Shown here: piece by piece, positions 1-64,000 of the stretch | Numbering within the stretch: position 1 is the first letter of the stretch | Layout of the letters: every line of letters starts with the position of its first letter | NCBI GenBank assembly: GCA_964390375.1 | Contig: CAYMIF010000001.1 | Location: forward strand, 45,460-109,459 | Origin: an uncultured Methanosarcinales archaeon | Lineage (GTDB): Archaea; Nanobdellota; Nanobdellia; Woesearchaeales; DSVV01 | DNA length: 64,000 bases | Direction of reading: 5' to 3' | The notes under the pieces: generated by a model | Told to the model about the DNA's origin: nothing | The model's database searches: none | Seen by the model: only the letters and a program-made list of their open reading frames with translations | Position numbers and translations under genes: made by a program

Positions 1-375
1 ATTGTTTATTGCAAGGACATGCGACAGGTCCTTGCATGGCATATTGGAAGTAGAATAAGGATGATAAAAGATGCAAGGAAGGTCATTAGAACTACATTAG
101 ATAATGCAGGTCAAAGACCATTGAAGATAATCACAGACGGACTTTTTCAATATGCTGCTGCAATAAAAAAGATAATGGGATGGAAATGGAATATTTACAG
201 AGAAAGGCATATAGTGGATAGTGGAATTGGGAAAAATGCAATCATTGAAGAGGTTAATAGGGAGATAAAAACAAGGATAAGGTGATTTAGAACTTTTCAG
301 AGTATAGAGGGTGCAAAAGCATTTTTTAGTCTCTGGTTTTATCACTTAAACCAGATAAGGTGCGAAGCACCTTAA
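1..375 (+). pseudogene. IS6-family transposase, C-terminal fragment. The 5' end lies outside the window. An in-frame TGA at 286-288 interrupts the conserved C-terminal motif
   Basis: The frame is open from position 1. The translation ...ITDGLFQYAAAIKK...HIVDSGIGKNAIIEEVNREIKTRIR*FRTFQSIEGAKAFFSLWFYHLN resembles the IS6/IS26 transposase C-terminus (TDK..Y..AI ... NN.IE.DH..LKR.IG..GFKS..A...I.G.E). The TGA falls where the conserved G of GFKS is expected. Reading resumes in the same frame to a TAA at 373-375. Confidence 0.45.
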
Positions 376-435
376 TTCTTACTAAGCCAAAAAGTCGAAA
401 GCTTTTTATACTATCTTTTTCAGTGGAACGGTTGT

Positions 436-1146
436 GTGGGCAGGCTATTTTTGTCTGATTTAGGGGATAATAAATTGAAGAATAATAAATCCAGAGCAGT
501 CGGTCTTGTTTTGTTATTGCCGGCAGTAATATTTGTCCTTTCATGCCTTTGCCTTGCACAGCAAGGTGCAGATATCTCTGAAGGTGATACCAGCAGAATC
601 TCTGAAACATCTGCAGGGTCTGATACAGCAGAAGGCGGAAATGTTACACAGCTGAATCTCAGTGTTATCATTTCAACCTCAAAATGGCAGGGCTATTATG
701 GTAATGTCACCGGCGCTTTGGCACTTGGTTCTGGCAGCGATTATTTTTACAATTTTTCAAACAGTGTTGTAGATGCGGTCTACGCTTCTCAGAATGAAAG
801 CTTTGATTTTACAGCAATCGAACAGGCAGCAGCAGCGGATGTAGATACACAATGGGGATATACTACTGCAACAGACAGCGATCAGGCAGCAGACATATTC
901 ACCGGAACAACCTCTGTCGGTGGTGTAAGTGCTCCTTCAGCTGAGCTTGAACCTGTGGGAAACGGCTGGAACTCAACCATATTCGATTGCGGCTCCAATG
1001 ATGACAAGAGCTATTTTGCTTTCGGCGTCAATGTACAGGATGCAGGCAACGGATGCTTCGACGGCACCACATGCCAGTATGAACTGATTGTTCCTGCAGA
1101 TGGTGCCAGCTCTGAGCTATATTATTTTTTCCTTTCAATCGAATAA
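436..1146 (+). CDS. hypothetical secreted or membrane-anchored protein, rich in NxS/T sequons
   Basis: 236-aa ORF. There is an N-terminal hydrophobic segment (AVGLVLLLPAVIFVLSCLCLA) and many N-glycosylation sequons. No recognisable catalytic motifs. Confidence 0.4.
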   Translation: MGRLFLSDLGDNKLKNNKSRAVGLVLLLPAVIFVLSCLCLAQQGADISEGDTSRISETSAGSDTAEGGNVTQLNLSVIISTSKWQGYYGNVTGALALGSGSDYFYNFSNSVVDAVYASQNESFDFTAIEQAAAADVDTQWGYTTATDSDQAADIFTGTTSVGGVSAPSAELEPVGNGWNSTIFDCGSNDDKSYFAFGVNVQDAGNGCFDGTTCQYELIVPADGASSELYYFFLSIE

Positions 1147-1159
1147 TAAAAAAATTTAA

Positions 1160-2995
1160 ATGAGAATGGTCAACAGAAAAAAAAAATTTATGATCCTGTG
1201 CGTATTTCTTCTAGCTGTGCCTTTCTGCCTTTCTTATGACCAGGTGGTTGTCAATTCCCGTGACTGGCAGGATGTATATTCAGGGATGCTCTATTCCAAA
1301 TTAACTGGCTCCTATGGAAGCTATGTGATTGAAGAAGGTCACGGCCAGATGCTTCTGGAATACATGCCAAGAGACCAGGAAGAGGTACTTTTAATTGAAT
1401 CTGCGCAAAATCCTTATATCAGAAATTTCAGGACAAATCTTGAATCAAGGGGCTTTGATGTAGATATGATGGGGGCGAGGGATGACCTGAATCTTGAGGT
1501 GGCAAGACTTGTAAACGTCACTGGATATATCATAATAGATGAGGATTACAGCTACGATGCAGTTTCTGTTGCGCCCTATGCTTCGCTCAAGAGATTTTAT
1601 GTAATATTCTGCGATAACGAAAACCTGGATGAGGTTTTTTCTTTTCTTTCATCTCAAGGCAATCCTGATGTGATACTCTATGGTTATCTTGACCGTGAGG
1701 TTTCTGAAAGGCTCTCTGGATTCAATCCAACCGTTATCAATGAGGGTGATAAGTTCTCAAACAACCTAGAGATCGTCAAGATGTTCTTCGAAGAAAAAAG
1801 TACAGGTCAGCTCATACTGACCGACGGCACATTTCTGGAGCCTCAGTTCTTTGCAGGAAATTATCCTGTGCTTTTTATCGGAAGAAGCAATGTACTGGAT
1901 TCTACTGTGGATTTTGTCAAGGAGTCTGGCGTGAAGTACGGAATGCTTGTCGGTTATGATAATTTTAACAATGCTGTGACACTCAAGAACCGAGCTGACC
2001 TGAAGGTCATCGTGAAGTTCGCAAAAGGATATGACCAGCAGCAGTATGCTCTAGATATATATAAACTTCCTCAAGCGATATATGATGTTGCGATAGTATC
2101 CGCGAATTACAACAGGCTCACAAAGAAGCTTGAGGTCAGCTATGAGAACAAGGTGGATTTCCCAGTCCTTGTGAAATCAAGCCATAACATCCTTTTGAAT
2201 GATGATTCTGTAGGTGTTGTCGGAGATCAGTCTCCTTTCTATCTTGATTCTATGGGCCAGAAGACTGTTGCTTATGATATGGACGTAGGATCAGTAACAG
2301 ACGATGATTTCATCAGTCTTGAATCTGAACTACTTTATGGCGCTGATATACGTGAACTTGAATACAGAAGCGAGTTCAACGTCGAGGTGGCGGTTATTTC
2401 TATAGAGGACAATTCCAGGATAGAACTTGCCGGGCTGGTATACAACAAACCGAAGAAGAGATTTTTTCTAACTGTCAGGAACCCGGGAGAAGATGTTGTG
2501 TATGTCAAGCCTGAGATATCTGATATCCTAATCAATGAAAGAGAGGAGACCCTGACCGCAGAACAGGCTGCGATTGAGCCAGAAGAGAGCTACGAATTTC
2601 GGATCAAGGCAGACCTTTCTCCTGCAGATATCGAAGACAATGAAATCATCAACCTGAATATCTTCTATGGCTCCAGGCCCGATGCCCTGGTACTTTTTTT
2701 AGAGGAGAGTGCCGAGCTTGAGGTCAGCTATATCACTGACGAGTTTTTAATGTGGATATATGCCGGCGCTGGAACTGTTATCGTTGTTTTAGTCCTGTTG
2801 GCTGTTTTAATCTTACTGAGAAGAAAACCAAAGAGAAAAGGCCACTCGGTTCCTGCGCCGAGGCCAGTGCATAGACCTGTTCATCATACTGGATATCATC
2901 AGTCATCACATCATGCTGCTCCGGCGCATCATAAGGTCCAGCAGGTTCATGGGTATTCTGCACATCGATTGCCAAAGCCGCCAGGGCATAGGTGA
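1160..2995 (+). CDS. cell-surface protein with a signal peptide, a C-terminal TM anchor and a His/Pro-rich cytoplasmic tail
   Basis: 611-aa ORF. The N-terminus is MRMVNRKKKFMILCVFLLAVPFCLS (a signal-like sequence). The C-terminus has a hydrophobic helix IYAGAGTVIVVLVLLAVLILL followed by RRKPKRK and a His-rich tail. Confidence 0.5.
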   Translation: MRMVNRKKKFMILCVFLLAVPFCLSYDQVVVNSRDWQDVYSGMLYSKLTGSYGSYVIEEGHGQMLLEYMPRDQEEVLLIESAQNPYIRNFRTNLESRGFDVDMMGARDDLNLEVARLVNVTGYIIIDEDYSYDAVSVAPYASLKRFYVIFCDNENLDEVFSFLSSQGNPDVILYGYLDREVSERLSGFNPTVINEGDKFSNNLEIVKMFFEEKSTGQLILTDGTFLEPQFFAGNYPVLFIGRSNVLDSTVDFVKESGVKYGMLVGYDNFNNAVTLKNRADLKVIVKFAKGYDQQQYALDIYKLPQAIYDVAIVSANYNRLTKKLEVSYENKVDFPVLVKSSHNILLNDDSVGVVGDQSPFYLDSMGQKTVAYDMDVGSVTDDDFISLESELLYGADIRELEYRSEFNVEVAVISIEDNSRIELAGLVYNKPKKRFFLTVRNPGEDVVYVKPEISDILINEREETLTAEQAAIEPEESYEFRIKADLSPADIEDNEIINLNIFYGSRPDALVLFLEESAELEVSYITDEFLMWIYAGAGTVIVVLVLLAVLILLRRKPKRKGHSVPAPRPVHRPVHHTGYHQSSHHAAPAHHKVQQVHGYSAHRLPKPPGHR

Positions 2996-3005
2996 ACCAA
3001 ATCTT

Positions 3006-4046
3006 TCATGTTACCAGATTCTTTGGCTTGTTTTTCAGCCATGCCTCGATGTTGTCAATCATCATGTCGTTTCCTATCCTTGCTGTGACGTCTGTGTTAT
3101 ATGCAATATGAGGCGTTGCGAGAATCTTTGGGTGTGCTTGGATCTTCCTGTAGTATGGATCTGCGGTATCTCCAACATGGATGCTTCCTGTGTCCATAGC
3201 TGCGCCTGCGAGTATTCCCCGGTCCAGTGCTTCAATTATAGCATCTGTGTCGTATATCTTTCTTCCGGTCACTGTTATGAAAAAAGACCCGGTTTTCAAT
3301 GATAAGAAAAATTCGTTGTTTAGAATCTCTTTTGTTGTAGGGTTTGAACTGAGACAGTCCACAACAATATCTGCGGATTTTGCTTTTTGAATAAGATTGT
3401 CTCCTCTCCTGAAATAAGTAACATCCATCTCAAGGGCCTCGGCAATTGCCCCGACCCGCGAACCAACGTTTCCTTTTCCCAAAATAGTCATCTTTTTTCC
3501 TTTTAATCCTATTGTTCTATCTGCGCCTTTTTTTTGGGTCTAGGTGTGTCGTGTTTATATATCTTTGAAACTCACGACGGCTATTATGAAATCCTATCCT
3601 ACTTCACCGATGTTTCACATCGGTTACGCCTGGCCACGAGAATATTTATGAAATAAATATTCTCTCTCATGGCACAGACGGCTAGGATTTCATAATAGCC
3701 ACTCACGACAAAGATTGAGCATCATCCCGATGACCCATTCAGATACTGCGTGTTTGTTGCAGCCAGGAGACCTTGCGAGAAAAACATTGTTTTTTTTTGC
3801 TTTTTGTGCATCGAACCAGCTTGTTCCGACAAAAGGGACCGATATAAACTTGTCCTTGAGTTCCTGGTACTTCTGCTTTAGGCCAAATTTTCCAGAGCAA
3901 ATTATGTCGGCCTCCTGAACCCGCCTGAGCCAGGCATCATGGTCAGGAGCATAATCATCATAAAAAAAAGCTTCTCCCATAGACTTCAGTCTCTCAATCT
4001 GATCAGGCAGGAGGTCCATGTGCTGAGCTATTATTATCTTTTTCAT
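3006..4046 (-). pseudogene. D-isomer-specific 2-hydroxyacid dehydrogenase family gene, interrupted by a MITE insertion (3579-3700) and carrying an apparent 1-nt frameshift in an A8/T8 run (3528-3535)
   Basis: The N-terminal catalytic-domain fragment (ORF 3690..4097, ...FVGTSWFDAQKAKKNNVFLARSPGCNKHAVSEWVIGMMLNLCRE) runs into the element and stops (CREWLL*). The C-terminal NAD-binding fragment (3006..3491) starts MTILGKGNVGSRVG, which is the GxGxxG Rossmann motif. Manual re-joining after removing the element, one TSD copy and one A from the homopolymer gives ...LNLCREFQRYINTTHLDPKKGADRTIGLKGKKMTILGKGNVG. This matches the usual linker between the two domains. Confidence 0.55.
3579..3700 (+). mobile_element. 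122-bp MITE-like element, GGCT-terminus family, variant 1, with a 9-bp TSD
   Basis: Terminal inverted repeats GGCTATTATGAAATCCTA...TAGGATTTCATAATAGCC. Perfect direct repeats ACTCACGAC at 3570-3578 and 3701-3709. The internal core is hairpin(CCGATG..CATCGG)-CGCCTGGCC-hairpin(GAGAATATTTAT..ATAAATATTCTC)-TGGCACAGACG. The element lies inside a coding sequence. Confidence 0.65.
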
Positions 4047-4109
4047 CGTGAAATCAGGAAGGAATCTGATATATTTAAATCTTCTTTTTGAAATCAAATC
4101 AAGATTCTG

Positions 4110-7100
4110 TCATCTTATCTCTACATAGAATACTATCTCTTCAGTAAATCCCTTGTATGAATTCAGCTTTTCTGGTATGCGTATTTCGAATCCGTATGTG
4201 CCATAGCTTCCTGTCTGACCTGAGTTGTAGCTTGTGTAGAATATCAGGTCCTCCTCTTCGGCTATGTCAAACTCGTCATCAAGCGAATCGCTTGTGTCCC
4301 ACAGGATTCCTGTCTTGAAGCTGCTTGAGTTCTCAGTCGAATTTATCATCGAGACATTGTAGATCGGAAGGCCGTATAGTGTGATGTTCTGCATCTCCTT
4401 TGGAATGGTTGAATCAATGCTCCAGGTGGCATTTATCGAATCAGACCTGTTGGATATGTTCAGGACGATATCCATGTCCAGGAAATCCTGCGACGCTGTT
4501 GTTCCGTCCTTTTTCCTCCCTATTGCCTGCAGGTCGTTTACGCTGAAGACAGAATCTGCGTCTGCAGCGTATACATTGAGTATCTGGCCTTCTGTCATGT
4601 TCTTGAGGGTTGTCAATATGTATCCCAGCGCGAGCCTTCCTGTTGCGTTTCCGTAGTAATAGTTGTAGGATTCTTTCTGAATTCTGAACCATGTACTGTA
4701 AGTATTCTTATTTCCTGAGGTGTCATTTGCATATACTGTTATGTTGTAACTTCCTGATGAATTAGCAAAATCGAAAGTTGCATTGTATACATCATCAAGG
4801 TCATTGTCAGTCATATTGACTATCAAGGTGTTTTTATTCCATGTGATGTTAGCATAAACATTGTCAATCCCTGTATTATCTGTGACATTTGCTGTTATTT
4901 CGATTATGGAAAATATAATGAATTCATCTTCCTCAGGCCAAACATCTTTGATCAAGGGTATTGATGAGTCGAGAGTAAATTGCCATAACGATGAGTTTAC
5001 ATCGCTTAAATCATCACTTGTTCGAGTGAACCAGTGATAGGTATTATCTGATAGATCTGCATCATCTCTTATAGAGTCTGTTGTTCGTGATGAATTCAGT
5101 ATTCTTGTCTCATCAATGCGGCCATTGAAGTAGTTCGGACCAGCTGAACCGAGAGAATCTTGATTAACTGTTGCTCCGATACCGCCTTCGTCAGCATGCG
5201 AGCTGATTGAGGAATACGAGGCTGTTGTAGTGTTTTTCAGTAGACCATCCAAGAATATTGACATATTTCCTCCATCAAATATTGCTGTTATGAGGTGCCA
5301 TCCTGAAGTATCTGTGTAGTTGGTCGTGATCAGAGTCTTTGTTCCTCCTCCAGATGTTGCGAATTCAAGGATTGTTGAGTTCAGGCGAAGGGCGAAACCG
5401 TCAGATCTTCCTCCTTCTTCGTATATCGTCTGTATGCCAGCAAGCGCGTCGGGCTTTATCCAGATCTGGACAGTCTTGTTGTCAAATGGGCTGTTGAAGA
5501 AGCTTTCGTTCAGAAGCCAATATTGAGATACCCCGTCATAATCGAAGGCTCCTGCGAATTTTCCTCCATTCTCTATGAATGTCGGACAGTTTGTTGTGCA
5601 GGTCCTGTCGTGGTTTTCAGCTGAGGATGCGAAATTCTTAACTAATGTTGAGTTTTCGCCATGTTCTGATCTGTTATCAAAATGCCAGAGTGCTTCTGTT
5701 TCTGCAGTCATATTTAATACCGGCGCATCCCATGTATATGAAATCAATGTGTTATTAGATATATCACAGAGCCTGAAGAGAAGATCATCAGAAGATTCTG
5801 CTGCATCTGAACTGAATATATCCAGACAAAGTAGCTCGGTGTCGTTGTCCTCTACTCTTGCCTGAAGGCCGACAGAAGATGAGGCTATCCTTGAGTTGTT
5901 TTCAGGATTCACTAAAAATGCTGCTGGTGGCTGGTCTTCCTGTGTCTGTGCTGTATCATTTATCCAAAGCTCATTTAGATTGTTATATATGTCTGATGTC
6001 CTTGTACCTATCTCATATATTGTATTTGGAGCCAAGTCTGAGATGTTTGTGTAGTTTTGGCTTAGATTTGAATAGAAGCTTCCGTTGATCCATATCTCTG
6101 TGCGGTAGAAATCAGAATCAGATGGGTTTGTCCAGTTCCAGATTATCCAGGTCTTTGATGTCTTTGTTTCATCAAGATTTGTCACGCTTGCAGGAGGGGT
6201 ACGGTCTTCATAGTATGTGACATTGAAGTAGAATGCATCCCAGTATATCTCGTATTGTCCTGGTCCGCCGCTTCCAGAGTGGACCAATTCTGATTTTGCA
6301 ATAGCACTTGTAGCGTTTGATCCGAAGAAAACCCCGCATGTCCAATCTTCATCTGATGTTATGTCGACGCAGGTTATCCCAGAAGGTTCTGTTGTACCTG
6401 GGCAGGTGTTTGTGACTGCTGTATAGTTTGCTCCCTGATCAGCGTCAACTGATATATCACATGTCATTATGTCCGAAGTGTCAGACCACCATTTATAACA
6501 GAACTGAACCGATTCGACCAGTATACAATTCTCTATTGTGTTATTTGATGTGTTTGTCCTGATTCCTGCCCAGTATCCTGATTTTTCCACAGGATGGTTC
6601 TCAACTATAATGTCGTCGTAGAAAAGTGCGGGTCCTGGGTATTTCCTATCACATGCATCACCCCATGTACCTGCTGCAGTTGCAGCGTCCTCAGCTGAAC
6701 AGTTGTTGATTGTCATCTGAAGGCTTAATGGAAGCTCTGGAACGATGTCTATCCACCATGTCTCGTTGCCTGGATTGTAGTTCTCAGTACCATGGAAATA
6801 TGCTGTTATATTGTTCATTGAGGTATTGTTGAACAGGATGTTTTCCTGGTAAGGAGATGTCCCGTTGTATAGAAGCGATCCGTTCTGGTATATTGTTATG
6901 TTTCCGTCTCCTTTCAGAAGAGTTGCCTGGATTGTGACAAATGTGTTGTTTTCGGCTGTTATGTTAGACCTGTATCCATTGAGCGTCAGCTCAATTGATG
7001 AATCTGCTCTTGAAATATTCAAGGTAGCCTGAATCTCGGATGATGTGTAGTTCTGCGTCTGGGTTGAATTACAGATGTATAGGTATTCAGCAACATCCAA

Positions 7101-10100
7101 TGTCTGTACGTCCGGATTTGCGACAGGACTTGCGTTTCTGTACAGCAAAGGTGTAATCTGGGAATCTGCACCTTTGCATGATATATTTGTCTGATTCGAG
7201 TATGTAGTGTTCCATCCTGGCTGAGCTGAAAGAGTCAGATTCGGGTCTGCTCTCGCTATCGTGAAATACCATACATCTGTCATGTTAATATTACCTGCTG
7301 AATCATTTGCATATGACTTCCAGTAGAACGAGCCTGCCGGAAAGACCTGCTGGAAATTGTATACATTGAGTGTTATCTCATTCATTGTATAGTTTGTTGG
7401 AACTTTGGAGAAGTTGCTTTCGAAAAGAACATCTTCTACTTTCACATCATCTGTCCAAGTTATATTGAATGAACTGTTCATCGAAGGCTTGAATATTGAG
7501 ACTATGTCGGTTTTATTGGCTGACCATTTTGGTGGATAATCCGGGATTTCCTGTGTTGTTGCATTGACCCACCAGGTCTCTGAATCTGAAGTGTAATTCT
7601 GGTTTCCATTGTATAGTGCAGTTATGTTGTAAAACCCCTCTGTATTGAAAAAGGTCATATTTTCTGAGGGGAGTGTGCTATTGAAGATAAGAGTATTGTT
7701 GTTGTAGACCTGCAATATTCCGGACCCAGATATGAAATCAGCTGAAATATTGAGTGATGTTCCAAGTTGAATCGTGCGATTGTTTCTTGATCCATTCAGA
7801 TACAGTGCGACAACTCCTGCTGCTTTTGTTACATTCAACAATGTCCAGGACGAATTATATGTAAAATTCTGAGTCTGGGATATATTGCATGTGTAGTTGT
7901 AGCTGCCTGCACCGAGTGTTTGGATGTCAGAAGTACCTGAAATCAGTGTTGAGTTCCGATAAAGGGCAGGAGTTATCTGAGTCGTATTGAGTGAACAGGT
8001 AATATTTGTCTGTGTGCCATATGTAGCCGTATCTGTCGGATCTGCTGATATTGTCAGGCCGGGATCTGCCCGCAAGATCGTGAAATACCATTTATCTGAG
8101 AGGTTCCATTGTCCTATTGAGTCGTTGGCATGAGAGGTCCAGTAGAATGAGCCGGCTGGGAGTATCGAGGTGTAGTTGAAGATATTTGCTGACTGGTTTG
8201 TCATAGTATAATTTTGCTTTGTTCCTGAGAAATTGCTTTCAAATAATGACGTGTTCAGGCCATAATAATCTTCCCAGGTGATGTTGAATGTGCTATCGGT
8301 CGTCTCGGAATAGTAGATGGGCGTGAATGATGAATTTCCTGACCAATATGGAGGATAGTCTGGAGGCGGGCTGTAGGAGACATTGAAGTATAATACATCC
8401 CAAATCACGTCATAATTTCCCGGGCCAGCAGAGCCACTATGCTGTATCTCTGATTTTGCGATCGCTCCTGTCGGAGTTTCTCCAAAGAAATTACCGCATT
8501 GCCAGTTTTCCGAGGCAGTCACGTTAACACATGTCATGACTGCTGGCTCAGCAGTTCCAGGGCATGCAGCAGATACTGCAGTGTAGCTGTTTCCATAGTC
8601 TGAATCTATGCTTATATCGCAATTCTGTGTTCTTGTGGTAGCTGCCCACCATTTGTAGCATATCGTGACACTGTCAATGCTATCGCAGTCTGTCACTGAT
8701 GAATTTGTCGAGTTTATTCTTACTCCTGCCCAGGTTGTTCCTGATTTTGATATCTTGTGTATCTCCCTTGCTGCGTCTTCATAATAAAGCGTTTCCCCTG
8801 GATAAGCATTGTCACATGCGACATTCCATGAACCTGAAGCAGATGCCAGTTCCTGGGCTACGCATTTTTGGATTCTCATCTCTCCAAATGCAGGATCGTC
8901 TGGTGTAAGAAGGAATGTGTAGTTTTGGCCGGGTTTTATGTCCATTATCTTGACCCAGCTGCCAAAGCATTTTTGAGCAGTAAAATTCCATTCTTTGCAT
9001 TTATAGAGCTCTGTTCCCTTTGCTGTGGCTGTGACTGTCGCATTCGTGAAATTCAGCATTGCCGGATCAATCGCATATGATTGGATATAATCCTCTATCT
9101 CTACATCCTCTATACCAAGGTTGATAGCTCCTTTATACTCTATGCTTCTGAAATCTATCTGCTTGACAGCAGATGTCAGATTTCTTAATCTAATTGAATC
9201 TATCTTATTTTGGTCTTCTGGATTAGTCTGTCTCTTGATAAAGCTCTCTTTCTTTTCCAGAGGCAACTTGAAGTACGCTGGGATGCTTTTTGCAAGACCA
9301 TCATATTCCAATGATACCTGGTGTTTTAGTATGAATGTCCCTTCAGTTATGTTTTCAGAGTGTATTTTGAAATCTGATGTGATTTGTTCTTTTGGCCTTA
9401 TCTTATCAGGATCTGAATATTTTCTTTCATCCCTGTATAATACGCTGCTCATGTTGTCATATGTCATTATAGAATCCTCATAGTAGAGTATCAATGTTAT
9501 ATTGCTTATATTAAGTTCCTTTGGTATGCTGCTCTTCAGGATGTTGTCCTGCTTTGTGAGTTCGGTCCTATAGTAGAAATTATCCTCACTGAATAATACT
9601 ATCTCTTGAGTCCTGTTCAAAAGCTTTCTTGATAAGTCTGGTGTCACTTCTATCAGCTTCTCCAGGTCTTTTTCGACTATCGTAATCTTAAATGTGCTTT
9701 TAGGTTCTGTATCATCATCTGTGTCTTGGCTTTCCTGTCTTTCATTATCTTCTGAATCTATTTTGATTTCGGGATCATACTTCTCTTGGGTATCAATGAC
9801 TTGTTCTGGTCCCTGCTGCACCTCAGCCACTATGTTGTCCTTCTGAATCTTTGGTTTTTCCTGTTCTTTGTTTCTCCTGTCTATTATCTTGTCTATCCAG
9901 TCGACTGTGTAATATCTTCCTCCGTGATTCAAGATGAATTCGATGCTGCTAATGTTCGCCCTGATCGGCATTTCTGCATAAATCTTATATCCTTCCTTTC
10001 TAGGGTTCAGAAGGTATATTACCTGTCCATCGCTGGCTGTTCCCGAGAATGTGAGATCTTTGTATGAGAAATGACCATCCAAATATATGTTAATCGATGT

Positions 10101-10238
10101 CTTATAATCATCTATCTCAAGCACAACCAGCTCTTTTGGTTCTGATTGTTCAGATAATGAGAAAGATGATATGAGGATGATTACTGTAGCTAACAGTATG
10201 CTTAATAATACTATTTTCAATCCTCTTTTCTTATCCAT
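4110..10238 (-). CDS. giant (2042 aa) surface glycoprotein with a signal peptide, two tandem ~500-aa repeats and a LamG/concanavalin-like domain
   Basis: One uninterrupted ORF. The N-terminus is MDKKRGLKIVLLSILLATVIILISS (a signal-like sequence). NxS/T sequons are extremely dense. There is an internal duplication (DYPPYWSGNSSF...YWTSHANDS... and DYPPKWSANKTD...YWKSYANDS...). A LamG-like segment reads FDYDGVSQYWLL...GWHLITAIFDGG...FNGRIDETRILN. Confidence 0.7.
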   Translation of the reverse strand: MDKKRGLKIVLLSILLATVIILISSFSLSEQSEPKELVVLEIDDYKTSINIYLDGHFSYKDLTFSGTASDGQVIYLLNPRKEGYKIYAEMPIRANISSIEFILNHGGRYYTVDWIDKIIDRRNKEQEKPKIQKDNIVAEVQQGPEQVIDTQEKYDPEIKIDSEDNERQESQDTDDDTEPKSTFKITIVEKDLEKLIEVTPDLSRKLLNRTQEIVLFSEDNFYYRTELTKQDNILKSSIPKELNISNITLILYYEDSIMTYDNMSSVLYRDERKYSDPDKIRPKEQITSDFKIHSENITEGTFILKHQVSLEYDGLAKSIPAYFKLPLEKKESFIKRQTNPEDQNKIDSIRLRNLTSAVKQIDFRSIEYKGAINLGIEDVEIEDYIQSYAIDPAMLNFTNATVTATAKGTELYKCKEWNFTAQKCFGSWVKIMDIKPGQNYTFLLTPDDPAFGEMRIQKCVAQELASASGSWNVACDNAYPGETLYYEDAAREIHKISKSGTTWAGVRINSTNSSVTDCDSIDSVTICYKWWAATTRTQNCDISIDSDYGNSYTAVSAACPGTAEPAVMTCVNVTASENWQCGNFFGETPTGAIAKSEIQHSGSAGPGNYDVIWDVLYFNVSYSPPPDYPPYWSGNSSFTPIYYSETTDSTFNITWEDYYGLNTSLFESNFSGTKQNYTMTNQSANIFNYTSILPAGSFYWTSHANDSIGQWNLSDKWYFTILRADPGLTISADPTDTATYGTQTNITCSLNTTQITPALYRNSTLISGTSDIQTLGAGSYNYTCNISQTQNFTYNSSWTLLNVTKAAGVVALYLNGSRNNRTIQLGTSLNISADFISGSGILQVYNNNTLIFNSTLPSENMTFFNTEGFYNITALYNGNQNYTSDSETWWVNATTQEIPDYPPKWSANKTDIVSIFKPSMNSSFNITWTDDVKVEDVLFESNFSKVPTNYTMNEITLNVYNFQQVFPAGSFYWKSYANDSAGNINMTDVWYFTIARADPNLTLSAQPGWNTTYSNQTNISCKGADSQITPLLYRNASPVANPDVQTLDVAEYLYICNSTQTQNYTSSEIQATLNISRADSSIELTLNGYRSNITAENNTFVTIQATLLKGDGNITIYQNGSLLYNGTSPYQENILFNNTSMNNITAYFHGTENYNPGNETWWIDIVPELPLSLQMTINNCSAEDAATAAGTWGDACDRKYPGPALFYDDIIVENHPVEKSGYWAGIRTNTSNNTIENCILVESVQFCYKWWSDTSDIMTCDISVDADQGANYTAVTNTCPGTTEPSGITCVDITSDEDWTCGVFFGSNATSAIAKSELVHSGSGGPGQYEIYWDAFYFNVTYYEDRTPPASVTNLDETKTSKTWIIWNWTNPSDSDFYRTEIWINGSFYSNLSQNYTNISDLAPNTIYEIGTRTSDIYNNLNELWINDTAQTQEDQPPAAFLVNPENNSRIASSSVGLQARVEDNDTELLCLDIFSSDAAESSDDLLFRLCDISNNTLISYTWDAPVLNMTAETEALWHFDNRSEHGENSTLVKNFASSAENHDRTCTTNCPTFIENGGKFAGAFDYDGVSQYWLLNESFFNSPFDNKTVQIWIKPDALAGIQTIYEEGGRSDGFALRLNSTILEFATSGGGTKTLITTNYTDTSGWHLITAIFDGGNMSIFLDGLLKNTTTASYSSISSHADEGGIGATVNQDSLGSAGPNYFNGRIDETRILNSSRTTDSIRDDADLSDNTYHWFTRTSDDLSDVNSSLWQFTLDSSIPLIKDVWPEEDEFIIFSIIEITANVTDNTGIDNVYANITWNKNTLIVNMTDNDLDDVYNATFDFANSSGSYNITVYANDTSGNKNTYSTWFRIQKESYNYYYGNATGRLALGYILTTLKNMTEGQILNVYAADADSVFSVNDLQAIGRKKDGTTASQDFLDMDIVLNISNRSDSINATWSIDSTIPKEMQNITLYGLPIYNVSMINSTENSSSFKTGILWDTSDSLDDEFDIAEEEDLIFYTSYNSGQTGSYGTYGFEIRIPEKLNSYKGFTEEIVFYVEIR

Positions 10239-10446
10239 TTTTCAAATACGGAAGATTAAGCTTCCATAGGGCCCTCTTTGATGTTTTTATCTGCTTTATT
10301 ATTCCCCTGCTGCTTAGCAATCTGATATGTTTCTTGACAGTTATCCACGATATCCCTGCAGCTTTCGCTATCTCATTTATGCTCAAGGGCCTGACATTCT
10401 GCCCCAGAATTATTATTATCTTTTCGTCATACAATGAGAATGCCAT
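10231..10446 (-). CDS. small winged-helix DNA-binding protein (putative transcriptional regulator)
   Basis: 71 aa. The motif LSINEIAKAAGISWITVKKHIRLLSSRGII is HTH-like. It lies directly upstream of, and overlaps by 8 nt, the giant surface-protein gene on the same strand. Confidence 0.4.
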   Translation of the reverse strand: MAFSLYDEKIIIILGQNVRPLSINEIAKAAGISWITVKKHIRLLSSRGIIKQIKTSKRALWKLNLPYLKNG

Positions 10447-10454
10447 CTGCTGTT

Positions 10455-10715
10455 CTATCCTTTCTTGAATTCAAGGAGCAGCCTGGGCCTGTCCCTGAGG
10501 ATGTTCTCTGGCTGCACCAGGGTGAACACAACCCTGTCCTTTGCGGGGTTGAGTTCCATCTCTTTTGCGAATTTTGCCGGGATCCGCAGGTTGTACTGAC
10601 GGCCATCGAAGAATATCTTGGCTTCCTTGACACGGACCCTCTCTTTTTGCATAAGAAGCTTCTCTATCTCTGAAAAATCTTTTTTTGACATGTTTTTTTT
10701 TGTTTTTTTATCCAT
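10455..10715 (-). CDS. AbrB/SpoVT/MazE-like swapped-hairpin domain protein
   Basis: 86 aa. KIFFDGRQYNLRIPAKFAKEMELNPAKDRVVFTL resembles the AbrB-type beta-hairpin DNA-binding fold. It is the first gene of the apparent wHTH-giant protein operon. Confidence 0.4.
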   Translation of the reverse strand: MDKKTKKNMSKKDFSEIEKLLMQKERVRVKEAKIFFDGRQYNLRIPAKFAKEMELNPAKDRVVFTLVQPENILRDRPRLLLEFKKG

Positions 10716-10745
10716 TTTCGTTTATAATATTTTAATTTTTTTATA

Positions 10746-10801
10746 AAAAATAGGACGAATTAGTATATAAATGCTTTGTTTTTTACCAAAAATAGGACGA
10801 A
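10746..10801. promoter_or_regulatory. promoter region with two direct repeats of AAAAATAGGACGAA and TATA-like boxes, upstream of the AbrB-wHTH-giant-protein operon
   Basis: Exact 14-bp direct repeats at 10746-10759 and 10788-10801. TATATAA/TTTATAA motifs lie between them. The region is 30-90 bp upstream of the 10715 start. Confidence 0.35.
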
Positions 10802-10807
10802 AAATTG

Positions 10808-11749
10808 TTAACTTTTGTCTTCTTCAGAAGAATATGTGATATTTTTTTCTGAGCCTTTGTCTTTCTTCTTACTCGACAGCCAGGAAAGCGTCGTGATCAG
10901 AATAAGTCCAGCAGCTATTGATGCAAGAATAGAATAGCTTATCCTGACTGTCGCTATCATGTCCTCGCGGGTCAGTTCATCTGCTATTGCGGATGGTTCC
11001 TGGATCTCGGGGCTTGAGTCTTTTGGAATGTAGTGTTCTTGCGGATAATAATACCTGTCTATCTTAAAAAATGCTTTTTTTGCATCAATCTGTTCCAGGG
11101 TCATGATTATCTCGAATTCCTCATCATCATCGATATCAAGGTTCTTGGATTCTCCTATGCTGAATATCATCTTCTGCTGGTTCGGAATCATCAGCACCTC
11201 TGCCTGATTTTCAGACATGTTCAATATAATGAAGCTTATCTTTGAGAGATCAATCCAGTCGTGGCTGAGGACAATCTCGAATGAACTGCCTTCCTGTGCA
11301 CTGATTCGTTCTTTAGGTATTTTTGCGGATCCTTTTGATTTGCTCTCCTCCTTTTTTGCAGGGATGTCGTTGTATCTATCATCAGTAGGGTTTTTATCCA
11401 GATATTCCTGCTTTTCATTTTCTTCGAAAGGCAAAATAAGATCATAGTCTATTACTCCGCTGTCAAGATCTAATTCCTGTGTATGGTTCTCTACATACAT
11501 TATGACAGAATCGCTGTTCTGCCTGCATGAGAATGTGTAGAAATAATAATTCTTCCAAGGCCATTCTCTGCCTGTCCATGTCTGGTATGTGAAATTATAG
11601 TATGGGTAATGGATATAAAGCGTTGTGTTGTCCTTTACAGGTGCGCTGTCATTGTAGAATATCCTGCCGCGAAGGGTGCAGAAGTCAGCTGATGCATAAG
11701 AAAGCAGGGCTAAGAGCATGATTGTGAAAAGCAATGTGATCTTTTTCAT
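10808..11749 (-). CDS. hypothetical surface protein with a signal peptide and a C-terminal TM anchor
   Basis: ORF 10808..11797. The likely start is MKKITLLFTIMLLALLSYASA. The C-terminal segment IAAGLILITTLSWLSSKKKDKG is hydrophobic and then basic. The start could instead be at 11797. Confidence 0.45.
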   Translation of the reverse strand: MKKITLLFTIMLLALLSYASADFCTLRGRIFYNDSAPVKDNTTLYIHYPYYNFTYQTWTGREWPWKNYYFYTFSCRQNSDSVIMYVENHTQELDLDSGVIDYDLILPFEENEKQEYLDKNPTDDRYNDIPAKKEESKSKGSAKIPKERISAQEGSSFEIVLSHDWIDLSKISFIILNMSENQAEVLMIPNQQKMIFSIGESKNLDIDDDEEFEIIMTLEQIDAKKAFFKIDRYYYPQEHYIPKDSSPEIQEPSAIADELTREDMIATVRISYSILASIAAGLILITTLSWLSSKKKDKGSEKNITYSSEEDKS

Positions 11750-11768
11750 TTTTCTATTAATTTTCATT

Positions 11769-13289
11769 TCAAGGACCTCTGTCATATTCCCATTCATAAT
11801 CTTTATCTGTTATTCCGAAGATGAGACCTTCCCCTGGCTGCAGACAGTCAAAATCGCCGGTCCAACCGAATGGTTCAGCAAATTTCATGACGCCGTCAAA
11901 TCCCGGATCCGGCACCTTGGCAGGATTGTAGATCATCATAGTATCTCCTGTCGTTGAGTTGGGGGAGAGGAGGCTGCTAAGATTGCATTTTTTGAATGGC
12001 GAATTCCAGCCGATGCTGTTTAGCTCGACCTCTCCTGGAATCTGGGTAGAATGATAGATAGGGATGGATATGTTTCCTGTCGGGACAGTTCCTACGAATG
12101 TCAGGGTATAGTTCTGGGAGACTATTCCTAGCCAGTATGCCTTGGACACATTAATCTCCGATATCGCGCCAGACCAATAAGTCGGGCCTGCGAACCTTAT
12201 GCTTCCGTCAAATCCAGGGTCAGGAAGCTTGAATGGGTTGTATGTCATTATGGTGTCACCTGGCTTAGACCATCTGAACACGTTGTTCAGGCTCTTGTTC
12301 TTAGGTATTACCGGAAATGAAATTATGTTGAACTCAATCTCTCCTGGAATCTGGGTAGAATTGTATATCTTCATGTCAACCTTTCCTATTGTATCGTTGC
12401 CTATGAATTCAATGTTGTTCATTGTTCCTGAAACCTGATAGAATCTAGTCTTTGCTTTTGAAGCATTGTAATCTATCCACATCTGTCCTGTGAGATTGGA
12501 GATGTTGCTATTGTTATAGTAAAATCCAGCAGAAAGATTGTCTGTTATGTATATCGAATAGTTGTCAGCACCAATGTCCTGCCATGTGATTATTATACTC
12601 TTGTTGTCGTCAGCAAGCGAAGCTATTGGATGGAGCTTGTCAATCTCCAGGCATGTCGGTGTCTGAAAAGTATAGTTGAGCGAGCCTGCAACAGGGACCG
12701 GCAGCATCATCTGATAATCTGCCTGCCTGCTGTTGAATGAGGTCGTGTTTTTTTGGACCAGGGTTACGAAAACGATGTCTGTGCCCTTCTTGAGTATACC
12801 AAGACTATAATTCACTCCAGCTCCGTATGTGAATGTTGAATATAATGATATGTTAGACCCGTCTATCAGGAAAGTGTGGTTATGTATGAAAATGCTTGTT
12901 CCGGAATATGGTGAATATGCTGGAACACCAATAAGATCGTCTATGTCTGAAGGCGATGCAGGAACCAAGTCCGAGAGATTCGTTATATTCGATGAGGTCG
13001 CGAAGAGCTCCTCATAGCCGCATGTACTGATTCCAAGGTCTATATGTGTTATGTTCTGAGAAGAATAGTTGAGCAGAGCATAGTCTTTTGGATAGCTGGA
13101 AGAGATGTTTCCATAGAATCCCTTCCAGTAATATTCCTCCTGAGACTGCACGTCCACATGGCTTACGTTTCCTCCTGTTGCCGGAACCATGCCTGTCGGA
13201 GTCTTGAGAAAGCTGAGAAAGATAAGCAACGGAAATAATAATATAAGGACGGCTGTCAGGATAAATAAGATCCTCTCATCTTTTTCCAT
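11769..13289 (-). CDS. hypothetical secreted protein with an internal ~85-aa duplication
   Basis: 506 aa with an N-terminal TM or signal sequence. The repeat units are ...IYNSTQIPGEIEFN...YNPFKLPDPGFDGSIRFAGP... and ...IYHSTQIPGEVELN...YNPAKVPDPGFDGVMKFAEP.... Confidence 0.5.
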   Translation of the reverse strand: MEKDERILFILTAVLILLFPLLIFLSFLKTPTGMVPATGGNVSHVDVQSQEEYYWKGFYGNISSSYPKDYALLNYSSQNITHIDLGISTCGYEELFATSSNITNLSDLVPASPSDIDDLIGVPAYSPYSGTSIFIHNHTFLIDGSNISLYSTFTYGAGVNYSLGILKKGTDIVFVTLVQKNTTSFNSRQADYQMMLPVPVAGSLNYTFQTPTCLEIDKLHPIASLADDNKSIIITWQDIGADNYSIYITDNLSAGFYYNNSNISNLTGQMWIDYNASKAKTRFYQVSGTMNNIEFIGNDTIGKVDMKIYNSTQIPGEIEFNIISFPVIPKNKSLNNVFRWSKPGDTIMTYNPFKLPDPGFDGSIRFAGPTYWSGAISEINVSKAYWLGIVSQNYTLTFVGTVPTGNISIPIYHSTQIPGEVELNSIGWNSPFKKCNLSSLLSPNSTTGDTMMIYNPAKVPDPGFDGVMKFAEPFGWTGDFDCLQPGEGLIFGITDKDYEWEYDRGP

Positions 13290-13391
13290 TATAAGAGCTG
13301 ATTCTATTATCCTGTGTTTTTAATTTTTTCTATTCTATTTGCTGTGATCAGAAATAGGATTGAGCAGGACCTCTTTTTTCTCTGATATTCT

Positions 13392-13652
13392 TTAGTTCAG
13401 CATCCTTTTTTGGAAATCAAGCCTGTCTTTGTAGAACCTCTCCAGTTCAGTGTAAGCAGAAATCAGTTCCTGCTTGTCTATATCTTCATCAAGTGCTATC
13501 TTTTTTAGAATCTGGTTCATCTCCCTGACTGCTTCATGCATACTATCGTAGTAGTGCTCCATAACCTTTGACCGGAAAGGCTTAATTTTTCCTTGCTCAA
13601 TCTTGTGGGCTTTATCTTTCAGAACTTCTATGTGGCTTTTTATCTCTTCCAT
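13392..13652 (-). CDS. hypothetical small helical protein
   Basis: 86-aa ORF that is charged and looks coiled-coil. No motif recognised. Confidence 0.3.
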   Translation of the reverse strand: MEEIKSHIEVLKDKAHKIEQGKIKPFRSKVMEHYYDSMHEAVREMNQILKKIALDEDIDKQELISAYTELERFYKDRLDFQKRMLN

Positions 13653-13747
13653 TTTTTATCCCCCTATATTCAAAAATCTTAGGATATACTGCCATATATT
13701 TAAATATTTCAAATTTTTCCTTGAAAAAAAGAAAAATAAGCTATAAA

Positions 13748-14236
13748 ATGATAATCGGGATTATAAGCGACAGCCACAATAATATTCAGAACTTAAGAAA
13801 AGCAATAAGTCTGCTTTCTCAAAAAGGCATGGATGTGCTTGTCCATTGCGGCGACCTTTGCTCGACATCCATGGTCGAAGAGCTTGCAAGGTCAGGTGTC
13901 GTGACACATCTTGCTTACGGTAACATGGATAGGCCATCAGGCCTGAAGGCCGAGTGCGAAAGATACGGGAACGTGAACTATTCAGGAGAGATAGGGAAGA
14001 TAACTGTTGATGGGAAAAGGTTTGCATTCTGCCATTACCCGCATTCTGCGAAAAAGCTTGCTGAGAAGGGAACTTATAAGGCTGTTTTCTATGGACATAC
14101 GCATATGAAAGCAGAGAGTACTGCGGGCAATACACTTGTCCTGAATCCTGGTGAGATCGCCGGGATGCTCTATCAGCCAAGCTGCGCACTGTATGATACC
14201 GAGACCAGAAAGCCTTTGTTTCTTGATTTGGCCTGA
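13748..14236 (+). CDS. metallophosphoesterase, YfcE/MJ0936-like calcineurin-type phosphoesterase
   Basis: Motifs IGIISDSH, GDL, GNMD and GHTH are the metal-ligand signature of the small phosphodiesterase family. The start was chosen at the internal Met just before IIGIISDSH. Confidence 0.8.
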   Translation: MIIGIISDSHNNIQNLRKAISLLSQKGMDVLVHCGDLCSTSMVEELARSGVVTHLAYGNMDRPSGLKAECERYGNVNYSGEIGKITVDGKRFAFCHYPHSAKKLAEKGTYKAVFYGHTHMKAESTAGNTLVLNPGEIAGMLYQPSCALYDTETRKPLFLDLA

Positions 14237-14265
14237 TACCTGTCTCTTTTGATCCTGATGTGAAA

Positions 14266-14946
14266 TCAAATCTTTTGGAGAATGAGATAAAAGTTTCCTT
14301 TGAGTTTTTGAGAAGTTATTATTCTGAATCCAGATTCGAGACAAAGTTTTTTGAACTCCTGCTCACTGAACATGTAATAATACCTCAGATAACTCTTTTT
14401 TTTATTAAGGATGGTATAGGTGACCTTTGCAATTTTCTTGTCTTCGTGATCATCCAGGAAATTAAATTTTTTCTTCTCAATCTGCTTTTTCAGATATCCT
14501 GGTTGAGGAATCCAGACAGAAATCTGGGCTTTGCCTCTGTTGTTCAAAACACGCTTAACCTCAGATAGTGCCTTCAATTGTTCTTTTTCTGTCATCAGAT
14601 GATGCAGGGAAGCTATGCATAAAACAATGTCAAAACTGCTGTCTTTGAAATCAAGGTCAGTCATATCACAATTTTTTGTGGTAAATCCTTTTTCCTGGCA
14701 TATCTTGAGCTGCGCCTCAGAGAAATCGCAGCCTATGATTTTTTTGTATCCTAACCTTGCTGCAAGCTGCATGTGCCTGCCATTTCCGCATCCGATGTCA
14801 AGCAGAGTCTTTGCTCTACCGCTGTTTTCCTGCAGGAATCTTTTAGTCGGCTCCCAAACATAATCCCTTTTCTCCTCCCAGCTTCTACAGATCTTGTCAT
14901 AGGTTCTTTTGTTGACTGCCTTGTAATCCTTTGGGAGTTTATCCAT
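14266..14946 (-). CDS. class I SAM-dependent methyltransferase, Trm9-like (tRNA wobble-uridine methyltransferase family)
   Basis: YDKICRSWEEKRDYVWEPTKRFL (compare Trm9 YD.IA..FS.TR...W..V..FL). LDIGCGNGR is the SAM motif I. IASLHHL and RVLNNRGKAQISVW are also present. Confidence 0.6.
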   Translation of the reverse strand: MDKLPKDYKAVNKRTYDKICRSWEEKRDYVWEPTKRFLQENSGRAKTLLDIGCGNGRHMQLAARLGYKKIIGCDFSEAQLKICQEKGFTTKNCDMTDLDFKDSSFDIVLCIASLHHLMTEKEQLKALSEVKRVLNNRGKAQISVWIPQPGYLKKQIEKKKFNFLDDHEDKKIAKVTYTILNKKKSYLRYYYMFSEQEFKKLCLESGFRIITSQKLKGNFYLILQKI

Positions 14947-16375
14947 TGTTTGAGTTTAACTTGTTCTTTTTCCTGAAATGCTCAATAATGTGGGTATTGT
15001 CAAGGTCTTTTTCCCTGAATTTTTTTGACCTAAAACCCAGATCTATTATCTTTTTGAGCTCTTTATTCACAGATTCGATCGAGAAATTCCGTCTGATCGC
15101 CTTGATGTTCTGTCCTATTATCCCTGATTTGTCAGAAAATGCAAAATCCAGAGTCTTGCTGAATCCAGGTAAACTGACCAGTTCTCCGTAATCTATGTTA
15201 TCTATCAGGTTCAACTGATGGCGAAGCACATAATCCTTGAAATCATTGTCTTCTATCATTATCCTGTTATAGAAATGTTTCAGCTTCAGCCCCTTTTTTT
15301 CCAATCCAAAAACAAACTTGTCTATCTTTCTTCCTGCCAAAGCTTTTTTTGATGCCCAAGGCTCCAGGAACGTCAAGTCATATAGGTGCTCGGTGGATGT
15401 CGTGAGAATAAGCTCAGATATGGCATAGAGATCCCTTTTTTTTTGCCTGATTCCTGATGAAGTCCTATCTTTTTCTTTTACATCTTCTACATCAAAGCCT
15501 ACCACTACAGGTAGCTTCCTTTTCTTTATGTATTGTATCAGTTCTTTCGCATGCTTTGAATCCTGCGGTTCATCAGATAAAAAAGGTATCATAAGCTGCC
15601 ATGAATCATCGATAAAATTCAGTGACCTTAAGATCAATATAGATTCAGCAAAGTTCTTTTTCTTTTTGAGCGGCGTAGGATTCATGAGGATTTTCCTGTG
15701 CCTGCTGAAATTGAATCTTTTTGATTTAGAATATTTTTCAATTGATGATATAAGAAGATCGGGGTCCTTTGGCCCGGATGAATAGTAATCTAAATCTACT
15801 GGATTCGGTAATATGAAAATCCTTTCCTTTTGGATACCCATCTTGTTGAGAAGCTGCTTATCTTTAGAATTTCCGGCAAGATAGATTATGTTTTTCCATG
15901 TTGGATATGCAAGTTTCACTCCGAATGCAGGATCTGGCCTTCCAGTACAATTGGCCATCTTCTCAAGACGCTCAGAGAATCTTTCTTCAGCGAAATTATG
16001 GACATGGATCATCATCAGGAATTCCTTTTCCTCGTAGTCCCGAGCAAGTTCGAGAAGCGCCGCGCCAAGATAGCTGTTGCGAAATACATTCACATTGTGG
16101 CAATGAAGAACGCAAGGGAGCTTTAGGCTTTTCTTCATCTTTTCCTTGAGCTTTGCGGCCTCTTTTAAAAGCTGCTCCTTTGATACGAAGTTCGTGTCCT
16201 TATAACCCAGCTCCTTTATGCATATGCTTTCCACGTCATTTCTGCTGAAACTGCCCTGTGCATCTGAATAAAGAAGGCCAAGCTTATCTTTGCGACTGAA
16301 TCCAGAGAAGATATTCTCTATCACATCCTTTATGTAAGAATCCTTCATGTGGTAGTGGAGGGCATAATATCTCAT
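14939..16375 (-). CDS. hypothetical protein, possibly a glycosyltransferase-like Rossmann fold
   Basis: 478 aa. VLHCHNVN...RIFILPNPVD weakly resembles GT4-type motifs. Otherwise unassigned. Confidence 0.35.
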   Translation of the reverse strand: MRYYALHYHMKDSYIKDVIENIFSGFSRKDKLGLLYSDAQGSFSRNDVESICIKELGYKDTNFVSKEQLLKEAAKLKEKMKKSLKLPCVLHCHNVNVFRNSYLGAALLELARDYEEKEFLMMIHVHNFAEERFSERLEKMANCTGRPDPAFGVKLAYPTWKNIIYLAGNSKDKQLLNKMGIQKERIFILPNPVDLDYYSSGPKDPDLLISSIEKYSKSKRFNFSRHRKILMNPTPLKKKKNFAESILILRSLNFIDDSWQLMIPFLSDEPQDSKHAKELIQYIKKRKLPVVVGFDVEDVKEKDRTSSGIRQKKRDLYAISELILTTSTEHLYDLTFLEPWASKKALAGRKIDKFVFGLEKKGLKLKHFYNRIMIEDNDFKDYVLRHQLNLIDNIDYGELVSLPGFSKTLDFAFSDKSGIIGQNIKAIRRNFSIESVNKELKKIIDLGFRSKKFREKDLDNTHIIEHFRKKNKLNSNNG

Positions 16376-16866
16376 CAGTGCATCATAAAAATGATGGGTT
16401 TATATTGTTTTCTGTTTGGTGGATTGGTCAATTTTGCTGATAATCATCTAGGTCATTTGCTACGCCGATTTTCCGATGCCTGTGATTGAGTCTGAAGGTT
16501 TTTAGTATTGGATAAAAATCGTAACTTAGCATGCAAGCAATGGTCCTGCTTCGCAAATAATTTTTGGCCTTGAAGATGATTAGCAACTTGATTCTGACTA
16601 AACTGTGTTTGCCTGACTTGGGCCTTGTTGAAAAGCTCATGGCTTCTAGATTTAATAGCACCTGGCCAGCTCATACAGCCGAATTCCTGTTGCATCAATT
16701 TCATCAGGATCCGGTCTCTCGTCTGGGCCTTCAGGCTAAAATAGCCTCTTTTTCCAAATCCAGGGCTCGGTGCTGTTAAATCCAAGGTTAAGAGCTTTTC
16801 AACACGGCCCTGACTTGAAAAGATTTTTATTTATCTGGGCATTCCATCCTGTCCTGGGTGATAATA

Positions 16867-17385
16867 ATGAAGATAGCCATGATAATCGCAAAACAGGGAT
16901 TTCGTGATGAGGAATTTCTAGTCCCTTTTGAGTATTTTTCGAACAATGGTGCAGATGTTGATGTTGTGAGCACTGAGGCAGGTGAATGCACTGGAAAGCT
17001 GGGAGCAAAGGTCAATGCAGACCGAAGCTTTGATGATGTGGATGCAAAAGACTATGATGCAATACTGCTCGTCGGCGGACCTGGTTCTCATGAACTGGTC
17101 GGAAATCCGATGCTTGAGAAAATCATAAAGGAATCTGTCTCTTCAGGACTTATGGTCGCTGCAATATGCTTTGCTCCTATGATCCTTGGCAAGGCTGGCG
17201 TTCTTGAGGGCAAAAGGGTGACTGCCTGGAACAATGACGGTAAGCAAAAGCCGATCCTGGAACAGTCTGGAGCAGAATTCGTGGATGAGGATGTTGTGGT
17301 CGACGGCAAGCTTATCGCTGCCGACGGCCCTAAGTCAGCACAGAAATTTGCAGAGACCATATTTAGGGAAATTGAATCTGAATGA
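16867..17385 (+). CDS. DJ-1/PfpI family protein (intracellular protease/amidase-like)
   Basis: AILLVGGPG...MVAAICFAP carries the nucleophile-elbow cysteine context typical of DJ-1/PfpI. The length is about 170 aa. Confidence 0.8.
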   Translation: MKIAMIIAKQGFRDEEFLVPFEYFSNNGADVDVVSTEAGECTGKLGAKVNADRSFDDVDAKDYDAILLVGGPGSHELVGNPMLEKIIKESVSSGLMVAAICFAPMILGKAGVLEGKRVTAWNNDGKQKPILEQSGAEFVDEDVVVDGKLIAADGPKSAQKFAETIFREIESE

Positions 17386-17445
17386 ATGTGGTCATGTGGT
17401 TAAAGTTATAAATATGAGCATATCACCAGGACTGGAGGTGGTTAG

Positions 17446-18153
17446 ATGGCAAAGGCATTGTATCTGGATGATTCTTATCTGAAGGAATTTGAGGCAAAAG
17501 TAATCAGCGTGAAAGACGGGAAATTCGTGGTCCTGGACCAGACACTGTTCTATCCAAACAGCGGAGGACAACCATATGACACAGGAACACTGGTGTGCGG
17601 CGGCAAGCAATACAAAGTAGTGTTCTGCGGGAAATTCGGCGGTGAGATCAGCCACGAGGTCGATTCTTCTGGACTCAAGGAAGGTGACAATGTTGTCGGA
17701 AAGATCGATTGGGACAGAAGATACCTTTTGATGCGATATCATACTGCTGCACATGTCATATCTGGGATGTTTATGAAGAACAGCGATGCGAAGATTACAG
17801 GTAACCAGCTTGGTGTGGATAAATCGAGAATCGATTTTAATCTGGAGAACTTTGACCGTGAGCTTCTGGAGCAGCTTATCGTGAAAAGCAATGAGCTTAT
17901 CTCGCAGGACCTGCCTATAAGAGTATATGAAATGGACAGAGAAAAGGTCGAGGCGAAACCAGAGATGGTGAAACTTGCTGTGGGGCTTCCTCCTGGTATA
18001 AAAAAACTCAGGATAGTCGAGATCGATGGATTTGATGCACAGCCGGACGGAGGAACGCATGTCAGGTCGCTTTCTGAGATCGGAAAGGTAGAACTTCTTG
18101 AACTGAAGAACAAAGGAAAGAACAACAGGAGGCTTTATTTCAAGCTGTCCTGA
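17446..18153 (+). CDS. alaX: AlaX-type tRNA-editing protein (AlaRS second additional domain homologue)
   Basis: The HxxxH motif is present (RYHTAAHVISG). The second zinc motif reads QPDGGTHV, with Asp where Cys is usual. The size of 235 aa matches AlaX-M. Confidence 0.7.
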   Translation: MAKALYLDDSYLKEFEAKVISVKDGKFVVLDQTLFYPNSGGQPYDTGTLVCGGKQYKVVFCGKFGGEISHEVDSSGLKEGDNVVGKIDWDRRYLLMRYHTAAHVISGMFMKNSDAKITGNQLGVDKSRIDFNLENFDRELLEQLIVKSNELISQDLPIRVYEMDREKVEAKPEMVKLAVGLPPGIKKLRIVEIDGFDAQPDGGTHVRSLSEIGKVELLELKNKGKNNRRLYFKLS

Positions 18154-18160
18154 TGTAATA

Positions 18161-18877
18161 TCATGCTACATTTTCATAGAATATACCTGGATTTTCGACC
18201 CTGAATCTGACAATGGGCCTGCTGCCATCGTATCTATACTGTAGTTCAGGGAATTCTTTGTATACTGCCTCTTCCAGGTCAACAATCTTTGTGCTGTTCT
18301 TTTCAAAACCCAGCAGCACCGGCAGATCTGCGTTGAATCCCATGCCTGGTTCGTAGTCCTGAAGCATCTCAAACACTGGGACGAACTGGTCTGCCTGCTC
18401 TTCGAAATTGTCATACTGCAGATAGATCATGCGGTGCGGCTGCATCCTGGATACCCTGATATTGCTGTCGAAAAGTATGACTGCCATCCTGTTGAATGTC
18501 TTTGCTTTCTCTGTCTCGACACCTTTTCCGTCAGAGGGAAGGATGTTGTGGCCGACGAAGTATCTGGCTCCGACAATCTTTCCTGAATCAACCACATAGA
18601 CCTTGTTCGGAAGGGTTGTGAGGTCCCTGTCTGGTGAGAATGGGGCGGATCCTGGATCATATCCAGTTATGCCTGCAGGCGCCAATACATTGTTGATCAG
18701 GATTTCCTGGCGTTTTTTCAGCAATGGCTTTAGTTCTTCAGGTGTCTGAGTCAATGAGATTGGACAGTATGCTGCTTTTTGGTCCTCCCTTACATGCGAC
18801 AGGCCGTCAAGGTGGAGAAGGGTGTCAATATATTCCTGCCTTTGAGCCGGGTCCATCGCAACCTTTATCTTTTCCAT
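18161..18877 (-). CDS. hypothetical protein
   Basis: 238-aa ORF with no motif recognised by eye. Confidence 0.4.
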   Translation of the reverse strand: MEKIKVAMDPAQRQEYIDTLLHLDGLSHVREDQKAAYCPISLTQTPEELKPLLKKRQEILINNVLAPAGITGYDPGSAPFSPDRDLTTLPNKVYVVDSGKIVGARYFVGHNILPSDGKGVETEKAKTFNRMAVILFDSNIRVSRMQPHRMIYLQYDNFEEQADQFVPVFEMLQDYEPGMGFNADLPVLLGFEKNSTKIVDLEEAVYKEFPELQYRYDGSRPIVRFRVENPGIFYENVA

Positions 18878-18980
18878 TGTACTTACGGCAGAATGAATAC
18901 TCTGTCTTAAAGGTTTTGGTCGAAATTCCGGAAAATAATAGGTCTGGCCTGCTTAAAACCAAAATAAAATAAAAATTCCT

Positions 18981-19101
18981 AAAAATTCACTACACCGCTG
19001 CAAGCAACGGTGTATTCGGGAATTTTTTGCTTCGCACCGGAATTTTTAATCATTACTAAAAGTTATCCCCATTGCAAGCAATGGGGTAATCTTTTAGTAA
19101 T
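18981..19101. promoter_or_regulatory. two long imperfect hairpins with identical apical sequence TG-CAAG-CA in a divergent intergenic region
   Basis: Hairpin 1 is AAAAATTCAC..CACCGCTG-CAAG-CAACGGTG..GGGAATTTTT. Hairpin 2 is ATTACTAAAAG..CCCCATTG-CAAG-CAATGGGG..CTTTTAGTAAT. They lie between divergent starts at 18877 (-) and 19133 (+). Confidence 0.35.
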
Positions 19102-19132
19102 ATATTAAAGCCCTGCAGGAAGACCTATACAG

Positions 19133-20140
19133 ATGCTCAGAAGAATGCGTAGCAGGATAATCGGAAAGACCAAAACTCTTGAGCAGAGTCTTAATCCTTC
19201 CAGCCTTCGGGATGTATTCTTAAAATCATCCAAGAGCTCATTCTCTGTCTCGATGATGCTGATCAAGATGTATATACCTCTTTCTATCCTGACTATAGTC
19301 CTTAAGCAGTCTGGGCTGCTTGACAGAATCGCGCCTCTTTTTTCGCCTCTGATGGGGCTAATGGGACTTCCCGGGGATTCTGCAATCATCATGCTGTCCG
19401 GCTTTATGAACCTCTTCGGCGGGCTGGGTGCCATGGCTGCATTTGATCTCTCTTTTCGTCAGATCACTATCCTAGGGGTTGTTCTTGGGCTTTCACATGC
19501 GCTTTTTGTCGAGACAGGGGTGCTTGTGAAACTAGGGATGGCCAGGGCAAGGATCGCGCTCTTTCGGATGGCAATAGCCATATCTGCAGGAATGATCATG
19601 AACCTTGTGATGCCGTCTGATGTATCGGGGGTTGTCCTGAATCCTTATCATAATATAGCTGAATTCTCCTGGCTGAACGTGGCTCGCAGCCTTGCTTTTA
19701 CTTCATTACAGATAATTGTCGTTTTGTTTGTCCTGACCCTTGCATATGAACTGATAGTGTTGTGGAAACATGCAAAATCAATCAAGAAAAGCCTGTCTTT
19801 CATACCCAGAGCTGTGGGATTCAGCGAGAGAGCATTCGGTCCCTGGGTTGTCGGTTTCTTTGTTGGTATAGGTTACGGCGCAGGTATACTATATCACCTG
19901 ACAAGAAAAAATCAGCTTTCGCATAAAGACATATGCCTGACAACGGTTTTTCTGATCCTTGCACACGCAATAATCGAAGACACGATGCTCTTTGTTGTCC
20001 TGGGCGGCAATATCTTCTGGATTGTTATCACCAGATTGTTCATGGCTTTTTTGGTTGTCAGGCTCTTGTCTATCGGAAACATATACAAGAGATTCCTCTG
20101 GATCGGGCTTCCGAAGAAAACAAAGCCTGATAAATCGTAA
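19133..20140 (+). CDS. integral membrane protein with a nucleoside-recognition (Gate) domain, SpmA/SpmB/FeoB-C-like
   Basis: YIPLSILTIVLKQSGLLDRIAPLFSPLMGLMGLPGDSAIIMLSGFMNLFGGLGAMAAF matches the Gate-domain pattern. A second half-domain follows. Confidence 0.5.
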   Translation: MLRRMRSRIIGKTKTLEQSLNPSSLRDVFLKSSKSSFSVSMMLIKMYIPLSILTIVLKQSGLLDRIAPLFSPLMGLMGLPGDSAIIMLSGFMNLFGGLGAMAAFDLSFRQITILGVVLGLSHALFVETGVLVKLGMARARIALFRMAIAISAGMIMNLVMPSDVSGVVLNPYHNIAEFSWLNVARSLAFTSLQIIVVLFVLTLAYELIVLWKHAKSIKKSLSFIPRAVGFSERAFGPWVVGFFVGIGYGAGILYHLTRKNQLSHKDICLTTVFLILAHAIIEDTMLFVVLGGNIFWIVITRLFMAFLVVRLLSIGNIYKRFLWIGLPKKTKPDKS

Positions 20141-20226
20141 TCCTTGGTTTTGTTCTTTTATGTCACGATTGCGTAGTCACTATGGGCAAGCTTTTTATAT
20201 CCGATTGACATTTCGCAGTCTTATAA

Positions 20227-23200
20227 ATGAGAGGAATCAGATCAGAAGGTGATTTGAACCGGAGCAGGATCTCCTTTGAAAAAAGCAGTCTTCCAGTCAT
20301 GTGGGTAGACAGCAGTGCGAAAGTACTTGATGCCAATGATTCTGCATGCTCAAGCCTGGGTTACAGCAGAAAAGAGCTAAAAGATATGCATGTGTATGAT
20401 TTTGATATCCGTTGGGACAAAGAGAAGATTCTTTCAGAAGCACTGGAAAAGCTCAGAGAAAACAGGTCCATGACCTTCGAGTCGGTCCATCAGAGAAAAG
20501 ACGGTTCTAGATATCCTGCTGAGATAACATGTACTCTGTTCATTTGCAAGGGAAAGGAACTTATTTTCTGTTTTATCAAGAATATCACTGACCTGAAGAA
20601 GTCTAGGGAGATCTTGAGGAAAAGGTCAGAGAAGCTGAAGAATATCGTCGAGCATGCTAATGAAATCTTTTATGTACATAACACTAACCATATCCTGACA
20701 TATCTTAGCCCGCAGTGCAAGCAGATCTTTGGATATACTCAAGAAGAGATGAAAGTGAAATGGACGGATCTCAATACTGAAAATCCTCATAACAAGATAG
20801 GATATGAGTCAACCATGAAAGCGATGAGAACGGGCAAAAGACAACCTCCTTACCAGCTTGAGGTCAGGCACAAGTCAGGAAAAAAAATCTGGATAGAGAT
20901 CGATGAATCACCTCTTAAGGACAAGGACGGCAAAGTGATCGGGATGACTGGTGCTGTGCGTGACATAACAAAAAGAAAAAAGTCACTGAACATGCTGATG
21001 GTCAGACATAAGTTGAGCAGGGAGCTTAATTCTGCTTCAGGCCTAAAAGATGCTCTCAGAATCTGTCTGAAATATGCTATTGATATATCTGAGATGGACT
21101 GCGGCGGCATATACCTGAAGGATCCTGAGACTGGTAATTTCTGTTTGGAAGTGCATCGGGGGCTGTCTGACAGATTCATAGACAGGATAAGGGAATTTCC
21201 ACCAGATACGCCTAGCGCTAGGATGATATATAAAGGAGAGCCGATCTATTCAAGCTATGATAGGATGGAGAGCCTGACCGGTCCAAAATTAAGAAGTGAG
21301 GGTCTCAAAGCAATAGCAGCAATACCTATCAGGCATAAAAAAGAGATCATCGGGAGCCTGAATGTATCTTCGAGGAGCATAGAAAAACCTTCTTCTGAAT
21401 CAAGGATAGCACTTGAAATAATAGCTGCAGACATAGGTGATGCTCTTTTCAGATTCAGGGCAGAAGAAAGACTCAAACATAGCGAGGAGAAGTATAGGGC
21501 ATTGATCGAGAATATTCCTGTCGGCGTGTATACTGCAAAGCTTGATCCGGATAGCACCTATATTTACATCTCTCCAAAGGTCCTGAGGATTCTTGGAGTC
21601 AGCCAGAGTTATGTGAAGAGGAATCCTGATTTCTGGGTAAAACATGTTCATCCTGAAGACATGCCTTTGATCAGGACCGAAGTCGAGAGTACCAAGAAAA
21701 ATCATAAGCGTTTCTCCATGGAATACAGGATGTATCGGCACGACGGAAAGATGATCTGGGTGCATGATGAGGCAAACCAGATAGAAAGAAAAAGCGGTGA
21801 TGAAGGGGTAATGCAAGGTTTTATCGAAGACATAACTGACAGAAAGGAATCTGAGAGATCAATACAAATAGAAAAGGAGAAGGCGCAGAATTATTTCAAT
21901 GTCGCTGGGATTATCATGGTCGGGCTTGAGTCTGACCAAACCGTATCCATGATCAACAAGAAAGGATGCGAAACCCTAGAGCTCCCGGAAAATGAAATAA
22001 TCGGGAAAAACTGGTTCGATAATTTCATTCCAGAGGATTTCAGGAAAAAAGCGAGAGCAGCATTCTCCTGCCTTATGAAAGGCGATACTGAACCTTTTGA
22101 GTATGGTGAGAACCCAATAATCACGAAATCAGGAACAAGGTTGATAGAATGGCGTAATGCAATTCTTAGGGATGAGAATGGCGTCATCAGCGGCACAATC
22201 AGCTCTGGATTCGATGTCACAGAGAAACGCATGGCAGAAGAGGAAATCAAGCGCTCACATGAATTCCTCAAAGGCGTTATCAACTCTGCTTCAGACCTAA
22301 TATTCTCCGTCGACAAAAAAGGAGAGATAAACTCGTGGAACGAATCGATGGAATATGCCACTGGCTACCGGGCAAAAGACATAATCGGCAAGAACATCTT
22401 TGAATTAGATATATTCGTAGATACACAGATATTCCATAGCATAATAAAAGAAGAAAACATAATCGAAAGGAAAATACAAACGCCGGCTATGACAAGAAGC
22501 TCGAAAGTGCATCTTCTTGAGCTTACTTTGCCTATAATAGAGGCAATTGACAGGACACAAGGATATCTGTTTATCGGAAAGGACATAACTTCGTCTCAAA
22601 AGCTAAGAAAAGCAATAAGATTAAACCATTCCTATCTTCTTGTGGATACTGATGATGGTCATCATGAGTATTTTGAATCTCTGCAGAACTATCAGGGCAA
22701 GATCTATGTCACACGCAATATCGAACCAGAGGCCAGGCAGAGGCTTGAGAATCTTGGGGTCAAGGTATTTGAAATGGACCATGAGATGATGGCAGAAGAG
22801 GGTCTTGATAAACTTTTCAAGATGCTGCGCGAGTGCTCTGGACGGGGAAAGTGCATAATCCATATGGACAGAATAGACTATCTTATCGCAAGATTTGGAT
22901 TCAATCGGGTCATCAACCTGATCTATGACATAAATGACCATGTCAAGAAGAATCCTGCCACCTTCATACTGCATGCAGACTCAAATACATTGGATGAAAA
23001 GAACCTTCATCTTCTGCAGGCCGAGTTCCTTGAAATGCCTAAATCTGAACATGAGCTGGATGAACTGGAATCCGAGCTTTTAGATATATTAAGATTCATC
23101 TCAGAGAATACAGTGAAGAAGATCGCAACATCATTCAAGCAGGTAAAGAAGAGGTTCAACATATCCAATGTGACTACCCGAAAGAGGATCACCGAACTGG

Positions 23201-23301
23201 TCGAACTTGGATATATCGAAATCAAGAAAAAAGGCAGGTACAAGTACCTTATATTGACCAATGCAGGACAGAGACTTGTTTCTGACAATGAAAAAATTTA
23301 A
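20227..23301 (+). CDS. multi-domain sensor/regulator with several PAS domains, a GAF domain, a DUF835-like module and a C-terminal HTH
   Basis: PAS-like segments repeat (for example ...NIVEHANEIFYVHN...DITKRK and ...ENIPVGVYTA...DITDRK). A GAF-like region follows. The C-terminal NHSYLLVDTDDG...KIYVTRNIEPE...CIIHMDRIDYL resembles DUF835. The gene ends with the HTH-like TTRKRITELVELGYIEIKK. No histidine-kinase motifs were seen. Confidence 0.65.
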   Translation: MRGIRSEGDLNRSRISFEKSSLPVMWVDSSAKVLDANDSACSSLGYSRKELKDMHVYDFDIRWDKEKILSEALEKLRENRSMTFESVHQRKDGSRYPAEITCTLFICKGKELIFCFIKNITDLKKSREILRKRSEKLKNIVEHANEIFYVHNTNHILTYLSPQCKQIFGYTQEEMKVKWTDLNTENPHNKIGYESTMKAMRTGKRQPPYQLEVRHKSGKKIWIEIDESPLKDKDGKVIGMTGAVRDITKRKKSLNMLMVRHKLSRELNSASGLKDALRICLKYAIDISEMDCGGIYLKDPETGNFCLEVHRGLSDRFIDRIREFPPDTPSARMIYKGEPIYSSYDRMESLTGPKLRSEGLKAIAAIPIRHKKEIIGSLNVSSRSIEKPSSESRIALEIIAADIGDALFRFRAEERLKHSEEKYRALIENIPVGVYTAKLDPDSTYIYISPKVLRILGVSQSYVKRNPDFWVKHVHPEDMPLIRTEVESTKKNHKRFSMEYRMYRHDGKMIWVHDEANQIERKSGDEGVMQGFIEDITDRKESERSIQIEKEKAQNYFNVAGIIMVGLESDQTVSMINKKGCETLELPENEIIGKNWFDNFIPEDFRKKARAAFSCLMKGDTEPFEYGENPIITKSGTRLIEWRNAILRDENGVISGTISSGFDVTEKRMAEEEIKRSHEFLKGVINSASDLIFSVDKKGEINSWNESMEYATGYRAKDIIGKNIFELDIFVDTQIFHSIIKEENIIERKIQTPAMTRSSKVHLLELTLPIIEAIDRTQGYLFIGKDITSSQKLRKAIRLNHSYLLVDTDDGHHEYFESLQNYQGKIYVTRNIEPEARQRLENLGVKVFEMDHEMMAEEGLDKLFKMLRECSGRGKCIIHMDRIDYLIARFGFNRVINLIYDINDHVKKNPATFILHADSNTLDEKNLHLLQAEFLEMPKSEHELDELESELLDILRFISENTVKKIATSFKQVKKRFNISNVTTRKRITELVELGYIEIKKKGRYKYLILTNAGQRLVSDNEKI

Positions 23302-23327
23302 AAACCTGTATCCTAATAATCTGCTTT

Positions 23328-23549
23328 ATGGGAATTATCCAGAAATGGCTGCTCAAAAGAGCACAAAAGAAAGCAAAAGATGAGGAGAAAAAGCATATAC
23401 TCACTGATTCTGATATCAAAGAGGAAGAAAAGGAATTCCTTGATGAATCCATGCAACTGAAGAGCATGATAACTGATAAGAAAAAGCGAAAAACAGGTGC
23501 AAGAAAGAAAACAGCCAAGAAAAGCAAAAAAGGGAAAGAAAAGAGGTAA
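23328..23549 (+). CDS. possible small lysine-rich protein
   Basis: 73-aa ORF that is very K/E-rich. It overlaps the upstream region of the next gene. It could be spurious. Confidence 0.2.
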   Translation: MGIIQKWLLKRAQKKAKDEEKKHILTDSDIKEEEKEFLDESMQLKSMITDKKKRKTGARKKTAKKSKKGKEKR

Positions 23550-23553
23550 AAAT

Positions 23554-24198
23554 ATGAAGATCAGAATCGAGGCCACAAAAAAGGAGATGATATACTTTTA
23601 TTGCACTGTCGCGCTTCTTTTTGCAGTGTCTTTTCTTGTCGGCGGCTTCATGGTCGGCCACAGCGCCGGGCTGATAGGGGATATCGATCTTGCTTCAATC
23701 CCTGACAACAGCATAGGTTCTGTGAAGATCAAGGATCTTGATGTGCAGTCTGTTGACATAGCTGATAATGCAGTCGTAGACAGGCTGATACCAGATGATT
23801 CAATAACATCAGCAAAGATCGCTCCGAACACAATAACCGGTGCAGATGTCCAGGACAATTCTATAACTGCTGCGAAAATTGTGAACGTGGACTGGACTGA
23901 TATAATTAATGAGCCGGCAAGCGCAAGCTATGGCGGAATAGGCTACCGGCTTCCTTCTGCATCTTATACATGCACCCATCCGACACAAGGGAATGTACTA
24001 GCAACTCCAGATGATATCAAGATATTTGACAGGAGAGTCGATGTTATATATGAATGGTTCAGCTCAACAGTCTCTGGCTGCCCGGGTTCTGGAACATATG
24101 ATGAATATTACTGCTCAATCAGCTGGCGCGGGGCAGACGGCTGGATCGGTCCGGCAGGGTGCAGCTGTGGGACTTCTGCTGCGATACCCTGTCCATAG
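23554..24198 (+). CDS. membrane-anchored Cys-containing protein with D-x-S-I-x-S-A-K-I type repeats (paralogue 1)
   Basis: The start was taken at MKIRIEATKK. TM helix FYCTVALLFAVSFLVGGFMV. Repeats read IPDNSIGSVKI / IPDDSITSAKI / QDNSITAAKI. YTCTHP is present. The C-terminus is GCSCGTSAAIPCP. Confidence 0.45.
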   Translation: MKIRIEATKKEMIYFYCTVALLFAVSFLVGGFMVGHSAGLIGDIDLASIPDNSIGSVKIKDLDVQSVDIADNAVVDRLIPDDSITSAKIAPNTITGADVQDNSITAAKIVNVDWTDIINEPASASYGGIGYRLPSASYTCTHPTQGNVLATPDDIKIFDRRVDVIYEWFSSTVSGCPGSGTYDEYYCSISWRGADGWIGPAGCSCGTSAAIPCP

Positions 24199-24207
24199 AG
24201 CAGACGG

Positions 24208-24861
24208 TTGTTCAAATTGGAAATAGAGATCACCAAATTCAAATTTGTCATGATTTTACTAGTCCTGCTACTTGTTGGACTGTCAGTTGCGATAATCGGC
24301 CAGCCTACTGTCGGGCACAGGGCCTCTGATCTTGTCGGATTTGTTCCAATGTCTTCTCTTCCAAATTTCACTTCAGCAAAGATAATTGACATGGGGCTAG
24401 ACAGCATTGACTTTGCAGGCGATTCATTCACTACAAGCAAATTCTTAAACAGTGTTGTGAAATCCGACCATATCAGTAACCTGACCCTGACAGAAGATGA
24501 TTTCCTTTCCATAGGTGCAAATGACATTGATTCTGTCTTGTGGAGCACAGTGCAGAATGCACCTGATCTTGACTATGCAGTATTCGGGTTCACTGTGCCG
24601 CTCAATTATACATGCAACCATCCTGGCTATCCAGGAATCGAATTTGCTGAACCTAATTCTGATGATGTATATGTCATCTATAACCAGAGAATCTCAATCA
24701 AATACAACTGGACCACGTCAAATGCTTCCAGCTGCACAGGGAATCCTTCAGCGAATATAACAGAAGAAGGATGCGTTGTCTATTATCAGGGCAATCTGGG
24801 CTTCAATCCTGTTGGTTGCGACTGCAGTGTTCATGTAGAAGGGGCAGGGACATGTCCATGA
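24208..24861 (+). CDS. membrane-anchored Cys-containing protein (paralogue 2 of 23554..24198)
   Basis: The architecture is the same: TM VMILLVLLLVGLSVAII, then VGHRAS, YTCNHP, and a C-terminal GCDCSVHVEGAGTCP. Confidence 0.45.
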   Translation: MFKLEIEITKFKFVMILLVLLLVGLSVAIIGQPTVGHRASDLVGFVPMSSLPNFTSAKIIDMGLDSIDFAGDSFTTSKFLNSVVKSDHISNLTLTEDDFLSIGANDIDSVLWSTVQNAPDLDYAVFGFTVPLNYTCNHPGYPGIEFAEPNSDDVYVIYNQRISIKYNWTTSNASSCTGNPSANITEEGCVVYYQGNLGFNPVGCDCSVHVEGAGTCP

Positions 24862-24869
24862 ATCCCTTC

Positions 24870-25571
24870 TCAGACGCTTTTTAGGACCTGTGTTATGTCT
24901 TCTCCTCTGACAGAGCAGCCTGAGAGCTTGACTGCCCAAAGCACACCTTCCAAGACTGCTTTTCTGAGATCCGGGACGATCTCATTCTCGTCTTTCAGCA
25001 TATACCTGTCCAGAAGCCCGAGATCGTATGCTACCTTTGCAAGCTCGAATGATCTTATGACCCTGAGGCCTTTGAGCCTTTTTGAGATTGATCTAAGATT
25101 CTCCTTGTTGGTGCTGATATTGGTATGCAGCTTTCTTCTAAGTCTCTTTTCAATCAGTTTCGGATTCTCTATCAGGTCTCTTGTTGTCCTCTCGTCTATC
25201 ACTATAGCCTGAGAACCTTTTTTTATGGCTGCTGCTATGACCTCTATCTCACCAGGATGCACTATCTTTATCCAGTTGCCATGCGCGCTGAAGGTGGTGT
25301 TTGCAATGTCAAGCAGCTCTTTTGCCTCATCAGATATAGTCTTGTCTTCCAGAGTCTTAATTATCCCCCTTGATATGAGCGGCAGCACCTGAAGCGCTTC
25401 GAACTTGTATTTTTTCGTGTTCAGAGGTCTTTCTATCAATTCTTTGTAGACTGCCCTTGTTATGAAGAAATCTCCGTCAAACCTTTTCTGAAGCGGCTCA
25501 ATCAGCCACAGGAGGTTGTTGAGCGTGAGGCTTATTATCGGGCCTGTGTCGAATATCAATGATCCTGCCAT
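24870..25571 (-). CDS. PIN-domain protein (putative toxin-like nuclease)
   Basis: The start was chosen at MAGSLIFDTGPIISL. Acidic PIN motifs are present: LIFDTG, FITRAVYKEL and QAIVIDERTTRDL. About 80 aa follow the PIN core as a C-terminal extension. Confidence 0.5.
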   Translation of the reverse strand: MAGSLIFDTGPIISLTLNNLLWLIEPLQKRFDGDFFITRAVYKELIERPLNTKKYKFEALQVLPLISRGIIKTLEDKTISDEAKELLDIANTTFSAHGNWIKIVHPGEIEVIAAAIKKGSQAIVIDERTTRDLIENPKLIEKRLRRKLHTNISTNKENLRSISKRLKGLRVIRSFELAKVAYDLGLLDRYMLKDENEIVPDLRKAVLEGVLWAVKLSGCSVRGEDITQVLKSV

Positions 25572-25576
25572 ATCTT

Positions 25577-26116
25577 TCACCTGAACAATGATTCTGCGAA
25601 CCTTATCCTTTCCATCACTGTGACCTGCTCGTCGAACCTGTCTGAGAGCTTTGTCTTGCCGATGTAGTTCATGAGCTCCCATTGGCTGAGACCAAGGATA
25701 TCTGCTGTCTGGCCGAGGCTGATCCCGTGGTCGTAGATCTTCGAGCCTTTCTTGATCTCTGCACGGTTGATTATATGCTGGATGTAAAGGTTCATCTTCT
25801 TATCTATCCTGGAGATCGTTTTGACTATCCTTTCGATAGTCAGGTCATATTTCTTGAAATTGCTTTTCCGAAGGTCCTGAAGGGCTTTCTTCAGAAGAGG
25901 GATCAGCTTTGGCCTGATCTTTTTGAGGCGGTCGCCCAGCTTCGAGAGTGCGTAGATTATGACCGCGATTGTCACAGATTCCTTGTCCTGGAAGATAGAT
26001 GCATTGTGGATTGTGTGGTTGGAGATGTCTGCCAGTGCATGGGTGTCATCTTTCTCTATCTTCTTTATGGTGTTATGAAGTATGTTTTGCAGATCCGCCC
26101 TTACTATGTCGTTCAT
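25577..26116 (-). CDS. UPF0175-like HTH protein (putative antitoxin partner of the PIN protein) with an extended N-terminus
   Basis: The C-terminal YDHGISLGQTADILGLSQWELMNYIGK resembles the UPF0175/COG2886 motif (ISLGKAAELAGMSRWEF) that pairs with PIN-like COG2405 proteins. It lies 5 nt upstream of the PIN gene. Confidence 0.4.
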   Translation of the reverse strand: MNDIVRADLQNILHNTIKKIEKDDTHALADISNHTIHNASIFQDKESVTIAVIIYALSKLGDRLKKIRPKLIPLLKKALQDLRKSNFKKYDLTIERIVKTISRIDKKMNLYIQHIINRAEIKKGSKIYDHGISLGQTADILGLSQWELMNYIGKTKLSDRFDEQVTVMERIRFAESLFR

Positions 26117-26235
26117 ATGGTGATTTTATTATCTTTGGAATATTTAAAGGTTTGGTCGTCTCTCTAGATATAGAAGGCCAGGATTTAACTGTTGCTTTCG
26201 TCAAAAATTTTATAAAGCCGGATTGATTATTCAAT

Positions 26236-27414
26236 ATGATGAAAAAGAAGCTATTGGACCTGATGAGGGGAATGGTGCCTCTGAACAAGAAACTCTCAGA
26301 ACAACTTGATTCGGTTTCGGGGCTGCTCTCTTCGAATGAACTAAAAGAGCTGCGCAGCAATCTGAAGACCAAAAGAATCAGGATGGAGGCTGCTTCGTTT
26401 GATGTGTCACCTGATATGGTAGCTGAACCCCCTGCTTATCCCAGGTTCCTGACAAAGCATGATGAGCTAGCAGGCCTGTGCGAGAGGATAAACAAGAAGA
26501 TCTCTTCAGGCATAAAGAGCAGGGTATTCTCAGAATTCTCAAAAAAAGCAAAAGATGTGATACCTAAGTTCATAGGCCGCGGAATTGTCGGGCTTGATCT
26601 TGTAAAATGTGCATGCGCGATACAGCTGTTTTCAAAGGACCCTTTCCATATACTCTGTCTTGGGGACCCGGGAACTGGCAAGACTGACATAATCAGGTCT
26701 GCTGCCGGCCTGCATCCGATCAATGCATTCGGACTTGGCTCAGGCACATCTGGCTCCGGCCTGACAGTCACTGTAAGGGGCAATGAGGTGCAAAAAGGAC
26801 TGCTTGCCATGGCAGACGGCGGAATCTGCGCTATCGACGAGCTGAACCTAATGGAGCAGAAAGACCGGGCATCGCTGTATAACGCTATGGAGAAAGGATT
26901 CTTTACATATGACAAAGGAGGGAAGCATTACAAGTTCGATGCCAGGATACGCGTTCTTGCAACAGCTAATCCTAAAGGTGACCGCTTCGACGGAAAGACC
27001 GTCAATACTCTGAAGAAACAATTGCCTTTTGATCCTGCACTTCTAAGCAGGTTCCATTTGGTTTTCCTTATCAGGAAACCCAATCTTGAAGAATTCATGA
27101 AGATAAGCAAGAAAATCGTCTCAGGCAAGAAGAAGAGCGAGCAGCCAGGAAACATCAGTTTCATTTCTGACTATATAGAGTTCTGCCAGGAATTGGAAGT
27201 GGAGATGCCTGCCAAATATTCTGAGCAGATAGTGAATTTCATCGCAGAAATCAAGAAGAACGAAGAGAAATATCTGATCGAAATCTCTCCGAGAACTGTT
27301 GTCGGGCTTTCGCGAATGGTCATGGCTGCTGCCAGGATGAGGTATGACAAAACAGTCAAGGATGAGGATGTGTGGCTAGTCATGGATATACTTAAAAGAA
27401 GCCTGGAAATCTGA
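26236..27414 (+). CDS. MCM-family AAA+ ATPase lacking the N-terminal OB/Zn DNA-binding domains (mini-MCM)
   Basis: Walker A ILCLGDPGTGKTD. Walker B GICAIDELNLM. MCM-specific DRASLYNAMEKG (compare DRTSIHEAMEQQ). Sensor-1 VLATANP. Arg finger LLSRFHLVFLI. Lid EISPRTVVGLSRMVMAAARMR. The 392-aa protein has only about 100 aa ahead of the ATPase core. Confidence 0.7.
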   Translation: MMKKKLLDLMRGMVPLNKKLSEQLDSVSGLLSSNELKELRSNLKTKRIRMEAASFDVSPDMVAEPPAYPRFLTKHDELAGLCERINKKISSGIKSRVFSEFSKKAKDVIPKFIGRGIVGLDLVKCACAIQLFSKDPFHILCLGDPGTGKTDIIRSAAGLHPINAFGLGSGTSGSGLTVTVRGNEVQKGLLAMADGGICAIDELNLMEQKDRASLYNAMEKGFFTYDKGGKHYKFDARIRVLATANPKGDRFDGKTVNTLKKQLPFDPALLSRFHLVFLIRKPNLEEFMKISKKIVSGKKKSEQPGNISFISDYIEFCQELEVEMPAKYSEQIVNFIAEIKKNEEKYLIEISPRTVVGLSRMVMAAARMRYDKTVKDEDVWLVMDILKRSLEI

Positions 27415-27488
27415 ACCATATATCTTCTTTGACCGTCAATTACGAAACCTTTTTATACTATGTTAAAAATGTTAATATCAGAGGGGAA

Positions 27489-28118
27489 ATGATAAAATTA
27501 TTCAAAAAACTGGTCAATCGGCTGTTTCGAGACCTTTTCCGCGAAAAAAAACAGAGAAAGCTCGGGCTATATGGACCTCCGAACGGCGGTAAGACCACGC
27601 TTGCTAACAGAATATGCATGGACTGGCTCGGGCAGGAGATGGGAAAGGCCTCAAATGTTGCGCACGAGACCCGTGAAATCCAGATCAAAGAACAGATCAC
27701 GATAAAATCAAAAGGAAAAGAACTTGCATTCAATCTCGTCGATACACCTGGAATCGCGACAAAGATAGACTATGAGGAATTCTTGAAATCCGGAATGAAA
27801 GAGAAGGATGCGAAAAAACGAGCAAAAGAAGCGACAAAGGGAGTTATCGACGCGATAAAATGGCTTGACAACATGGATGCAGTGATCGTTGTCCTGGATT
27901 CTACAATGGACCCTTATTCACAGGTAAATATCACTATAATCGGAAATCTTCAGGCACGTGACATACCTGTCATGATCGTCGGAAACAAGGTCGACCTGAA
28001 GAAATCAAACATCAAGAAATTACAATCTGCTTTCCCACAGTATGAAGTCGTGGGAATATCTGCTAAGTACGGCAATAATATCGAGGATTTTTATGAAGCA
28101 CTCCTCAAGATTGCCTAA
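27489..28118 (+). CDS. small GTP-binding protein (G domain only)
   Basis: G1 GPPNGGKTT. G3 DTPG. G4 NKVD. G5 SAK. The start was chosen at MIKLFKKL. It lies 15 nt downstream of the MCM-like gene. Confidence 0.65.
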   Translation: MIKLFKKLVNRLFRDLFREKKQRKLGLYGPPNGGKTTLANRICMDWLGQEMGKASNVAHETREIQIKEQITIKSKGKELAFNLVDTPGIATKIDYEEFLKSGMKEKDAKKRAKEATKGVIDAIKWLDNMDAVIVVLDSTMDPYSQVNITIIGNLQARDIPVMIVGNKVDLKKSNIKKLQSAFPQYEVVGISAKYGNNIEDFYEALLKIA

Positions 28119-28127
28119 AAAAGAACG

Positions 28128-28544
28128 GTGAATCGCATGCTGACACTACAATTCGTACCATATTCAGAGATTGAAGCACTGAATTCTTCCAAGAGAATAA
28201 AGAAGCTTCTTGGAATTGTCAAGGACAATAATATAGTGCTTCTCGAAGGCAGGCTGCGAAAGTCAGAAGAAACTGATCTGATCAAAAGGACAATGGAGGA
28301 GATCAGCGACGATTTCAAGGGAATCGAGCTTGGTGTCATATTTCCAGATAAAAAAGAGATGAAATTCTTTGCGATGCTCAAAGACAAGTTCATCAAGATG
28401 GTGCTTGGAGATCGCCAGGGATTCACTGTCATCGGTCCTGCGACAATCGTCAAGGAAATCAAGCAGGATCCTGGCAAGCTTCAACTCCTGACCCAAAACG
28501 AGCCCAGAAGCAGGAAAAAGGAGAGGAAGAAGAAAGGCAAATAG
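28128..28544 (+). CDS. DUF2073-like archaeal conserved protein
   Basis: 138 aa. This is my recollection of the DUF2073 family, which usually neighbours a GTPase and a Zn-ribbon protein in archaea. It has a basic C-terminal tail. Confidence 0.4.
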   Translation: MNRMLTLQFVPYSEIEALNSSKRIKKLLGIVKDNNIVLLEGRLRKSEETDLIKRTMEEISDDFKGIELGVIFPDKKEMKFFAMLKDKFIKMVLGDRQGFTVIGPATIVKEIKQDPGKLQLLTQNEPRSRKKERKKKGK

Positions 28545-28607
28545 GACAGCCCATGAGCGCTGATTTCTTCAAAAGCTTTAAATAGATAGCTGGATTCTAT
28601 TCATTCT

Positions 28608-29003
28608 ATGCCACACCAATGCGTCAGATGCGGAACATTCTATGAAGACGGAGCAGGAGAGATTCTAAAGGGCTGCTCATGCGGAGCGAAGCTTTTCTTC
28701 TATGTAAAACAGGAGAAGCTGGACAAGGCCAGGCAGATGTCTGCCAAGCTCAGCGATGACGAGAAGCATCAGATCGAGAAGGATGTCCTGGATATCGTCG
28801 GGATGGAGCCTGACGAGGACAGCTCAGTTGTCCTTGACATAGAATCAGTCAATGTATATCAGCCCGGCAAGTTCGAGATAGACCTCGTAAAGCTGTTTGA
28901 CAAGGACAAGCCGCTTGTCTATAAGCTTGAGGAAGGGAAGTATGTCATCGATGTGGCTGAGAGCTTCATGAGATCGAAAGATTATATTGAGGAGAAGAAG
29001 TGA
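28608..29003 (+). CDS. Zn-ribbon protein (DUF2072-like)
   Basis: CVRCG...CSCG forms a four-Cys ribbon at the N-terminus. 131 aa. It follows the DUF2073-like gene. Confidence 0.45.
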   Translation: MPHQCVRCGTFYEDGAGEILKGCSCGAKLFFYVKQEKLDKARQMSAKLSDDEKHQIEKDVLDIVGMEPDEDSSVVLDIESVNVYQPGKFEIDLVKLFDKDKPLVYKLEEGKYVIDVAESFMRSKDYIEEKK

Positions 29004-30197
29004 TCATTTGCTGCTCATTATTTCTATCATATCCCTGTGCTGAAGGACATGGTCCTTGGCTATGGGCATCTTCTTTCTGACATCAATCGCCTTTATGAAA
29101 TTGTCGCCGATGTCTGAATGTATCTTGTAGGCGAAATCAAGTGCTGTAGCACCCGCGGGCATCAGGAAACAGTCCGGGATTATGTTTCCATGCTGGTCTG
29201 CAAGCTTGCTGACTCCTCCAGGGAATATCGCCTTGTAGCCAAGAAGGTCAAAGACTGCCTTGTCCAGGACATCCTGTACACCTGAAGAGCCGAACTTTTT
29301 TAAGACATTGGCTTTGATGAACTCGAGCGCGGCTTTCTGCTTGTCTGATAGGTCTCCTGTTGCCTGAAAGTCATCTGAGCCCGGGGTGTAGTCTATCAGC
29401 TTATGCTTGGAGGCCTCCTTTAGGGCAAGCTCGGATTCTGCAGAACAGCCCACTATTATCGTGTCTGGGAACTTTTCCTTTAGCCTGTCCAGGTTCTCTG
29501 CACCTGTCTTTGTGTCAACCTTGTTGGCTGCGATTATCATCGGCTTTGTCTTTTTCCGAAAGTCTGATATCAGGGACTTGAGCTCGTCCTCTGTCCAGGT
29601 GTTTATCGGCTTTTCTCTGAGGCTGAGAGATTTCATGCTCTGCTTTACCATGTCCTCTGTGAGCATGAGGCCGGAGAACTGCTTGGCTATCTCCTTTTCA
29701 GGGTCCTTGTGCTCCTGAGCCAGTGTCCTTGAGAAACGCTCCCATACCTTCTTGAATATGGACAAGTACCATTCCTCAAGCTCTTTTTCCAGAAATCTTA
29801 TGTCATTTGCAGGATCATAGGAGCCTGGCTCTACCGGCTCTCCCTTCTCATTCGTGCTGCCGGATGCATCGACCACATGGATCAGGGCGTTTGCCTGCCT
29901 GAGGTCGTCCAGGAACTGGTTTCCCATGCCCTTGCCTTCATATGCTCCAGGCACCAGACCTGCTACGTCTATCAGATCAATCGGCACGAACCTTGTCTGG
30001 CCTGTACAGAAGCCTTCTCTTGGATCGCATTTGGTGTTGAATTCCCTGCATACTGCCTCTACGCGCACGAAACTGATCGCGTGATTGGGCTTAATGGTCG
30101 CGAAAGGATAGTTCGCTATCTCTACGTCCATCAGGGTCGCTGCCTTGAAGAAAGTGCTCTTGCCTGTGTTTGGTTTTCCGACTACACCGATAAGCAT
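29004..30197 (-). CDS. Obg-family GTPase, YchF/OLA1-like, with a C-terminal TGS domain
   Basis: G1 VVGKPNTGKSTFF. G3 DVAGLV. A long helical insertion precedes G4 NKVD. The TGS-like C-terminus reads ALDFAYKIHSDIGDNFIKAIDV. Confidence 0.65.
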   Translation of the reverse strand: MLIGVVGKPNTGKSTFFKAATLMDVEIANYPFATIKPNHAISFVRVEAVCREFNTKCDPREGFCTGQTRFVPIDLIDVAGLVPGAYEGKGMGNQFLDDLRQANALIHVVDASGSTNEKGEPVEPGSYDPANDIRFLEKELEEWYLSIFKKVWERFSRTLAQEHKDPEKEIAKQFSGLMLTEDMVKQSMKSLSLREKPINTWTEDELKSLISDFRKKTKPMIIAANKVDTKTGAENLDRLKEKFPDTIIVGCSAESELALKEASKHKLIDYTPGSDDFQATGDLSDKQKAALEFIKANVLKKFGSSGVQDVLDKAVFDLLGYKAIFPGGVSKLADQHGNIIPDCFLMPAGATALDFAYKIHSDIGDNFIKAIDVRKKMPIAKDHVLQHRDMIEIMSSK

Positions 30198-30297
30198 CTT
30201 ATTGCAGCGAGAACAATGGAGTGTATTTATATTTTTTGTAAAACTGGGCTATTATGATTGCATTAGATTTAAATAGTATGTTCCATGCAATTAAAAT

Positions 30298-31029
30298 ATG
30301 CTCAAGGCAGATTTCCACATACATATATCTGAAGATCCTTATGACCGGGATGCTGCGCGTTATTCAGGAAAGGAACTCATAGACCGTGCTGCAGAACTTG
30401 GATATGATGTCTTGTCAATCACCATGCATTCCACTTATTTTGAAGATTTTCGGCTGACAAAATATGCCCGCAAGAAAGGTATACTTCTGATACCTGGTAT
30501 TGAACTTCGAGTTTCTGACCGGCATGTGCTTATAATCAATCCAGATCCTGATCAGCTCTATCATGTCAAGAAGCTATCTGATCTGAGGAAAATCAAGGGA
30601 ACCGGGTGCCTGATCATGCCAGCTCATCCTTATCTTTATTTTGGAAAAGACCGTGAAAGAGAGCTTGAGGTGAATGCAGAACTGTTCGATGCCATCGAAT
30701 TCTGCCATTTCCATCTCGGACCTATTGATTTTAATAAAAAGACCGAGAATTTCTCAAGAAGGCATAAATTACCAATGTTTGGATCCTCTGACACACATCT
30801 TAAATGCCAGTTCGGAACCACTTATACGATGATCGATTCAAAAAAAGATACTGATTCAGTGATATCTGCTGTGAAAAAAGGAAAAGTCAAGGTGGTCTCT
30901 CCTGATCTTAAAATAACAATCTTCCTTAGAATATTCCTGCGGTTCAGCATCTCTATGCTGAGAACCATTGTGTTTGGGAAGAAGAAACAAACTGAGAGAT
31001 ATTCTGTTATAAAAAAGGGCTTTGTGTAA
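30298..31029 (+). CDS. PHP-domain metal-dependent phosphoesterase. Its last codons and stop lie inside a MITE terminus
   Basis: DFHIHIS, MPAHP and GSSDTH are PHP His/Asp ligands. The stop codon sits within the inverted repeat of the element at 31018-31196. Confidence 0.6.
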   Translation: MLKADFHIHISEDPYDRDAARYSGKELIDRAAELGYDVLSITMHSTYFEDFRLTKYARKKGILLIPGIELRVSDRHVLIINPDPDQLYHVKKLSDLRKIKGTGCLIMPAHPYLYFGKDRERELEVNAELFDAIEFCHFHLGPIDFNKKTENFSRRHKLPMFGSSDTHLKCQFGTTYTMIDSKKDTDSVISAVKKGKVKVVSPDLKITIFLRIFLRFSISMLRTIVFGKKKQTERYSVIKKGFV

Positions 31030-31196
31030 AAAGTACTACTTCGCTTACTCCCTAAGCTGCGCCTGGCCCTACGCCTTGGCCCGCAGACCTGCCATGTAGG
31101 GCGTGCGCCAACCATAGATGGTTGGCTTAGCCCAACTGAGAATATTGCCTAAAGATATATATTCTCGTGGCACAGACGTACTTTTTACACAAAGCC
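31018..31196 (+). mobile_element. 179-bp MITE-like element, GGCT-terminus family, variant 2
   Basis: A perfect 19-bp inverted repeat GGCTTTGTGTAAAAAGTAC / GTACTTTTTACACAAAGCC. It is flanked by ATAAAAAAG at 31009-31017 and 31197-31205. It shares the core CGCCTGGCC...TGGCACAGACG with variant 1 but has a longer internal structured module. Confidence 0.6.
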
Positions 31197-31205
31197 ATAA
31201 AAAAG

Positions 31206-31327
31206 GGCTATTATGAAATCCTATACTACTACGTTTTTACTGCGTAAAAACTTCGCCTGGCCCCGAGAATATTTATTTCATAAATATTCTCTCTCGTGGC
31301 ACAGACGCATAGGATTTCATAATAGCC
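31206..31327 (+). mobile_element. 122-bp MITE-like element, variant 1, directly abutting the variant-2 copy
   Basis: Termini GGCTATTATGAAATCCTATAC...ATAGGATTTCATAATAGCC. Flanked by ATAAAAAAG at 31197-31205 and 31328-31336. It is nearly identical to the reverse-oriented copy at 50627-50748. Confidence 0.65.
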
Positions 31328-31373
31328 ATAAAAAAGTAAAAATTTATATATCTTAAAACACATTTATTTTATC

Positions 31374-31964
31374 ATGAGCGTAGACATAGAGGTGCATGTT
31401 TCTGAAGTCAAATCGACAAACATATTCCAGGTCAACAGGATATATGAAGACCTGCATGAATGGTTCATGATGAAGAACTATGCATCCAATTCAGACCAGG
31501 ATTTTCCTGAGAAGTTCTTTTGGGAACAAAGAAGCCAGAACCAGGGAAAGGAATTCTGGATATGGTGGAGACTGCAGAAAGGAGAAAAGAGTAACAGCTT
31601 TGTACAAAGACACATAGATATAGATTTCCATGGCGTGGGCATCACTGATGCAGAGGCAATGTGGAAAGGCCAAAAATACAAAGTCAATAAAGGTAAACTT
31701 GAGATATTGATCAAAGGATGGATACAATTCGATCCAGAAGATAAATGGCAGAATGGGATCCTTGGACCGTGGCTTGAGATGTTCTGGAAGAGATGGCATG
31801 GACCACAGTTCAGAAGACATAAAAGAGAGCTTTTAGGTGATATCGCGACAGTACAGGAGATCTGCAGGCAGTTCTTTGATCTTCCGGCCAGAGGAGGAAG
31901 GAAGAAGTCATTCTCTGCTGTCAGAGGAATAGAAGAGAACTATGATGAAGTCGTGTATAAATGA
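31374..31964 (+). CDS. hypothetical Trp-rich protein
   Basis: 196-aa ORF bracketed by MITE copies. No motif recognised. Confidence 0.35.
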   Translation: MSVDIEVHVSEVKSTNIFQVNRIYEDLHEWFMMKNYASNSDQDFPEKFFWEQRSQNQGKEFWIWWRLQKGEKSNSFVQRHIDIDFHGVGITDAEAMWKGQKYKVNKGKLEILIKGWIQFDPEDKWQNGILGPWLEMFWKRWHGPQFRRHKRELLGDIATVQEICRQFFDLPARGGRKKSFSAVRGIEENYDEVVYK

Positions 31965-31992
31965 TTACCCCTGATTTTTCTTGCACAGAAGA

Positions 31993-32106
31993 GGCTCCAT
32001 CTAATAAATACTACTCCGCTTGCTGCGCAAGCTTCGCCTGGCCACGGGAAGCTTTATTGCATAAACCTTCCCTCCCTTGGCACAGACGCATTTATTGGAT
32101 GAAGCC
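31993..32106 (+). mobile_element. 114-bp MITE-like element, variant 3
   Basis: Termini GGCTCCATCTAATAAATAC / GCATTTATTGGATGAAGCC (16 of 19 bases match). Perfect 9-bp direct repeats CACAGAAGA at 31984-31992 and 32107-32115. The core is hairpin(GCTTGC..GCAAGC)-CGCCTGGCC-hairpin(GGGAAGCTTTAT..ATAAACCTTCCC)-TGGCACAGACG. Confidence 0.55.
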
Positions 32107-32232
32107 CACAGAAGAGCAAAGTTTTTAAATGAGGGCCAAACTTAGGAGGAAATAAAGCATCCTATGCTGCCGAAGCATCATTCAAAGATTTGCGGTCGCT
32201 TCGGGTGCGTTGCATAGGAATACTTTAAATAG

Positions 32233-32336
32233 GCCCCCGTAGCATAGTAGCTATTGCGGCAGACTTGTATCATTTTGAATCATAGATTCGTTTTTTAGAA
32301 ATCTGCAGGTCGTGGGTGCAAATCCCACCGGGGGCT
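32233..32336 (+). tRNA. intron-containing tRNA, anticodon read as TGT (Thr), with a ~31-nt intron after position 37
   Basis: Acceptor stem GCCCCCG/CGGGGGC. Anticodon stem GCAGA/TCTGC. Loop CTTGTA followed by intervening sequence 32270-32300. T arm GTGGG-TGCAAAT-CCCAC. Discriminator T. No encoded CCA. The isotype call depends on where the intron is placed. Confidence 0.7.
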
Positions 32337-32349
32337 TGCTATCTTCTTG

Positions 32350-35300
32350 CTATGCCTTCTTTAAAGATTCATATACCTTGTGCTTATCCTTTGCATTGCT
32401 GAGATATAAAGCATCCTTTAAATGGGTCTTTGACCAGCCCTTCTTCAGAAGATTTTCTGCCAATTTCCTGTGATCCTTGGTCTTGGTGTTGAAAAGGAAG
32501 ATTATTGGCTTTATGTTCTCCAGCTCCTGGGTATATCTTTTCACTGCGTCCTTTGTGAAGTAATGATGCTTGAGTATCCTTTCAGAGCCGTGAGAATGCA
32601 GGATGTTGGTGTATGCATAGTATTTGCTGAACTCCGAGTATATCTGGCTTGCAGCCTGGGGGCTGAGCCCTGCTTTTGCTATCTCTTTTCCAAGCATCTT
32701 CGGCGAACAGTGGACCCTGAGCAGGCTGAAGGCAACATCGTCCGGGTCCTTTTGGACCATGAGCTCCTGGATCATCTCAGAAAGAACCTTTGAAAGCCCC
32801 TTGCTGTAATATTCCTTGTATCCTTCATCTATCAATATGGTGTATGATATGAGGTTGATGTCATATGAATGATGTATCAGATAGTTTATCAGATGATGAG
32901 GGTCTGCCTTCCTGTCCATGCCTTTGTCAAGCTCTTTTTTTATCCTCTTCTGCTGGTCCTTGTATCTTTTTTGTCTTAATTTTTCCGGCGTGAACCTGGA
33001 ATGATGGAGGAAGTTTGCTATCTCAGACTTGTCAAAAAGCCAGATGTGATACTTGTGGAACCCAAACTCGTTGTTGGCATGAAGCTCGCTTATGAATGCA
33101 TAGAGCATGTATATGTGCAGCCAGATGTAGACTGCTATCTTCATCAGATCCAGGATGTAGTCAAAAAGCAGGTAGTTGAGAGTGAGATCGGGTATGACCT
33201 TGCTGTAAAGTATGATTGAATGATAGATGAAATTCTTCAGGAAGAACAGTGTGTAGACGAAGACCAGCAGTATCGCTATCGTGACAGTCTTTATCTCGAT
33301 GATCTTTTTATGCTTCCTTGTCACAAGATATGCCCATATCCCGACAGTCGCTGAAATCAATGAGAGTGCAAGGATGTTGAGATTGAAGCTAATACTGCTG
33401 AAGTACATGCTGAAATAGAACAGGATTGCTATTGCAGGGATGACATGAGTTATGATATCCATCAGGTGGTTGTGCTTTCTTATCATGTGGGCCACTATGA
33501 ATACAAGCAGGATGCCTGCAATTATCATCCCCGGGATGTCAGGCCTTATCGCTTCTGGCAGTGTCTTTATTACAATCTCGTTTCCGACCACAAGATTGCT
33601 GTTGATCTTCTTTATCTGAAATATCGGCGTGAGTATGAAGAAGACCAGGGATACTGCAAATGATATCAGTGTCCATCTTGAGAACGAAAGCCTCTTTGGC
33701 TCTACCGTGTCCTGGGCATTGCGGTAGAATATGTGTGAGTAGATCTTGAACGGTATGTAGAACAGGATGAGGATCGCGATCATATTCATTACATAAATGA
33801 GGTATGTTGCCAGAGGGTCTGCGGTGCTCTGCATAATGAGGTCGTAGACAGACGGAGACTGGGCAGTAAAGCCCTGTGCGTATATCTCTGGCTGAGGCAT
33901 GAATGGCAGGAGGCTTGAGAGTATGAAGATTATGAATCCAAGGCCGATTATGTAGAATATCCTGATGGAGATGGATACCCAATATGTTCCCTCGTCCTGG
34001 AGCATGACGATTATGTCGCGGACAAAATCCTCGATAGCGTTGAATGCTTCAGTAAGCGAACTGAGGGTGAGTTTTCTGTATCTTATGACATGGTAGATCA
34101 TGAATATCAGGGCGACTGAAATGAGGATTATGGAATCAGTCGCTATGGAGAATCCTTCGATTATCATCTGGAAGAAGATGAAGAACGTGATTATGATGAT
34201 TATGATGGTCTTTATGATCCTGAATGGCGAATAATTGCCTTTGAGAAGGTTGGATGCGAACGAACTCTTGTCCTTGTTCCTTATTATGAGCCTGTATGAC
34301 AATATAGAGATTATGACAAACAATGAGATCAGGGCGATGCCTGTGTAATCCTGGGTCATGTCCATCAGATACAGGATGGTCTTTACAGCCCTTCCGAAGA
34401 ATCCGTACTTTCCGAAGAGGCCTATGAATATCTCCTCAAGCGCCGGCAGCCACCAAAGAGAGCAGAATATGAGGATCAGGGCAGTCGTTATCCTGCTCCT
34501 CTTTCCGAAGAGACGCTCTGAGATGTTGGTCTTTAGTATGAGGATGAATGCCAGCAGAAGCGACATCATCTTCTTGACAAAGTCCAGGTCTCCGAGCATG
34601 CCCATGATGTCGAGGATGCTCAAGGCCAGGAGAAAGATGAAATAGAGCAGGATGAATTCCCTTATGCTCCAGACCAAGGGCTTTAATATAGGGTGCTTAT
34701 TTGCGTGGTCTTTTAGCTTTCCTATGTTTGTTGTGTTGACCAGGACTATTATAACTATGAATACAAGGAAGAAATATGCAAGGGTGAGGTAGTCCAGTAG
34801 CTTGGGAGGCTCGCCGAATCTTGTGACAATGCTTGCAACCAGGGCAGTGACTGTCACCTCTTCGTCACAGTTTATGTCCTCGACCTGCTTTATTTTAAGC
34901 TTCAGCTCCATCTCATCGTCAATCTCCTCGAAATGCACGAATATCTCTGGGTCAGCTTTTGTTATCGTGAAATTGAAGTTCGCGTCAATGACCTGCTCTG
35001 CATATTCATGGGTTAGCATCTCGACTAAGCATTTGGGGATGTGGATTGGCAAACCTACTCCTACAGCTTTCTTGTTGTCGTCCCTGGGCTTTATCTTGAC
35101 TGTGGCCTCAGCAGAGCCGTTGTCATAGATGACTGTTGTGGTGTTGGTCTGGATAGCCTGCTTTGCGAGCTCCTTTGCCTTGTATATCTCGAAATCATCA
35201 AGATAATCATCTATCCTGCTCTGCTCCTTTATCATGAGCTCATAACTGATCCTTCCTATCTCTTCCTCAGTCATGGACTTATTTATCGTGTAGTTGGTGT

Positions 35301-38300
35301 GGATCTCCTCGTAAGGCCCGAGGTCTCCGAGGGCAAATTCTATCTTTGGATCCCGCTGGATTATGGTGAAATTGACATCTGAGGAGATGTGGTCTGTTGT
35401 GTTGATTATGTCCTTTGGTATCGTTATCCTCAGCCTGGCCTGAGCTTTTTTCAGCGGTGTCGGGTTCCTGATAGTATCTATTATCTCTGTGTGGTTCTCG
35501 TGAACCCTGAATCTTGTGTGCTTCTTTATCTGGTTTGAGAGCTCGTAGGTGATGGAGTAGTTCTGTATTATGAATGCAGGCGGTTCTTTGATCTTCCGGC
35601 CAGAAGAATCGCTGTCATCATCCTGCTCTTCTGGGGTGGTCTCTTCTGCTGGCTCTTCTGTCTGGGGTATGATGTCTGGCGAGCCTCCTCCGAATGAACT
35701 GCTGCCGGAGCTGACAGATGAGCCTTCGTCTTCATCTTCATCTTCACCTACACATGTGCAGGTGTTTGTGCCTGAATGAGCCCATGTGCCTCTGTTTCCG
35801 CAGACTCCGCCTGTTATTTTTCCGCCATCTTCGTCATCACAGTCGAAGATGTCTATGTTCGTGCAGATCCCGGCGTAGGCTATACCTATCTGGCCGTCGT
35901 CGTCATTGTCCCAGTCCTCGTCTGCCAGCTGGTCGCAGTCATTGTCGTATGAGTCGCAGATCTCTGCTGTACTGTAGCTTACCTGCGCTGACCAGGCGCT
36001 CTTTTGGTGGCTTGAGTCGATGGACTGGACCTGGACATAGGCGCATCGCGGAGGTATGTCGAGAGATATCTCCTGCAAAAGCTGCATGTTTCCGAAGTAG
36101 CCCTGAGGCGGGTTGGTCGAAAGAGGGTTAAGGCTAGAGAGGATGTTTTGGTTGGTCGGGCTGGAGCCTATCTTTAGGTTATAGTAAAGGACAGGGGATT
36201 CTGCATCTGAGCCTGCGGTCCAGTTGATTTTCATGCGGCTGTTGTTGTATGAGATGTTTACTGCTGTCGGCGGAGCGGGGAGCGTGTTGTTCTTTAGTTC
36301 ATTTGCATCAGAGCGATAGATGCGGGTGTTGGCAGACTGGGATTCGTTGAAGCCGGTGTAGAAGATGTCGAGGTTGTTGTCGTTGTTGTAGTCGGCGAAT
36401 GCGAGGGAGCCTGCCCATGATCCGTCGAAGGTGTTGAATGTGTCTTCGATGAAGGTTGTGCCGTTGCTGTAATAAAGTTTTGTTATTGAATCTGTCCATG
36501 TGCCTCTTGTCGTACCTGCTAATAATAGGTCAAGAAGGCCGTCGTTATTGTAATCTCCCAGTGTGAGGCTTCCTTTCCAGACTGCAGTCAGGTTCTGGGA
36601 CCACGCCGGCGAATATGTGAGGTTATTTGCGTTGTTTTGGTATACCTTTGCTATCTTATCTGTACAGTTAGCTGGAGAGCTGGTTCCTGAACTGCATCCA
36701 ATGAGAACAATGTCCATGTATCCGTTGTTATCTATGTCACCTGATGTAATGTGGCCGAATTTCACTCCTGTCAGGTTTTGGGTGTTTGTGAATGATGCTG
36801 CTTGATTGTTCATGTATACTTTGGTCGTGAATTCGTCATCTGCATTGCCATACCTGCCAGAGACAATGATATCTGTGAAATTGTCATTATCAAGATTTAC
36901 TGCGTTTACTGAACATTCTGTGACACCCATGAAATTTATCACTGATTTTGAGAAGGAATCTCCGTTGTTTGTGTATAATGATGTCGAATAGGCGGCACTA
37001 TCGCTGGTTCCACAAGTGATGAGGTCTATGAGCCCGTCATTGTTGTAGTCCAGCCATGCGTGGGAGGAATAATATACAGGATTTATTCCGTGGGAAGAGT
37101 CATCATAGGTCCAGCCGGATTGGTATCTGATGATGTAGAGTTTTTTTTCAATTGGATCAATCTGTCTTTGACCTGAGGTGATTATGTCGTATGTTTCGTC
37201 ATTGAAAGGATCTGCCAAAGAGATTCCACCGTACATTAGGTCAGGGAGATTTATCTCATCATGAGGTGTGAAAAATGCATTGGTGTTTGAATAGACATAT
37301 CCTTTGGTTGTTGTTTTATCCAATACTTCTGGACCTGATATGAAAATATCATGATAATGATTTGAATCCAGGTCAGCTAACAATAATGAGCTTCCGAATG
37401 ATGTACCATACACTCCCTGCTCATCCAGGTCGTATGCTGTGGAATTCGGCTTGACTGTTATCGAAAATGTGTGGTTCAGTGTCTCGTATCCAGACATGTT
37501 GCATCTGATCGTGACCTGCTTGTCTCCAAGGGATGTGAAATTGTAATCAATAGTATGGACTGCTCCTGTGTAGGACATGTTGTGCCATGTGCTATCCAGG
37601 CTTATGGTGCAGTTTTCTGATATCGGAAGGTGGGATGTCGTGTTTGAGTAGTTTGCAGTAAAGGTGACAGTTTGGTTTATCATGAGGCGGGATGGTGAAT
37701 AATCTGTCTCTAGAAGGCTGTTTGATGCAGCAGAATAATTGCTGAATCCAGAGACATTGAATGTGAGATTTCCATTAGTGTAATCAATCACTGTGCAGTC
37801 TGAGCAGACCTGGTCGTTTCTGAGGATTGCCGGAATCGCAGAGAAATTCAGGTTGAATATAGTTATGTTGGCTCTTCTGTTCAGGCCCTGGGCAGCGGAA
37901 ACATCTATGTCTATATTATTCTGTGAGATGTTCACTATCGAGTTTAAGTCTAGGTTGGAGACGTCGATATTTTCATTAAACATTATCATGCCGAATCCTG
38001 GCAAGCCGATCGATGCGGCTGAGACATTGGATACATCAGAGACTTCAGAGAAGTTTGTTGTGAGGGAGTTGTAATAGTTTGAGAATATCGGTTCAGAAGA
38101 CCTGTTGAGAGTGATTGTGAGGGCTGTGTTGGATGAGTGCGTGTAATCCATGTTGTATTGGTTGTATCCGGATCTTTGGAAGTAGATGGTGTAGTTTTGT
38201 ATTGAGGATGTTCCGTTGTTCCTGTCGCTTGTGAGGACAAGCCTTGCCTTGCCTGGACTGTCTGTTGCGGTGTCGTAATGCATTCGGTTGTCTGTATCGT

Positions 38301-40623
38301 ATGCCTTGACTGCAGTTCCAGCGAGAAGTGAGCCGGTCTGGTTCATTACTGTGAGATCAAGGTAATATCTTATCAGAAGAGAGTTGTTCTGTATGTTCAG
38401 ACTGGAATATGTGGTGTTGGTTATTGTGTTGTTGATTCCATAGTTTGTTATCGCATCAAGTGTTGAGTCTGTTATCGTGCTCTGGGTTGAATTGAATATG
38501 ATCGGCGAGCTTATCGTGGATGATGTGGCATTCAATGTACCATCCACTGTTATGGAACTGGCTGTGAGCGTGGAATTTATGAGTGTCATGCTGTTGTTTA
38601 TCTTAATGTCTGAGGTCACGACAATGTTTTGATCCACATAAGTGCAGGTGTTTGCTATTGTCCAGGAGCTGTTTGTGGGCTGGCAGGAGTCAGGATAATA
38701 GGTCTGCACAGGGCTCCAGCCTGAGATGGAATAGGCAGCATCAATGCTTTGCACCTGCCAGTAGTAGGTAGTATTTTCAGAGATGTTGAGTGCATACCAT
38801 TCCTGCTGCATGGCATTTCCAAGATAACAGTAGTTTGAGCCAGAACAGCCTCCGAATTTCCCTGATAATACGTCTCCCTGGCCAGGTGATGTGCCTACAC
38901 GAAGATTGTAGTAGAGATGGTCGGTCGTGTCGTCAGTCGCTCCGCTCCAGGTGAAGTTCAGAAGATTTGTGTATGATGTGGTGAATGCAACTGGTGCAGA
39001 GGGTCTTGTGTTGCTGCGGTATAAGGAGAAGTTGTTGGTGTAGAGGATTGTCTTGTCATTCCCTGTTGTCAGGATGTCGAGGTCTCCGTCTTCATCATAG
39101 TCTGACATGGCAATCGATCCTTTTCCTCCGAGGCCATTGTTTACTGCCTCGAAATCAAGGCTTCCTTTTCTGATGAAATGGGTGTGGTTGTTCTCGTAGT
39201 ACAGGATTATGTCTGAGCCGTTGTATCCGGCAAGCAGAAGATCCATGTAGCCGTCGTTGTTGAGGTCTCCGAGGAAACTGGAGCTTTCGATAATTCCCTG
39301 CAGCTCCTGTGCATGCTCGAACTGGTTGTTCTGCCATCTGTAGACAATGGTCGTGTATGCGTCTGTTCCATTGTAGCCGGAGACTACTATGTCGAGATCT
39401 CCGTCTTGATTGATATCTCCTACTGTGGCAGAACCACGGTAGGTGTCGTTGAAGGATTGCTGTTCTGTGAGGGTGAAGCCGGAGTGGGAGTAGAGCTTCA
39501 TTTGGGCTCCGGATGGGAGTTCGTTGGTAGATCCCTGTGTCAAAAGGATATCATTTATTCGTATGTGATGACTATAAGTCAATCCAGTGAGACTAGTGAT
39601 ATTGGAGAAATTTATTCTGTTATTCTTATCTATATTATGTCTTATTATAACTATGGTTTCTTGCTTTAGTCCGGACTTTGCCAAATCATTATAACCATCT
39701 TTGTCATAATCAAATATTAGCATCTCACCATTAACTGTTCCATCAAGTTCCTGGAATTCAGAATAATTGTTATTGATGTTCTTAAAGATTTTTAGAAAAT
39801 GGTTTGAAGGAAAACCGCTTTCATGATGGTTATTTATCATCAAGTCAAGATCCTCGTCGTTGTCAATGTCTGCAAAGGCTATGTTTCTTTCTTCTCCTGT
39901 TGTGATTGATATGCCAGAATCCTTGGAGAAGCTGCCAGGCGCATCCTGCTCATAGAAGAAAGTGCTTGTTCCGGTCATGAAGAAGTCCAGGTCATCGTCA
40001 TTGTCGTAATCTGCCCAGGCAACGACTGATTTTGAGCCAATATCATCGAAGTTGGTCTTGGAAAATGTATCAAGTGGATTTGGGAAAATCTCAAAGCTTT
40101 CGTTGGTCTTTGTTGTGTTGTATATGCCGGTTGAGTTGCATATCACTGAATATGAATAATTACCTGCAGGAAATGTCCTGTTGTAGACATAGATGCTTCC
40201 GTTGGAGCGCATAAGGACATATGCAGGACTATCACTGAAATTTATGTAGCACTTGTTCTGGTCGTGGTCTGTGAGGATGGTTCCGTCAGTCTGGGTGTAG
40301 ACTGCGACAAAATGATGCTGTTCCCAATGGTAGGGGTGGAAATTCTCTGCGTAATTGTCTGCAAGCGGGATATATTCAGAGAGGAATGTCGTTAGGTTTG
40401 AGTTGTATGTGTAATTCTCTGCTGATGCCAGGACACTGTAGTCGTATCCTATCAAGTCTTCTGAGAAGGGAAATATGCCTATCAATGAAGAGATGAATAT
40501 CATTGCGGCAATGAACAAGAAGAACCATTGCTTTTGGGATATGACAGCCTGATTTTTAGAAGAGATTGTATTAACAAAGCTTTGGTCTTTGACCCTCCCC
40601 TCTTCTTTGCACCTTTTTTTCAT
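32350..40623 (-). CDS. giant (2757 aa) protein. It has an N-terminal signal/anchor, multiple FG-GAP/integrin-alpha-like beta-propeller repeats, an acidic linker, a large polytopic membrane domain with about 18-20 TM helices, and a cytoplasmic C-terminal region
   Basis: Repeated D-x-D-x-D-G-x-x-D motifs (DYDNDDDLD, DIDNDEDLD, DINQDGDLDIVV, DLNNDGYMDLLL, DYDEDGDLDIL, DYNNDGLLDLLL and others). Dense NxS/T sequons. A D/E-rich linker. A long hydrophobic block (LAYFFLVFIVIIVLV ... IAVYIWLHIYMLYAFI) precedes a ~330-aa soluble tail. Confidence 0.7.
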   Translation of the reverse strand: MKKRCKEEGRVKDQSFVNTISSKNQAVISQKQWFFLFIAAMIFISSLIGIFPFSEDLIGYDYSVLASAENYTYNSNLTTFLSEYIPLADNYAENFHPYHWEQHHFVAVYTQTDGTILTDHDQNKCYINFSDSPAYVLMRSNGSIYVYNRTFPAGNYSYSVICNSTGIYNTTKTNESFEIFPNPLDTFSKTNFDDIGSKSVVAWADYDNDDDLDFFMTGTSTFFYEQDAPGSFSKDSGISITTGEERNIAFADIDNDEDLDLMINNHHESGFPSNHFLKIFKNINNNYSEFQELDGTVNGEMLIFDYDKDGYNDLAKSGLKQETIVIIRHNIDKNNRINFSNITSLTGLTYSHHIRINDILLTQGSTNELPSGAQMKLYSHSGFTLTEQQSFNDTYRGSATVGDINQDGDLDIVVSGYNGTDAYTTIVYRWQNNQFEHAQELQGIIESSSFLGDLNNDGYMDLLLAGYNGSDIILYYENNHTHFIRKGSLDFEAVNNGLGGKGSIAMSDYDEDGDLDILTTGNDKTILYTNNFSLYRSNTRPSAPVAFTTSYTNLLNFTWSGATDDTTDHLYYNLRVGTSPGQGDVLSGKFGGCSGSNYCYLGNAMQQEWYALNISENTTYYWQVQSIDAAYSISGWSPVQTYYPDSCQPTNSSWTIANTCTYVDQNIVVTSDIKINNSMTLINSTLTASSITVDGTLNATSSTISSPIIFNSTQSTITDSTLDAITNYGINNTITNTTYSSLNIQNNSLLIRYYLDLTVMNQTGSLLAGTAVKAYDTDNRMHYDTATDSPGKARLVLTSDRNNGTSSIQNYTIYFQRSGYNQYNMDYTHSSNTALTITLNRSSEPIFSNYYNSLTTNFSEVSDVSNVSAASIGLPGFGMIMFNENIDVSNLDLNSIVNISQNNIDIDVSAAQGLNRRANITIFNLNFSAIPAILRNDQVCSDCTVIDYTNGNLTFNVSGFSNYSAASNSLLETDYSPSRLMINQTVTFTANYSNTTSHLPISENCTISLDSTWHNMSYTGAVHTIDYNFTSLGDKQVTIRCNMSGYETLNHTFSITVKPNSTAYDLDEQGVYGTSFGSSLLLADLDSNHYHDIFISGPEVLDKTTTKGYVYSNTNAFFTPHDEINLPDLMYGGISLADPFNDETYDIITSGQRQIDPIEKKLYIIRYQSGWTYDDSSHGINPVYYSSHAWLDYNNDGLIDLITCGTSDSAAYSTSLYTNNGDSFSKSVINFMGVTECSVNAVNLDNDNFTDIIVSGRYGNADDEFTTKVYMNNQAASFTNTQNLTGVKFGHITSGDIDNNGYMDIVLIGCSSGTSSPANCTDKIAKVYQNNANNLTYSPAWSQNLTAVWKGSLTLGDYNNDGLLDLLLAGTTRGTWTDSITKLYYSNGTTFIEDTFNTFDGSWAGSLAFADYNNDNNLDIFYTGFNESQSANTRIYRSDANELKNNTLPAPPTAVNISYNNSRMKINWTAGSDAESPVLYYNLKIGSSPTNQNILSSLNPLSTNPPQGYFGNMQLLQEISLDIPPRCAYVQVQSIDSSHQKSAWSAQVSYSTAEICDSYDNDCDQLADEDWDNDDDGQIGIAYAGICTNIDIFDCDDEDGGKITGGVCGNRGTWAHSGTNTCTCVGEDEDEDEGSSVSSGSSSFGGGSPDIIPQTEEPAEETTPEEQDDDSDSSGRKIKEPPAFIIQNYSITYELSNQIKKHTRFRVHENHTEIIDTIRNPTPLKKAQARLRITIPKDIINTTDHISSDVNFTIIQRDPKIEFALGDLGPYEEIHTNYTINKSMTEEEIGRISYELMIKEQSRIDDYLDDFEIYKAKELAKQAIQTNTTTVIYDNGSAEATVKIKPRDDNKKAVGVGLPIHIPKCLVEMLTHEYAEQVIDANFNFTITKADPEIFVHFEEIDDEMELKLKIKQVEDINCDEEVTVTALVASIVTRFGEPPKLLDYLTLAYFFLVFIVIIVLVNTTNIGKLKDHANKHPILKPLVWSIREFILLYFIFLLALSILDIMGMLGDLDFVKKMMSLLLAFILILKTNISERLFGKRSRITTALILIFCSLWWLPALEEIFIGLFGKYGFFGRAVKTILYLMDMTQDYTGIALISLFVIISILSYRLIIRNKDKSSFASNLLKGNYSPFRIIKTIIIIIITFFIFFQMIIEGFSIATDSIILISVALIFMIYHVIRYRKLTLSSLTEAFNAIEDFVRDIIVMLQDEGTYWVSISIRIFYIIGLGFIIFILSSLLPFMPQPEIYAQGFTAQSPSVYDLIMQSTADPLATYLIYVMNMIAILILFYIPFKIYSHIFYRNAQDTVEPKRLSFSRWTLISFAVSLVFFILTPIFQIKKINSNLVVGNEIVIKTLPEAIRPDIPGMIIAGILLVFIVAHMIRKHNHLMDIITHVIPAIAILFYFSMYFSSISFNLNILALSLISATVGIWAYLVTRKHKKIIEIKTVTIAILLVFVYTLFFLKNFIYHSIILYSKVIPDLTLNYLLFDYILDLMKIAVYIWLHIYMLYAFISELHANNEFGFHKYHIWLFDKSEIANFLHHSRFTPEKLRQKRYKDQQKRIKKELDKGMDRKADPHHLINYLIHHSYDINLISYTILIDEGYKEYYSKGLSKVLSEMIQELMVQKDPDDVAFSLLRVHCSPKMLGKEIAKAGLSPQAASQIYSEFSKYYAYTNILHSHGSERILKHHYFTKDAVKRYTQELENIKPIIFLFNTKTKDHRKLAENLLKKGWSKTHLKDALYLSNAKDKHKVYESLKKA

Positions 40624-40708
40624 ACTGTTCCCTTTTCCTGGATAAAGCTCTCGCTATCTTATAAAAGAAAAACAAGAAAAAGGAATATAAAAAGGTTTCG
40701 ACGAAAGA

Positions 40709-41620
40709 TTAGTTTTCCTTCGGGAATGCGTCTCTCATCCTTCTCTTTCCGATGATTGCAGATCCGATTCCCAGGAGTGCAAGCAGACCTGAGCCTGGCA
40801 CTGGAACCACTACCTGGTCGTCGTATGACAATGTATCGACATTTGGCATTGTTCCTTGAGTAGCGAATCCTTCGTAGTTGAAATCTGTCCTTCCGAGTAT
40901 AACATCCTGTGGGTCGAATGTGAAGTTGATGTTGTAGCTGTCTCCAGGATTTACATTTCCAATGATGTCCAGGATATTGGTTGTTGGATCATAGGATGAT
41001 GTCCATCCGCCCGGAAGCTGAAGGCTTGACTCGATGAATCCGAAGTCGTATGATTCTCTTGACTCTTGGCCGGGGTTGGCAAATGTCAATAATCCATCAC
41101 CCAAAAAATTTTGATCCTTGTCAGCTCCAAGTTTTAGTCCATAAAAGAATCCATTTTGTGCATCATCATCATAAGCACTCATGTTCCATGTCTGCGTAAC
41201 ATCGTCGTATGCAGGTCTCTGATAAGTGATGTCAGCTGCTGCTGTTGCTGCCAGAAGACCGATGCCTGCAAGTGCTCCTGCGGCTATTGCCTTTTTTCCG
41301 AAACTTGGTGTTGCTGGCTGATCTGCTTCGTCGACTATCTCGTCGACAGCCTGGTTCGGCCTGTATTCATGACCGCTCTGAGCTGCGTATGCCCTGTCTG
41401 TCTCGACTGCCCTTGCTGCATGGACAAGATGCCTTAGGTTTATTGTTCCGTCATCCTTAACCAGGTCCTTGCCCAGCCTTCCCATGGTCTGTGGGCTGAC
41501 GCCTGCATCTTCCATCCTCTGTGCGTAAGCTGAAAGAGCATCGTATACTCCCCTAGACATAGAGATGGTCATTGATCCATCGTTGTTCGGTTGCGCTATT
41601 GATTGTGCTGCATATGCCAT
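40709..41620 (-). CDS. protein with a PEP-CTERM-like C-terminal sorting signal (archaeosortase/exosortase-type substrate)
   Basis: The C-terminus VPVPGSGLLALLGIGSAIIGKRRMRDAF is a short Pro-containing motif, then a TM helix, then an Arg-rich tail. There is an internal hydrophobic segment KKAIAAGALAGIGLLAATAAA. The gene looks GC-richer than its neighbours by eye. Confidence 0.45.
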   Translation of the reverse strand: MAYAAQSIAQPNNDGSMTISMSRGVYDALSAYAQRMEDAGVSPQTMGRLGKDLVKDDGTINLRHLVHAARAVETDRAYAAQSGHEYRPNQAVDEIVDEADQPATPSFGKKAIAAGALAGIGLLAATAAADITYQRPAYDDVTQTWNMSAYDDDAQNGFFYGLKLGADKDQNFLGDGLLTFANPGQESRESYDFGFIESSLQLPGGWTSSYDPTTNILDIIGNVNPGDSYNINFTFDPQDVILGRTDFNYEGFATQGTMPNVDTLSYDDQVVVPVPGSGLLALLGIGSAIIGKRRMRDAFPKEN

Positions 41621-41724
41621 GTGGTTTCACCTTCGTGTTTTTATTCTAGACTGTAATAAAATGCTGATTTTTAACTGTAGAATGCATACTTATTTATAAA
41701 TATTTCGCGAGTCACTACATAAAA

Positions 41725-42054
41725 GTGGGGAAAATATGGGTTTTTGTGTTCCAGACTGATATATTTGAGATAGAGGAAGAGGATAGCTATTTCAGCTCCA
41801 CGATTTCACATGCCTATTATTCGATATTCTGCGGAGCTAAAGCTTATCTTTCCACAAAGGGGATAAAGACTAAGCATCCTGAAGAACACAGAAAAACATT
41901 TGAGGAATTTAAAAGATTTGTTGATGATGGCTTCATAGATGTGGAACTTCTAAACATTTATAAGCAGTTGCTTGTCCGAGCAGATACATTGCTTCATATA
42001 TTCAAACTCGAGAAGAATAAACGAGGGAAGTTCACATATAGAAAACTTACATAG
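41725..42054 (+). CDS. HEPN-like domain protein (small)
   Basis: SHAYYSIFCGAKAYLSTKGIKTKHPEEHRKTFEEFKRFV resembles the HEPN helix pair. Confidence 0.4.
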   Translation: MGKIWVFVFQTDIFEIEEEDSYFSSTISHAYYSIFCGAKAYLSTKGIKTKHPEEHRKTFEEFKRFVDDGFIDVELLNIYKQLLVRADTLLHIFKLEKNKRGKFTYRKLT

Positions 42055-42198
42055 GCAAATCAGGATCCTGCAAAAGAGAGTCTTGATAATTCCCTGGCAT
42101 TCTTTAAGCATATCTATAATCTTTGTGAAAAAGATTGAAGTTTTTCATAAAAATTTAAATAGTAATTTGAAGTTACTATATAGAAACTTAATATTAAG

Positions 42199-42789
42199 AT
42201 GGTAGGATTAAGTGTTAATGAAAGGAAAGCGCTTCTGGTGCTGCTAAAGGATTTTACTAGCTACTATAATGCTAATTCATTGGCAAATGAGATAGGAATC
42301 AGCCATGTGGGAGCACAGAAGATGTTTAGGCGGTTTGAACAAGATGGCGTGACTGTTTCAAAGAAAATCGGGAAGTCAATAGTGCATAAGATCAGGCTGG
42401 ATGATGATTACAATTCTAAGCTGCTGTCCTTTCTCTTGGCTGATGAAGCAAATAATTTCAGAAGGTGGAGAGAGGAATTCAGAAGCCTGTCTACGGGAAA
42501 CAGGATTGTCATGATGTTTGGCTCAGCACTGAAAAACTATAAGGAGGCAAGGGATATAGATCTCATGCTGGTCTTGCCTTTTGATCAGTCAACAGATATT
42601 AATAAAGCAGTAGATGAAAAAAGAGAAATCCTTCCGAAAAAACTGCATGTAATAAAGCTGAGGATAGAAGATTTCCAGAAAAATCTTAAAAAAAAGGAAG
42701 ATGTATTCGTAGACGTTATCAAGAATGCAGTAGTACTCTATGGACAAGACCAGTTCGTAGAGGTGCTTAAAACTGTCACAGGCTTCTAA
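42199..42789 (+). CDS. wHTH plus minimal nucleotidyltransferase (MNT) domain protein
   Basis: N-terminal HTH (ANSLANEIGISHVGAQKMFRRF). The MNT signature is MMFGSALKNYKEARDIDLMLVL (GS...D.D motif). Confidence 0.55.
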   Translation: MVGLSVNERKALLVLLKDFTSYYNANSLANEIGISHVGAQKMFRRFEQDGVTVSKKIGKSIVHKIRLDDDYNSKLLSFLLADEANNFRRWREEFRSLSTGNRIVMMFGSALKNYKEARDIDLMLVLPFDQSTDINKAVDEKREILPKKLHVIKLRIEDFQKNLKKKEDVFVDVIKNAVVLYGQDQFVEVLKTVTGF

Positions 42790-42793
42790 TCAT

Positions 42794-43291
42794 ATGAAAT
42801 GGTGCCTGAAAAAGGCTCAGCGTGAGATTCTGGAATGTGAAAAGAAAGGCCTTAGAAAGAAGCACAGAGGCCTACTGAAAACCAAACCAAATATCTCTGA
42901 AGCAAAAAAGCATATACTGAAAGCCAGACATAATTTTCGTGTAGTGATTATCCTCGAGAAGGAGGATATCTTTGATTGGTCTGTCAATGCAGTTTTTTAT
43001 ACTATCTATCATTGTTTCTTGGCTATTGCTTTTAGATTCGGCTATGAGAGCAGAAACCAGTCTTGTACCATCTCTTTGATCCAATGCTTGATTGAAAAGG
43101 GTATGATAGATCTTGATATGAAATTCGTCAATCTCCTCAAATACAATGAAAAGGAAAACAGTATCATAGATATGAGGGAAGAATATACATATGGGATTGA
43201 GATTGATATCGCTGATAATAAGATCATGAAAGAACTTATCCAAGACTGCAGGGAAGTTATCGATATGGCTATGAGGATAGTGCATGATTAA
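42794..43291 (+). CDS. HEPN-like domain protein
   Basis: 165-aa helical protein immediately downstream of the MNT gene. AKKHILKARHNF...AVFYTIYHCFLAIAF is HEPN-like. Confidence 0.4.
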   Translation: MKWCLKKAQREILECEKKGLRKKHRGLLKTKPNISEAKKHILKARHNFRVVIILEKEDIFDWSVNAVFYTIYHCFLAIAFRFGYESRNQSCTISLIQCLIEKGMIDLDMKFVNLLKYNEKENSIIDMREEYTYGIEIDIADNKIMKELIQDCREVIDMAMRIVHD

Positions 43292-43405
43292 TAATTAAAG
43301 AGACTGTCGGATGTCTTTCGCAATATGAAAAACATAAAATTATTTATATTAGCTTTTGCACAATCCTTTACAACTAGCGCTTAGAAAAAAGAGGATAATG
43401 CTATA

Positions 43406-45043
43406 ATGGAGCCGATCGTGCTATTGGGACTTATAATACTTCTTGCTGCAGCTTTGTCGGTTGTGGCTAAGTTCTTAAAACAACCTCCGCTGGTCGCTTA
43501 TCTTATCGGAGGGGTGCTGCTGATACCCCTGAAATCATTCTTCAATATAAGGACTGATGAGCTGGAGCCTCTTTTAGGGGTTGCGCAAAAACTTGGGATA
43601 GTTCTGCTGCTGTTCATGGCCGGGCTGGAAATCAGGCCTGAGAAGATCAAGAAACACCTGAGATCAGCGCTTGTACTGAGCCTTTCGCAGATCGTCCTGA
43701 CGCTCGTCTTTATCTATCTCCTGGCTGTCGGGTTCTTCGACAAAGCACCTATCGAAGGGCTCTATATCGGAATAGCCATCGCACTGTCCTCGACAATCGT
43801 TGTCGTGAAAGTGCTGTCTGTCAGAAAAGAGCTGCATACACTGCACGGACAGGTGCTGATCGCGATCATGATCGTACAGGACATTGTTGCACTGGTCGCG
43901 CTGACGTTCTTTTCAAGCCTGCATGGCGCCATAAATGATCCTGTCTTCGGACTATATATAGTGTTTGTCAAGGGATGCGGGACTTTCTGCCTTCTGCTTC
44001 TGATATCCAGAAGCATACTTGAGAAGGTCTTTGAGATGGTGGCCAGGTCAATCGAAGAGATATTCCTCATGGGCATCGCGTGGTGCTTTGTGGGGGTGCT
44101 TGTTGCGCATTTCTTCCAGTTCTCTATCGAGCTTGGGGCGTTCATCGCAGGACTTACCATCGCGAGCCTTCCTTTCTCGTTTGAAATTAGGGACAAGTCA
44201 AGGAGCCTGCGGGATTTCGGACTGCTCCTGCTTTTCATCTCAGTCGGCTCAAGCATAACACTGTCATGGGACATAATACTCAGCACAGAAGCGTGGATAT
44301 ACATATTCTTTGCGCTTTTCGGCACATTCTTCATACTGCAATTATTCACAAACGTGCTGGGGATGGAGAAAAAACAAGGCTTTTTAATATCTGCGATACC
44401 GAGCCAGATATCTGAATTCTCTATCGTTATTATATCATACGGGCTTATCATGGGCGACATCAGGCAGGAGGTGTTCTCGATGATCACGATCGTCGCTATC
44501 ATAACAATCATATTGTCCTCATTCATGCTCGAGAACCTCAACTGGTTCTTCAAGAGATTCAACCACCTCCTTTTCTTCCATCACCTGAATCCTAACAGGC
44601 ACAGGCGAGGGATTCATGAGCATGACTTCAAGGGGCATGTGGTCGTATACGGGATGGGACACCTTGGCAACCAGATCGTGCAGTATTTTTTAGAGAAGAA
44701 AAAGGAGGTCATAGTGGTGGATTGGGTGCCTGACCGTGTGAAGCATGCGAAGCGGATGGGATGCAACATAATGTACGGCGATGCCGGGGACCCTGATGTG
44801 TGGGAAGAGACAAGGTCAGAGTTTGCACATATAGTAATAAATACAATAGACAAGAACCAGGAAGATGATGTGAATTTCATGCAGTGGATCAAGAGAAGAG
44901 GAAAAAGGCCTATCATGATCGCTGAGACAAATTCGCCTGAGGATGAGATCAAGCTGAAGTCATTAGGATATGACCTGGTGCTGATGCCTGGTGAGATTAC
45001 CTGGAATGCATTGACCAGGTATTTTAGAAAACATAAGATATGA
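43406..45043 (+). CDS. CPA2-family (Kef-type) monovalent cation:proton antiporter with a C-terminal RCK/TrkA-N domain
   Basis: About 12 TM helices with the Kef-like motif LGIVLLLFMAGLEI. The C-terminal Rossmann segment reads VVVYGMGHLGNQIVQYF...VVVD. Confidence 0.75.
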   Translation: MEPIVLLGLIILLAAALSVVAKFLKQPPLVAYLIGGVLLIPLKSFFNIRTDELEPLLGVAQKLGIVLLLFMAGLEIRPEKIKKHLRSALVLSLSQIVLTLVFIYLLAVGFFDKAPIEGLYIGIAIALSSTIVVVKVLSVRKELHTLHGQVLIAIMIVQDIVALVALTFFSSLHGAINDPVFGLYIVFVKGCGTFCLLLLISRSILEKVFEMVARSIEEIFLMGIAWCFVGVLVAHFFQFSIELGAFIAGLTIASLPFSFEIRDKSRSLRDFGLLLLFISVGSSITLSWDIILSTEAWIYIFFALFGTFFILQLFTNVLGMEKKQGFLISAIPSQISEFSIVIISYGLIMGDIRQEVFSMITIVAIITIILSSFMLENLNWFFKRFNHLLFFHHLNPNRHRRGIHEHDFKGHVVVYGMGHLGNQIVQYFLEKKKEVIVVDWVPDRVKHAKRMGCNIMYGDAGDPDVWEETRSEFAHIVINTIDKNQEDDVNFMQWIKRRGKRPIMIAETNSPEDEIKLKSLGYDLVLMPGEITWNALTRYFRKHKI

Positions 45044-45047
45044 GGAG

Positions 45048-45446
45048 ATGAGAATGACAATTTCTGAACATGAATTTGAAAAGGATATGGAAAGACCATG
45101 GGGCGGGTTCATTGTCTTTGCTGACAATGAGCAGTGCACTGCAAAGATACTGTTTGTGAAAGCAGGCGAGAAACTTTCTCTTCAGTCCCACTGGATGCGG
45201 GACGAGCACTGGTACTGCATATCAGGAAAAGCCAGGATAATGCGCGGGCCTGTTTTTGATTCCCTGCAGGAAATCAAGAAGAACCTCAAAGAGACCATCA
45301 TCACTGAAGGTGATAATATCATGATTCCTAAGGGAACTGTGCATACTGCAGAAGGAATGAGCGATGCCAAGATACTTGAGATCTCAAAAGGCATGTTCGA
45401 TGAGAAGGATATTGTCAGGCATGAAGACAGATATGGAAGAAAATAA
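45048..45446 (+). CDS. cupin-2 domain protein (mannose-6-phosphate isomerase type II C-terminal-like)
   Basis: RPWGGF...KLSLQSHWMRDEHWYCISGKA...GTVHTAEG is the cupin His/Glu metal-site pattern. Confidence 0.6.
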   Translation: MRMTISEHEFEKDMERPWGGFIVFADNEQCTAKILFVKAGEKLSLQSHWMRDEHWYCISGKARIMRGPVFDSLQEIKKNLKETIITEGDNIMIPKGTVHTAEGMSDAKILEISKGMFDEKDIVRHEDRYGRK

Positions 45447-45460
45447 TAATAAGAAAAAAA

Positions 45461-46498
45461 TCAGAGGTCTTCCAGACCTCCCTGCACTACCATGAATGAA
45501 CATTCTCCGTCTGCCAGGTTCGGCGCATCTATGAGCTTTGCGACACGAGTGCCTTTCTTTCCCTTTCTTAGATAGATCCTGAAAGTAGATGCATGCGCGA
45601 CAATGTGCCCTCCGATCGCCTGGGTAGGATCACCGAAGAACTGGTCCGGCTTTGCCATGACCTGGTTTGTCACATAGACGCAGATGTTGTATGTGTCTGC
45701 AAGCTTCAGGAGAGTGTGCATGTGCTTGTTGAGCTTCTGCTGGCGCTCGGCGAGGGTTCCTCTTCCGATGAACTCTGCCCTGAAATGAGCTGTCAGGGAG
45801 TCGACGATTATGACCTTGACGTTTAGGTTCTGGTCCTTTATCAGCTGCTCTACCTTCTCGGCAAGCAGCATCTGGTGGTCTGAGTTGTAGGCCCTTGCGA
45901 CTTTTATGTGCTTGAGAACCATGTTCTCATCCAGACCTGCACCGACAGCAAGCTGCTTTATCCTCTCAGGCCTGAAAGTGTTCTCTGTGTCTATATATAT
46001 CGCATAGGGGTCCTTTTCTCCTTTGAGCTTCTGGACGTTGACCGCAAGAATATGACCTATCTGGGTCTTTCCTCCGCCGAATTCTGAAAAGATCTCTGTT
46101 ATCGCTCCTGTCTCGATGCCTCCTTCCATGAGATCATCGAATGCTTTTGAGCCGGTAGATATCTTCTCGACCTTCTCCCTTCGCTTGAGGATGTCATCTG
46201 CTGCCTCAAAGCCCATGTCAAGAGCATCCCTTGAAGCATTTATCATCTTCCTTGCTGCAGCCTCGGTTATGCCTGCAGCATCTGTGAGCTCGCCAGGCGA
46301 TGCTACTGCTATGGACATCAGATTATCATAGCCTACCTGCTTGAGCTTGTCTGCGGTTGCTGCACCTACGCCCGGAAGGTCTATTATGTCCTTTATCTTC
46401 CCTTCCTGAGCCTGCTCAACCGATTCCTCAACTTTCTCTTCATCTTGTTCCTTCATCATAACTTCCTCGACCATCTGTGGTTTCTTTTTAGCTAACAT
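45461..46498 (-). CDS. radA: DNA repair and recombination protein RadA, with a short acidic N-terminal extension
   Basis: HhH region [12 protein letters not shown]. Walker [10 protein letters not shown]. Walker B VKVIIVDS. It is typical of archaeal RadA. An AT-rich TATA-like box sits about 25 nt upstream. Confidence 0.9.
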
Positions 46499-46540
46499 GT
46501 TGGTATCACCTTTCTGTTTTTAATTATTTTTGTTTCCATG

Positions 46541-46660
46541 GATTAGGGGATCCGCCAACAGGCGAATCCCAGAACCCTTGGGGATGATCCTCGTGATTCG
46601 TGAAGACCGCTAAACCAGTATAATGACCGGCTTAATATGGGTTTAGCATGATTTTTTGAA
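46541..46660. ncRNA. candidate small structured RNA or regulatory structure. Strand unresolved
   Basis: Nested inverted repeats GGGATCCGCC/GGCGAATCCC and GCTAAACC/GGTTTAGC. An oligo-T run follows on the plus strand (GATTTTTTG). An AT-rich TATA-like box lies at 46519-46530 upstream. Confidence 0.25.
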
Positions 46661-46717
46661 AAAAATAAAGAAAAAAATGAAATCTTTGCTGAATCTTCTG
46701 AAACACAGAATATACTC

Positions 46718-47068
46718 TTATGCTTCAGCTGCCTGAGACTGGTTCAGGATAACATACTCATAGGCCTTGCCCAGAAGTACCTGAACCTTAGGCAGATCAT
46801 TTACTCTCATCGAGTTTGTGCTCTGCCAGACATCGTTCTTGTCCTTGTAGCCGCGCTCCAAGGAGATTGTCCTGTAGGAGACTTCCTCTCCTGTCTTGCT
46901 TTGGCCTGAATTCAGCCATACTGTCGCAGAAATTGCGCCTGCCCTGAATTTCTTTTCAGGGAGATTCTTTGTTTGTTCGTTTTTTTCCATTTTTTTCGCC
47001 CTCTTGCTTATCGCATTTTCTTTCAATCCTGCGGAGTCAAGGAAGGAACTTTGGTTCTCAACTGTCAT
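46718..47068 (-). CDS. hypothetical protein, possibly a PC4-like ssDNA-binding fold
   Basis: KFRAGAISATVWLNSGQSKTGEEVSYRTISLERGYKDKNDVWQSTNSMRVNDLPKV loosely resembles PC4/p15 family proteins. The true start may be the internal Met at about 46990. Confidence 0.3.
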   Translation of the reverse strand: MTVENQSSFLDSAGLKENAISKRAKKMEKNEQTKNLPEKKFRAGAISATVWLNSGQSKTGEEVSYRTISLERGYKDKNDVWQSTNSMRVNDLPKVQVLLGKAYEYVILNQSQAAEA

Positions 47069-47219
47069 CCTCCGCAGGATGAAGGCATTTCACTACATCG
47101 CATAAGCGACTTAGGGTATAGATAGATGCAAGTTGTTTAAATAGCTCACACAGATATGTCCAGTGGGGTTGTGCAAAGGTTTTTTCGAAAACTATATATA
47201 CCCGGCTCTGTTCTATTGA

Positions 47220-47903
47220 TTGGTCATGGAAGCAACGGAAAAAGACGATAAAAAGCTCTCTCGTGATGAGAAGAAAAAACAGGTCGAGGCAATCCTTTTT
47301 GCCTGCGGACAGGAGATCGACATAGACAGGATCGCGATGCTTATGCAGCTTCCGAACAAAAGAGGGCTGAATGATATCATCCTTGAACTAAAAAAAGAGT
47401 ATGATGAACGTGATTCACCCCTTATGATCATATCCGGAGAAGAGGGTATCTGGAAGCTGACTGTGCGGGAGAGATATCTTGGACTTGTGCGGACAATCGC
47501 CCCTCATACTGAACTTTCAAAGACAATCCTTGAGACGCTTGCTGTCATTGCCTGGAAACAGCCTATCCTTCAGAGCGAAGTTATCGGTATCCGGACAAAC
47601 AAGGCTTATGAACATATCACTGAGCTTGAGAAGATGGGTTTCATCGTCAAGGAAAAGCACGGCAGGACATACATGGTCAAGCTGTCGCAGAAATTCTTCG
47701 AGTATTTTGATATAGACGATGAAGCGAAACTGCGCGGGATATTCGCAGGAGTCAAGGACAAGGGCGAGTTTCAGCAGAAGATGGCGGAGTTTGTGAGCAG
47801 CCTTGGTCAGGACCTGCCGCTTCTTATGGACCGCAGCCAGGTTGCTTCTGAGATATCCAAAGATGAGGATGTTTCTCCTGAGATTTCTGATGAAAAAGCA
47901 TGA
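47220..47903 (+). CDS. scpB: segregation and condensation protein B (ScpB)
   Basis: EAILFACGQEIDIDRIAMLM and TILETLAVIAWKQPILQSEVIGIR match the tandem winged-helix ScpB signature. Confidence 0.8.
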   Translation: MVMEATEKDDKKLSRDEKKKQVEAILFACGQEIDIDRIAMLMQLPNKRGLNDIILELKKEYDERDSPLMIISGEEGIWKLTVRERYLGLVRTIAPHTELSKTILETLAVIAWKQPILQSEVIGIRTNKAYEHITELEKMGFIVKEKHGRTYMVKLSQKFFEYFDIDDEAKLRGIFAGVKDKGEFQQKMAEFVSSLGQDLPLLMDRSQVASEISKDEDVSPEISDEKA

Positions 47904-47923
47904 TTGCGTTTTAGAAAAAAAAG

Positions 47924-48046
47924 GGCTATTATGAAATCCTAGCCTACTTCACCGATGTTTCACATCGGTTCCGCCTGACCCCGAGAATATTTACTAATGT
48001 AAATATTCTCTCTCATGGCACAGACGGCTAGAATTTCGCAATAGCC
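47924..48046 (+). mobile_element. 123-bp MITE-like element, variant 1
   Basis: Termini GGCTATTATGAAATCCTAGCC...GCTAGAATTTCGCAATAGCC. It is flanked by A-rich direct repeats AAAAAAAAG (47915-47923) and A9G (48047-48056). Confidence 0.6.
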
Positions 48047-48094
48047 AAAAAAAAAGCAAATATTTATAATCCCTGAGTCTTCAGAAAAATTATC

Positions 48095-48613
48095 ATGCCT
48101 CTTGCAGTAACCCATGTACTCCTGACGATTATCTGCGTTGACCTGTATCGGGACTATATCCTCAAGAGCAGGAAATATTTCACACTGCATACTGTCTTTA
48201 TCGCTGGTTTTGCAGGGCTTCTGCCGGACATTGACATGGTGTTTCGGATATTTGCCAAGGCTTTTGAAATCAGCCTTCCTGCTCTTCTGGACCATAAGGG
48301 AATCACCCACACCCTTTTGTTCGGGCTGCTGTTCTTGATTCCTGGTCTGGTGCTGTGGCGGATGAAGAAGAAAAAGTTCGCTGTCTACTGCTTTGTGGCT
48401 GTTTTTGGGATACTGTTCCATGTACTTCTGGACTTCCTGCTGGCAAGTGACTATTCTGCCGGAATTATGCTTTTGTTTCCGTTCAGCATGCAGACATGGA
48501 AACTGGGACTGCTCCCTATGGATTCTACACTATATGCTGCAATAGATGCAGTGATACTGCTGGGGTGGCTCTGGCATGAGGAGATGAAGCATAAGATCAT
48601 TGACTACATATGA
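48095..48613 (+). CDS. membrane-bound metal-dependent hydrolase (DUF457/YdjM-like)
   Basis: The N-terminus MPLAVTHVLL and conserved His residues in TM segments (HKGITHTLLFG, LFHVLLDF) fit the family. Confidence 0.55.
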   Translation: MPLAVTHVLLTIICVDLYRDYILKSRKYFTLHTVFIAGFAGLLPDIDMVFRIFAKAFEISLPALLDHKGITHTLLFGLLFLIPGLVLWRMKKKKFAVYCFVAVFGILFHVLLDFLLASDYSAGIMLLFPFSMQTWKLGLLPMDSTLYAAIDAVILLGWLWHEEMKHKIIDYI

Positions 48614-48685
48614 TTATTTTATGATAATGAGGATCGCTTGATTGAGAGTGAATTTTTAAATATCTTCTCCTGTTACCAGGATAAA

Positions 48686-49213
48686 ATGAGATTGTTCATC
48701 GCAGTCGATCTAGAGCCAGAAAAGGAATATTTTCTTGGGATAAGGGATAAGATTGACAGAAGCTTGTTCTCTGGCTCTTTTCCTAAAACATTCCATATAA
48801 CGCTGAAATTCCTCGGCGAGGTCGATGATGGCGCGCTTGATGAGATAAAGGAAAGACTCTCTTATGTTAGGTTTCGGCCCTTTACTGCCGGGTTCGATTG
48901 TGTCGGTCATTTTCCTGCCGGTCGAGACATCAGGGTGATCTGGTGCGGGATGTCTGATTCCAGAGAAATTACCGAACTGGCAGATAAAGTCGACCAGGCC
49001 CTGGATGATATGTTTGAGCATGATAAGAGATTCCATCCTCATGTCACCCTTGCCAGGGTCAAGAAGGTCAATGACCGGAACGCTCTTCTCGGGAATATCA
49101 AAAATATCAAGTTAGAGAAGAAAAGGGTTGAGGCCAGAAGCATAAAGCTTATCAGAAGCACGCTTCGTCCGCAAGGACCTTCTTATGAGACCTTGCTTGA
49201 GGTCAAGCTTTGA
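48686..49213 (+). CDS. RNA 2',3'-cyclic phosphodiesterase / 2'-5' RNA ligase (LigT/ThpR family)
   Basis: Two H-x-T-x motifs (HITLKF and HVTLAR) in a ~175-aa protein starting MRLFIAVDL. Confidence 0.8.
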   Translation: MRLFIAVDLEPEKEYFLGIRDKIDRSLFSGSFPKTFHITLKFLGEVDDGALDEIKERLSYVRFRPFTAGFDCVGHFPAGRDIRVIWCGMSDSREITELADKVDQALDDMFEHDKRFHPHVTLARVKKVNDRNALLGNIKNIKLEKKRVEARSIKLIRSTLRPQGPSYETLLEVKL

Positions 49214-49219
49214 GCAATC

Positions 49220-50494
49220 CTATACTACATAAACCTTTTTTGTTTCCTGCTCTCTTTTCCTGGCTTTGTCCATCGCATCTGAGAGCCTTCTTAGCGCCAG
49301 TATCGCTCCGTTGTCGTATGGACTGAAATCCTCAAGCATCTCCGAAGCATCCTGAAGTATCAGAACACCTTGGGCGTCATCAATTCCCTGTATTATCCTC
49401 GGGAAGTCTCCCTGTCCGACAACGCCTCCATGCATACGCTTCTGCACTGTTTTATGTATGTATGATACCACCTGATAAGTCTCCTGATCCGGCTTGTCCT
49501 CTCCAATGCAAAGGCGTTCTATAGTCTTCTGAACATCCCCAGCACTGTAAGGTTCAGCAACCTCTGTCTCAACCATCGGTCTTGGATTACCATGCCCCTG
49601 CCTGTAGGCCCTAAGTGAATATCCGCTGTACCATCGAGTCTCTCCTATCCTGAAAACCTGTACCTTTTCTTTCTTTCCTAGGTTTACTATCCTGAACCTG
49701 CTGATACCAAGATAATCCGAAGCTTCCTTCTGCGTCACTATGTCTGTCAGGACGTATCTTGCCTGAGGGCTGAGATATTTCCGTCCATTGACCTGGACCT
49801 GCTCAAAGTAATCAGGGAATGATCTGACCAGGTGCGCAATCCTCTTTATCATCTGTTCCTCGCTGTGCCTGGTTATCCCAGTAAGGTTGGCAACAGCTTC
49901 CCTTGCGGTCGAGGAGATCGAGTAATACCATGTGCCATTATGCATTATTCTGTTTTCCCTGCTCCAGAGCCTTGATCTAAGTTCATTCTCTCCTATCGGA
50001 CTTATCCAGTATCTCTTGAGCCGAGCTATACTGTCAATCGGATCATCTCCAGCACAATGGTTCGCTATAGTCGAATTGGAAACACAAAGCTCATCAGCTA
50101 ACTGCTCGATGGTCTTCCAGTCTTCGATGACCGGCATGAATTCAGCGATCATCCTGTTCACTGCCGGCTGAAATAACTTCCCTCTTGGACTTTTCAGTCT
50201 CCTGTTCTGTTCGAAGAAATGCTTTATCTGGACATATCTCAAATTCTCGATGAGATCCTCTGCCTGGGCCATGGTCATGCCCTCTCTTGCAGCTTTTGCT
50301 GTCCGCTCGAGCGCCTCCCTTATCCCTGGATTATATCTTTCATATAACTCATGGGCCTCTCTTGCTTTCCTTACTATCTCCGGCGGCCCTTCGTCTGCTT
50401 TTCCCCAGAAGAATGATCTACTGAGCCGAAGCTCTGAATGCCTTGGCCTCTCATGCAGAATCTCATCTATGCTCCTTACGATTCTTACTGCCAT
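49220..50494 (-). CDS. hypothetical protein with HTH-like segments. It looks GC-richer than its surroundings
   Basis: 424-aa ORF with two HTH-like stretches (IEQLADELCVSNSTIANH, EASDYLGISRFRIVNL). A MITE copy lies immediately upstream. Confidence 0.4.
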   Translation of the reverse strand: MAVRIVRSIDEILHERPRHSELRLSRSFFWGKADEGPPEIVRKAREAHELYERYNPGIREALERTAKAAREGMTMAQAEDLIENLRYVQIKHFFEQNRRLKSPRGKLFQPAVNRMIAEFMPVIEDWKTIEQLADELCVSNSTIANHCAGDDPIDSIARLKRYWISPIGENELRSRLWSRENRIMHNGTWYYSISSTAREAVANLTGITRHSEEQMIKRIAHLVRSFPDYFEQVQVNGRKYLSPQARYVLTDIVTQKEASDYLGISRFRIVNLGKKEKVQVFRIGETRWYSGYSLRAYRQGHGNPRPMVETEVAEPYSAGDVQKTIERLCIGEDKPDQETYQVVSYIHKTVQKRMHGGVVGQGDFPRIIQGIDDAQGVLILQDASEMLEDFSPYDNGAILALRRLSDAMDKARKREQETKKVYVV

Positions 50495-50626
50495 GCTTGT
50501 GGGAATCAGGTCATGATATTTATAATTACTACAATATAAGTAGAAATTCGTTGAAAGATAGTGTCAATAGAGATATCATCTTGTTTCTTTTCACATCAAC
50601 CATCAATCGGCAATCTTTGCTTGTCC

Positions 50627-50748
50627 GGCTAATATGAAATCCTATGCGTCTGTGCCACGAGAGAGAATATTTATGAAATAAATATTCTCGGGGCCAGGCG
50701 AAGTTTTTACGCAGTAAAAACGTAGTAGTATAGGATTTCATATTAGCC
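50627..50748 (-). mobile_element. 122-bp MITE-like element, variant 1, reverse orientation
   Basis: It is the reverse complement of the 31206-31327 copy apart from a few substitutions. Flanked by TGCTTGTCC (50618-50626) and TGCTTGTTC (50749-50757), which match at 8 of 9 positions. Confidence 0.65.
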
Positions 50749-50774
50749 TGCTTGTTCACAATGTTTTTATACTG

Positions 50775-51650
50775 TTGCCAAAACACTGTCCTCTTATGGA
50801 ACTGTGGCTTTGGTATTCGGTCCTTGCATTCTTCACTCTTGTTGCGTATTTCTATGTCCTTCGGGTGCTGAAGAAGAGGAGGGTCGACATCAGTGTTATC
50901 CTGTTCTATATCTTCCTGGTCTTTGGAATATCCTGCTTTTTGTACGCTATAATTTACAGCAGCAATCTTTTGGTCAGCTTAAATCTTCTTTTCGTGATAA
51001 TAATCGCTGCGATATTCTCATACATCGGAAACCATTTCAATTTCAGGGCACTTGAGGCAGCTCCCAACCATGGCTACAGCATGGCTGTCACCAACTCATT
51101 CATAATAATCGTCACAATATTCTCAGTATTCTTGTATGGTTCTGAGTTCAATGTGCTGAAACTGATCGGAGTAATAATAACATTCCTTGGCTCGACCGCT
51201 GTCGCATACTCAAGAAAGAAATCTTCTAAAAAAGACAGCAGATGGGTGCTATATTCTCTTGTCACGACAATATTCTTCGCATCGTTCATATTGACTTCGA
51301 AATATCTTCTGATAAATCAAATACCGCCTGAAGTCTATCTCGCCTATGTCTCTGTCATAATCGCTCCGATATTCTTTTTTTCTGCCGGCATAAAAAAGAT
51401 CAGGAAATACAACCAGAAATCCAATCTTGGGCTGTTCCTGCTCGCAGGACTGCTGTCCTTTGTGTTCAATATCGCTGCGCATGTAGGATATGACATCGCA
51501 CCAAATCCAGGATATGTCACTGCGTTTAATTACTCATCTATCATTGTCGTGGCGCTTATCGGACGCATCTTTTTCGGGGACGAGCTGAGCGCAAGCAAAT
51601 CTATCGGGATAGTCTCTGTGATTGCAGGCCTTGTTCTTATGGCACTCTGA
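50775..51650 (+). CDS. EamA/DMT-superfamily transporter
   Basis: 10 predicted TM helices in two 5-TM halves. About 290 aa. Confidence 0.55.
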   Translation: MPKHCPLMELWLWYSVLAFFTLVAYFYVLRVLKKRRVDISVILFYIFLVFGISCFLYAIIYSSNLLVSLNLLFVIIIAAIFSYIGNHFNFRALEAAPNHGYSMAVTNSFIIIVTIFSVFLYGSEFNVLKLIGVIITFLGSTAVAYSRKKSSKKDSRWVLYSLVTTIFFASFILTSKYLLINQIPPEVYLAYVSVIIAPIFFFSAGIKKIRKYNQKSNLGLFLLAGLLSFVFNIAAHVGYDIAPNPGYVTAFNYSSIIVVALIGRIFFGDELSASKSIGIVSVIAGLVLMAL

Positions 51651-51778
51651 GACATTTAGTGGTCAACCCGACATAATGTTTATAAACCTGCATTAAGTCT
51701 ATACTAATGCTCTGAGAAATTTAGTCTCATTTGCCAGGCAAGGATTGTTTTTTAATATAAACATGGAGATGGTTTCTT

Positions 51779-51928
51779 ATGCAGATGTTTTTGTTGGAAT
51801 GCCCAAAGTGCAAACAGAGGATGAAATACCATACGCAGGAACGGATGCTCTCTAAAAAGAGGAAGAGGTGCGTCTACTGCGGCAGAAGCTTTATCGCAAA
51901 GGAGCATATTGTACAGAAGATCCTGTGA
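51779..51928 (+). CDS. possible small Zn-ribbon protein (49 aa), not in the supplied ORF track
   Basis: Manual translation MQMFLLECPKCKQRMKYHTQERMLSKKRKRCVYCGRSFIAKEHIVQKIL contains a CPKC...CVYCG ribbon. It overlaps the 3' end of the convergent gene by about 38 nt. Confidence 0.25.
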   Translation: MQMFLLECPKCKQRMKYHTQERMLSKKRKRCVYCGRSFIAKEHIVQKIL

Positions 51929-53219
51929 GATAGTGAGGCACTGCGCTTGGTCGGAATCCTTGGTCTGTGGCTGTTCTGAAAAGGGATAGGGCCTGTCTCT
52001 TTGCAGTCTCAGCCTGTTCTTTCCATTTCTCTCCTTCATAGACCGGCTTTTGCGTGTCATCTACCTGTATCTCAAGAAGGATGTCCCCTATATCGTGCCT
52101 TTCCATGATACTCCATGCCAACGCATAGATCGGCTCGAGCTTGCGGGACAATCCAATCACTAACTCCGGGTCCTTGACATATCTTTGCTGTATCCCTGGC
52201 ATGTGGGAGCCTATCGTCAGTATCTCATGCTCTGAGTCAATCACATACCTGAGGCCCTGGTATACCTGGAAGCCCGGAGTCAATTCAGTGATATTTGAAC
52301 CATCCAACTTCTCTGCTTCCTTATCCAAAAATAGCTGTTTTGCATATACAAGCGGCTCGCCTTTCCTTATCGCAAAGCCGAAATTTTCAAGGAAATACTG
52401 TTCCTTTGCAGTGAGATTTTTGTAATCGAACAGAACGTCGTTATCATCGTGAGTCAGACCGCAATGCACCATGGATTCCTTCTGCTCATCAGTCAGGTCC
52501 CCGTATCTGAGGACTCCTTGTCCTGCGATCTCAAGATTGAATATGTTTCCCCACTGAACTGTCTGGCACAGATGCTCAAGATCAAGGTCAAGGCCAACAC
52601 CTGGCAGTGCACCAAGAACAGCATTTATCTCATCAGCGCTTGAGAAGAACGTGCCGATGAACCTCGGAATCGCAGACCATCTTCCACCCCATCTGGGCTG
52701 GGGATCTGGTTTTAATAATCTGCTGTCAGCAGAATATGAGTAGTTGGGCCGTGGCCTGTTTTCCAGAGAAAGGGAGAGCCCCCTGTTCTGGAGATATCCT
52801 GAAACATGCTTCATGAGTTCGATGTCTGCCAGAAACCTTTCCTCATACTCTTCCATAGTTATCGGGGAGCGCAGAGAGGCTGATTCTTCCTGGGCTGCTA
52901 ATGCAGAAGATAGTTTCGCTCCTATTATCTTAGAATATCTTTCATTGATCCCTATGAGCTTCTCTACTGAACCTATTATCTTTAAATGATCTTCCAATGG
53001 ACGTGCTCCAGTGCATATTCCCATGTCAAAGGATATGCTTTTTGCATGATGTTCTGATGCTATTTTTTCAATAGTGCTGACTTCCTTTCCTTTAAGAGGG
53101 TCTTTGAGGATAATCTTTGGCATGAATCCCAGCACAATCCTGTCTATCATCTGTTGGTATCCTTTGTCTATTCCTGACATGCATGATGAATGGATGCTTA
53201 GACTTTCTATATCTGCCAT
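51891..53219 (-). CDS. hypothetical protein
   Basis: 442-aa ORF with no motif confidently recognised. Confidence 0.4.
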   Translation of the reverse strand: MADIESLSIHSSCMSGIDKGYQQMIDRIVLGFMPKIILKDPLKGKEVSTIEKIASEHHAKSISFDMGICTGARPLEDHLKIIGSVEKLIGINERYSKIIGAKLSSALAAQEESASLRSPITMEEYEERFLADIELMKHVSGYLQNRGLSLSLENRPRPNYSYSADSRLLKPDPQPRWGGRWSAIPRFIGTFFSSADEINAVLGALPGVGLDLDLEHLCQTVQWGNIFNLEIAGQGVLRYGDLTDEQKESMVHCGLTHDDNDVLFDYKNLTAKEQYFLENFGFAIRKGEPLVYAKQLFLDKEAEKLDGSNITELTPGFQVYQGLRYVIDSEHEILTIGSHMPGIQQRYVKDPELVIGLSRKLEPIYALAWSIMERHDIGDILLEIQVDDTQKPVYEGEKWKEQAETAKRQALSLFRTATDQGFRPSAVPHYLTGSSVQYAPLR

Positions 53220-53499
53220 GGGATGGGTCTGAACCCTTTCTTCTTTTATAAATATTGAGGAAATTTCCAGTCGAAAACCAAGCTTGATTCAGGAAATTAG
53301 CCCAAAGACCGGTATTCGACATGCTGAAATGCCCAAATTATGCATCGAGAAAGGCTGTATCCTTGTTTTAGAACCGAAAGCTATTTAAATGAAGCTATAT
53401 TTTAGCACCTATAGAAGAAGAGGTCATACTGTCTTTTATTTAATTCTGTTATTGCAGAGAAGAAGCGGGGGAGACAGATTTTAATATATTTATTCAAAA

Positions 53500-56400
53500 A
53501 TGGCTGAAGAAGACAAGAATGATGATCATGATCTAGAGGATAGTGAAGATATTTCTTCTGATTCTGGTGAATCCCAGCAAAACGGGAATGATGGTTCTGA
53601 TAAGGCTGAAGAGGCTAAAGCAGACGCTTCCGGGACAAGAATCGCAGATGATTCCTCAGGCGATTCTGAAGAAGATGAAACAGATGATGACTCTTCTGAA
53701 CAAGGGGAAAAGAAAGAGAGTTCTGATGCAGATACAGAAGAGGATGGAAAAGAACCTGAAGAAGAAGAGGAAAAAGGCATCCTGCCATGCGTGATAGAAG
53801 ACGAGATGAAAGGCTCTTACATCGATTACGCGATGAGCGTCATCGTCGGAAGAGCGCTTCCGGATATCCGTGACGGGCTAAAACCAGTACATCGTCGTAT
53901 ACTGTTCGCGATGAAGGAACTCGGGCTGTTCCATAACAAGCCTTATCGTAAATGCGCAAGGATCGTGGGAGACGTACTTGGTAAATACCATCCTCATGGT
54001 GATTCTGCAGTATATGAGTCTCTTGTCAGGATGGCACAGAATTTCTCACTTAGGTATCCGCTTGTCCAGGGACAAGGTAATTTCGGCTCCATCGACGGAG
54101 ACAGCGCTGCTGCGATGAGATATACAGAAGCCAGGCTTGCCAAGATCAGCCAGGAGATGCTGGAGGATATAGATAAGGACACAGTGGATTTTGTAGATAA
54201 TTTCGACGGCAGCCTGAAAGAGCCTAGTGTCCTTCCTGCAAGGATCCCTAATCTTCTTATCAACGGCTCTTCTGGAATCGCTGTTGGTATGGCTACCAAT
54301 ATCCCTCCGCATAACCTAAAAGAGGTTAGCATGGGCGTGATGGAGCTTATCGACAATCCGGACATATCTATACGAGAGCTCTGCGAGACAGTGAAAGGCC
54401 CTGACTTCCCGACCGGCGGGATAATATGCGGAAAGAGCGGTATAATGCAGGCATTTGCAACAGGCAACGGCAAGGTCACAGTAAGAGGCAAGGCTGAAAT
54501 CGAGGAGAAGAAGAACAGGAAAGCAATCATCATAACAGAGATCCCTTACATGATCAACAAAAGCTCTCTTATCGAGCAGATTGCAGGGCTTGTTAAAGAC
54601 AAGGTCGTTCCAGATATCTCTGACCTTCGTGACGAGAGCGACAGGGAAGGGATGAGGATAGTGATCGAACTTAAGAAGGATGCCAATGAGGAGATCGTCC
54701 TCAACCAGCTCTACAAGCACTCAAGGCTTCAGAATACTTTCGGGATAAACATGGTGGCACTGGTCGATGACAAGCCCAAGGTCCTGAACCTGAAGGAGAT
54801 GATAGAAAGCTTTGTCGAACATAGGAAGGATGTCATCATAAGAAGGACCAAGTTCACGCTGGACAAGATGCTTGATCGGGCTCATATTCTTGAGGGCCTG
54901 ATAATCGCGCTTGATGATATCGATAAGGTCATCGCCCTCATAAAGGGGTCTGGTTCTGTATCTGATGCCAGGGATGGACTTCAGTCAAACTACAAACTCA
55001 CAGAAAAACAGGCTCAGGCCATACTTGACATGAGGCTGCAGAAGCTGACAAGCCTTGAGCAGGAGAAGCTCAGGCAGGACCTAAAAGAGACACAGGAGAC
55101 TATAAAGGAGCTCCGGGAGATCCTTGATTCAGAATCAAGAGTCATGCAGATCATAAAGGATGAGACGAGCGAGATAATATCCAAGTACTCTGATGAGCGC
55201 AAGACTGAGATAATCGATGCTGAGGAAGATATTGACATAGAGGACCTGATCGAGGACGAGGCTGTTGTTGTCACCATCAGCCATTCCGGATACATAAAGA
55301 GGATGAGCCTTGACAATTACAAGACCCAGAGAAGAGGCGGCAGAGGTATAATCGCGACAAGAGCAAAAGAAGATGATTTTGTCGAGCATATATTCATCGC
55401 GAACACCCATGACCAGATCCTGTTCTTCACGTCCAACGGCAATGTGCAGTGGCTGAAGGTGTACAAGATACCAGACAGCACAAGATATTCTGCTGGAAAG
55501 GCGATCGTGAACCTTCTCCAGCTGAAACCTGGTACAGACATAAATGCCTTTATCCCTATCAAGGAATTCGATGACCAGCATTACCTGCTCATGGCAACCA
55601 AGAACGGTGTTGTCAAGAAGACAAACCTGTCAGCATATTCCAGGCCGAGGGCTGGCGGGATAATCGCCATAAATCTCGATGAGGATGACTGGCTCATCAA
55701 CGTGAAGCTGACCGACGGCAACCAGAATATCATAATCGCATCAAAGAACGGGATGGCTGTAAAATTCCATGAAAAGGATGCACGCCCTGTCGGGCGAACC
55801 TCTCGCGGTGTCAGAGGTATCAGGCTGAAGGGAGATGACGAGGTCATCGGTATGATCCTGGCTGATGATGAGCGGACAATACTTACTGTCACACAGAACG
55901 GTTATGGAAAACGGACGCCTATCTCAGAGTACAGGCTGATCAACAGAGGCGGCTCAGGTGTCAGAAACATCATCTGCTCTGAACGAAATGGGCCTGTCGC
56001 AGCAATCATGTCAATCGACGGCGAAGAGGACATCATGCTTGTCAGCCAGCATGGAATCATGATCAGGATGTCTGCAGAAGGGATCAGCACTATCGGCCGG
56101 AACACGCAGGGAGTGCGGCTTATGAGGCTTTCCAGCCCTGATGACAGGGTTGTGTCTGCTGCAAAGATCGTCAATGAAGACGAGCCGGAAGATATTGAAT
56201 CAAAAGCAAAGGAAGAGATGAAGAAGACCACTGCCTCTTCTCGAACTAATTCTTCTGCGGCAAAGGAAGATGCTGCTGATGCTGCTGATGTTCATGATGA
56301 AGCTGGAGATGAAACTGTTCATGATACAGAAGATAGAGATACAGAAGAAAAGAAGGTCCAGGTAGAGACCGATGATAAAGAGCCAGAGAAGAATGTTGAA

Positions 56401-56733
56401 CAGGATGAGTTGAAAAAAGAATCATCAGATGATGAAAAGGAAGGAAAAACAGAACATGATGCCTCTTCAGATAATGATGAAAAGACCGATGGCTCGGACG
56501 CGGACGCCAATGTGCGAAGAGAGGATGGATCTTCAGAAGAAGAGGCAGATAATGATGATTTCAAACAGACAGAACCAGATGATGAAGAAAAGGATGAGGA
56601 AAAATCATCTGATGCACAAGAGGAGTCCAAAAGACCTCAGACTATAGAAGAAAAAGAAGACAAGAACCCGGAAGAACAAAGAAAACCTTCTTTTTTCGAT
56701 GAGAAAGACGAATCTGACGAAGATTACATATGA
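53500..56733 (+). CDS. gyrA: DNA gyrase subunit A with ~95-aa acidic N-terminal and ~180-aa acidic C-terminal extensions
   Basis: Active-site region [10 protein letters not shown]. GyrA-box-like QRRGGRG. Beta-pinwheel repeats follow. The termini are dominated by D/E/S. Confidence 0.9.
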
Positions 56734-56854
56734 TACGCAGCATAGTCCAGACTAAGTTCTTTATGACATAGTCCAGGCTCTACTGGTTTTAGATTGGGGA
56801 GGTGGTCATATAAATACACCACCATATATTCTATTCCTAGGTTTTTTGTTGTGA

Positions 56855-58882
56855 TTAAACATAAGGCACTTCCTGCTCTGTCCTTATGCCATATATCATT
56901 ATATAGTTCCAGAAAGGCGCCTTCTTCATCTCTACACGTACGGAAAATCCTGCCTTTCTGAACAGCTCAATCAGATCCTGCTTGTTCGAAAGCCAGCTGA
57001 CGTTTGGTATCACCTTGAACAGATCTACATAGTCTATGAAGAATATCCTTCCTCCTTCAGGCACAAGCTCTGCCATCTCATGCAAAACCTTGTTTATGTC
57101 CTGGATGTAACCTAGCATGCCTATGGATACTATGCAGTCTACATCAGGGATAGAATGATGGACCCTGTTCACCTGGTGAATGTCATGGAGAAATACAATG
57201 TTAGTCAGACCTTTTTTAGTCATACGGTCCTGGGCTATCTTCACTGATTTGTAGGATATGTCTGTTGCGTAGACCATCCCGAATTCTCCTGTGCTTCTTG
57301 CCAAGGTCATGGTCATTGTCCCTACACCGCAGCCGAACTCAAGGACCCTTTTGCCTTTGATGTTGCCGAGATGCTCCAAAACATTTTTCTGTATCTTTCT
57401 GGGCATCAGGAATCTTTCGAATGCTAAAGAGAAATATGCGAAAATATCATTGAGTTTCACTATCACATCAGGATCATAATAAAACATCAAAGTAAGGTAT
57501 ATCGGAACACCGAAAAACAGGAGAGAGAGCTGAAGCTTGAACATATTGAATGCTTCTGCTTCAGTCAATATCCAGATGATGACAACCGATGCTAAGAGTA
57601 TGGATATGAGAATCGGACCTATGACTCCAAACGGGGTCTTGAAAGGTCTTTTTTGCTCTGGCAGCTTGAACCTCAGTATGGGCACAGCCATTATGACTGC
57701 GATGTACATTATTATTCCTATAGGAACTAACATGTCCAGGACTGTCTCGTAGCTGTCGTAACCGACAATCAGAACGAATATCATCGCCACTGTCTGAAAG
57801 ATAATCGCCTTGTGCGGGGTCCGAAACCTTGGATGTATGTCTGCCATGCTGTTTATGAAGAGCTTGTCTCGGGCCATGGAGAGTATAAGCCGGGGAGAAG
57901 AAAATATGCCTCCTGCTGCAGAACCAAGCAGTGTCAATACTATGCCCAGCTTCACAAACAGAGTTATTGTCAAATTCCCGTCAAAAACGATCTCTGATAT
58001 CTCTGTGAACGGGTTTTCATGTGATTCAACCATCCCTGCAAGCTGCGGCCATTCCAACACACCTAAAAAGACTACTGCGGTAATGATGACTATGACTGAA
58101 GTCAGGATAGTCGTGATTATCAGAGATTTTGGTATTACCTTCTCTGGATTTACTGTCTCTTCAGCAAGAAATGTCGCAGATTCCCAGCCGAAATATGTCT
58201 CCATTATCTTGAACAAGGCCGCAAATATCATGACACCTATCAGAAGATTGAATGGGAGACCATCTGAGCCGGGTATAGGTTCTTCCTGATTGGCTATCAC
58301 CTTGCCTGGATCGTAATCAGTATAATTAGCAAAATCGATATGAGGAATTGAGAAAGCCACAACAACACATATCACACTGATTGTAATTACTGCGAATATT
58401 ATTATCAGCACTGCACTATCATCAGATCCCAGAAGGGTGATCAGGTTGAGAATCAGGATTATAGCCATAGCAAGTCCAATCACGAACCATTCGTGCTCTA
58501 TTATCGCGAGCATGGCAGGATTTTTTATCAAATCGCTGAGCATTGGTATCAATATGTCCATCGCAGCGACTATCATCAGGCAGGCTGTTATATTTCCTAC
58601 AAGCCAGGTCGTCCATCCTATCATGAATGATGAGAATCTGCCGTAGGTCCTTTTTCCAAATTCATATATTCCTCCGGCTTTTGTAAACATACCTGACAGC
58701 TCAGCGAATATCATCGAGATGTATATCGAGAGAATGGATAGGATTATCCAGGCGAACAAAGCAAAGTTTCCAGCTTTTTCTGCAGCGAATTTATGGCCCA
58801 GAAAGACACCTGTTCCCATGATAGATGTAATAGACAATGCTATAATCGTTCCGTATCCCAGGGATTTTCTTAATTCTGCCAA
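56855..58882 (-). CDS. APC-family amino-acid permease fused to a C-terminal class I SAM-dependent methyltransferase domain
   Basis: The N-terminal ~470 aa form 12 TM helices with SGMFTKAGGIYEF. The C-terminal ~200 aa carry VLEFGCGVGTMT (motif I), VYATDIS and a Rossmann-like continuation. Confidence 0.65.
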   Translation of the reverse strand: MAELRKSLGYGTIIALSITSIMGTGVFLGHKFAAEKAGNFALFAWIILSILSIYISMIFAELSGMFTKAGGIYEFGKRTYGRFSSFMIGWTTWLVGNITACLMIVAAMDILIPMLSDLIKNPAMLAIIEHEWFVIGLAMAIILILNLITLLGSDDSAVLIIIFAVITISVICVVVAFSIPHIDFANYTDYDPGKVIANQEEPIPGSDGLPFNLLIGVMIFAALFKIMETYFGWESATFLAEETVNPEKVIPKSLIITTILTSVIVIITAVVFLGVLEWPQLAGMVESHENPFTEISEIVFDGNLTITLFVKLGIVLTLLGSAAGGIFSSPRLILSMARDKLFINSMADIHPRFRTPHKAIIFQTVAMIFVLIVGYDSYETVLDMLVPIGIIMYIAVIMAVPILRFKLPEQKRPFKTPFGVIGPILISILLASVVIIWILTEAEAFNMFKLQLSLLFFGVPIYLTLMFYYDPDVIVKLNDIFAYFSLAFERFLMPRKIQKNVLEHLGNIKGKRVLEFGCGVGTMTMTLARSTGEFGMVYATDISYKSVKIAQDRMTKKGLTNIVFLHDIHQVNRVHHSIPDVDCIVSIGMLGYIQDINKVLHEMAELVPEGGRIFFIDYVDLFKVIPNVSWLSNKQDLIELFRKAGFSVRVEMKKAPFWNYIMIYGIRTEQEVPYV

Positions 58883-59016
58883 ATCCTTTCAACCTCTTTT
58901 TTACTGATGCATCTGATGTTATACTCAAAAAGTATACCCACGACCTAAGTTGCGAATCTTTAGTTTTTGGGCGAAATCCTCTTTAGGAAACTCGCAACTT
59001 TAGTTGTGAGAGGATT

Positions 59017-59175
59017 TCATTTCTTAGGTTTCTTCAATACCATCTCTCCTTTTTCATTTAAACTGAACTCCAGTACTGTTCCCTGTCCGAATCCAAATGC
59101 CTCAGCAAAAGCCTTCGGAATAGTGACTATGTACTGATCATTCGGTGTCTTCTGTACTCTCATTCGGGTAGCCAT
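59017..59175 (-). CDS. small AbrB/MazE-like swapped-hairpin protein (52 aa), not in the ORF track
   Basis: Manual translation MATRMRVQKTPNDQYIVTIPKAFAEAFGFGQGTVLEFSLNEKGEMVLKKPKK. Confidence 0.35.
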   Translation of the reverse strand: MATRMRVQKTPNDQYIVTIPKAFAEAFGFGQGTVLEFSLNEKGEMVLKKPKK

Positions 59176-59281
59176 CTTTAATTACTATTAATTTTAATAT
59201 TAATTATAATAATTTTTATATTATTAGAAATACTATTAATTGTTGTATTTAAGTTTTTCTAAAAATTTCTTTAAGAATTTT

Positions 59282-59536
59282 TTAGTCTGTAAGTTTGGAG
59301 ACCACTGTGCCCTCGTGGGCTTTTCCTTCGGTCTTGAGACCGATAGAATCACCTGCTTTTGCAGCTTCCACCGGCTTGTGGTCTATCTGCATGGATCTTA
59401 GCTCCTGCGTGAAATCATCAGACGCTCCCTGAAAATGAAGCTTGTCCCCTATTTTTACATCTTCTGAGAGTTCTATTACTGCTACTGAAATCTTTCCAAA
59501 GAAATGAGTCACTTTTCCTATAACATGCTCTGACAT
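59282..59536 (-). CDS. small beta-barrel protein (EF-Tu domain-2-like fold suspected)
   Basis: 84 aa. GKVTHFFGKISVAVIEL...GDKLHF...GDSIGLK. Confidence 0.35.
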   Translation of the reverse strand: MSEHVIGKVTHFFGKISVAVIELSEDVKIGDKLHFQGASDDFTQELRSMQIDHKPVEAAKAGDSIGLKTEGKAHEGTVVSKLTD

Positions 59537-59629
59537 CTTATTTCACCCCACATATTGGCAGGGGAATACGTGCATTAATTTAAAATTAACTGCTGGGATA
59601 GCGGCAAAACTAAAAACATGTCTGTCATG

Positions 59630-59908
59630 GGCTATTATGAAATCCTATCCTACCTGCGCTTTTGGGAATGAATTCCCAAACCGGTGAGCAAAGCTCACAG
59701 TTTACGCCGCAGAGCAGCGAGGTTGGGCATAAAGCCCAACTAAAAATATTCACTAATGGTTATATATTCCGCCTGGCCCTACGCTCTGGCCCGCAGACCA
59801 GCCATGTAGGGCATGCGCCAACCATAAATGGTTGGCTTAGCCCAACTGAGAATATTGCCTAAAGATATATATTCTCATGGCACAGACGGCTAGGATTTCA
59901 TAATAGCA
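59630..59908 (+). mobile_element. 279-bp composite MITE-like element with variant-1 termini, an extra three-hairpin module and the long variant-2 core
   Basis: Starts GGCTATTATGAAATCCTATCCTAC and ends TAGGATTTCATAATAGCA. Perfect 9-bp direct repeats TCTGTCATG at 59621-59629 and 59909-59917. The internal region matches 31060-31180 of variant 2 and adds hairpins TTGGGAATGAATTCCCAA, GTGAGCAAAGCTCAC and GTTGGGCATAAAGCCCAAC. Confidence 0.6.
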
Positions 59909-59955
59909 TCTGTCATGAAAAACTATTTATACTAAAACGTCACACAATTATAAAA

Positions 59956-60468
59956 ATGGTAAAAAGGGGTCTGGTTATAGCTTTAGTCTGCTTTGCGTTT
60001 GCTGCTATGCTGTCGTTATCGTGCAGCGCAGCTGACATAGACGGATTCTTCAGCAAGAACATATCAAATGCGTTCCTGCTGAACACTAATCCATTATCCA
60101 AAGAGCCGCCCCAAGCATCAACCCTATATGAGATCATAGTCGCAAACCTTGCGATAATAATAATAGATTCAATCATATTCCTGTCAATCTATTCCTTTGT
60201 CTCAAAGTTTGAGACCACTTCATCAAAGATATTCGGACTTCTTTTGGGTTATCTTGTGTTTGTGGTTCCGATATTCATATTCGTTCCGGTGGCATTCATA
60301 CTCATGACAATATTCTATATGATCGGGATACTTATCCCTGCACTTGTCAAGAACAAATACATACCTGTCAGCCAAAGGATCTCATTCGGCTCAGGCGGAT
60401 TTTTGAATGATGAGGTGAAAGGATTCGGTTCCGGCATCATGAACAGGGACCATAATCTTTATGATTAA
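59956..60468 (+). CDS. hypothetical integral membrane protein
   Basis: Signal-like N-terminus and about 4 TM helices. Confidence 0.4.
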   Translation: MVKRGLVIALVCFAFAAMLSLSCSAADIDGFFSKNISNAFLLNTNPLSKEPPQASTLYEIIVANLAIIIIDSIIFLSIYSFVSKFETTSSKIFGLLLGYLVFVVPIFIFVPVAFILMTIFYMIGILIPALVKNKYIPVSQRISFGSGGFLNDEVKGFGSGIMNRDHNLYD

Positions 60469-60488
60469 AATTAATCAGGTGATATTTA

Positions 60489-61139
60489 ATGGAAAAAGAG
60501 ATGATTGAGCATCTATGCTCGATATTTGGAGAAAGACTGACCACAATCGCTTCCTATTATATGGATAATGAACAGTATTTCATATTTGTACTTTCTGAGA
60601 TTACTTTTAAGGACCTGGAGAATTCCAGGAGAATCAATTTCTCGATACCTGTAGTATTCTTCACAGAAGAGGAACTTGCAGACGGAAAGGATGTCTTCTC
60701 TTTGGAGTTTCTCAATATCCAAAACAGCTATGAGATGATATACGGAAAGGATGTGTTCAAAGGCCTGAAATTCCAAAAGAAGAATGTTAGGCTGCAGCTT
60801 GAGTTTGAGCTTCGAAGCAAACTTATCAATCTGCGATCTGAATTCTCAAGGATAAGGGATGAAAGAGGGCTTATGCATCTTATCGACTCAATACTTCCTG
60901 CTTTCATGCCGCTTGTATCCGGACTTCTATTCCTAAAAGGAGAGAATATACCTAATTCAAGAGAGCAGGTATTTGAGAAGATCAAGGAGAAGTATGGTGT
61001 CCAGACAGAAGTCCTGAACACCATATATCAACATAACCTAAGAACAATCGATATCGAGGATTTCAATCTGGTTGTCAAGAAAGTACTAAAATTCCTGGCA
61101 GAGATCGCAGAAGTAGTCGATGAGATGAAGATAAAATAA
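60489..61139 (+). CDS. hypothetical protein
   Basis: 216-aa ORF convergent with rnfB. Confidence 0.4.
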   Translation: MEKEMIEHLCSIFGERLTTIASYYMDNEQYFIFVLSEITFKDLENSRRINFSIPVVFFTEEELADGKDVFSLEFLNIQNSYEMIYGKDVFKGLKFQKKNVRLQLEFELRSKLINLRSEFSRIRDERGLMHLIDSILPAFMPLVSGLLFLKGENIPNSREQVFEKIKEKYGVQTEVLNTIYQHNLRTIDIEDFNLVVKKVLKFLAEIAEVVDEMKIK

Positions 61140-61925
61140 TCAGCTTTTCTTCATGACATTCCTTGGACATTTCTCAGTGCAGATATTGCAGAGTATGCAC
61201 TTCTTGTGGTCGATGACTGGTCTGTTGTTGACCATCTTTATCGCATCTTTTGGGCAATTCTTGACGCATATCCTGCAGTTCACACATCCATCATCGCAGT
61301 TCTTAGCTTTATTAGGAAGAGGGTCTGTGCTCGCACACTTAACATGTATCCTTTCATCAGAAGAATAAAGCTCGATAATTCCTATAGGACATGCATCTAT
61401 GCAGGCACCACATCCAGTACATCTTCTTTGGTCAATTACTGGAACAACTTTTCCAGGTCTAATGCTTATCGCACTGAACTGGCAGACGTCGAGACAGTCA
61501 CCCATTCCAAGACAGGCAGTCCTGCACTTATATGGGTAGCCTAAAAGAAGAGCGCCCTTGCAGGATTCTATCCCCTGATAGTCGAAATTCTTCTCAAGCT
61601 TGTGCGTTCGGTTGCAGAGCACTCTCGCAACCTTTTTCTTTTCTTTGCCTTTAGGGATGAGGGAGAACCTCTCTGCCAGCTGATCAGAGACCTCTTTTCC
61701 ACCTGGCCTGCAGTTTCTGAATAGACTATTGTCCTTTGTCACAGCTTTTGCAAATTCAGTGCAGTTGGCGAAGCCACATGCTCCGCAATTGAGTCCTGGA
61801 AGAATCTTCTCGACCTCCTTGTAACTCTCGTCCTCCCCTTTCTTCTTCAGAGTCTTAGAGAGGATGCTGAGGATTATCCCGAAGAAAAGAGCCAACAGAC
61901 CAAGACTGATTATCTCAATCAGCAT
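61140..61925 (-). CDS. rnfB: Rnf complex subunit B (Fe-S/polyferredoxin subunit)
   Basis: N-terminal TM, then LPGLNCGACGFANC and several CxxCxxCxxxCP ferredoxin motifs. Confidence 0.8.
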   Translation of the reverse strand: MLIEIISLGLLALFFGIILSILSKTLKKKGEDESYKEVEKILPGLNCGACGFANCTEFAKAVTKDNSLFRNCRPGGKEVSDQLAERFSLIPKGKEKKKVARVLCNRTHKLEKNFDYQGIESCKGALLLGYPYKCRTACLGMGDCLDVCQFSAISIRPGKVVPVIDQRRCTGCGACIDACPIGIIELYSSDERIHVKCASTDPLPNKAKNCDDGCVNCRICVKNCPKDAIKMVNNRPVIDHKKCILCNICTEKCPRNVMKKS

Positions 61926-61927
61926 CT

Positions 61928-62506
61928 TTATACCATCCCCCGGAAAATCGTGAATGACAATGAAAGAAACGAGGCTACAATGAATGCCAGTGGAACTCCC
62001 TTGAAGAAATCAGGCACTACTGAGGCTTCCAGTCTCTCTCTTATTCCGGCCATGATTATCAGAGCCAACATAAAACCCAGGCCAGCTCCAAGTGCATTGG
62101 AGAGGCTCTGCAGGAGCGAGAAGCTCTCCCTGATATTCAGAAATGAGACTCCCATGATAGCGCAGTTGGTGGTTATCAGCGGAAGATATATGCCCAGGGC
62201 AGAATAAAGTGATTTAGTGTAGTTCTTGAGGATTATCTCGAGAATCTGAACCAGTGATGCAATCACAAGTATGAAGAAAATAATCTCCAGATATTCGATT
62301 CCATAGGGATGGAGCAGGTATTTGTAAAGAGAATGGGTAAAAAAGGAACTGATTATCATCACGACTATGACAGCTATCCCCATGCCCAGAGCATGCGAAA
62401 GCTTCCTTGAAACTCCAATGAACGGGCAAAGTCCTAAAAATCTTGTCAATACAAAGTTATTCACAAACATTGCTCCGAATATTATTATGAACAGGTCTTC
62501 CATCAT
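61928..62506 (-). CDS. rnfA: Rnf complex subunit A
   Basis: FLGLCPFIGVS and LGMG motifs. About 190 aa with 6 TM helices. Confidence 0.85.
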   Translation of the reverse strand: MMEDLFIIIFGAMFVNNFVLTRFLGLCPFIGVSRKLSHALGMGIAVIVVMIISSFFTHSLYKYLLHPYGIEYLEIIFFILVIASLVQILEIILKNYTKSLYSALGIYLPLITTNCAIMGVSFLNIRESFSLLQSLSNALGAGLGFMLALIIMAGIRERLEASVVPDFFKGVPLAFIVASFLSLSFTIFRGMV

Positions 62507-63117
62507 AATCCCTCCTTGAGCTTGCGGAAAAAAGCTATGAATAAGCCCACTATCAACAAAGCTCCGGCTGGCTCAGCGAAAATCCTAAAGTGTATGGCTC
62601 CTGTGCTTATCAGTTCAGTTCCGAATAGCGCTATCTTGCCGGTTCCAAGAAACTCCCTGAAAAGACCTATCAATATCAGTGAAAAGATAAATCCAATCCC
62701 GATACCTAATCCATCAATCATCGAAAAATAAACCCTGTTTTTTGAGGCGAATGACTCTGCCCTACCGAGTACTATACAGTTTACCACAATCAGGGGCAAG
62801 TATATCCCAAGAGCACTGTGAATACTCGGAAAATACGCTTCCATAAGAAGTGAAATTATTGTCACAAAGGTTGCGATGATCATTATAAAACAAGGTATCC
62901 TGACCCTTTTTGGAACAAAATTCCTGATAGATGAAATCATGATGTTCGAGCAAAAAAGAACAAACAATGTCGATACTCCCATGCCAAGTGCATTATCGAC
63001 CGATGTCGTGACAGCAAGCGTCGGGCATAATCCCAGGAAAAGGCAGAATATCGGGTTGTTTTTTATTATGTCCCTGAAAAATATCGACCAGGTGCTATTT
63101 TTCGTCATATGTCTCAC
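62503..63117 (-). CDS. rnfE: Rnf complex subunit E
   Basis: LGLCPTLAVTTS and NALGMG. It is the RnfA paralogue with a longer C-terminus. Confidence 0.85.
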   Translation of the reverse strand: MRHMTKNSTWSIFFRDIIKNNPIFCLFLGLCPTLAVTTSVDNALGMGVSTLFVLFCSNIMISSIRNFVPKRVRIPCFIMIIATFVTIISLLMEAYFPSIHSALGIYLPLIVVNCIVLGRAESFASKNRVYFSMIDGLGIGIGFIFSLILIGLFREFLGTGKIALFGTELISTGAIHFRIFAEPAGALLIVGLFIAFFRKLKEGL

Positions 63118-63598
63118 CTGCTTTTATCACTGCTTCAATCACTGCGGTTGATGATATGGTGGCACCAGTTATCGCATCTACACCCAGTTCTTTGGTCCTG
63201 AGGTCCTTTATTGTCTTTTCCCTGAAGTGTTTTCTGAATTCCTCATCCTCGACCCTGCTGCCAATGTCCGGTGTCTCGCTCATCTTGGTTATTATCACGT
63301 CCTTTATCTTCTTTTCACGGTCAAACAGCACAAAAATCTCAATCGTTCCGCTGTAACCCATTGAACTTGATTCAACACCATATCCTAGAAGTTCATCACC
63401 TGAATATATCAAATGTGTTTTATCAGTGGATTCGATCCTTGAGAATTCAGGGAATGTGGTGTTTATGATGCGGACCAGCCTGGCCTGGCTGTTCTCCCTG
63501 ATCTTAGGGCTTGTCATATTATTGACCGTTGTCAGGATGAATGCTGAAACTATGGCTATCAGGACTATAAATAAAGTCGAATAAATCACTTTTCTCAT
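63095..63598 (-). CDS. rnfG: Rnf complex subunit G (FMN-binding)
   Basis: N-terminal TM. The FMN-attachment motif reads GVDAITGATISS. Confidence 0.8.
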   Translation of the reverse strand: MRKVIYSTLFIVLIAIVSAFILTTVNNMTSPKIRENSQARLVRIINTTFPEFSRIESTDKTHLIYSGDELLGYGVESSSMGYSGTIEIFVLFDREKKIKDVIITKMSETPDIGSRVEDEEFRKHFREKTIKDLRTKELGVDAITGATISSTAVIEAVIKAGETYDEK

Positions 63599-64000
63599 CT
63601 GGATCCACCTCCAAAGGGCTTGGGGATTGTCAGCCTGTCTATCAGCGGCGTGAATGCATTCATTATGAGTATCGAGAAAGCGACACCTTCAGGATGCGCA
63701 GCAAATAGCCTGAACACGAAAGTCAGTACCCCGCAACCCAGAGCAAAAATTATTTTGCCTCTGATTGAAGTGGGGTTTGTGACATAATCGGTCGCCATGA
63801 AGAATGCTCCGAATAACAGCCCTCCTGTGATCAGATGGAAGAGAGCATTCTGACCCGAAACAAGAGCCAGGAAAAATACTGTCGAAATGTAGATTACCGG
63901 TATCTTCCAGTCTATCACCTTGAGCCAGATAAGGAAAACACCGCCTATTATAATTGCGATAGCTGATGTCTCACCTATGCATCCTCCAATCTGTCCCAAT
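63595..64000 (-). CDS. rnfD: Rnf complex subunit D, 3' portion only. The gene continues past the window end
   Basis: The NqrB/RnfD-like C-terminal membrane segment (GETSAIAIIIGG...FFMATDYVT). There is no start codon within the window. Confidence 0.7.
   Translation of the reverse strand, partial: LGQIGGCIGETSAIAIIIGGVFLIWLKVIDWKIPVIYISTVFFLALVSGQNALFHLITGGLLFGAFFMATDYVTNPTSIRGKIIFALGCGVLTFVFRLFAAHPEGVAFSILIMNAFTPLIDRLTIPKPFGGGSR

Follow-up and report, generated by a model that had tools for sequence, protein, structure and literature searches.

How two different mobile elements came to share one duplicated target at the very end of a protein-coding gene, and what carried them there, is the question raised by a short region of a Woesearchaeota-like (DPANN) archaeon, which we examined within the 64 kb stretch of DNA that was analysed as a whole (the window). 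The region is a strain-variable gap between ancestral neighbours, a YchF-like GTPase gene on one side and ORF196 with a tRNA gene on the other, and in the window lineage this gap holds a PHP-domain phosphoesterase gene and three copies, E1, E2 and E3, of one family of non-autonomous DNA transposons (MITEs). The explanation that accounts best for the whole, and which we consider likely to be right, is that the gap was colonised by MITEs, E1 and E2 arriving as successive insertions and E3 independently, and that these elements contain an internal folded module.

A MITE family in a strain-variable gap

An earlier sequence-only reading of this DNA had assigned positions to the elements, the repeats and the tRNA, all of which hold on the sequence (Table 1), and had called the elements MITEs with true target-site duplications. 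The latter was borne out by the seven copies of the family in the window, which are small (114-279 nt each) and non-coding, are bounded by terminal inverted repeats (TIRs) of 17-19 nt and are flanked by a duplication of fixed length, 9 bp, in 7/7 cases, six of them exact and that of 50627-50748 with one mismatch. The ORFs overlapping E2 and E3 are only chance ORFs of 47-55 aa. The TIR 18-mer was observed 10 times in the window as against 0.07 expected, which is not chance. IS200/IS605-derived palindromic elements and REPINs were ruled out by the clear 9-bp duplications together with the terminal inverted repeats. E1 has a 65-nt extra module inside its B arm, which is also found in the copy at 59630 (a 119-nt stretch of 95% identity). 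The orientation of the elements relative to the neighbouring genes is inconsistent. A fourth, decayed MITE considered at 32150-32232 was rejected, as the alignment scores lay inside the shuffled range.

Table 1. Positions of the genes, elements and target duplications in the window
Feature	Position	Strand	Length	Remarks
Family copy	3579-3700			Duplication ACTCACGAC; covariance-model match
PHP-domain phosphoesterase gene	30298-31029	+	243 aa	Pfam PHP_C and PHP; in the ORF list
Target duplication, copy 1	31009-31017	+		ATAAAAAAG; PHP codons I238-K239-K240
MITE E1 ('variant 2')	31018-31196		179 nt	Perfect 19-nt TIR GGCTTTGTGTAAAAAGTAC
Target duplication, copy 2	31197-31205	+		ATAAAAAAG; common to E1 right and E2 left
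MITE E2 ('variant 1')	31206-31327		122 nt	Perfect 19-nt TIR GGCTATTATGAAATCCTAT
Target duplication, copy 3	31328-31336	+		ATAAAAAAG; then TAA 31337-31339, the PHP pre-insertion stop
ORF196, conserved hypothetical protein	31374-31964	+		Invariant EFWIWWR and HGV motifs
E3 target duplication, left	31984-31992	+		CACAGAAGA
MITE E3 ('variant 3')	31993-32106		114 nt	Imperfect 19-nt TIR
E3 target duplication, right	32107-32115	+		CACAGAAGA
tRNA gene	32233-32336	+		Rfam 54.2 bits; 33-nt insertion in the anticodon loop
Family copy	47924-48046			Duplication AAAAAAAAG; covariance-model match
Family copy, opposite orientation	50627-50748			Duplication GAACAAGCA/GGACAAGCA; covariance-model match
Long family copy with extra hairpin modules	59630-59908		279 nt	Duplication TCTGTCATG; covariance-model match

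ORF196 had been taken for an orphan, which it is not, having six homologues, one of them at 92% identity. To judge from gene order, its position beside the YchF-like GTPase and the tRNA is ancestral: JAWABL010000011 has the order GTPase(-)–66 bp–ORF196(+)–tRNA, the GTPase and ORF196 adjoin directly in a distant Woesearchaeota MAG, and the adjacency of ORF196 and the tRNA is conserved in three lineages. Since GTPase–ORF196–tRNA is the ancestral synteny, the earlier suggestion of a decayed integrated element at the tRNA finds no support. On that view 31018-32106 would be what is left of an element that had integrated at the tRNA gene, with ORF196 as leftover cargo, for which speak the adjoining tRNA gene and the lack of an annotated family for ORF196. 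Against it, besides the conserved gene order, E3 has both a separate duplication and an empty site, the 3' 21-mer of the tRNA is single in a search allowing up to 3 mismatches, and no integrase was detected by Pfam in ten ORFs on each side other than the adjacent 2757-aa ORF, nor any transposase, which renders this origin hardly credible. ORF196 itself gave no match in Pfam, PHROG or NCBIfam, and its AlphaFold model (pLDDT 70.5) matched no PDB fold at E<=0.001; it is not paralogous to the second 196-aa ORF, which lies at 42199. The tRNA, which was missed by ARAGORN, has an anticodon that reads from the sequence as UGU (Thr).

Variation of the region between strains was evident from a sister strain of 84-92% nucleotide identity over the aligned pieces, which lacks both PHP+E1+E2 and E3. 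The PHP+E1+E2 block (about 30244-31330) has no counterpart there, sugar-metabolism genes taking its place in sister strains, and homology picks up again at 31331. At the site of E3 the sister strain (L136) has a single ...tCAGAAGA... target, a clean empty site, and E3 came in recently and independently between ORF196 and the tRNA. We also considered, and rejected, a MITE end where the strain-specific block begins on the left: GGCTATTATGA at 30247 is partly present in the sister strain, and the strain-specific part is a 9-nt indel, CTGGGCTAT, only, which is too weak. Whether PHP is foreign DNA is not decided by its GC content of 0.39-0.41, that of the window being 0.43.

The sequence-only reading had further proposed that E1 supplies the C-terminus of the PHP protein. 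This proved correct: the gene ends with ATA AAA AAG followed by GGC TTT GTG TAA, and 31018-31029 are part of the E1 TIR, which thus contains G241-F242-V243 and the stop. As E1 is the element nearest the gene, PHP owes its last three residues and its stop to E1, and in the absence of E1 and E2 its frame would run to ...IKK* at TAA 31337-31339. Among orthologues the PHP C-terminus is variable, and the KKGFV ending was found in none.

Tandem insertion of E1 and E2 and the choice of target

The occurrences of ATAAAAAAG at 31009, 31197 and 31328 abut the element ends exactly, and this threefold presence around E1 and E2 upholds the earlier view that one duplicated target was used by two different elements. 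E1 and E2 are two successive insertions into one target. The first insertion would have duplicated ATAAAAAAG, which formed the last three PHP codons with the stop TAA directly after them, and the second would have used one ATAAAAAAG copy with identical stagger, leaving three copies. In doing so the transposase most likely engaged the end of the resident element and captured the adjoining DNA as target. A second abutting pair was found in an unrelated metagenome contig (L121), where nothing but the 9-bp duplication belonging to one of the two elements, ATAAAGTGT/ATAATGTGT, lies between them; the limits of this pair can be placed only to within about 2 nt, and no duplication of its own could be made out for the second element.

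Insertion directed to the DNA beside a resident element's end, as suggested by these two tandem pairs, is the reading that we favour, because five identical 9-mers are empty and because a second abutting pair exists in L121. The insertion hotspot proposed earlier fits the locus to this extent, but it looks directed by the element end and not by the 9-mer. If the transposase preferred A-rich targets like ATAAAAAAG, E1 and E2 could be independent hits, and the very similar duplication of another window copy, AAAAAAAAG, as well as the likewise purine-rich target of E3, CACAGAAGA, would agree with such a preference. However, the window has 8 occurrences of ATAAAAAAG where 1.15 are expected, five of them, within the same 64 kb, being unoccupied; the duplications elsewhere, ACTCACGAC, TCTGTCATG and GAACAAGCA, are unrelated, and the L121 pair has a different spacer, making a sequence-specific hotspot unlikely. 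That E1–ATAAAAAAG–E2 arrived as one composite unit, as had also been suggested, agrees with the abutment and same orientation of the two elements, but here the internal spacer is the same as both outer duplications, which is the pattern of successive insertions, and a unit formed elsewhere would need a 9-bp coincidence. Moreover, no second E1–E2 junction was found in the window, and the spacer of the L121 pair is a different, site-specific one; we regard a composite unit as extremely improbable.

The end-directed insertion proposed for E1 and E2 has a known parallel in the 'IR targeting' of IS30-type elements, in which the new copy lands at the end of a resident copy and produces tandem elements. 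The likeness lies in the tandem arrangement at the resident end. IS30, however, is of another family and has junction spacers of 2-3 bp, whereas E1 and E2 are two different variants with a shared 9-bp duplication.

Element ends and the candidate transposase

The ends of the elements are GGC...GCC inverted repeats resembling the end of IS903. Aligned in register with the inverted repeat of IS903/IS102, which we verified on pSC101 beside an IS5-family transposase, the TIRs were identical at 7-13 of 18 positions (most at 10-13) with a null mean of 4.7 and P(>=12) = 1.5e-4, E1 GGCTTTGTGTAAAAAGTA, for instance, agreeing with IS903 GGCTTTGTTGAATAAATC at 13/18. The target duplication of IS903 is 9 bp. 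Because of the IS903-like GGC...GCC ends and the 9-bp duplications, we propose that a DDE transposase of the IS5 family (IS903/ISH1-type) with a 9-bp target stagger most likely mobilised the elements in trans, an assignment for which only the ends and the duplication length were used. A tblastn search with the IS102 transposase at E<=10 gave no match in the window and 39 archaeal, metagenome and sister-strain loci; no transposase was found in the window or about 300 kb of fetched archaeal loci by tblastn and by Pfam on neighbouring genes, and a TIR search of the window and the fetched archaeal loci returned no autonomous partner with matching ends. The duplication length is 9 bp in the window genome and in the first L121 element and 8 bp in copies from other lineages (L092, L134), and therefore transposases of more than one type may have taken part. 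Thus, the family is like IS903/IS102 in its GGC start, its 18-nt end in register and its 9-bp duplication, and differs in its DPANN host, in that no transposase gene was found, in some 8-bp duplications and in its elaborate conserved internal module, which was not seen in the IS102 ends read (L140).

To our knowledge, MITEs have hardly been described in DPANN archaea, and we found nothing specific in the literature on DPANN MITEs or RNA motifs or on IS903 target choice. Archaeal MITEs are known from Sulfolobus, Halobacterium, Haloquadratum and Desulfurococcus, those reviewed including none from DPANN lineages (PMC10969869). They are alike in being non-autonomous inverted-repeat elements, a likeness at the level of general description.

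The conserved folded core

The internal module has the order CCUACUYC – hairpin A – CGCCUGGCC – X/X'/X'' – GGCACAGACG; its junction sequences are invariant over distant archaeal lineages and its helices covary. At least 13 loci in archaeal MAGs and 17 in metagenomes have the core, the family occurring in Woesearchaeota, Nanoarchaeota and Methanosarcinales-labelled MAGs, and the core is invariant over genomes of 27-53% GC in which the helices are rewritten with compensation. The first genome scan used a loose pattern, most of its matches being chance ones in GC-rich bacteria, and viral contigs yielded no family copy. Literature searches for the core sequences gave primer matches only, and Rfam showed no family at E<=10 over the elements except one chance snoRNA fragment, the tRNA alone matching. 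A BHB-intron, hammerhead, twister, k-turn or SRP-like core was rejected, the defining motifs being absent and no Rfam match being obtained.

Across the 25 copies of mixed length MAFFT/RNAalifold recovered the core helix alone, with misaligned hairpins; we therefore aligned the 'long' class (A3/A4), whose copies are of equal length, and used a covariance model. When MAFFT aligned the copies blind to structure, 90.7% of the cells paired on the + strand and 95.6% on the reverse strand, as against 25-45% with partners slid, and the two-sided changes in 19-20 pairs were reached by 0/500 shuffles. Aligning 32 distinct copies to the covariance model gave 94.7% pairing, with compensation in 26 of the 37 pairs. 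The core further contains two mutually exclusive helices, X:X' and X:X'', and its helix has an invariant U·G; a conserved GUU/GUU motif is also present. In the internal helices A·C exceeds G·T by 22 to 2, over many columns and copies, and the reverse strand is more stable in 31/31 copies, by a mean of 11.8 kcal/mol. E1 folds better as the window minus strand, and the covariance model likewise matched the minus strand in E1 (31018-31198, 23.4 bits), E2 (49.6 bits) and E3 (32.8 bits).

The presence of wobble pairs on one strand only suggests a fold at the RNA level. We infer that the better-folding strand would be the RNA, which in the window would be antisense to PHP and ORF196, and that this predicted RNA may serve the element, for instance in a regulatory or antisense role that came down from the parent insertion sequence; the strand-specific fold could instead act in single-stranded DNA. 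Correia/NEMIS, ERIC, BOX and RUP are short, intergenic, multi-copy and modular elements too, whose transcripts fold into long stem-loops and which are confined to narrow bacterial taxa. Unlike these, the present family has an invariant core and covarying helices over several archaeal lineages, wobble pairing on one strand and the mutually exclusive helices.

One may go further and regard the elements as mobile structured-RNA genes, the fold being recognised by the mobility machinery and the terminal repeats just closing the stem. The route envisaged would pass through an intermediate of RNA or of a single strand, or depend on an enzyme that is guided or templated by RNA. The invariant core with its compensated helices and the strand-specific wobble asymmetry would agree with this, as would the facts that the sole difference of E2 from the 50627 copy is one compensatory pair in the terminal stem, at two TIR positions which pair with each other, that tblastn on the window and 39 loci found no DDE partner and that no Rfam family matches the elements. 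But fixed-length duplications and GGC...GCC termini like the IS903 repeat are hallmarks of DDE cut-and-paste, the terminal stem has no clear wobble asymmetry, no candidate enzyme, such as a reverse transcriptase, came to light, and neither poly-A nor a variable-length duplication is present, so that we hold such a mode of mobility to be rather improbable. There is likewise a small chance that the family is a mobile structured RNA of a novel kind, occurring in DPANN as well as other archaea, whose functional heart would be the invariant three-part core together with the covarying helices specific to one strand and their two mutually exclusive pairings; if true, the fold would be needed for its own mobility, or a switch-like RNA would have been spread by IS5-like ends. 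Returning to the MITE explanation, the invariant core, the helices compensated over 27-53% GC and the one-strand wobble imply that a DNA transposon carries a sequence under selection for its fold as a single strand, probably as RNA.

The locus indicates that a MITE can recode the C-terminus of a gene without wrecking the gene, which is of relevance to annotation. The two abutting pairs suggest end-directed insertion, a testable property of an archaeal IS5-like system. We know of almost no structured non-coding RNA motifs in DPANN and these archaeal lineages; if confirmed, the family would add a widespread one to them, and would be a marker of gene flow between DPANN archaea and other archaea.

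Two elements on one duplicated target at the PHP end

Reading of the sequence from 30000 to 33000, together with a repeat scan, agreed base for base with the coordinates, repeats and duplications described in the sequence-only reading for the three MITEs E1, E2 and E3 (Table). Its proposal that two elements occupy one duplicated target was borne out by the three copies of ATAAAAAAG, and so was its claim that the PHP-domain phosphoesterase gene (PHP) ends inside the inverted repeat of E1. The 3' end of PHP reads ATA AAA AAG GGC TTT GTG TAA, of which GGC TTT GTG TAA comes from E1, and therefore the final three residues and the stop are supplied by the element. The nearest PHP homologue is 47% identical. 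PHP orthologues have variable C-termini and none ends in KKGFV, so the result named beforehand as speaking against the claim, that tail on orthologues free of any repeat, was not observed. Without E1 and E2 the PHP frame would stop at the TAA at 31337, immediately 3' of ATAAAAAAG, and the empty locus would be expected to carry the junction ...GTTATAAAAAAG followed directly by TAAAAATTT.

Table. Features of the locus and other complete family copies in the window
Feature	Position	Details
PHP ORF	30298-31029	Pfam PHP and PHP_C
ATAAAAAAG	31009, 31197, 31328	every copy abuts an element end
E1	31018-31196	perfect 19-nt inverted repeat GGCTTTGTGTAAAAAGTAC
E2	31206-31327	perfect 19-nt inverted repeat GGCTATTATGAAATCCTAT
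ORF196	31374-31964 (+)	conserved hypothetical protein
CACAGAAGA	31984, 32107	either side of E3
E3	31993-32106	19-nt repeat; A·C mismatches at two positions, a G·T pair at a third
tRNA	32233-32336	Rfam, 54.2 bits; 33-nt insertion in the anticodon loop
Family copy	3579-3700	9-bp duplication ACTCACGAC
Family copy	47924-48046	9-bp duplication AAAAAAAAG
Family copy	50627-50748	opposite orientation; 9-bp duplication GAACAAGCA/GGACAAGCA
Family copy	59630-59908	9-bp duplication TCTGTCATG

We read the spacer between E1 and E2, identical to both outer copies, as the product of two insertions, one after the other, at a single 9-bp target. The alternative raised earlier, that the pair moved as one composite unit formed elsewhere, predicts a foreign internal spacer and fails on this identity. 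A plain preference for the 9-mer could also bring two elements to one site; it is unlikely because the other five of the eight occurrences of ATAAAAAAG in the window are empty and the remaining family duplications are unrelated to it in sequence. A second abutting pair was recognized by the covariance model on an unrelated metagenome contig (L121, 3953-4097 and 4105-4220, with boundaries uncertain by ~2 nt), where nothing but the 9-bp duplication of the first element lies between the two (ATAAAGTGT is its outer copy, ATAATGTGT its inner one). Since in both of these independent cases the new copy went precisely into the DNA that adjoins a resident end, we favour end-directed capture, in which a new copy inserts beside an element already in place, and give it about an even chance of being right. 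The insertion hotspot suggested by the sequence-only reading thus survives as end-directed targeting within a strain-variable gap and is unlikely as a simple 9-mer preference. Either element may have come first; had it been E2, PHP would have carried a transient 13-residue tail.

Gene order and strain variation around the locus

Named homologues and synteny point to a Woesearchaeota-like DPANN archaeon as the organism. A sister-strain contig (L136) aligns to 31331-31966, 32109-32154 and 32228-32337, and carries ...tttcttCAGAAGAgcaaac... in place of the window's CACAGAAGA-E3-CACAGAAGA, a clean empty site, and therefore the insertion of E3 is recent. Two further sister-strain contigs (L137 and L138), which carry the YchF-like GTPase gene, align from 30243 leftwards. 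Between these breakpoints the window holds PHP, E1 and E2, while both sister-strain flanks run into glycosylation and sugar-modification genes, so that the expected variability between strains was found at E3 and at the PHP block alike. In a distant Woesearchaeota MAG (JAWABL010000011) the GTPase and ORF196 genes adjoin each other in divergent orientation with 66 bp between them and an intron-containing tRNA after ORF196, and in a third lineage (L142) ORF196 is again followed by a tRNA. On these comparisons GTPase–ORF196–tRNA is the ancestral order and the GTPase/ORF196 gap a strain-variable insertion point.

ORF196, previously taken for an orphan, has six homologues (one of them 92% identical) and a conserved neighbourhood; it is neither an orphan nor leftover cargo. 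The idea of a decayed integrated element beside the tRNA was likewise not supported, given the ancestral order and searches near the locus that turned up neither an integrase nor a transposase, nor any second copy of the tRNA 3' end. Our own reading of the tRNA gives the anticodon UGU (Thr); ARAGORN did not call a gene at this position.

Several other features of the region were recorded. Just 5' of the tRNA, ~60 extra bases at 32150-32232, missing from L136, hold the inverted repeat ATCCTATGC...GCATAGGA, and similarity to the MITE family there was not above shuffled controls. In L136 itself (4806-4957) the tRNA 3' half and ~36 downstream bases are directly repeated ~95 nt on, at the contig end, which could stem from faulty assembly or from an integrated element that duplicated its attachment site. 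At 30244-30252, on the left border of the strain-specific block that holds PHP, a 9-nt indel CTGGGCTAT against the sister strain makes up, with shared bases, GGCTATTATGA, the first 11 nt of an E2-type end, a very short match. Within ORF196, 33 nt of the sense strand (31863-31895) recur at 35575-35607 with 31/33 identity, on the antisense strand of a 2757-aa giant gene, and the similarity ends there. This giant ORF (32350-40623) lies on the strand opposite to the tRNA and terminates 14 nt downstream of it; another, of 2042 aa, lies at 4110-10238. Origin-associated genes stand next to the locus at 26236-30197 (MCM-like AAA protein, small GTPase, OapC and YchF-like GTPase), with OapB in addition in the sister strain, and a replication origin may be close to this cluster. 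At 42199-43291 a 196-aa protein of no known family, unrelated to ORF196, is followed 4 nt on by a HEPN-domain protein; the two may form a toxin-antitoxin or defence pair.

The repeat family, its ends and a likely transposase

Chance would give 0.07 occurrences of the E2-type 18-mer end in the window; there are 10. Copies are intergenic without exception, and the covariance model matched the same seven copies in the window and none besides. Their modules are combined in mosaic fashion: the ends and hairpin B of E2 recur in the 3579 copy, whose hairpin A is unrelated, and a 119-nt stretch that includes a 65-nt extra module is common, at 95% identity, to E1 and the 59630 copy, which differ in their ends. 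E2 and the 50627-50748 copy differ only at two base-paired terminal-stem positions (T6/A117 versus A6/T117), and the hairpin B loop is reverse-complemented between E2 and the 3579-3700 copy (TTC versus GAA), which points to recombination between the arms or to DNA processes at the level of hairpins.

Family ends start with GGCT and keep A11, A12 and T17. They resemble, in register, the 18-nt inverted repeat of IS903/IS102, GGCTTTGTTGAATAAATC, which was verified on pSC101, where the adjoining gene is annotated 'IS5 family transposase'. The 17 distinct ends match it at 7-13 of 18 positions, with 13 reached by E1 and by the right-hand ends of E3 and of the L117 copy, from another locus; random 18-mers average 4.7, and P for at least 12 is 1.5e-4. 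IS903 duplicates 9 bp of its target. Together, the IS903-like ends and the 9-bp duplication point to mobilization by an IS5-family DDE transposase, although neither the window nor the ~300 kb of archaeal DNA examined yielded such a partner. Because duplications of 8 bp occur in some other lineages (AAATTTCA at L092, TGTTTTGC at L134), related but non-identical enzymes may be involved.

A conserved fold on one strand

Every copy has CCTACTYC, CGCCTGGCC and GGCACAGACG. Among the matches listed, this core was present in MAGs labelled by their submitters as Methanosarcinales, Woesearchaeota, Nanoarchaeota, Nanobdellati (a locus of 53% GC) and Euryarchaeota SM23-78, and also in 17 metagenome contigs. 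The helices between the core pieces differ entirely in sequence from lineage to lineage. When 13 copies of equal length were aligned blind to structure (MAFFT), 90.7% of cells paired over the 16 pairs of hairpin A and the 13 of helix X:X'', with two-sided changes in 19 pairs, a number reached in 0/500 shuffles; sliding the partners by 1-3 columns left pairing in just 25-41% of cells. Segment X follows CGCCTGGCC (e.g. 31262-31297) and has an adjacent (X') or a distal (X'') complement. Both pairings covary in two alignments of long copies (A3, A4), X:X' being supported more weakly (77-79% within its helices), and a conformational switch is possible. Family-wide, 32 distinct copies on the covariance model paired in 94.7% of cells with 26/37 pairs compensatory, figures that lean towards the structure to which that alignment was fitted.

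In the orientation read, mismatches were A·C in 22 cases and G·T in 2, over many columns and copies, and the wobble pairs therefore belong to the reverse strand. There, 95.6% of cells pair, an invariant U·G stands in the core helix CGUCUG/CAGGCG, and the 'AAC/AAC' internal loop turns into G·U, U·U and U·G; this strand folds better in 31/31 copies, by a mean of 11.8 kcal/mol. The terminal stem lacks a clear wobble asymmetry, which fits a double-stranded transposase site.

We read the family as a DNA transposon with a selected single-strand fold, most likely of RNA; for E1-E3 the candidate RNA would correspond to the minus strand of the window and be antisense to both PHP and ORF196. Our preferred guess is a putative regulatory or antisense RNA derived from the parent insertion sequence; less favoured, but possible, is a need for the fold in a mobility intermediate of single-stranded DNA or RNA. 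As MITEs, E1-E3 and their relatives are an ordinary kind of thing; what sets the family apart, for which neither an Rfam match nor a literature description of such a structured family was found, is a structured core that is conserved across lineages and specific to one strand.

What the first reader, a model, noticed from the sequence alone, without database searches (positions are those of the whole stretch)
32350..40623. 2757-aa protein combining FG-GAP beta-propeller repeats with a ~20-helix membrane domain
Most giant archaeal surface proteins are anchored by a single helix or a sortase-like signal. This one has two blocks of integrin-alpha-type FG-GAP calcium-binding repeats and sequon-rich beta-rich regions. 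After an acidic Ser/Gly linker comes a very large polytopic membrane domain and a ~330-aa cytoplasmic tail. The architecture suggests an extracellular binding module coupled to a transporter-like or signalling membrane machine. I could not match the membrane domain to a known transporter family by eye. A tRNA gene and MITEs abut its 3' end.
Basis: seen in the sequence. Interest (0 to 1): 0.55.

Follow-up and report, generated by a model that had tools for sequence, protein, structure and literature searches.

The report
Giant archaeal adhesin on novel membrane base
A 2757-residue surface protein of a tiny symbiotic (DPANN/Woesearchaeota-type) archaeon carries integrin-like binding domains on a conserved 15-helix membrane module; that module matches no described protein family and no solved structure, and in related archaea it is also encoded as a separate gene.

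Summary
The ORF is real: 32350..40623, minus strand, 2757 aa. It has two FG-GAP propeller blocks, 69 N-glycosylation sequons outside the cell and an acidic Ser/Gly linker. It has about 15 membrane helices rather than 20, and a tail of about 245 aa rather than 330. It is not a fusion artefact, because about 70 divergent homologues keep the same layout.

The C-terminal third is a conserved module. It consists of a juxtamembrane (JM) stalk of two Ig-like beta-sandwiches, TM1, and a 14-helix domain (TMD). An exhaustive HMMER search found 699 cluster representatives. About half are giant proteins with varied ectodomains, and about half are stand-alone TMD proteins of roughly 490 aa.

The TMD has no Pfam or NCBIfam family. 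It also has no PDB fold neighbour, although the AlphaFold model is good (pLDDT 80, pTM 0.79). It is therefore not GT-C/OST, YfhO or RND/MMPL.

Stand-alone TMD genes lie next to JM-anchored surface-protein genes in 3 of 8 loci and next to sppA in 2 of 8. One is fused to a CPBP protease.

RadA places the window in Woesearchaeota. The most likely reading is a modular host- or substrate-binding adhesin rooted in a dedicated membrane socket. The biochemical role of the TMD is not resolved.

The parts
32350..40623 (-). Complete ORF, 2757 aa plus stop codon
   Evidence: Collinear homologues of 2650-2800 aa at 25-28% identity.
40465..40527 (-). N-terminal hydrophobic signal or anchor, aa 33-53, preceded by a K/R-rich 32-aa N-terminus
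   Evidence: Hydropathy peak 2.46. Homologues start with ordinary signal peptides.
40054..40464 (-). N-terminal sequon-rich beta-rich domain, aa 54-190
   Evidence: 9 sequons in 137 aa. No significant Pfam hit.
39019..40053 (-). FG-GAP beta-propeller block 1, aa ~191-535
   Evidence: Pfam FG-GAP_3/FG-GAP. Six calcium-loop motifs at aa 205, 252, 305, 403, 453 and 508.
38674..39018 (-). Fn3-like domain following propeller 1, aa ~536-650
   Evidence: Aligns with the equivalent post-propeller segment of P0002. Weak Ig_Rha78A_N hit. The domain assignment is inferred.
37429..38673 (-). Sequon-rich middle region, aa 651-1065: N-x-S/T-rich repeats, a CarboxypepD_reg-like domain (758-839), a Nup98/S59-like domain and an Ig-like domain
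   Evidence: 29 sequons in 415 aa. Pfam hits.
37723..38091 (-). Nup98 autopeptidase (S59)-like beta-sandwich, aa ~845-967, ending in FNVSGFSNY
   Evidence: Pfam PF04096 scores 34.2 bits against a 28.4 cutoff on the sub-sequence. PDB Nup98 matches have E 0.005. A [GS]FS[NT]Y end is conserved in 12 homologues.
36304..37428 (-). FG-GAP beta-propeller block 2, aa ~1066-1440
   Evidence: Pfam. Five calcium-loop motifs at aa 1192-1411. 31% identical to the single propeller of P0002.
35989..36303 (-). Fn3-like domain 2, aa ~1441-1545
   Evidence: Conserved with P0002. The domain assignment is inferred.
35749..35988 (-). Cys-rich acidic MopE-like segment, aa 1546-1625
   Evidence: 7 Cys. Weak Cu-binding_MopE hit. 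The same motif is significant in the JM-only homologue P0146.
35596..35748 (-). Acidic Ser/Gly/Pro linker, aa 1626-1676
   Evidence: 18 D/E in 51 residues and no sequons. An equivalent low-complexity linker is present in P0002 and in L003-L012.
34804..35595 (-). Juxtamembrane (JM) stalk, aa 1677-1940. Two Ig-like beta-sandwiches separated by a helix. Motifs: IPKD...DP.I.F and IPKCLVE...DPEIF...C, with invariant C1865 and C1919
34717..34803 (-). TM1 (aa ~1946-1966) and a short K-rich cytoplasmic loop
33085..34716 (-). Polytopic membrane domain (TMD), TM2-TM15, aa 1970-2513. Conserved D2014-x-x-KK, S2021, E2156, D2163, Y2248, Y2277, N2280, P2291, G2347, E2349 and Y2403
   Evidence: Family HMM E 5.7e-126. 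AlphaFold pLDDT 80.3 and pTM 0.79. Conservation. No PDB neighbour. No Pfam family.
32353..33084 (-). Cytoplasmic helical tail, aa 2514-2757. K/R-rich, no sequons, with His-containing start and a 'KKGWSKTHLKDAL'-type G[WY] motif
   Evidence: The tail is conserved in P0001 and P0004. No family hit.
32232..32337 (+). Convergent tRNA gene with a 31-nt intron. It is a neighbour, not part of the protein.
   Evidence: Rfam 54.2 bits. ARAGORN -i.
31993..32106 (.). MITE-like palindromic repeat copy. It is a neighbour, not part of the protein.

Best explanation
Shown:
- This is one real gene of a Woesearchaeota-type DPANN archaeon, encoding a modular cell-surface protein.
- About 1900 residues lie outside the cell. 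They comprise two calcium-loop FG-GAP propellers, Fn3/Ig-like domains and a Nup98-like sandwich, and they are heavily sequon-decorated.
- This ectodomain sits on a conserved C-terminal module: a two-sandwich juxtamembrane stalk (JM), TM1, a 14-helix membrane domain (TMD), and a basic helical tail predicted to be cytoplasmic.
- The module is shared by hundreds of proteins whose ectodomains differ (FG-GAP, cadherin/Ig-like, LamG, PKD).
- In other genomes it is split into a JM-TM1 surface protein and an adjacent stand-alone TMD protein.

Inferred mechanism:
- The TMD is the dedicated membrane partner, or socket, of the JM-TM1 stalk.
- Its conserved polar residues lie in loops and helix ends that the hydropathy/positive-inside topology places on the outer face (D2014/KK, E2156/D2163, Y2248, Y2277/N2280, the G2347 hairpin), so they would face the stalk base.
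- It roots a long, swappable adhesive ectodomain firmly in the membrane, for attachment to a host cell or substrate.
- The tail and its G[WY] helical motifs offer cytoplasmic contact points.
- In this protein's clade several residues that are invariant in stand-alone TMDs (His, Trp, Asp, Lys) are replaced. Here the TMD therefore probably acts mainly as a structural anchor, not through whatever ancestral activity the family has.
For: Gene is real and archaeal:
- Single ORF.
- P0002 is 31% identical over 1293 aa, running from the propeller to the TMD.
- Seven or more collinear representatives of about 2700 aa.
- The best named RadA hits are all Woesearchaeota or Nanoarchaeota.

Topology:
- 15 helices with alternating K/R-rich loops.
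- 69 sequons outside and 0 in the tail.

Module and family:
- 699 representatives at E <= 1e-3.
- Among the top hits, 69 are JM+TMD, 85 are TMD-only and 7 are JM-only.
- Ectodomains vary.

Split versus fused:
- JM-bearing genes sit directly beside stand-alone TMD genes in L015, L016/17 and L021, which is 3 of 8 independent loci.
- The L016 partner ends JM-TM-'QGYTRAQIRQTMVNQGWSENEI'. This is the same cytoplasmic motif found after TM1 and in the tails of the giants.

Conserved predicted outer-face residues: combined with the topology.

Relaxed conservation in the window clade.

JM fold is Ig-like and adhesin-like.
Against: - No direct evidence of binding, of a host, or of a JM-TMD contact. The two-domain AlphaFold model has pTM of only 0.55, and I could not inspect coordinates or PAE.
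- Stand-alone TMDs are almost invariant at His, Trp, Pro, Gly, Asp and Glu positions. That pattern looks more like an enzyme or transporter site than a passive anchor.
- Links to SppA and to a CPBP protease fusion point towards protein processing or biogenesis.
- A single helix would be enough to anchor a protein, so 15 helices need a further reason.
- 5 of 8 stand-alone loci have no detectable JM neighbour.
Confidence: 0.45

Rival explanations
1. The TMD is a membrane-embedded processing or biogenesis factor for JM-anchored surface proteins. It could be a protease, a transferase or a maturation/quality-control enzyme acting at the outer membrane face. In the giants it is fused in cis to its client.
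For: - Stand-alone TMDs are invariant at His2225, Trp2157, Pro2291 and Gly2347, and nearly so at Asp2163, Glu2156 and Asp2047.
- sppA (TIGR00706, 176.7 bits) overlaps the TMD gene start by 4 nt in L016/17. An S49/NfeD gene sits upstream in L022, although the two TMDs are only 33% identical.
- P0276 fuses the TMD to a CPBP/Rce1-like intramembrane protease.
- A transglutaminase-core JM protein and a serpin lie beside other copies.
Against: - No match to any protease, GT-C, sortase or ligase family or fold.
- No conserved Cys or Ser nucleophile was seen.
- The window clade has lost the invariant His, Trp, Asp and Lys, so this protein would probably be inactive.
- The SppA link is seen in only 2 of 8 loci, and the CPBP fusion is a single case.
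Confidence: 0.22
2. The TMD is a channel or transporter. It would move host-derived material (lipids, nutrients, ions) across the symbiont membrane at the contact site made by the ectodomain.
For: - 12-15 helices with conserved intramembrane polar residues (S2021, D2047, K2060, N2152, H2225 and N2280 in most of the family).
- The lineage is DPANN. From general knowledge, DPANN archaea depend on hosts for lipids and metabolites.
Against: - No internal repeat.
- No ATPase or solute-binding partner in the neighbourhoods.
- Several of the polar residues are lost in this clade.
Confidence: 0.12
3. It is a transmembrane receptor. Ligand binding by the propellers would be relayed through the TMD to the cytoplasmic tail, analogous to integrins, adhesion GPCRs or polycystin-1.
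For: - A giant adhesive ectodomain, a Nup98-like (autoproteolysis-type) sandwich, a polytopic domain and a conserved 245-aa tail with repeated G[WY] helical motifs.
- A small wHTH gene lies directly upstream in 5 homologous loci.
Against: - Stand-alone TMDs have no cytoplasmic domain at all, so relaying signals cannot be the core function of the family.
- No kinase, HAMP, cyclase or other output domain.
- GPCR matches are partial and not significant.
Confidence: 0.1
4. The ORF is an artefact: two genes joined by a sequencing or assembly error at the linker.
For: In L007 the N-terminal half (1188 aa) and C-terminal half (1496 aa) are two overlapping adjacent genes. Split forms therefore exist, but the break is at about aa 1065, not at the linker.
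Against: - Continuous frame.
- 69 of the top hits carry an ectodomain, JM and TMD in one chain.
- The linker junction is conserved in P0002, P0004 and L003-L012.
- The full long form recurs in seven or more clusters.
- An 86% identical fragment, P0001, spans the linker-to-tail region.
Confidence: 0.01

Closest known systems
Prokaryotic FG-GAP/VCBS integrin-type beta-propeller surface proteins (Pfam PF13517/PF01839; see PMC3192720)
   Same: It has two propeller-length blocks with canonical calcium loops, it is extracellular, and it is presumably adhesive. NCBI names a homologue 'VCBS repeat-containing protein'.
   Different: Those proteins are secreted, lipid-anchored or single-pass. Here the propellers are only one of several interchangeable ectodomains on a conserved JM + 15-TM module.
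Integrin alpha subunits
   Same: FG-GAP propeller followed by Ig-like stalk domains, a membrane anchor and a cytoplasmic tail.
   Different: Integrins have one TM helix, a GFFKR tail motif and an obligate beta subunit. None of these was found here, and there is no homology beyond the propeller.
Adhesion GPCRs and polycystin-1 (analogy only, from general knowledge)
   Same: A very long adhesive ectodomain with an autoproteolysis-type domain, joined to a polytopic membrane domain and a cytoplasmic tail.
   Different: No fold or sequence relationship. The Nup98-like domain lies mid-ectodomain, not next to the membrane, and lacks the catalytic His.
   Same: Helix number (12-15) and acidic residues in extracytoplasmic loops.
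Giant surface proteins of DPANN and CPR episymbionts (e.g. nanohaloarchaeal giant proteins, PMC10266531; diversified symbiosis surface proteins of Nanoarchaeota, PMC6142677)
   Same: Same lineage type, very large size, adhesive domains, and a presumed role in host contact.
   Different: Neither the conserved JM + polytopic TMD module nor its stand-alone form turned up in my four library searches.
Exosortase/archaeosortase systems, including exosortase-CPBP fusions (recalled from memory; a lead, not a test)
   Same: A polytopic membrane protein genetically paired with surface proteins that share a conserved C-terminal membrane-proximal module. There is one fusion to a CPBP protease.
   Different: No PF09721 hit and no conserved Cys. 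About 13 helices rather than 8. Here the 'signal' is a 260-aa folded stalk, not a short tripartite tag.

Membership tests
FG-GAP / VCBS beta-propeller repeat proteins | Multiple FG-GAP repeats scoring above the Pfam thresholds | tested here: met
   PF13517 scores 115 bits (cutoff 26.9) in 7 stretches. PF01839 scores 59.6 bits (cutoff 22.1).
FG-GAP / VCBS beta-propeller repeat proteins | Calcium-binding Dx[DN]x[DN]GxxD loops | tested here: met
   11 canonical loops in two blocks.
Integrin alpha subunit | Single C-terminal TM helix with a short GFFKR-type tail | tested here: not met
   15 C-terminal helices and a 245-aa tail with no GFFKR.
Integrin alpha subunit | Heterodimer with a beta subunit (betaI/VWA-like) | not tested
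   No candidate was seen among the neighbours scanned, but the genome was not searched.
GT-C glycosyltransferases / oligosaccharyltransferase / YfhO | Profile match to STT3/AglB, YfhO, PMT or ArnT families | tested here: not met
   No Pfam or NCBIfam hit for the window protein or for 10 stand-alone relatives. No recurrent family among 55 relatives.
GT-C glycosyltransferases / oligosaccharyltransferase / YfhO | GT-C membrane fold | tested here: not met
RND / MMPL transporters | 12-TM fold with internal duplication and two large extracytoplasmic loops | tested here: not met
   No profile or fold hit. No internal repeat. Extracytoplasmic loops are <= 29 aa.
Nup98/Nup145 S59 autopeptidase domain | Pfam PF04096 domain match | tested here: met
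   34.2 bits against a 28.4 cutoff on aa 652-1060, and 28.6 bits on the whole protein. Only profile positions 19-95 of 148 are aligned.
Nup98/Nup145 S59 autopeptidase domain | Catalytic His-Phe-Ser at the cleavage site | tested here: not met
   The window has G-F-S (FNVSGFSNY). Eleven of the homologues have [GS]FS and one has SWS; none has His. The Nup98 HFS motif is recalled from memory.
Exosortase / archaeosortase | PF09721/TIGR profile and a conserved Cys-Arg-His | tested here: not met
   No profile hit. No conserved Cys among the family's conserved columns.
Unnamed JM + TMD module family (defined here) | JM stalk with IPK...DP.I.F twice and two invariant Cys | tested here: met
   JM HMM E 4.7e-67. 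C1865, D1891, P1892 and C1919 are invariant in 37 sequences.
Unnamed JM + TMD module family (defined here) | TMD motifs: GD.D..KK..S, E(W)....D, the G-x-D/E hairpin, and Y2403 | tested here: met
   TMD HMM E 5.7e-126. The window keeps D2014, KK, S, E2156, D2163, G2347, E2349 and Y2403, but has G for W2157 and I for H2225, and has lost D2047 and K2060.

The most novel reading that the evidence does not exclude
The polytopic domain would be the founding member of a new, DPANN-centred class of membrane machine with a fold not yet seen in solved structures. It would partner with JM-anchored surface proteins, and its invariant His/Asp/Glu/Trp site would perform a new activity at the outer membrane face. 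That activity could be maturation or release of giant adhesins, or a conduit at the symbiont-host contact. The giants would then be adhesin-machine fusions that mark the physical interface used by Woesearchaeota to exploit their hosts.
Probability: 0.25. Interest if true: 0.85.

Novelty: new variant of a known kind. Interest (0 to 1): 0.62.

Why it matters
Woesearchaeota and other DPANN archaea are abundant and largely uncultivated, and they are thought to live attached to other cells. How they hold on and what passes across the contact are open questions.

This finding defines a concrete and widespread module: 699 clusters at 50% identity. It carries interchangeable adhesive ectodomains, and its membrane part has no described family and no solved-structure relative. 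The split and fused gene forms give a ready pair for co-expression, structure determination and mutagenesis.

If the membrane domain has an activity, it would be a new type of membrane enzyme or conduit. If it is a socket, it would be a new way of rooting giant adhesins in an archaeal membrane.

In practical terms, these proteins are currently annotated only as 'VCBS repeat-containing' or 'hypothetical'. The JM and TMD profiles could be turned into family models.

Tried and rejected
- **Pfam and NCBIfam.** I scanned the whole protein, sub-regions, 10 stand-alone relatives and all 55 members of alignment A2. Nothing was found for the JM, TMD or tail.
- **PDB sequence search.** The C-terminal profile gave no match at E <= 1.
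- **AlphaFold database search.** The library was not available.
- **Internal-repeat test of the TMD by hhalign.** Negative.
- **Rhomboid-like and CPBP-like readings.** I considered a rhomboid-like reading of 'GISG...H' and a CPBP-like reading of 'E...H...D'. I rejected both because the Ser is not conserved and the motifs do not fit.
- **Word-indexed homologue search.** It was nearly blind to this family, giving 3 hits and then 1. Only the exhaustive HMMER search revealed the family.
- **Exact look-up of the window protein in public assemblies.** Not on record.
- **Naming the organism behind the 6.15-Mb contig that carries P0029.** Failed.
- **Methanosarcinales assignment.** PAS/GAF/DUF835 and gyrase genes nearby first suggested it, as did four MAG labels. 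I rejected it in favour of Woesearchaeota on the RadA hits and on synteny.
- **Literature searches.** Four searches found no description of the module.
- **Default ARAGORN.** It missed the intron-containing tRNA.
Full report
**1. The observation**

The minus-strand ORF 32350..40623 encodes 2757 residues without interruption. Pfam finds FG-GAP_3 (115 bits, seven stretches) and FG-GAP (59.6 bits). A motif scan finds six canonical Dx[DN]x[DN]GxxD calcium loops at aa 205-508 and five at aa 1192-1411. These define two propeller-length blocks.

N-glycosylation sequons number 69 between aa 54 and 1940, three in the membrane block and none in the tail. The linker at aa 1626-1676 has 18 acidic residues in 51 and is rich in Ser and Gly.

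Kyte-Doolittle hydropathy gives one N-terminal hydrophobic segment (aa 33-53) and 15 C-terminal helices between aa ~1946 and 2513. Short K/R-rich loops alternate regularly with acidic or neutral loops. The ectodomain is therefore outside and the 245-residue basic tail is inside. AlphaFold secondary structure agrees. Everything else is as described.

The tRNA is real (Rfam, 54.2 bits, 32233..32336 on the plus strand). It is convergent with the ORF, ends 13 nt from its stop codon and carries a 31-nt intron. That intron explains why default ARAGORN missed it.

A ~115-bp element with 19-bp inverted ends lies at 31993-32106. It has two more copies in the window.

**2. Not an artefact, and which organism**

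P0002 (1524 aa) comes from an archaeal contig next to the split rpoB and rpoA genes. It aligns at 31% identity over 1293 residues, from the second propeller through the Fn3-like, Cys-rich, linker and stalk regions into the membrane domain. P0001 is an 86% identical fragment that spans linker to C-terminus.

Representatives of 2650-2800 aa (P0029, P0025, P0039, P0062 and others) are collinear with the whole window protein at 25-28% identity. In one genome (L007) the N-terminal half and the C-terminal half are two overlapping adjacent genes. The break is at about aa 1065, not at the linker.

The window's RadA has its best named hits exclusively in Woesearchaeota, Nanoarchaeota and Nanobdellota. 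Four related loci are labelled 'uncultured Methanosarcinales'. One of them, L007, shares extensive flanking synteny with the Woesearchaeota loci L004 and L009. Another, L010, shares the upstream HTH gene and one further flanking ORF with the Woesearchaeota locus L012. For those two the labels are doubtful; L006 and L011 were not resolved.

**3. Anatomy of the conserved C-terminal module**

An exhaustive HMMER search used a profile of the last 1081 residues. It found 699 cluster representatives at E <= 1e-3 and 120 at E <= 1e-30. Local HMMs divide the top hits into three groups:
- 69 proteins with stalk plus membrane domain;
- 85 with the membrane domain only, typically 480-610 aa;
- 7 with the stalk only.

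The ectodomains in front of the stalk differ between homologues:
- FG-GAP (P0002, L004, L007, P0012, P0085);
- cadherin/Big_9 and sequon-rich Ig-like arrays (P0004, L003, L010, L012);
- LamG (P0041);
- PKD, in stalk-only proteins.

The propellers are therefore one of several cargoes on a common base.

**4. The membrane domain is an undescribed family**

No Pfam or NCBIfam model matches it in the window protein or in ten stand-alone relatives. None recurs among 55 relatives scanned at E <= 5. A profile search of PDB sequences finds nothing at E <= 1.

**5. Clues to function**

(a) Conserved residues. D2014-x-x-K-K, E2156, D2163, Y2248, Y2277/N2280 and a beta-hairpin with an invariant Gly (G2347) all lie in loops or helix ends that the hydropathy/positive-inside topology places on the outer face; I did not inspect model coordinates. 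In the 72 stand-alone proteins, His2225, Trp2157, Pro2291 and Gly2347 are invariant. Asp2163, Glu2156, Asp2047 and Asn2280 are nearly so. In the giants conservation is relaxed. In the window/P0004 clade His, Trp, Asp2047, Lys2060 and Asn2152 are replaced.

(b) Gene fusion and fission. In 3 of 8 independent loci the gene directly beside a stand-alone membrane-domain gene encodes a stalk-bearing surface protein (L015, L016/17, L021). The L016 partner reads transglutaminase core, stalk, TM helix, then 'QGYTRAQIRQTMVNQGWSENEI'. This is the same G[YW] helical motif that follows TM1 and recurs in the tails of the giants. The giants therefore look like end-to-end fusions of such pairs, which implies that stalk/TM1 and the membrane domain work together.

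(c) Other associations. sppA (TIGR00706, 176.7 bits) overlaps the start of the membrane-domain gene in L016/17. An S49/NfeD gene precedes it in L022, although the two membrane domains are only 33% identical. One Nanoarchaeota protein (P0276) fuses the membrane domain to a CPBP/Rce1-like intramembrane protease.

(d) Cytoplasmic side. Stand-alone proteins have no cytoplasmic domain. The core role of the family is therefore in the membrane or at its outer face, not in relaying signals to the cytoplasm.

**6. Interpretation**

Shown:
- a real, conserved, modular surface protein of a DPANN archaeon;
- a previously undescribed stalk plus polytopic module;
- split and fused gene forms;
- no known fold.

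Inferred as most likely (about 0.45): the polytopic domain is the dedicated membrane socket for the stalk/TM1. It roots a long, exchangeable adhesive ectodomain used for attachment to a host or substrate. The tail motifs provide cytoplasmic contacts. In this clade the domain has lost part of the family's invariant site, so it probably serves structurally.

Rivals:
- a processing or biogenesis enzyme for stalk-anchored proteins (0.22; favoured by the invariant His/Asp/Glu and the SppA/CPBP links);
- a contact-site channel or transporter (0.12);
- a receptor (0.10);
- an artefact (0.01).

**7. Comparison with known systems and novelty**

The propellers are ordinary FG-GAP/VCBS repeats (PMC3192720 documents integrin-type propellers in prokaryotes). 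Giant adhesive proteins are a known feature of DPANN symbionts (PMC10266531, PMC6142677).

What is new is the base. It is a conserved two-sandwich stalk plus a 13-15-helix domain that belongs to no Pfam or NCBIfam family and resembles no solved structure. It is also encoded separately next to its presumed partners. Four literature searches found no description of it, and public names are 'VCBS repeat-containing protein' or 'hypothetical protein'.

I rate the finding a new variant of a known kind (a giant archaeal adhesin), with a real chance that the membrane domain is something categorically new.

Noticed in passing
window 32232-32337 (+): The tRNA gene has a 31-nt intron. Default ARAGORN misses it. 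ARAGORN -i calls it Ser(tga) with the intron inside the anticodon. A canonical 37/38 intron would give Thr(UGU), and the mature length of about 75 nt has no long variable arm. Its identity is unresolved.
   Followed up: partly
window ~31212-31330, 31993-32106, 50640-50760 (-): Three copies of a ~115-bp palindromic MITE-like element. It has 19-bp inverted ends and a conserved core (CTTCGCCTGGCC..TGGCACAGACGCAT). It could equally be a structured small RNA.
   Followed up: partly
window 37723-38091 (-), aa ~845-967: A Nup98/Nup145 S59 autopeptidase-like domain (Pfam 34.2 bits against a 28.4 cutoff) sits inside an archaeal surface protein. It ends in GFSNY where Nup98 has HFSKY. The [GS]FS[NT]Y end is conserved in 12 homologues, and none has the catalytic His.
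   Followed up: partly
window 40709-41620 (-): The upstream 303-aa gene has a central TM helix and ends in VPVPGSGLLALLGIGSAIIGKRRMR. This looks like a PEP-CTERM or archaeosortase-type sorting signal, but no NCBIfam or Pfam model matched.
   Followed up: partly
window 4110-10238 (-): A second giant ORF (2042 aa) with a Laminin_G_3 domain. It lacks the JM stalk and the TMD.
   Followed up: partly
L007 2936-6499 and 6489-10976: In this relative the window protein's N-terminal half and C-terminal half are two overlapping adjacent genes. This is either a natural split or a frameshift in the MAG.
   Followed up: no
L003 3983-4306, L005 3854-4156, L010 4319-4579, L012 1040-1366, L019 9721-10020: A conserved ~100-aa winged-helix-like gene sits immediately upstream of, or overlaps, the giants with Ig/cadherin-type ectodomains. 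It is absent upstream of the window gene.
   Followed up: no
L016 4099-7041, L017, L022 3426-7839: The gene order RDD, SppA/S49 (NfeD-like), stand-alone TMD is conserved between members that are only 33% identical.
   Followed up: partly
P0276 (752 aa, Nanoarchaeota MAG): The TMD family domain is fused to a C-terminal CPBP/Rce1-like intramembrane glutamic protease carrying the EExxxR, FxxxH and HxxxD motifs.
   Followed up: partly
L006, L007, L010, L011: These contigs are labelled 'uncultured Methanosarcinales archaeon'. L007 is strongly syntenic with Woesearchaeota loci, and L010 shares two flanking ORFs with one. Both are probably mislabelled DPANN bins; L006 and L011 were not resolved.
   Followed up: partly
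L020 (contig ctg38569c, 6.15 Mb, local GC 31%): A full-length 2759-aa homologue (P0029) sits on a 6.15-Mb contig, far larger than any DPANN genome. The organism could not be identified.
   Followed up: partly
homologues, just after the last TM helix (e.g. L003, L004, L007): A His-rich stretch (HHxMHHIHY..H....H) follows the last helix in most giants and may bind metal. It is only partly kept in the window protein (aa ~2517-2545).
   Followed up: no
window 26236-27414 (+), 42199-43291 (+): A short MCM-like ATPase (392 aa) and a HEPN gene pair lie near the tRNA-flanked region, which hints at mobile-element content.
   Followed up: no
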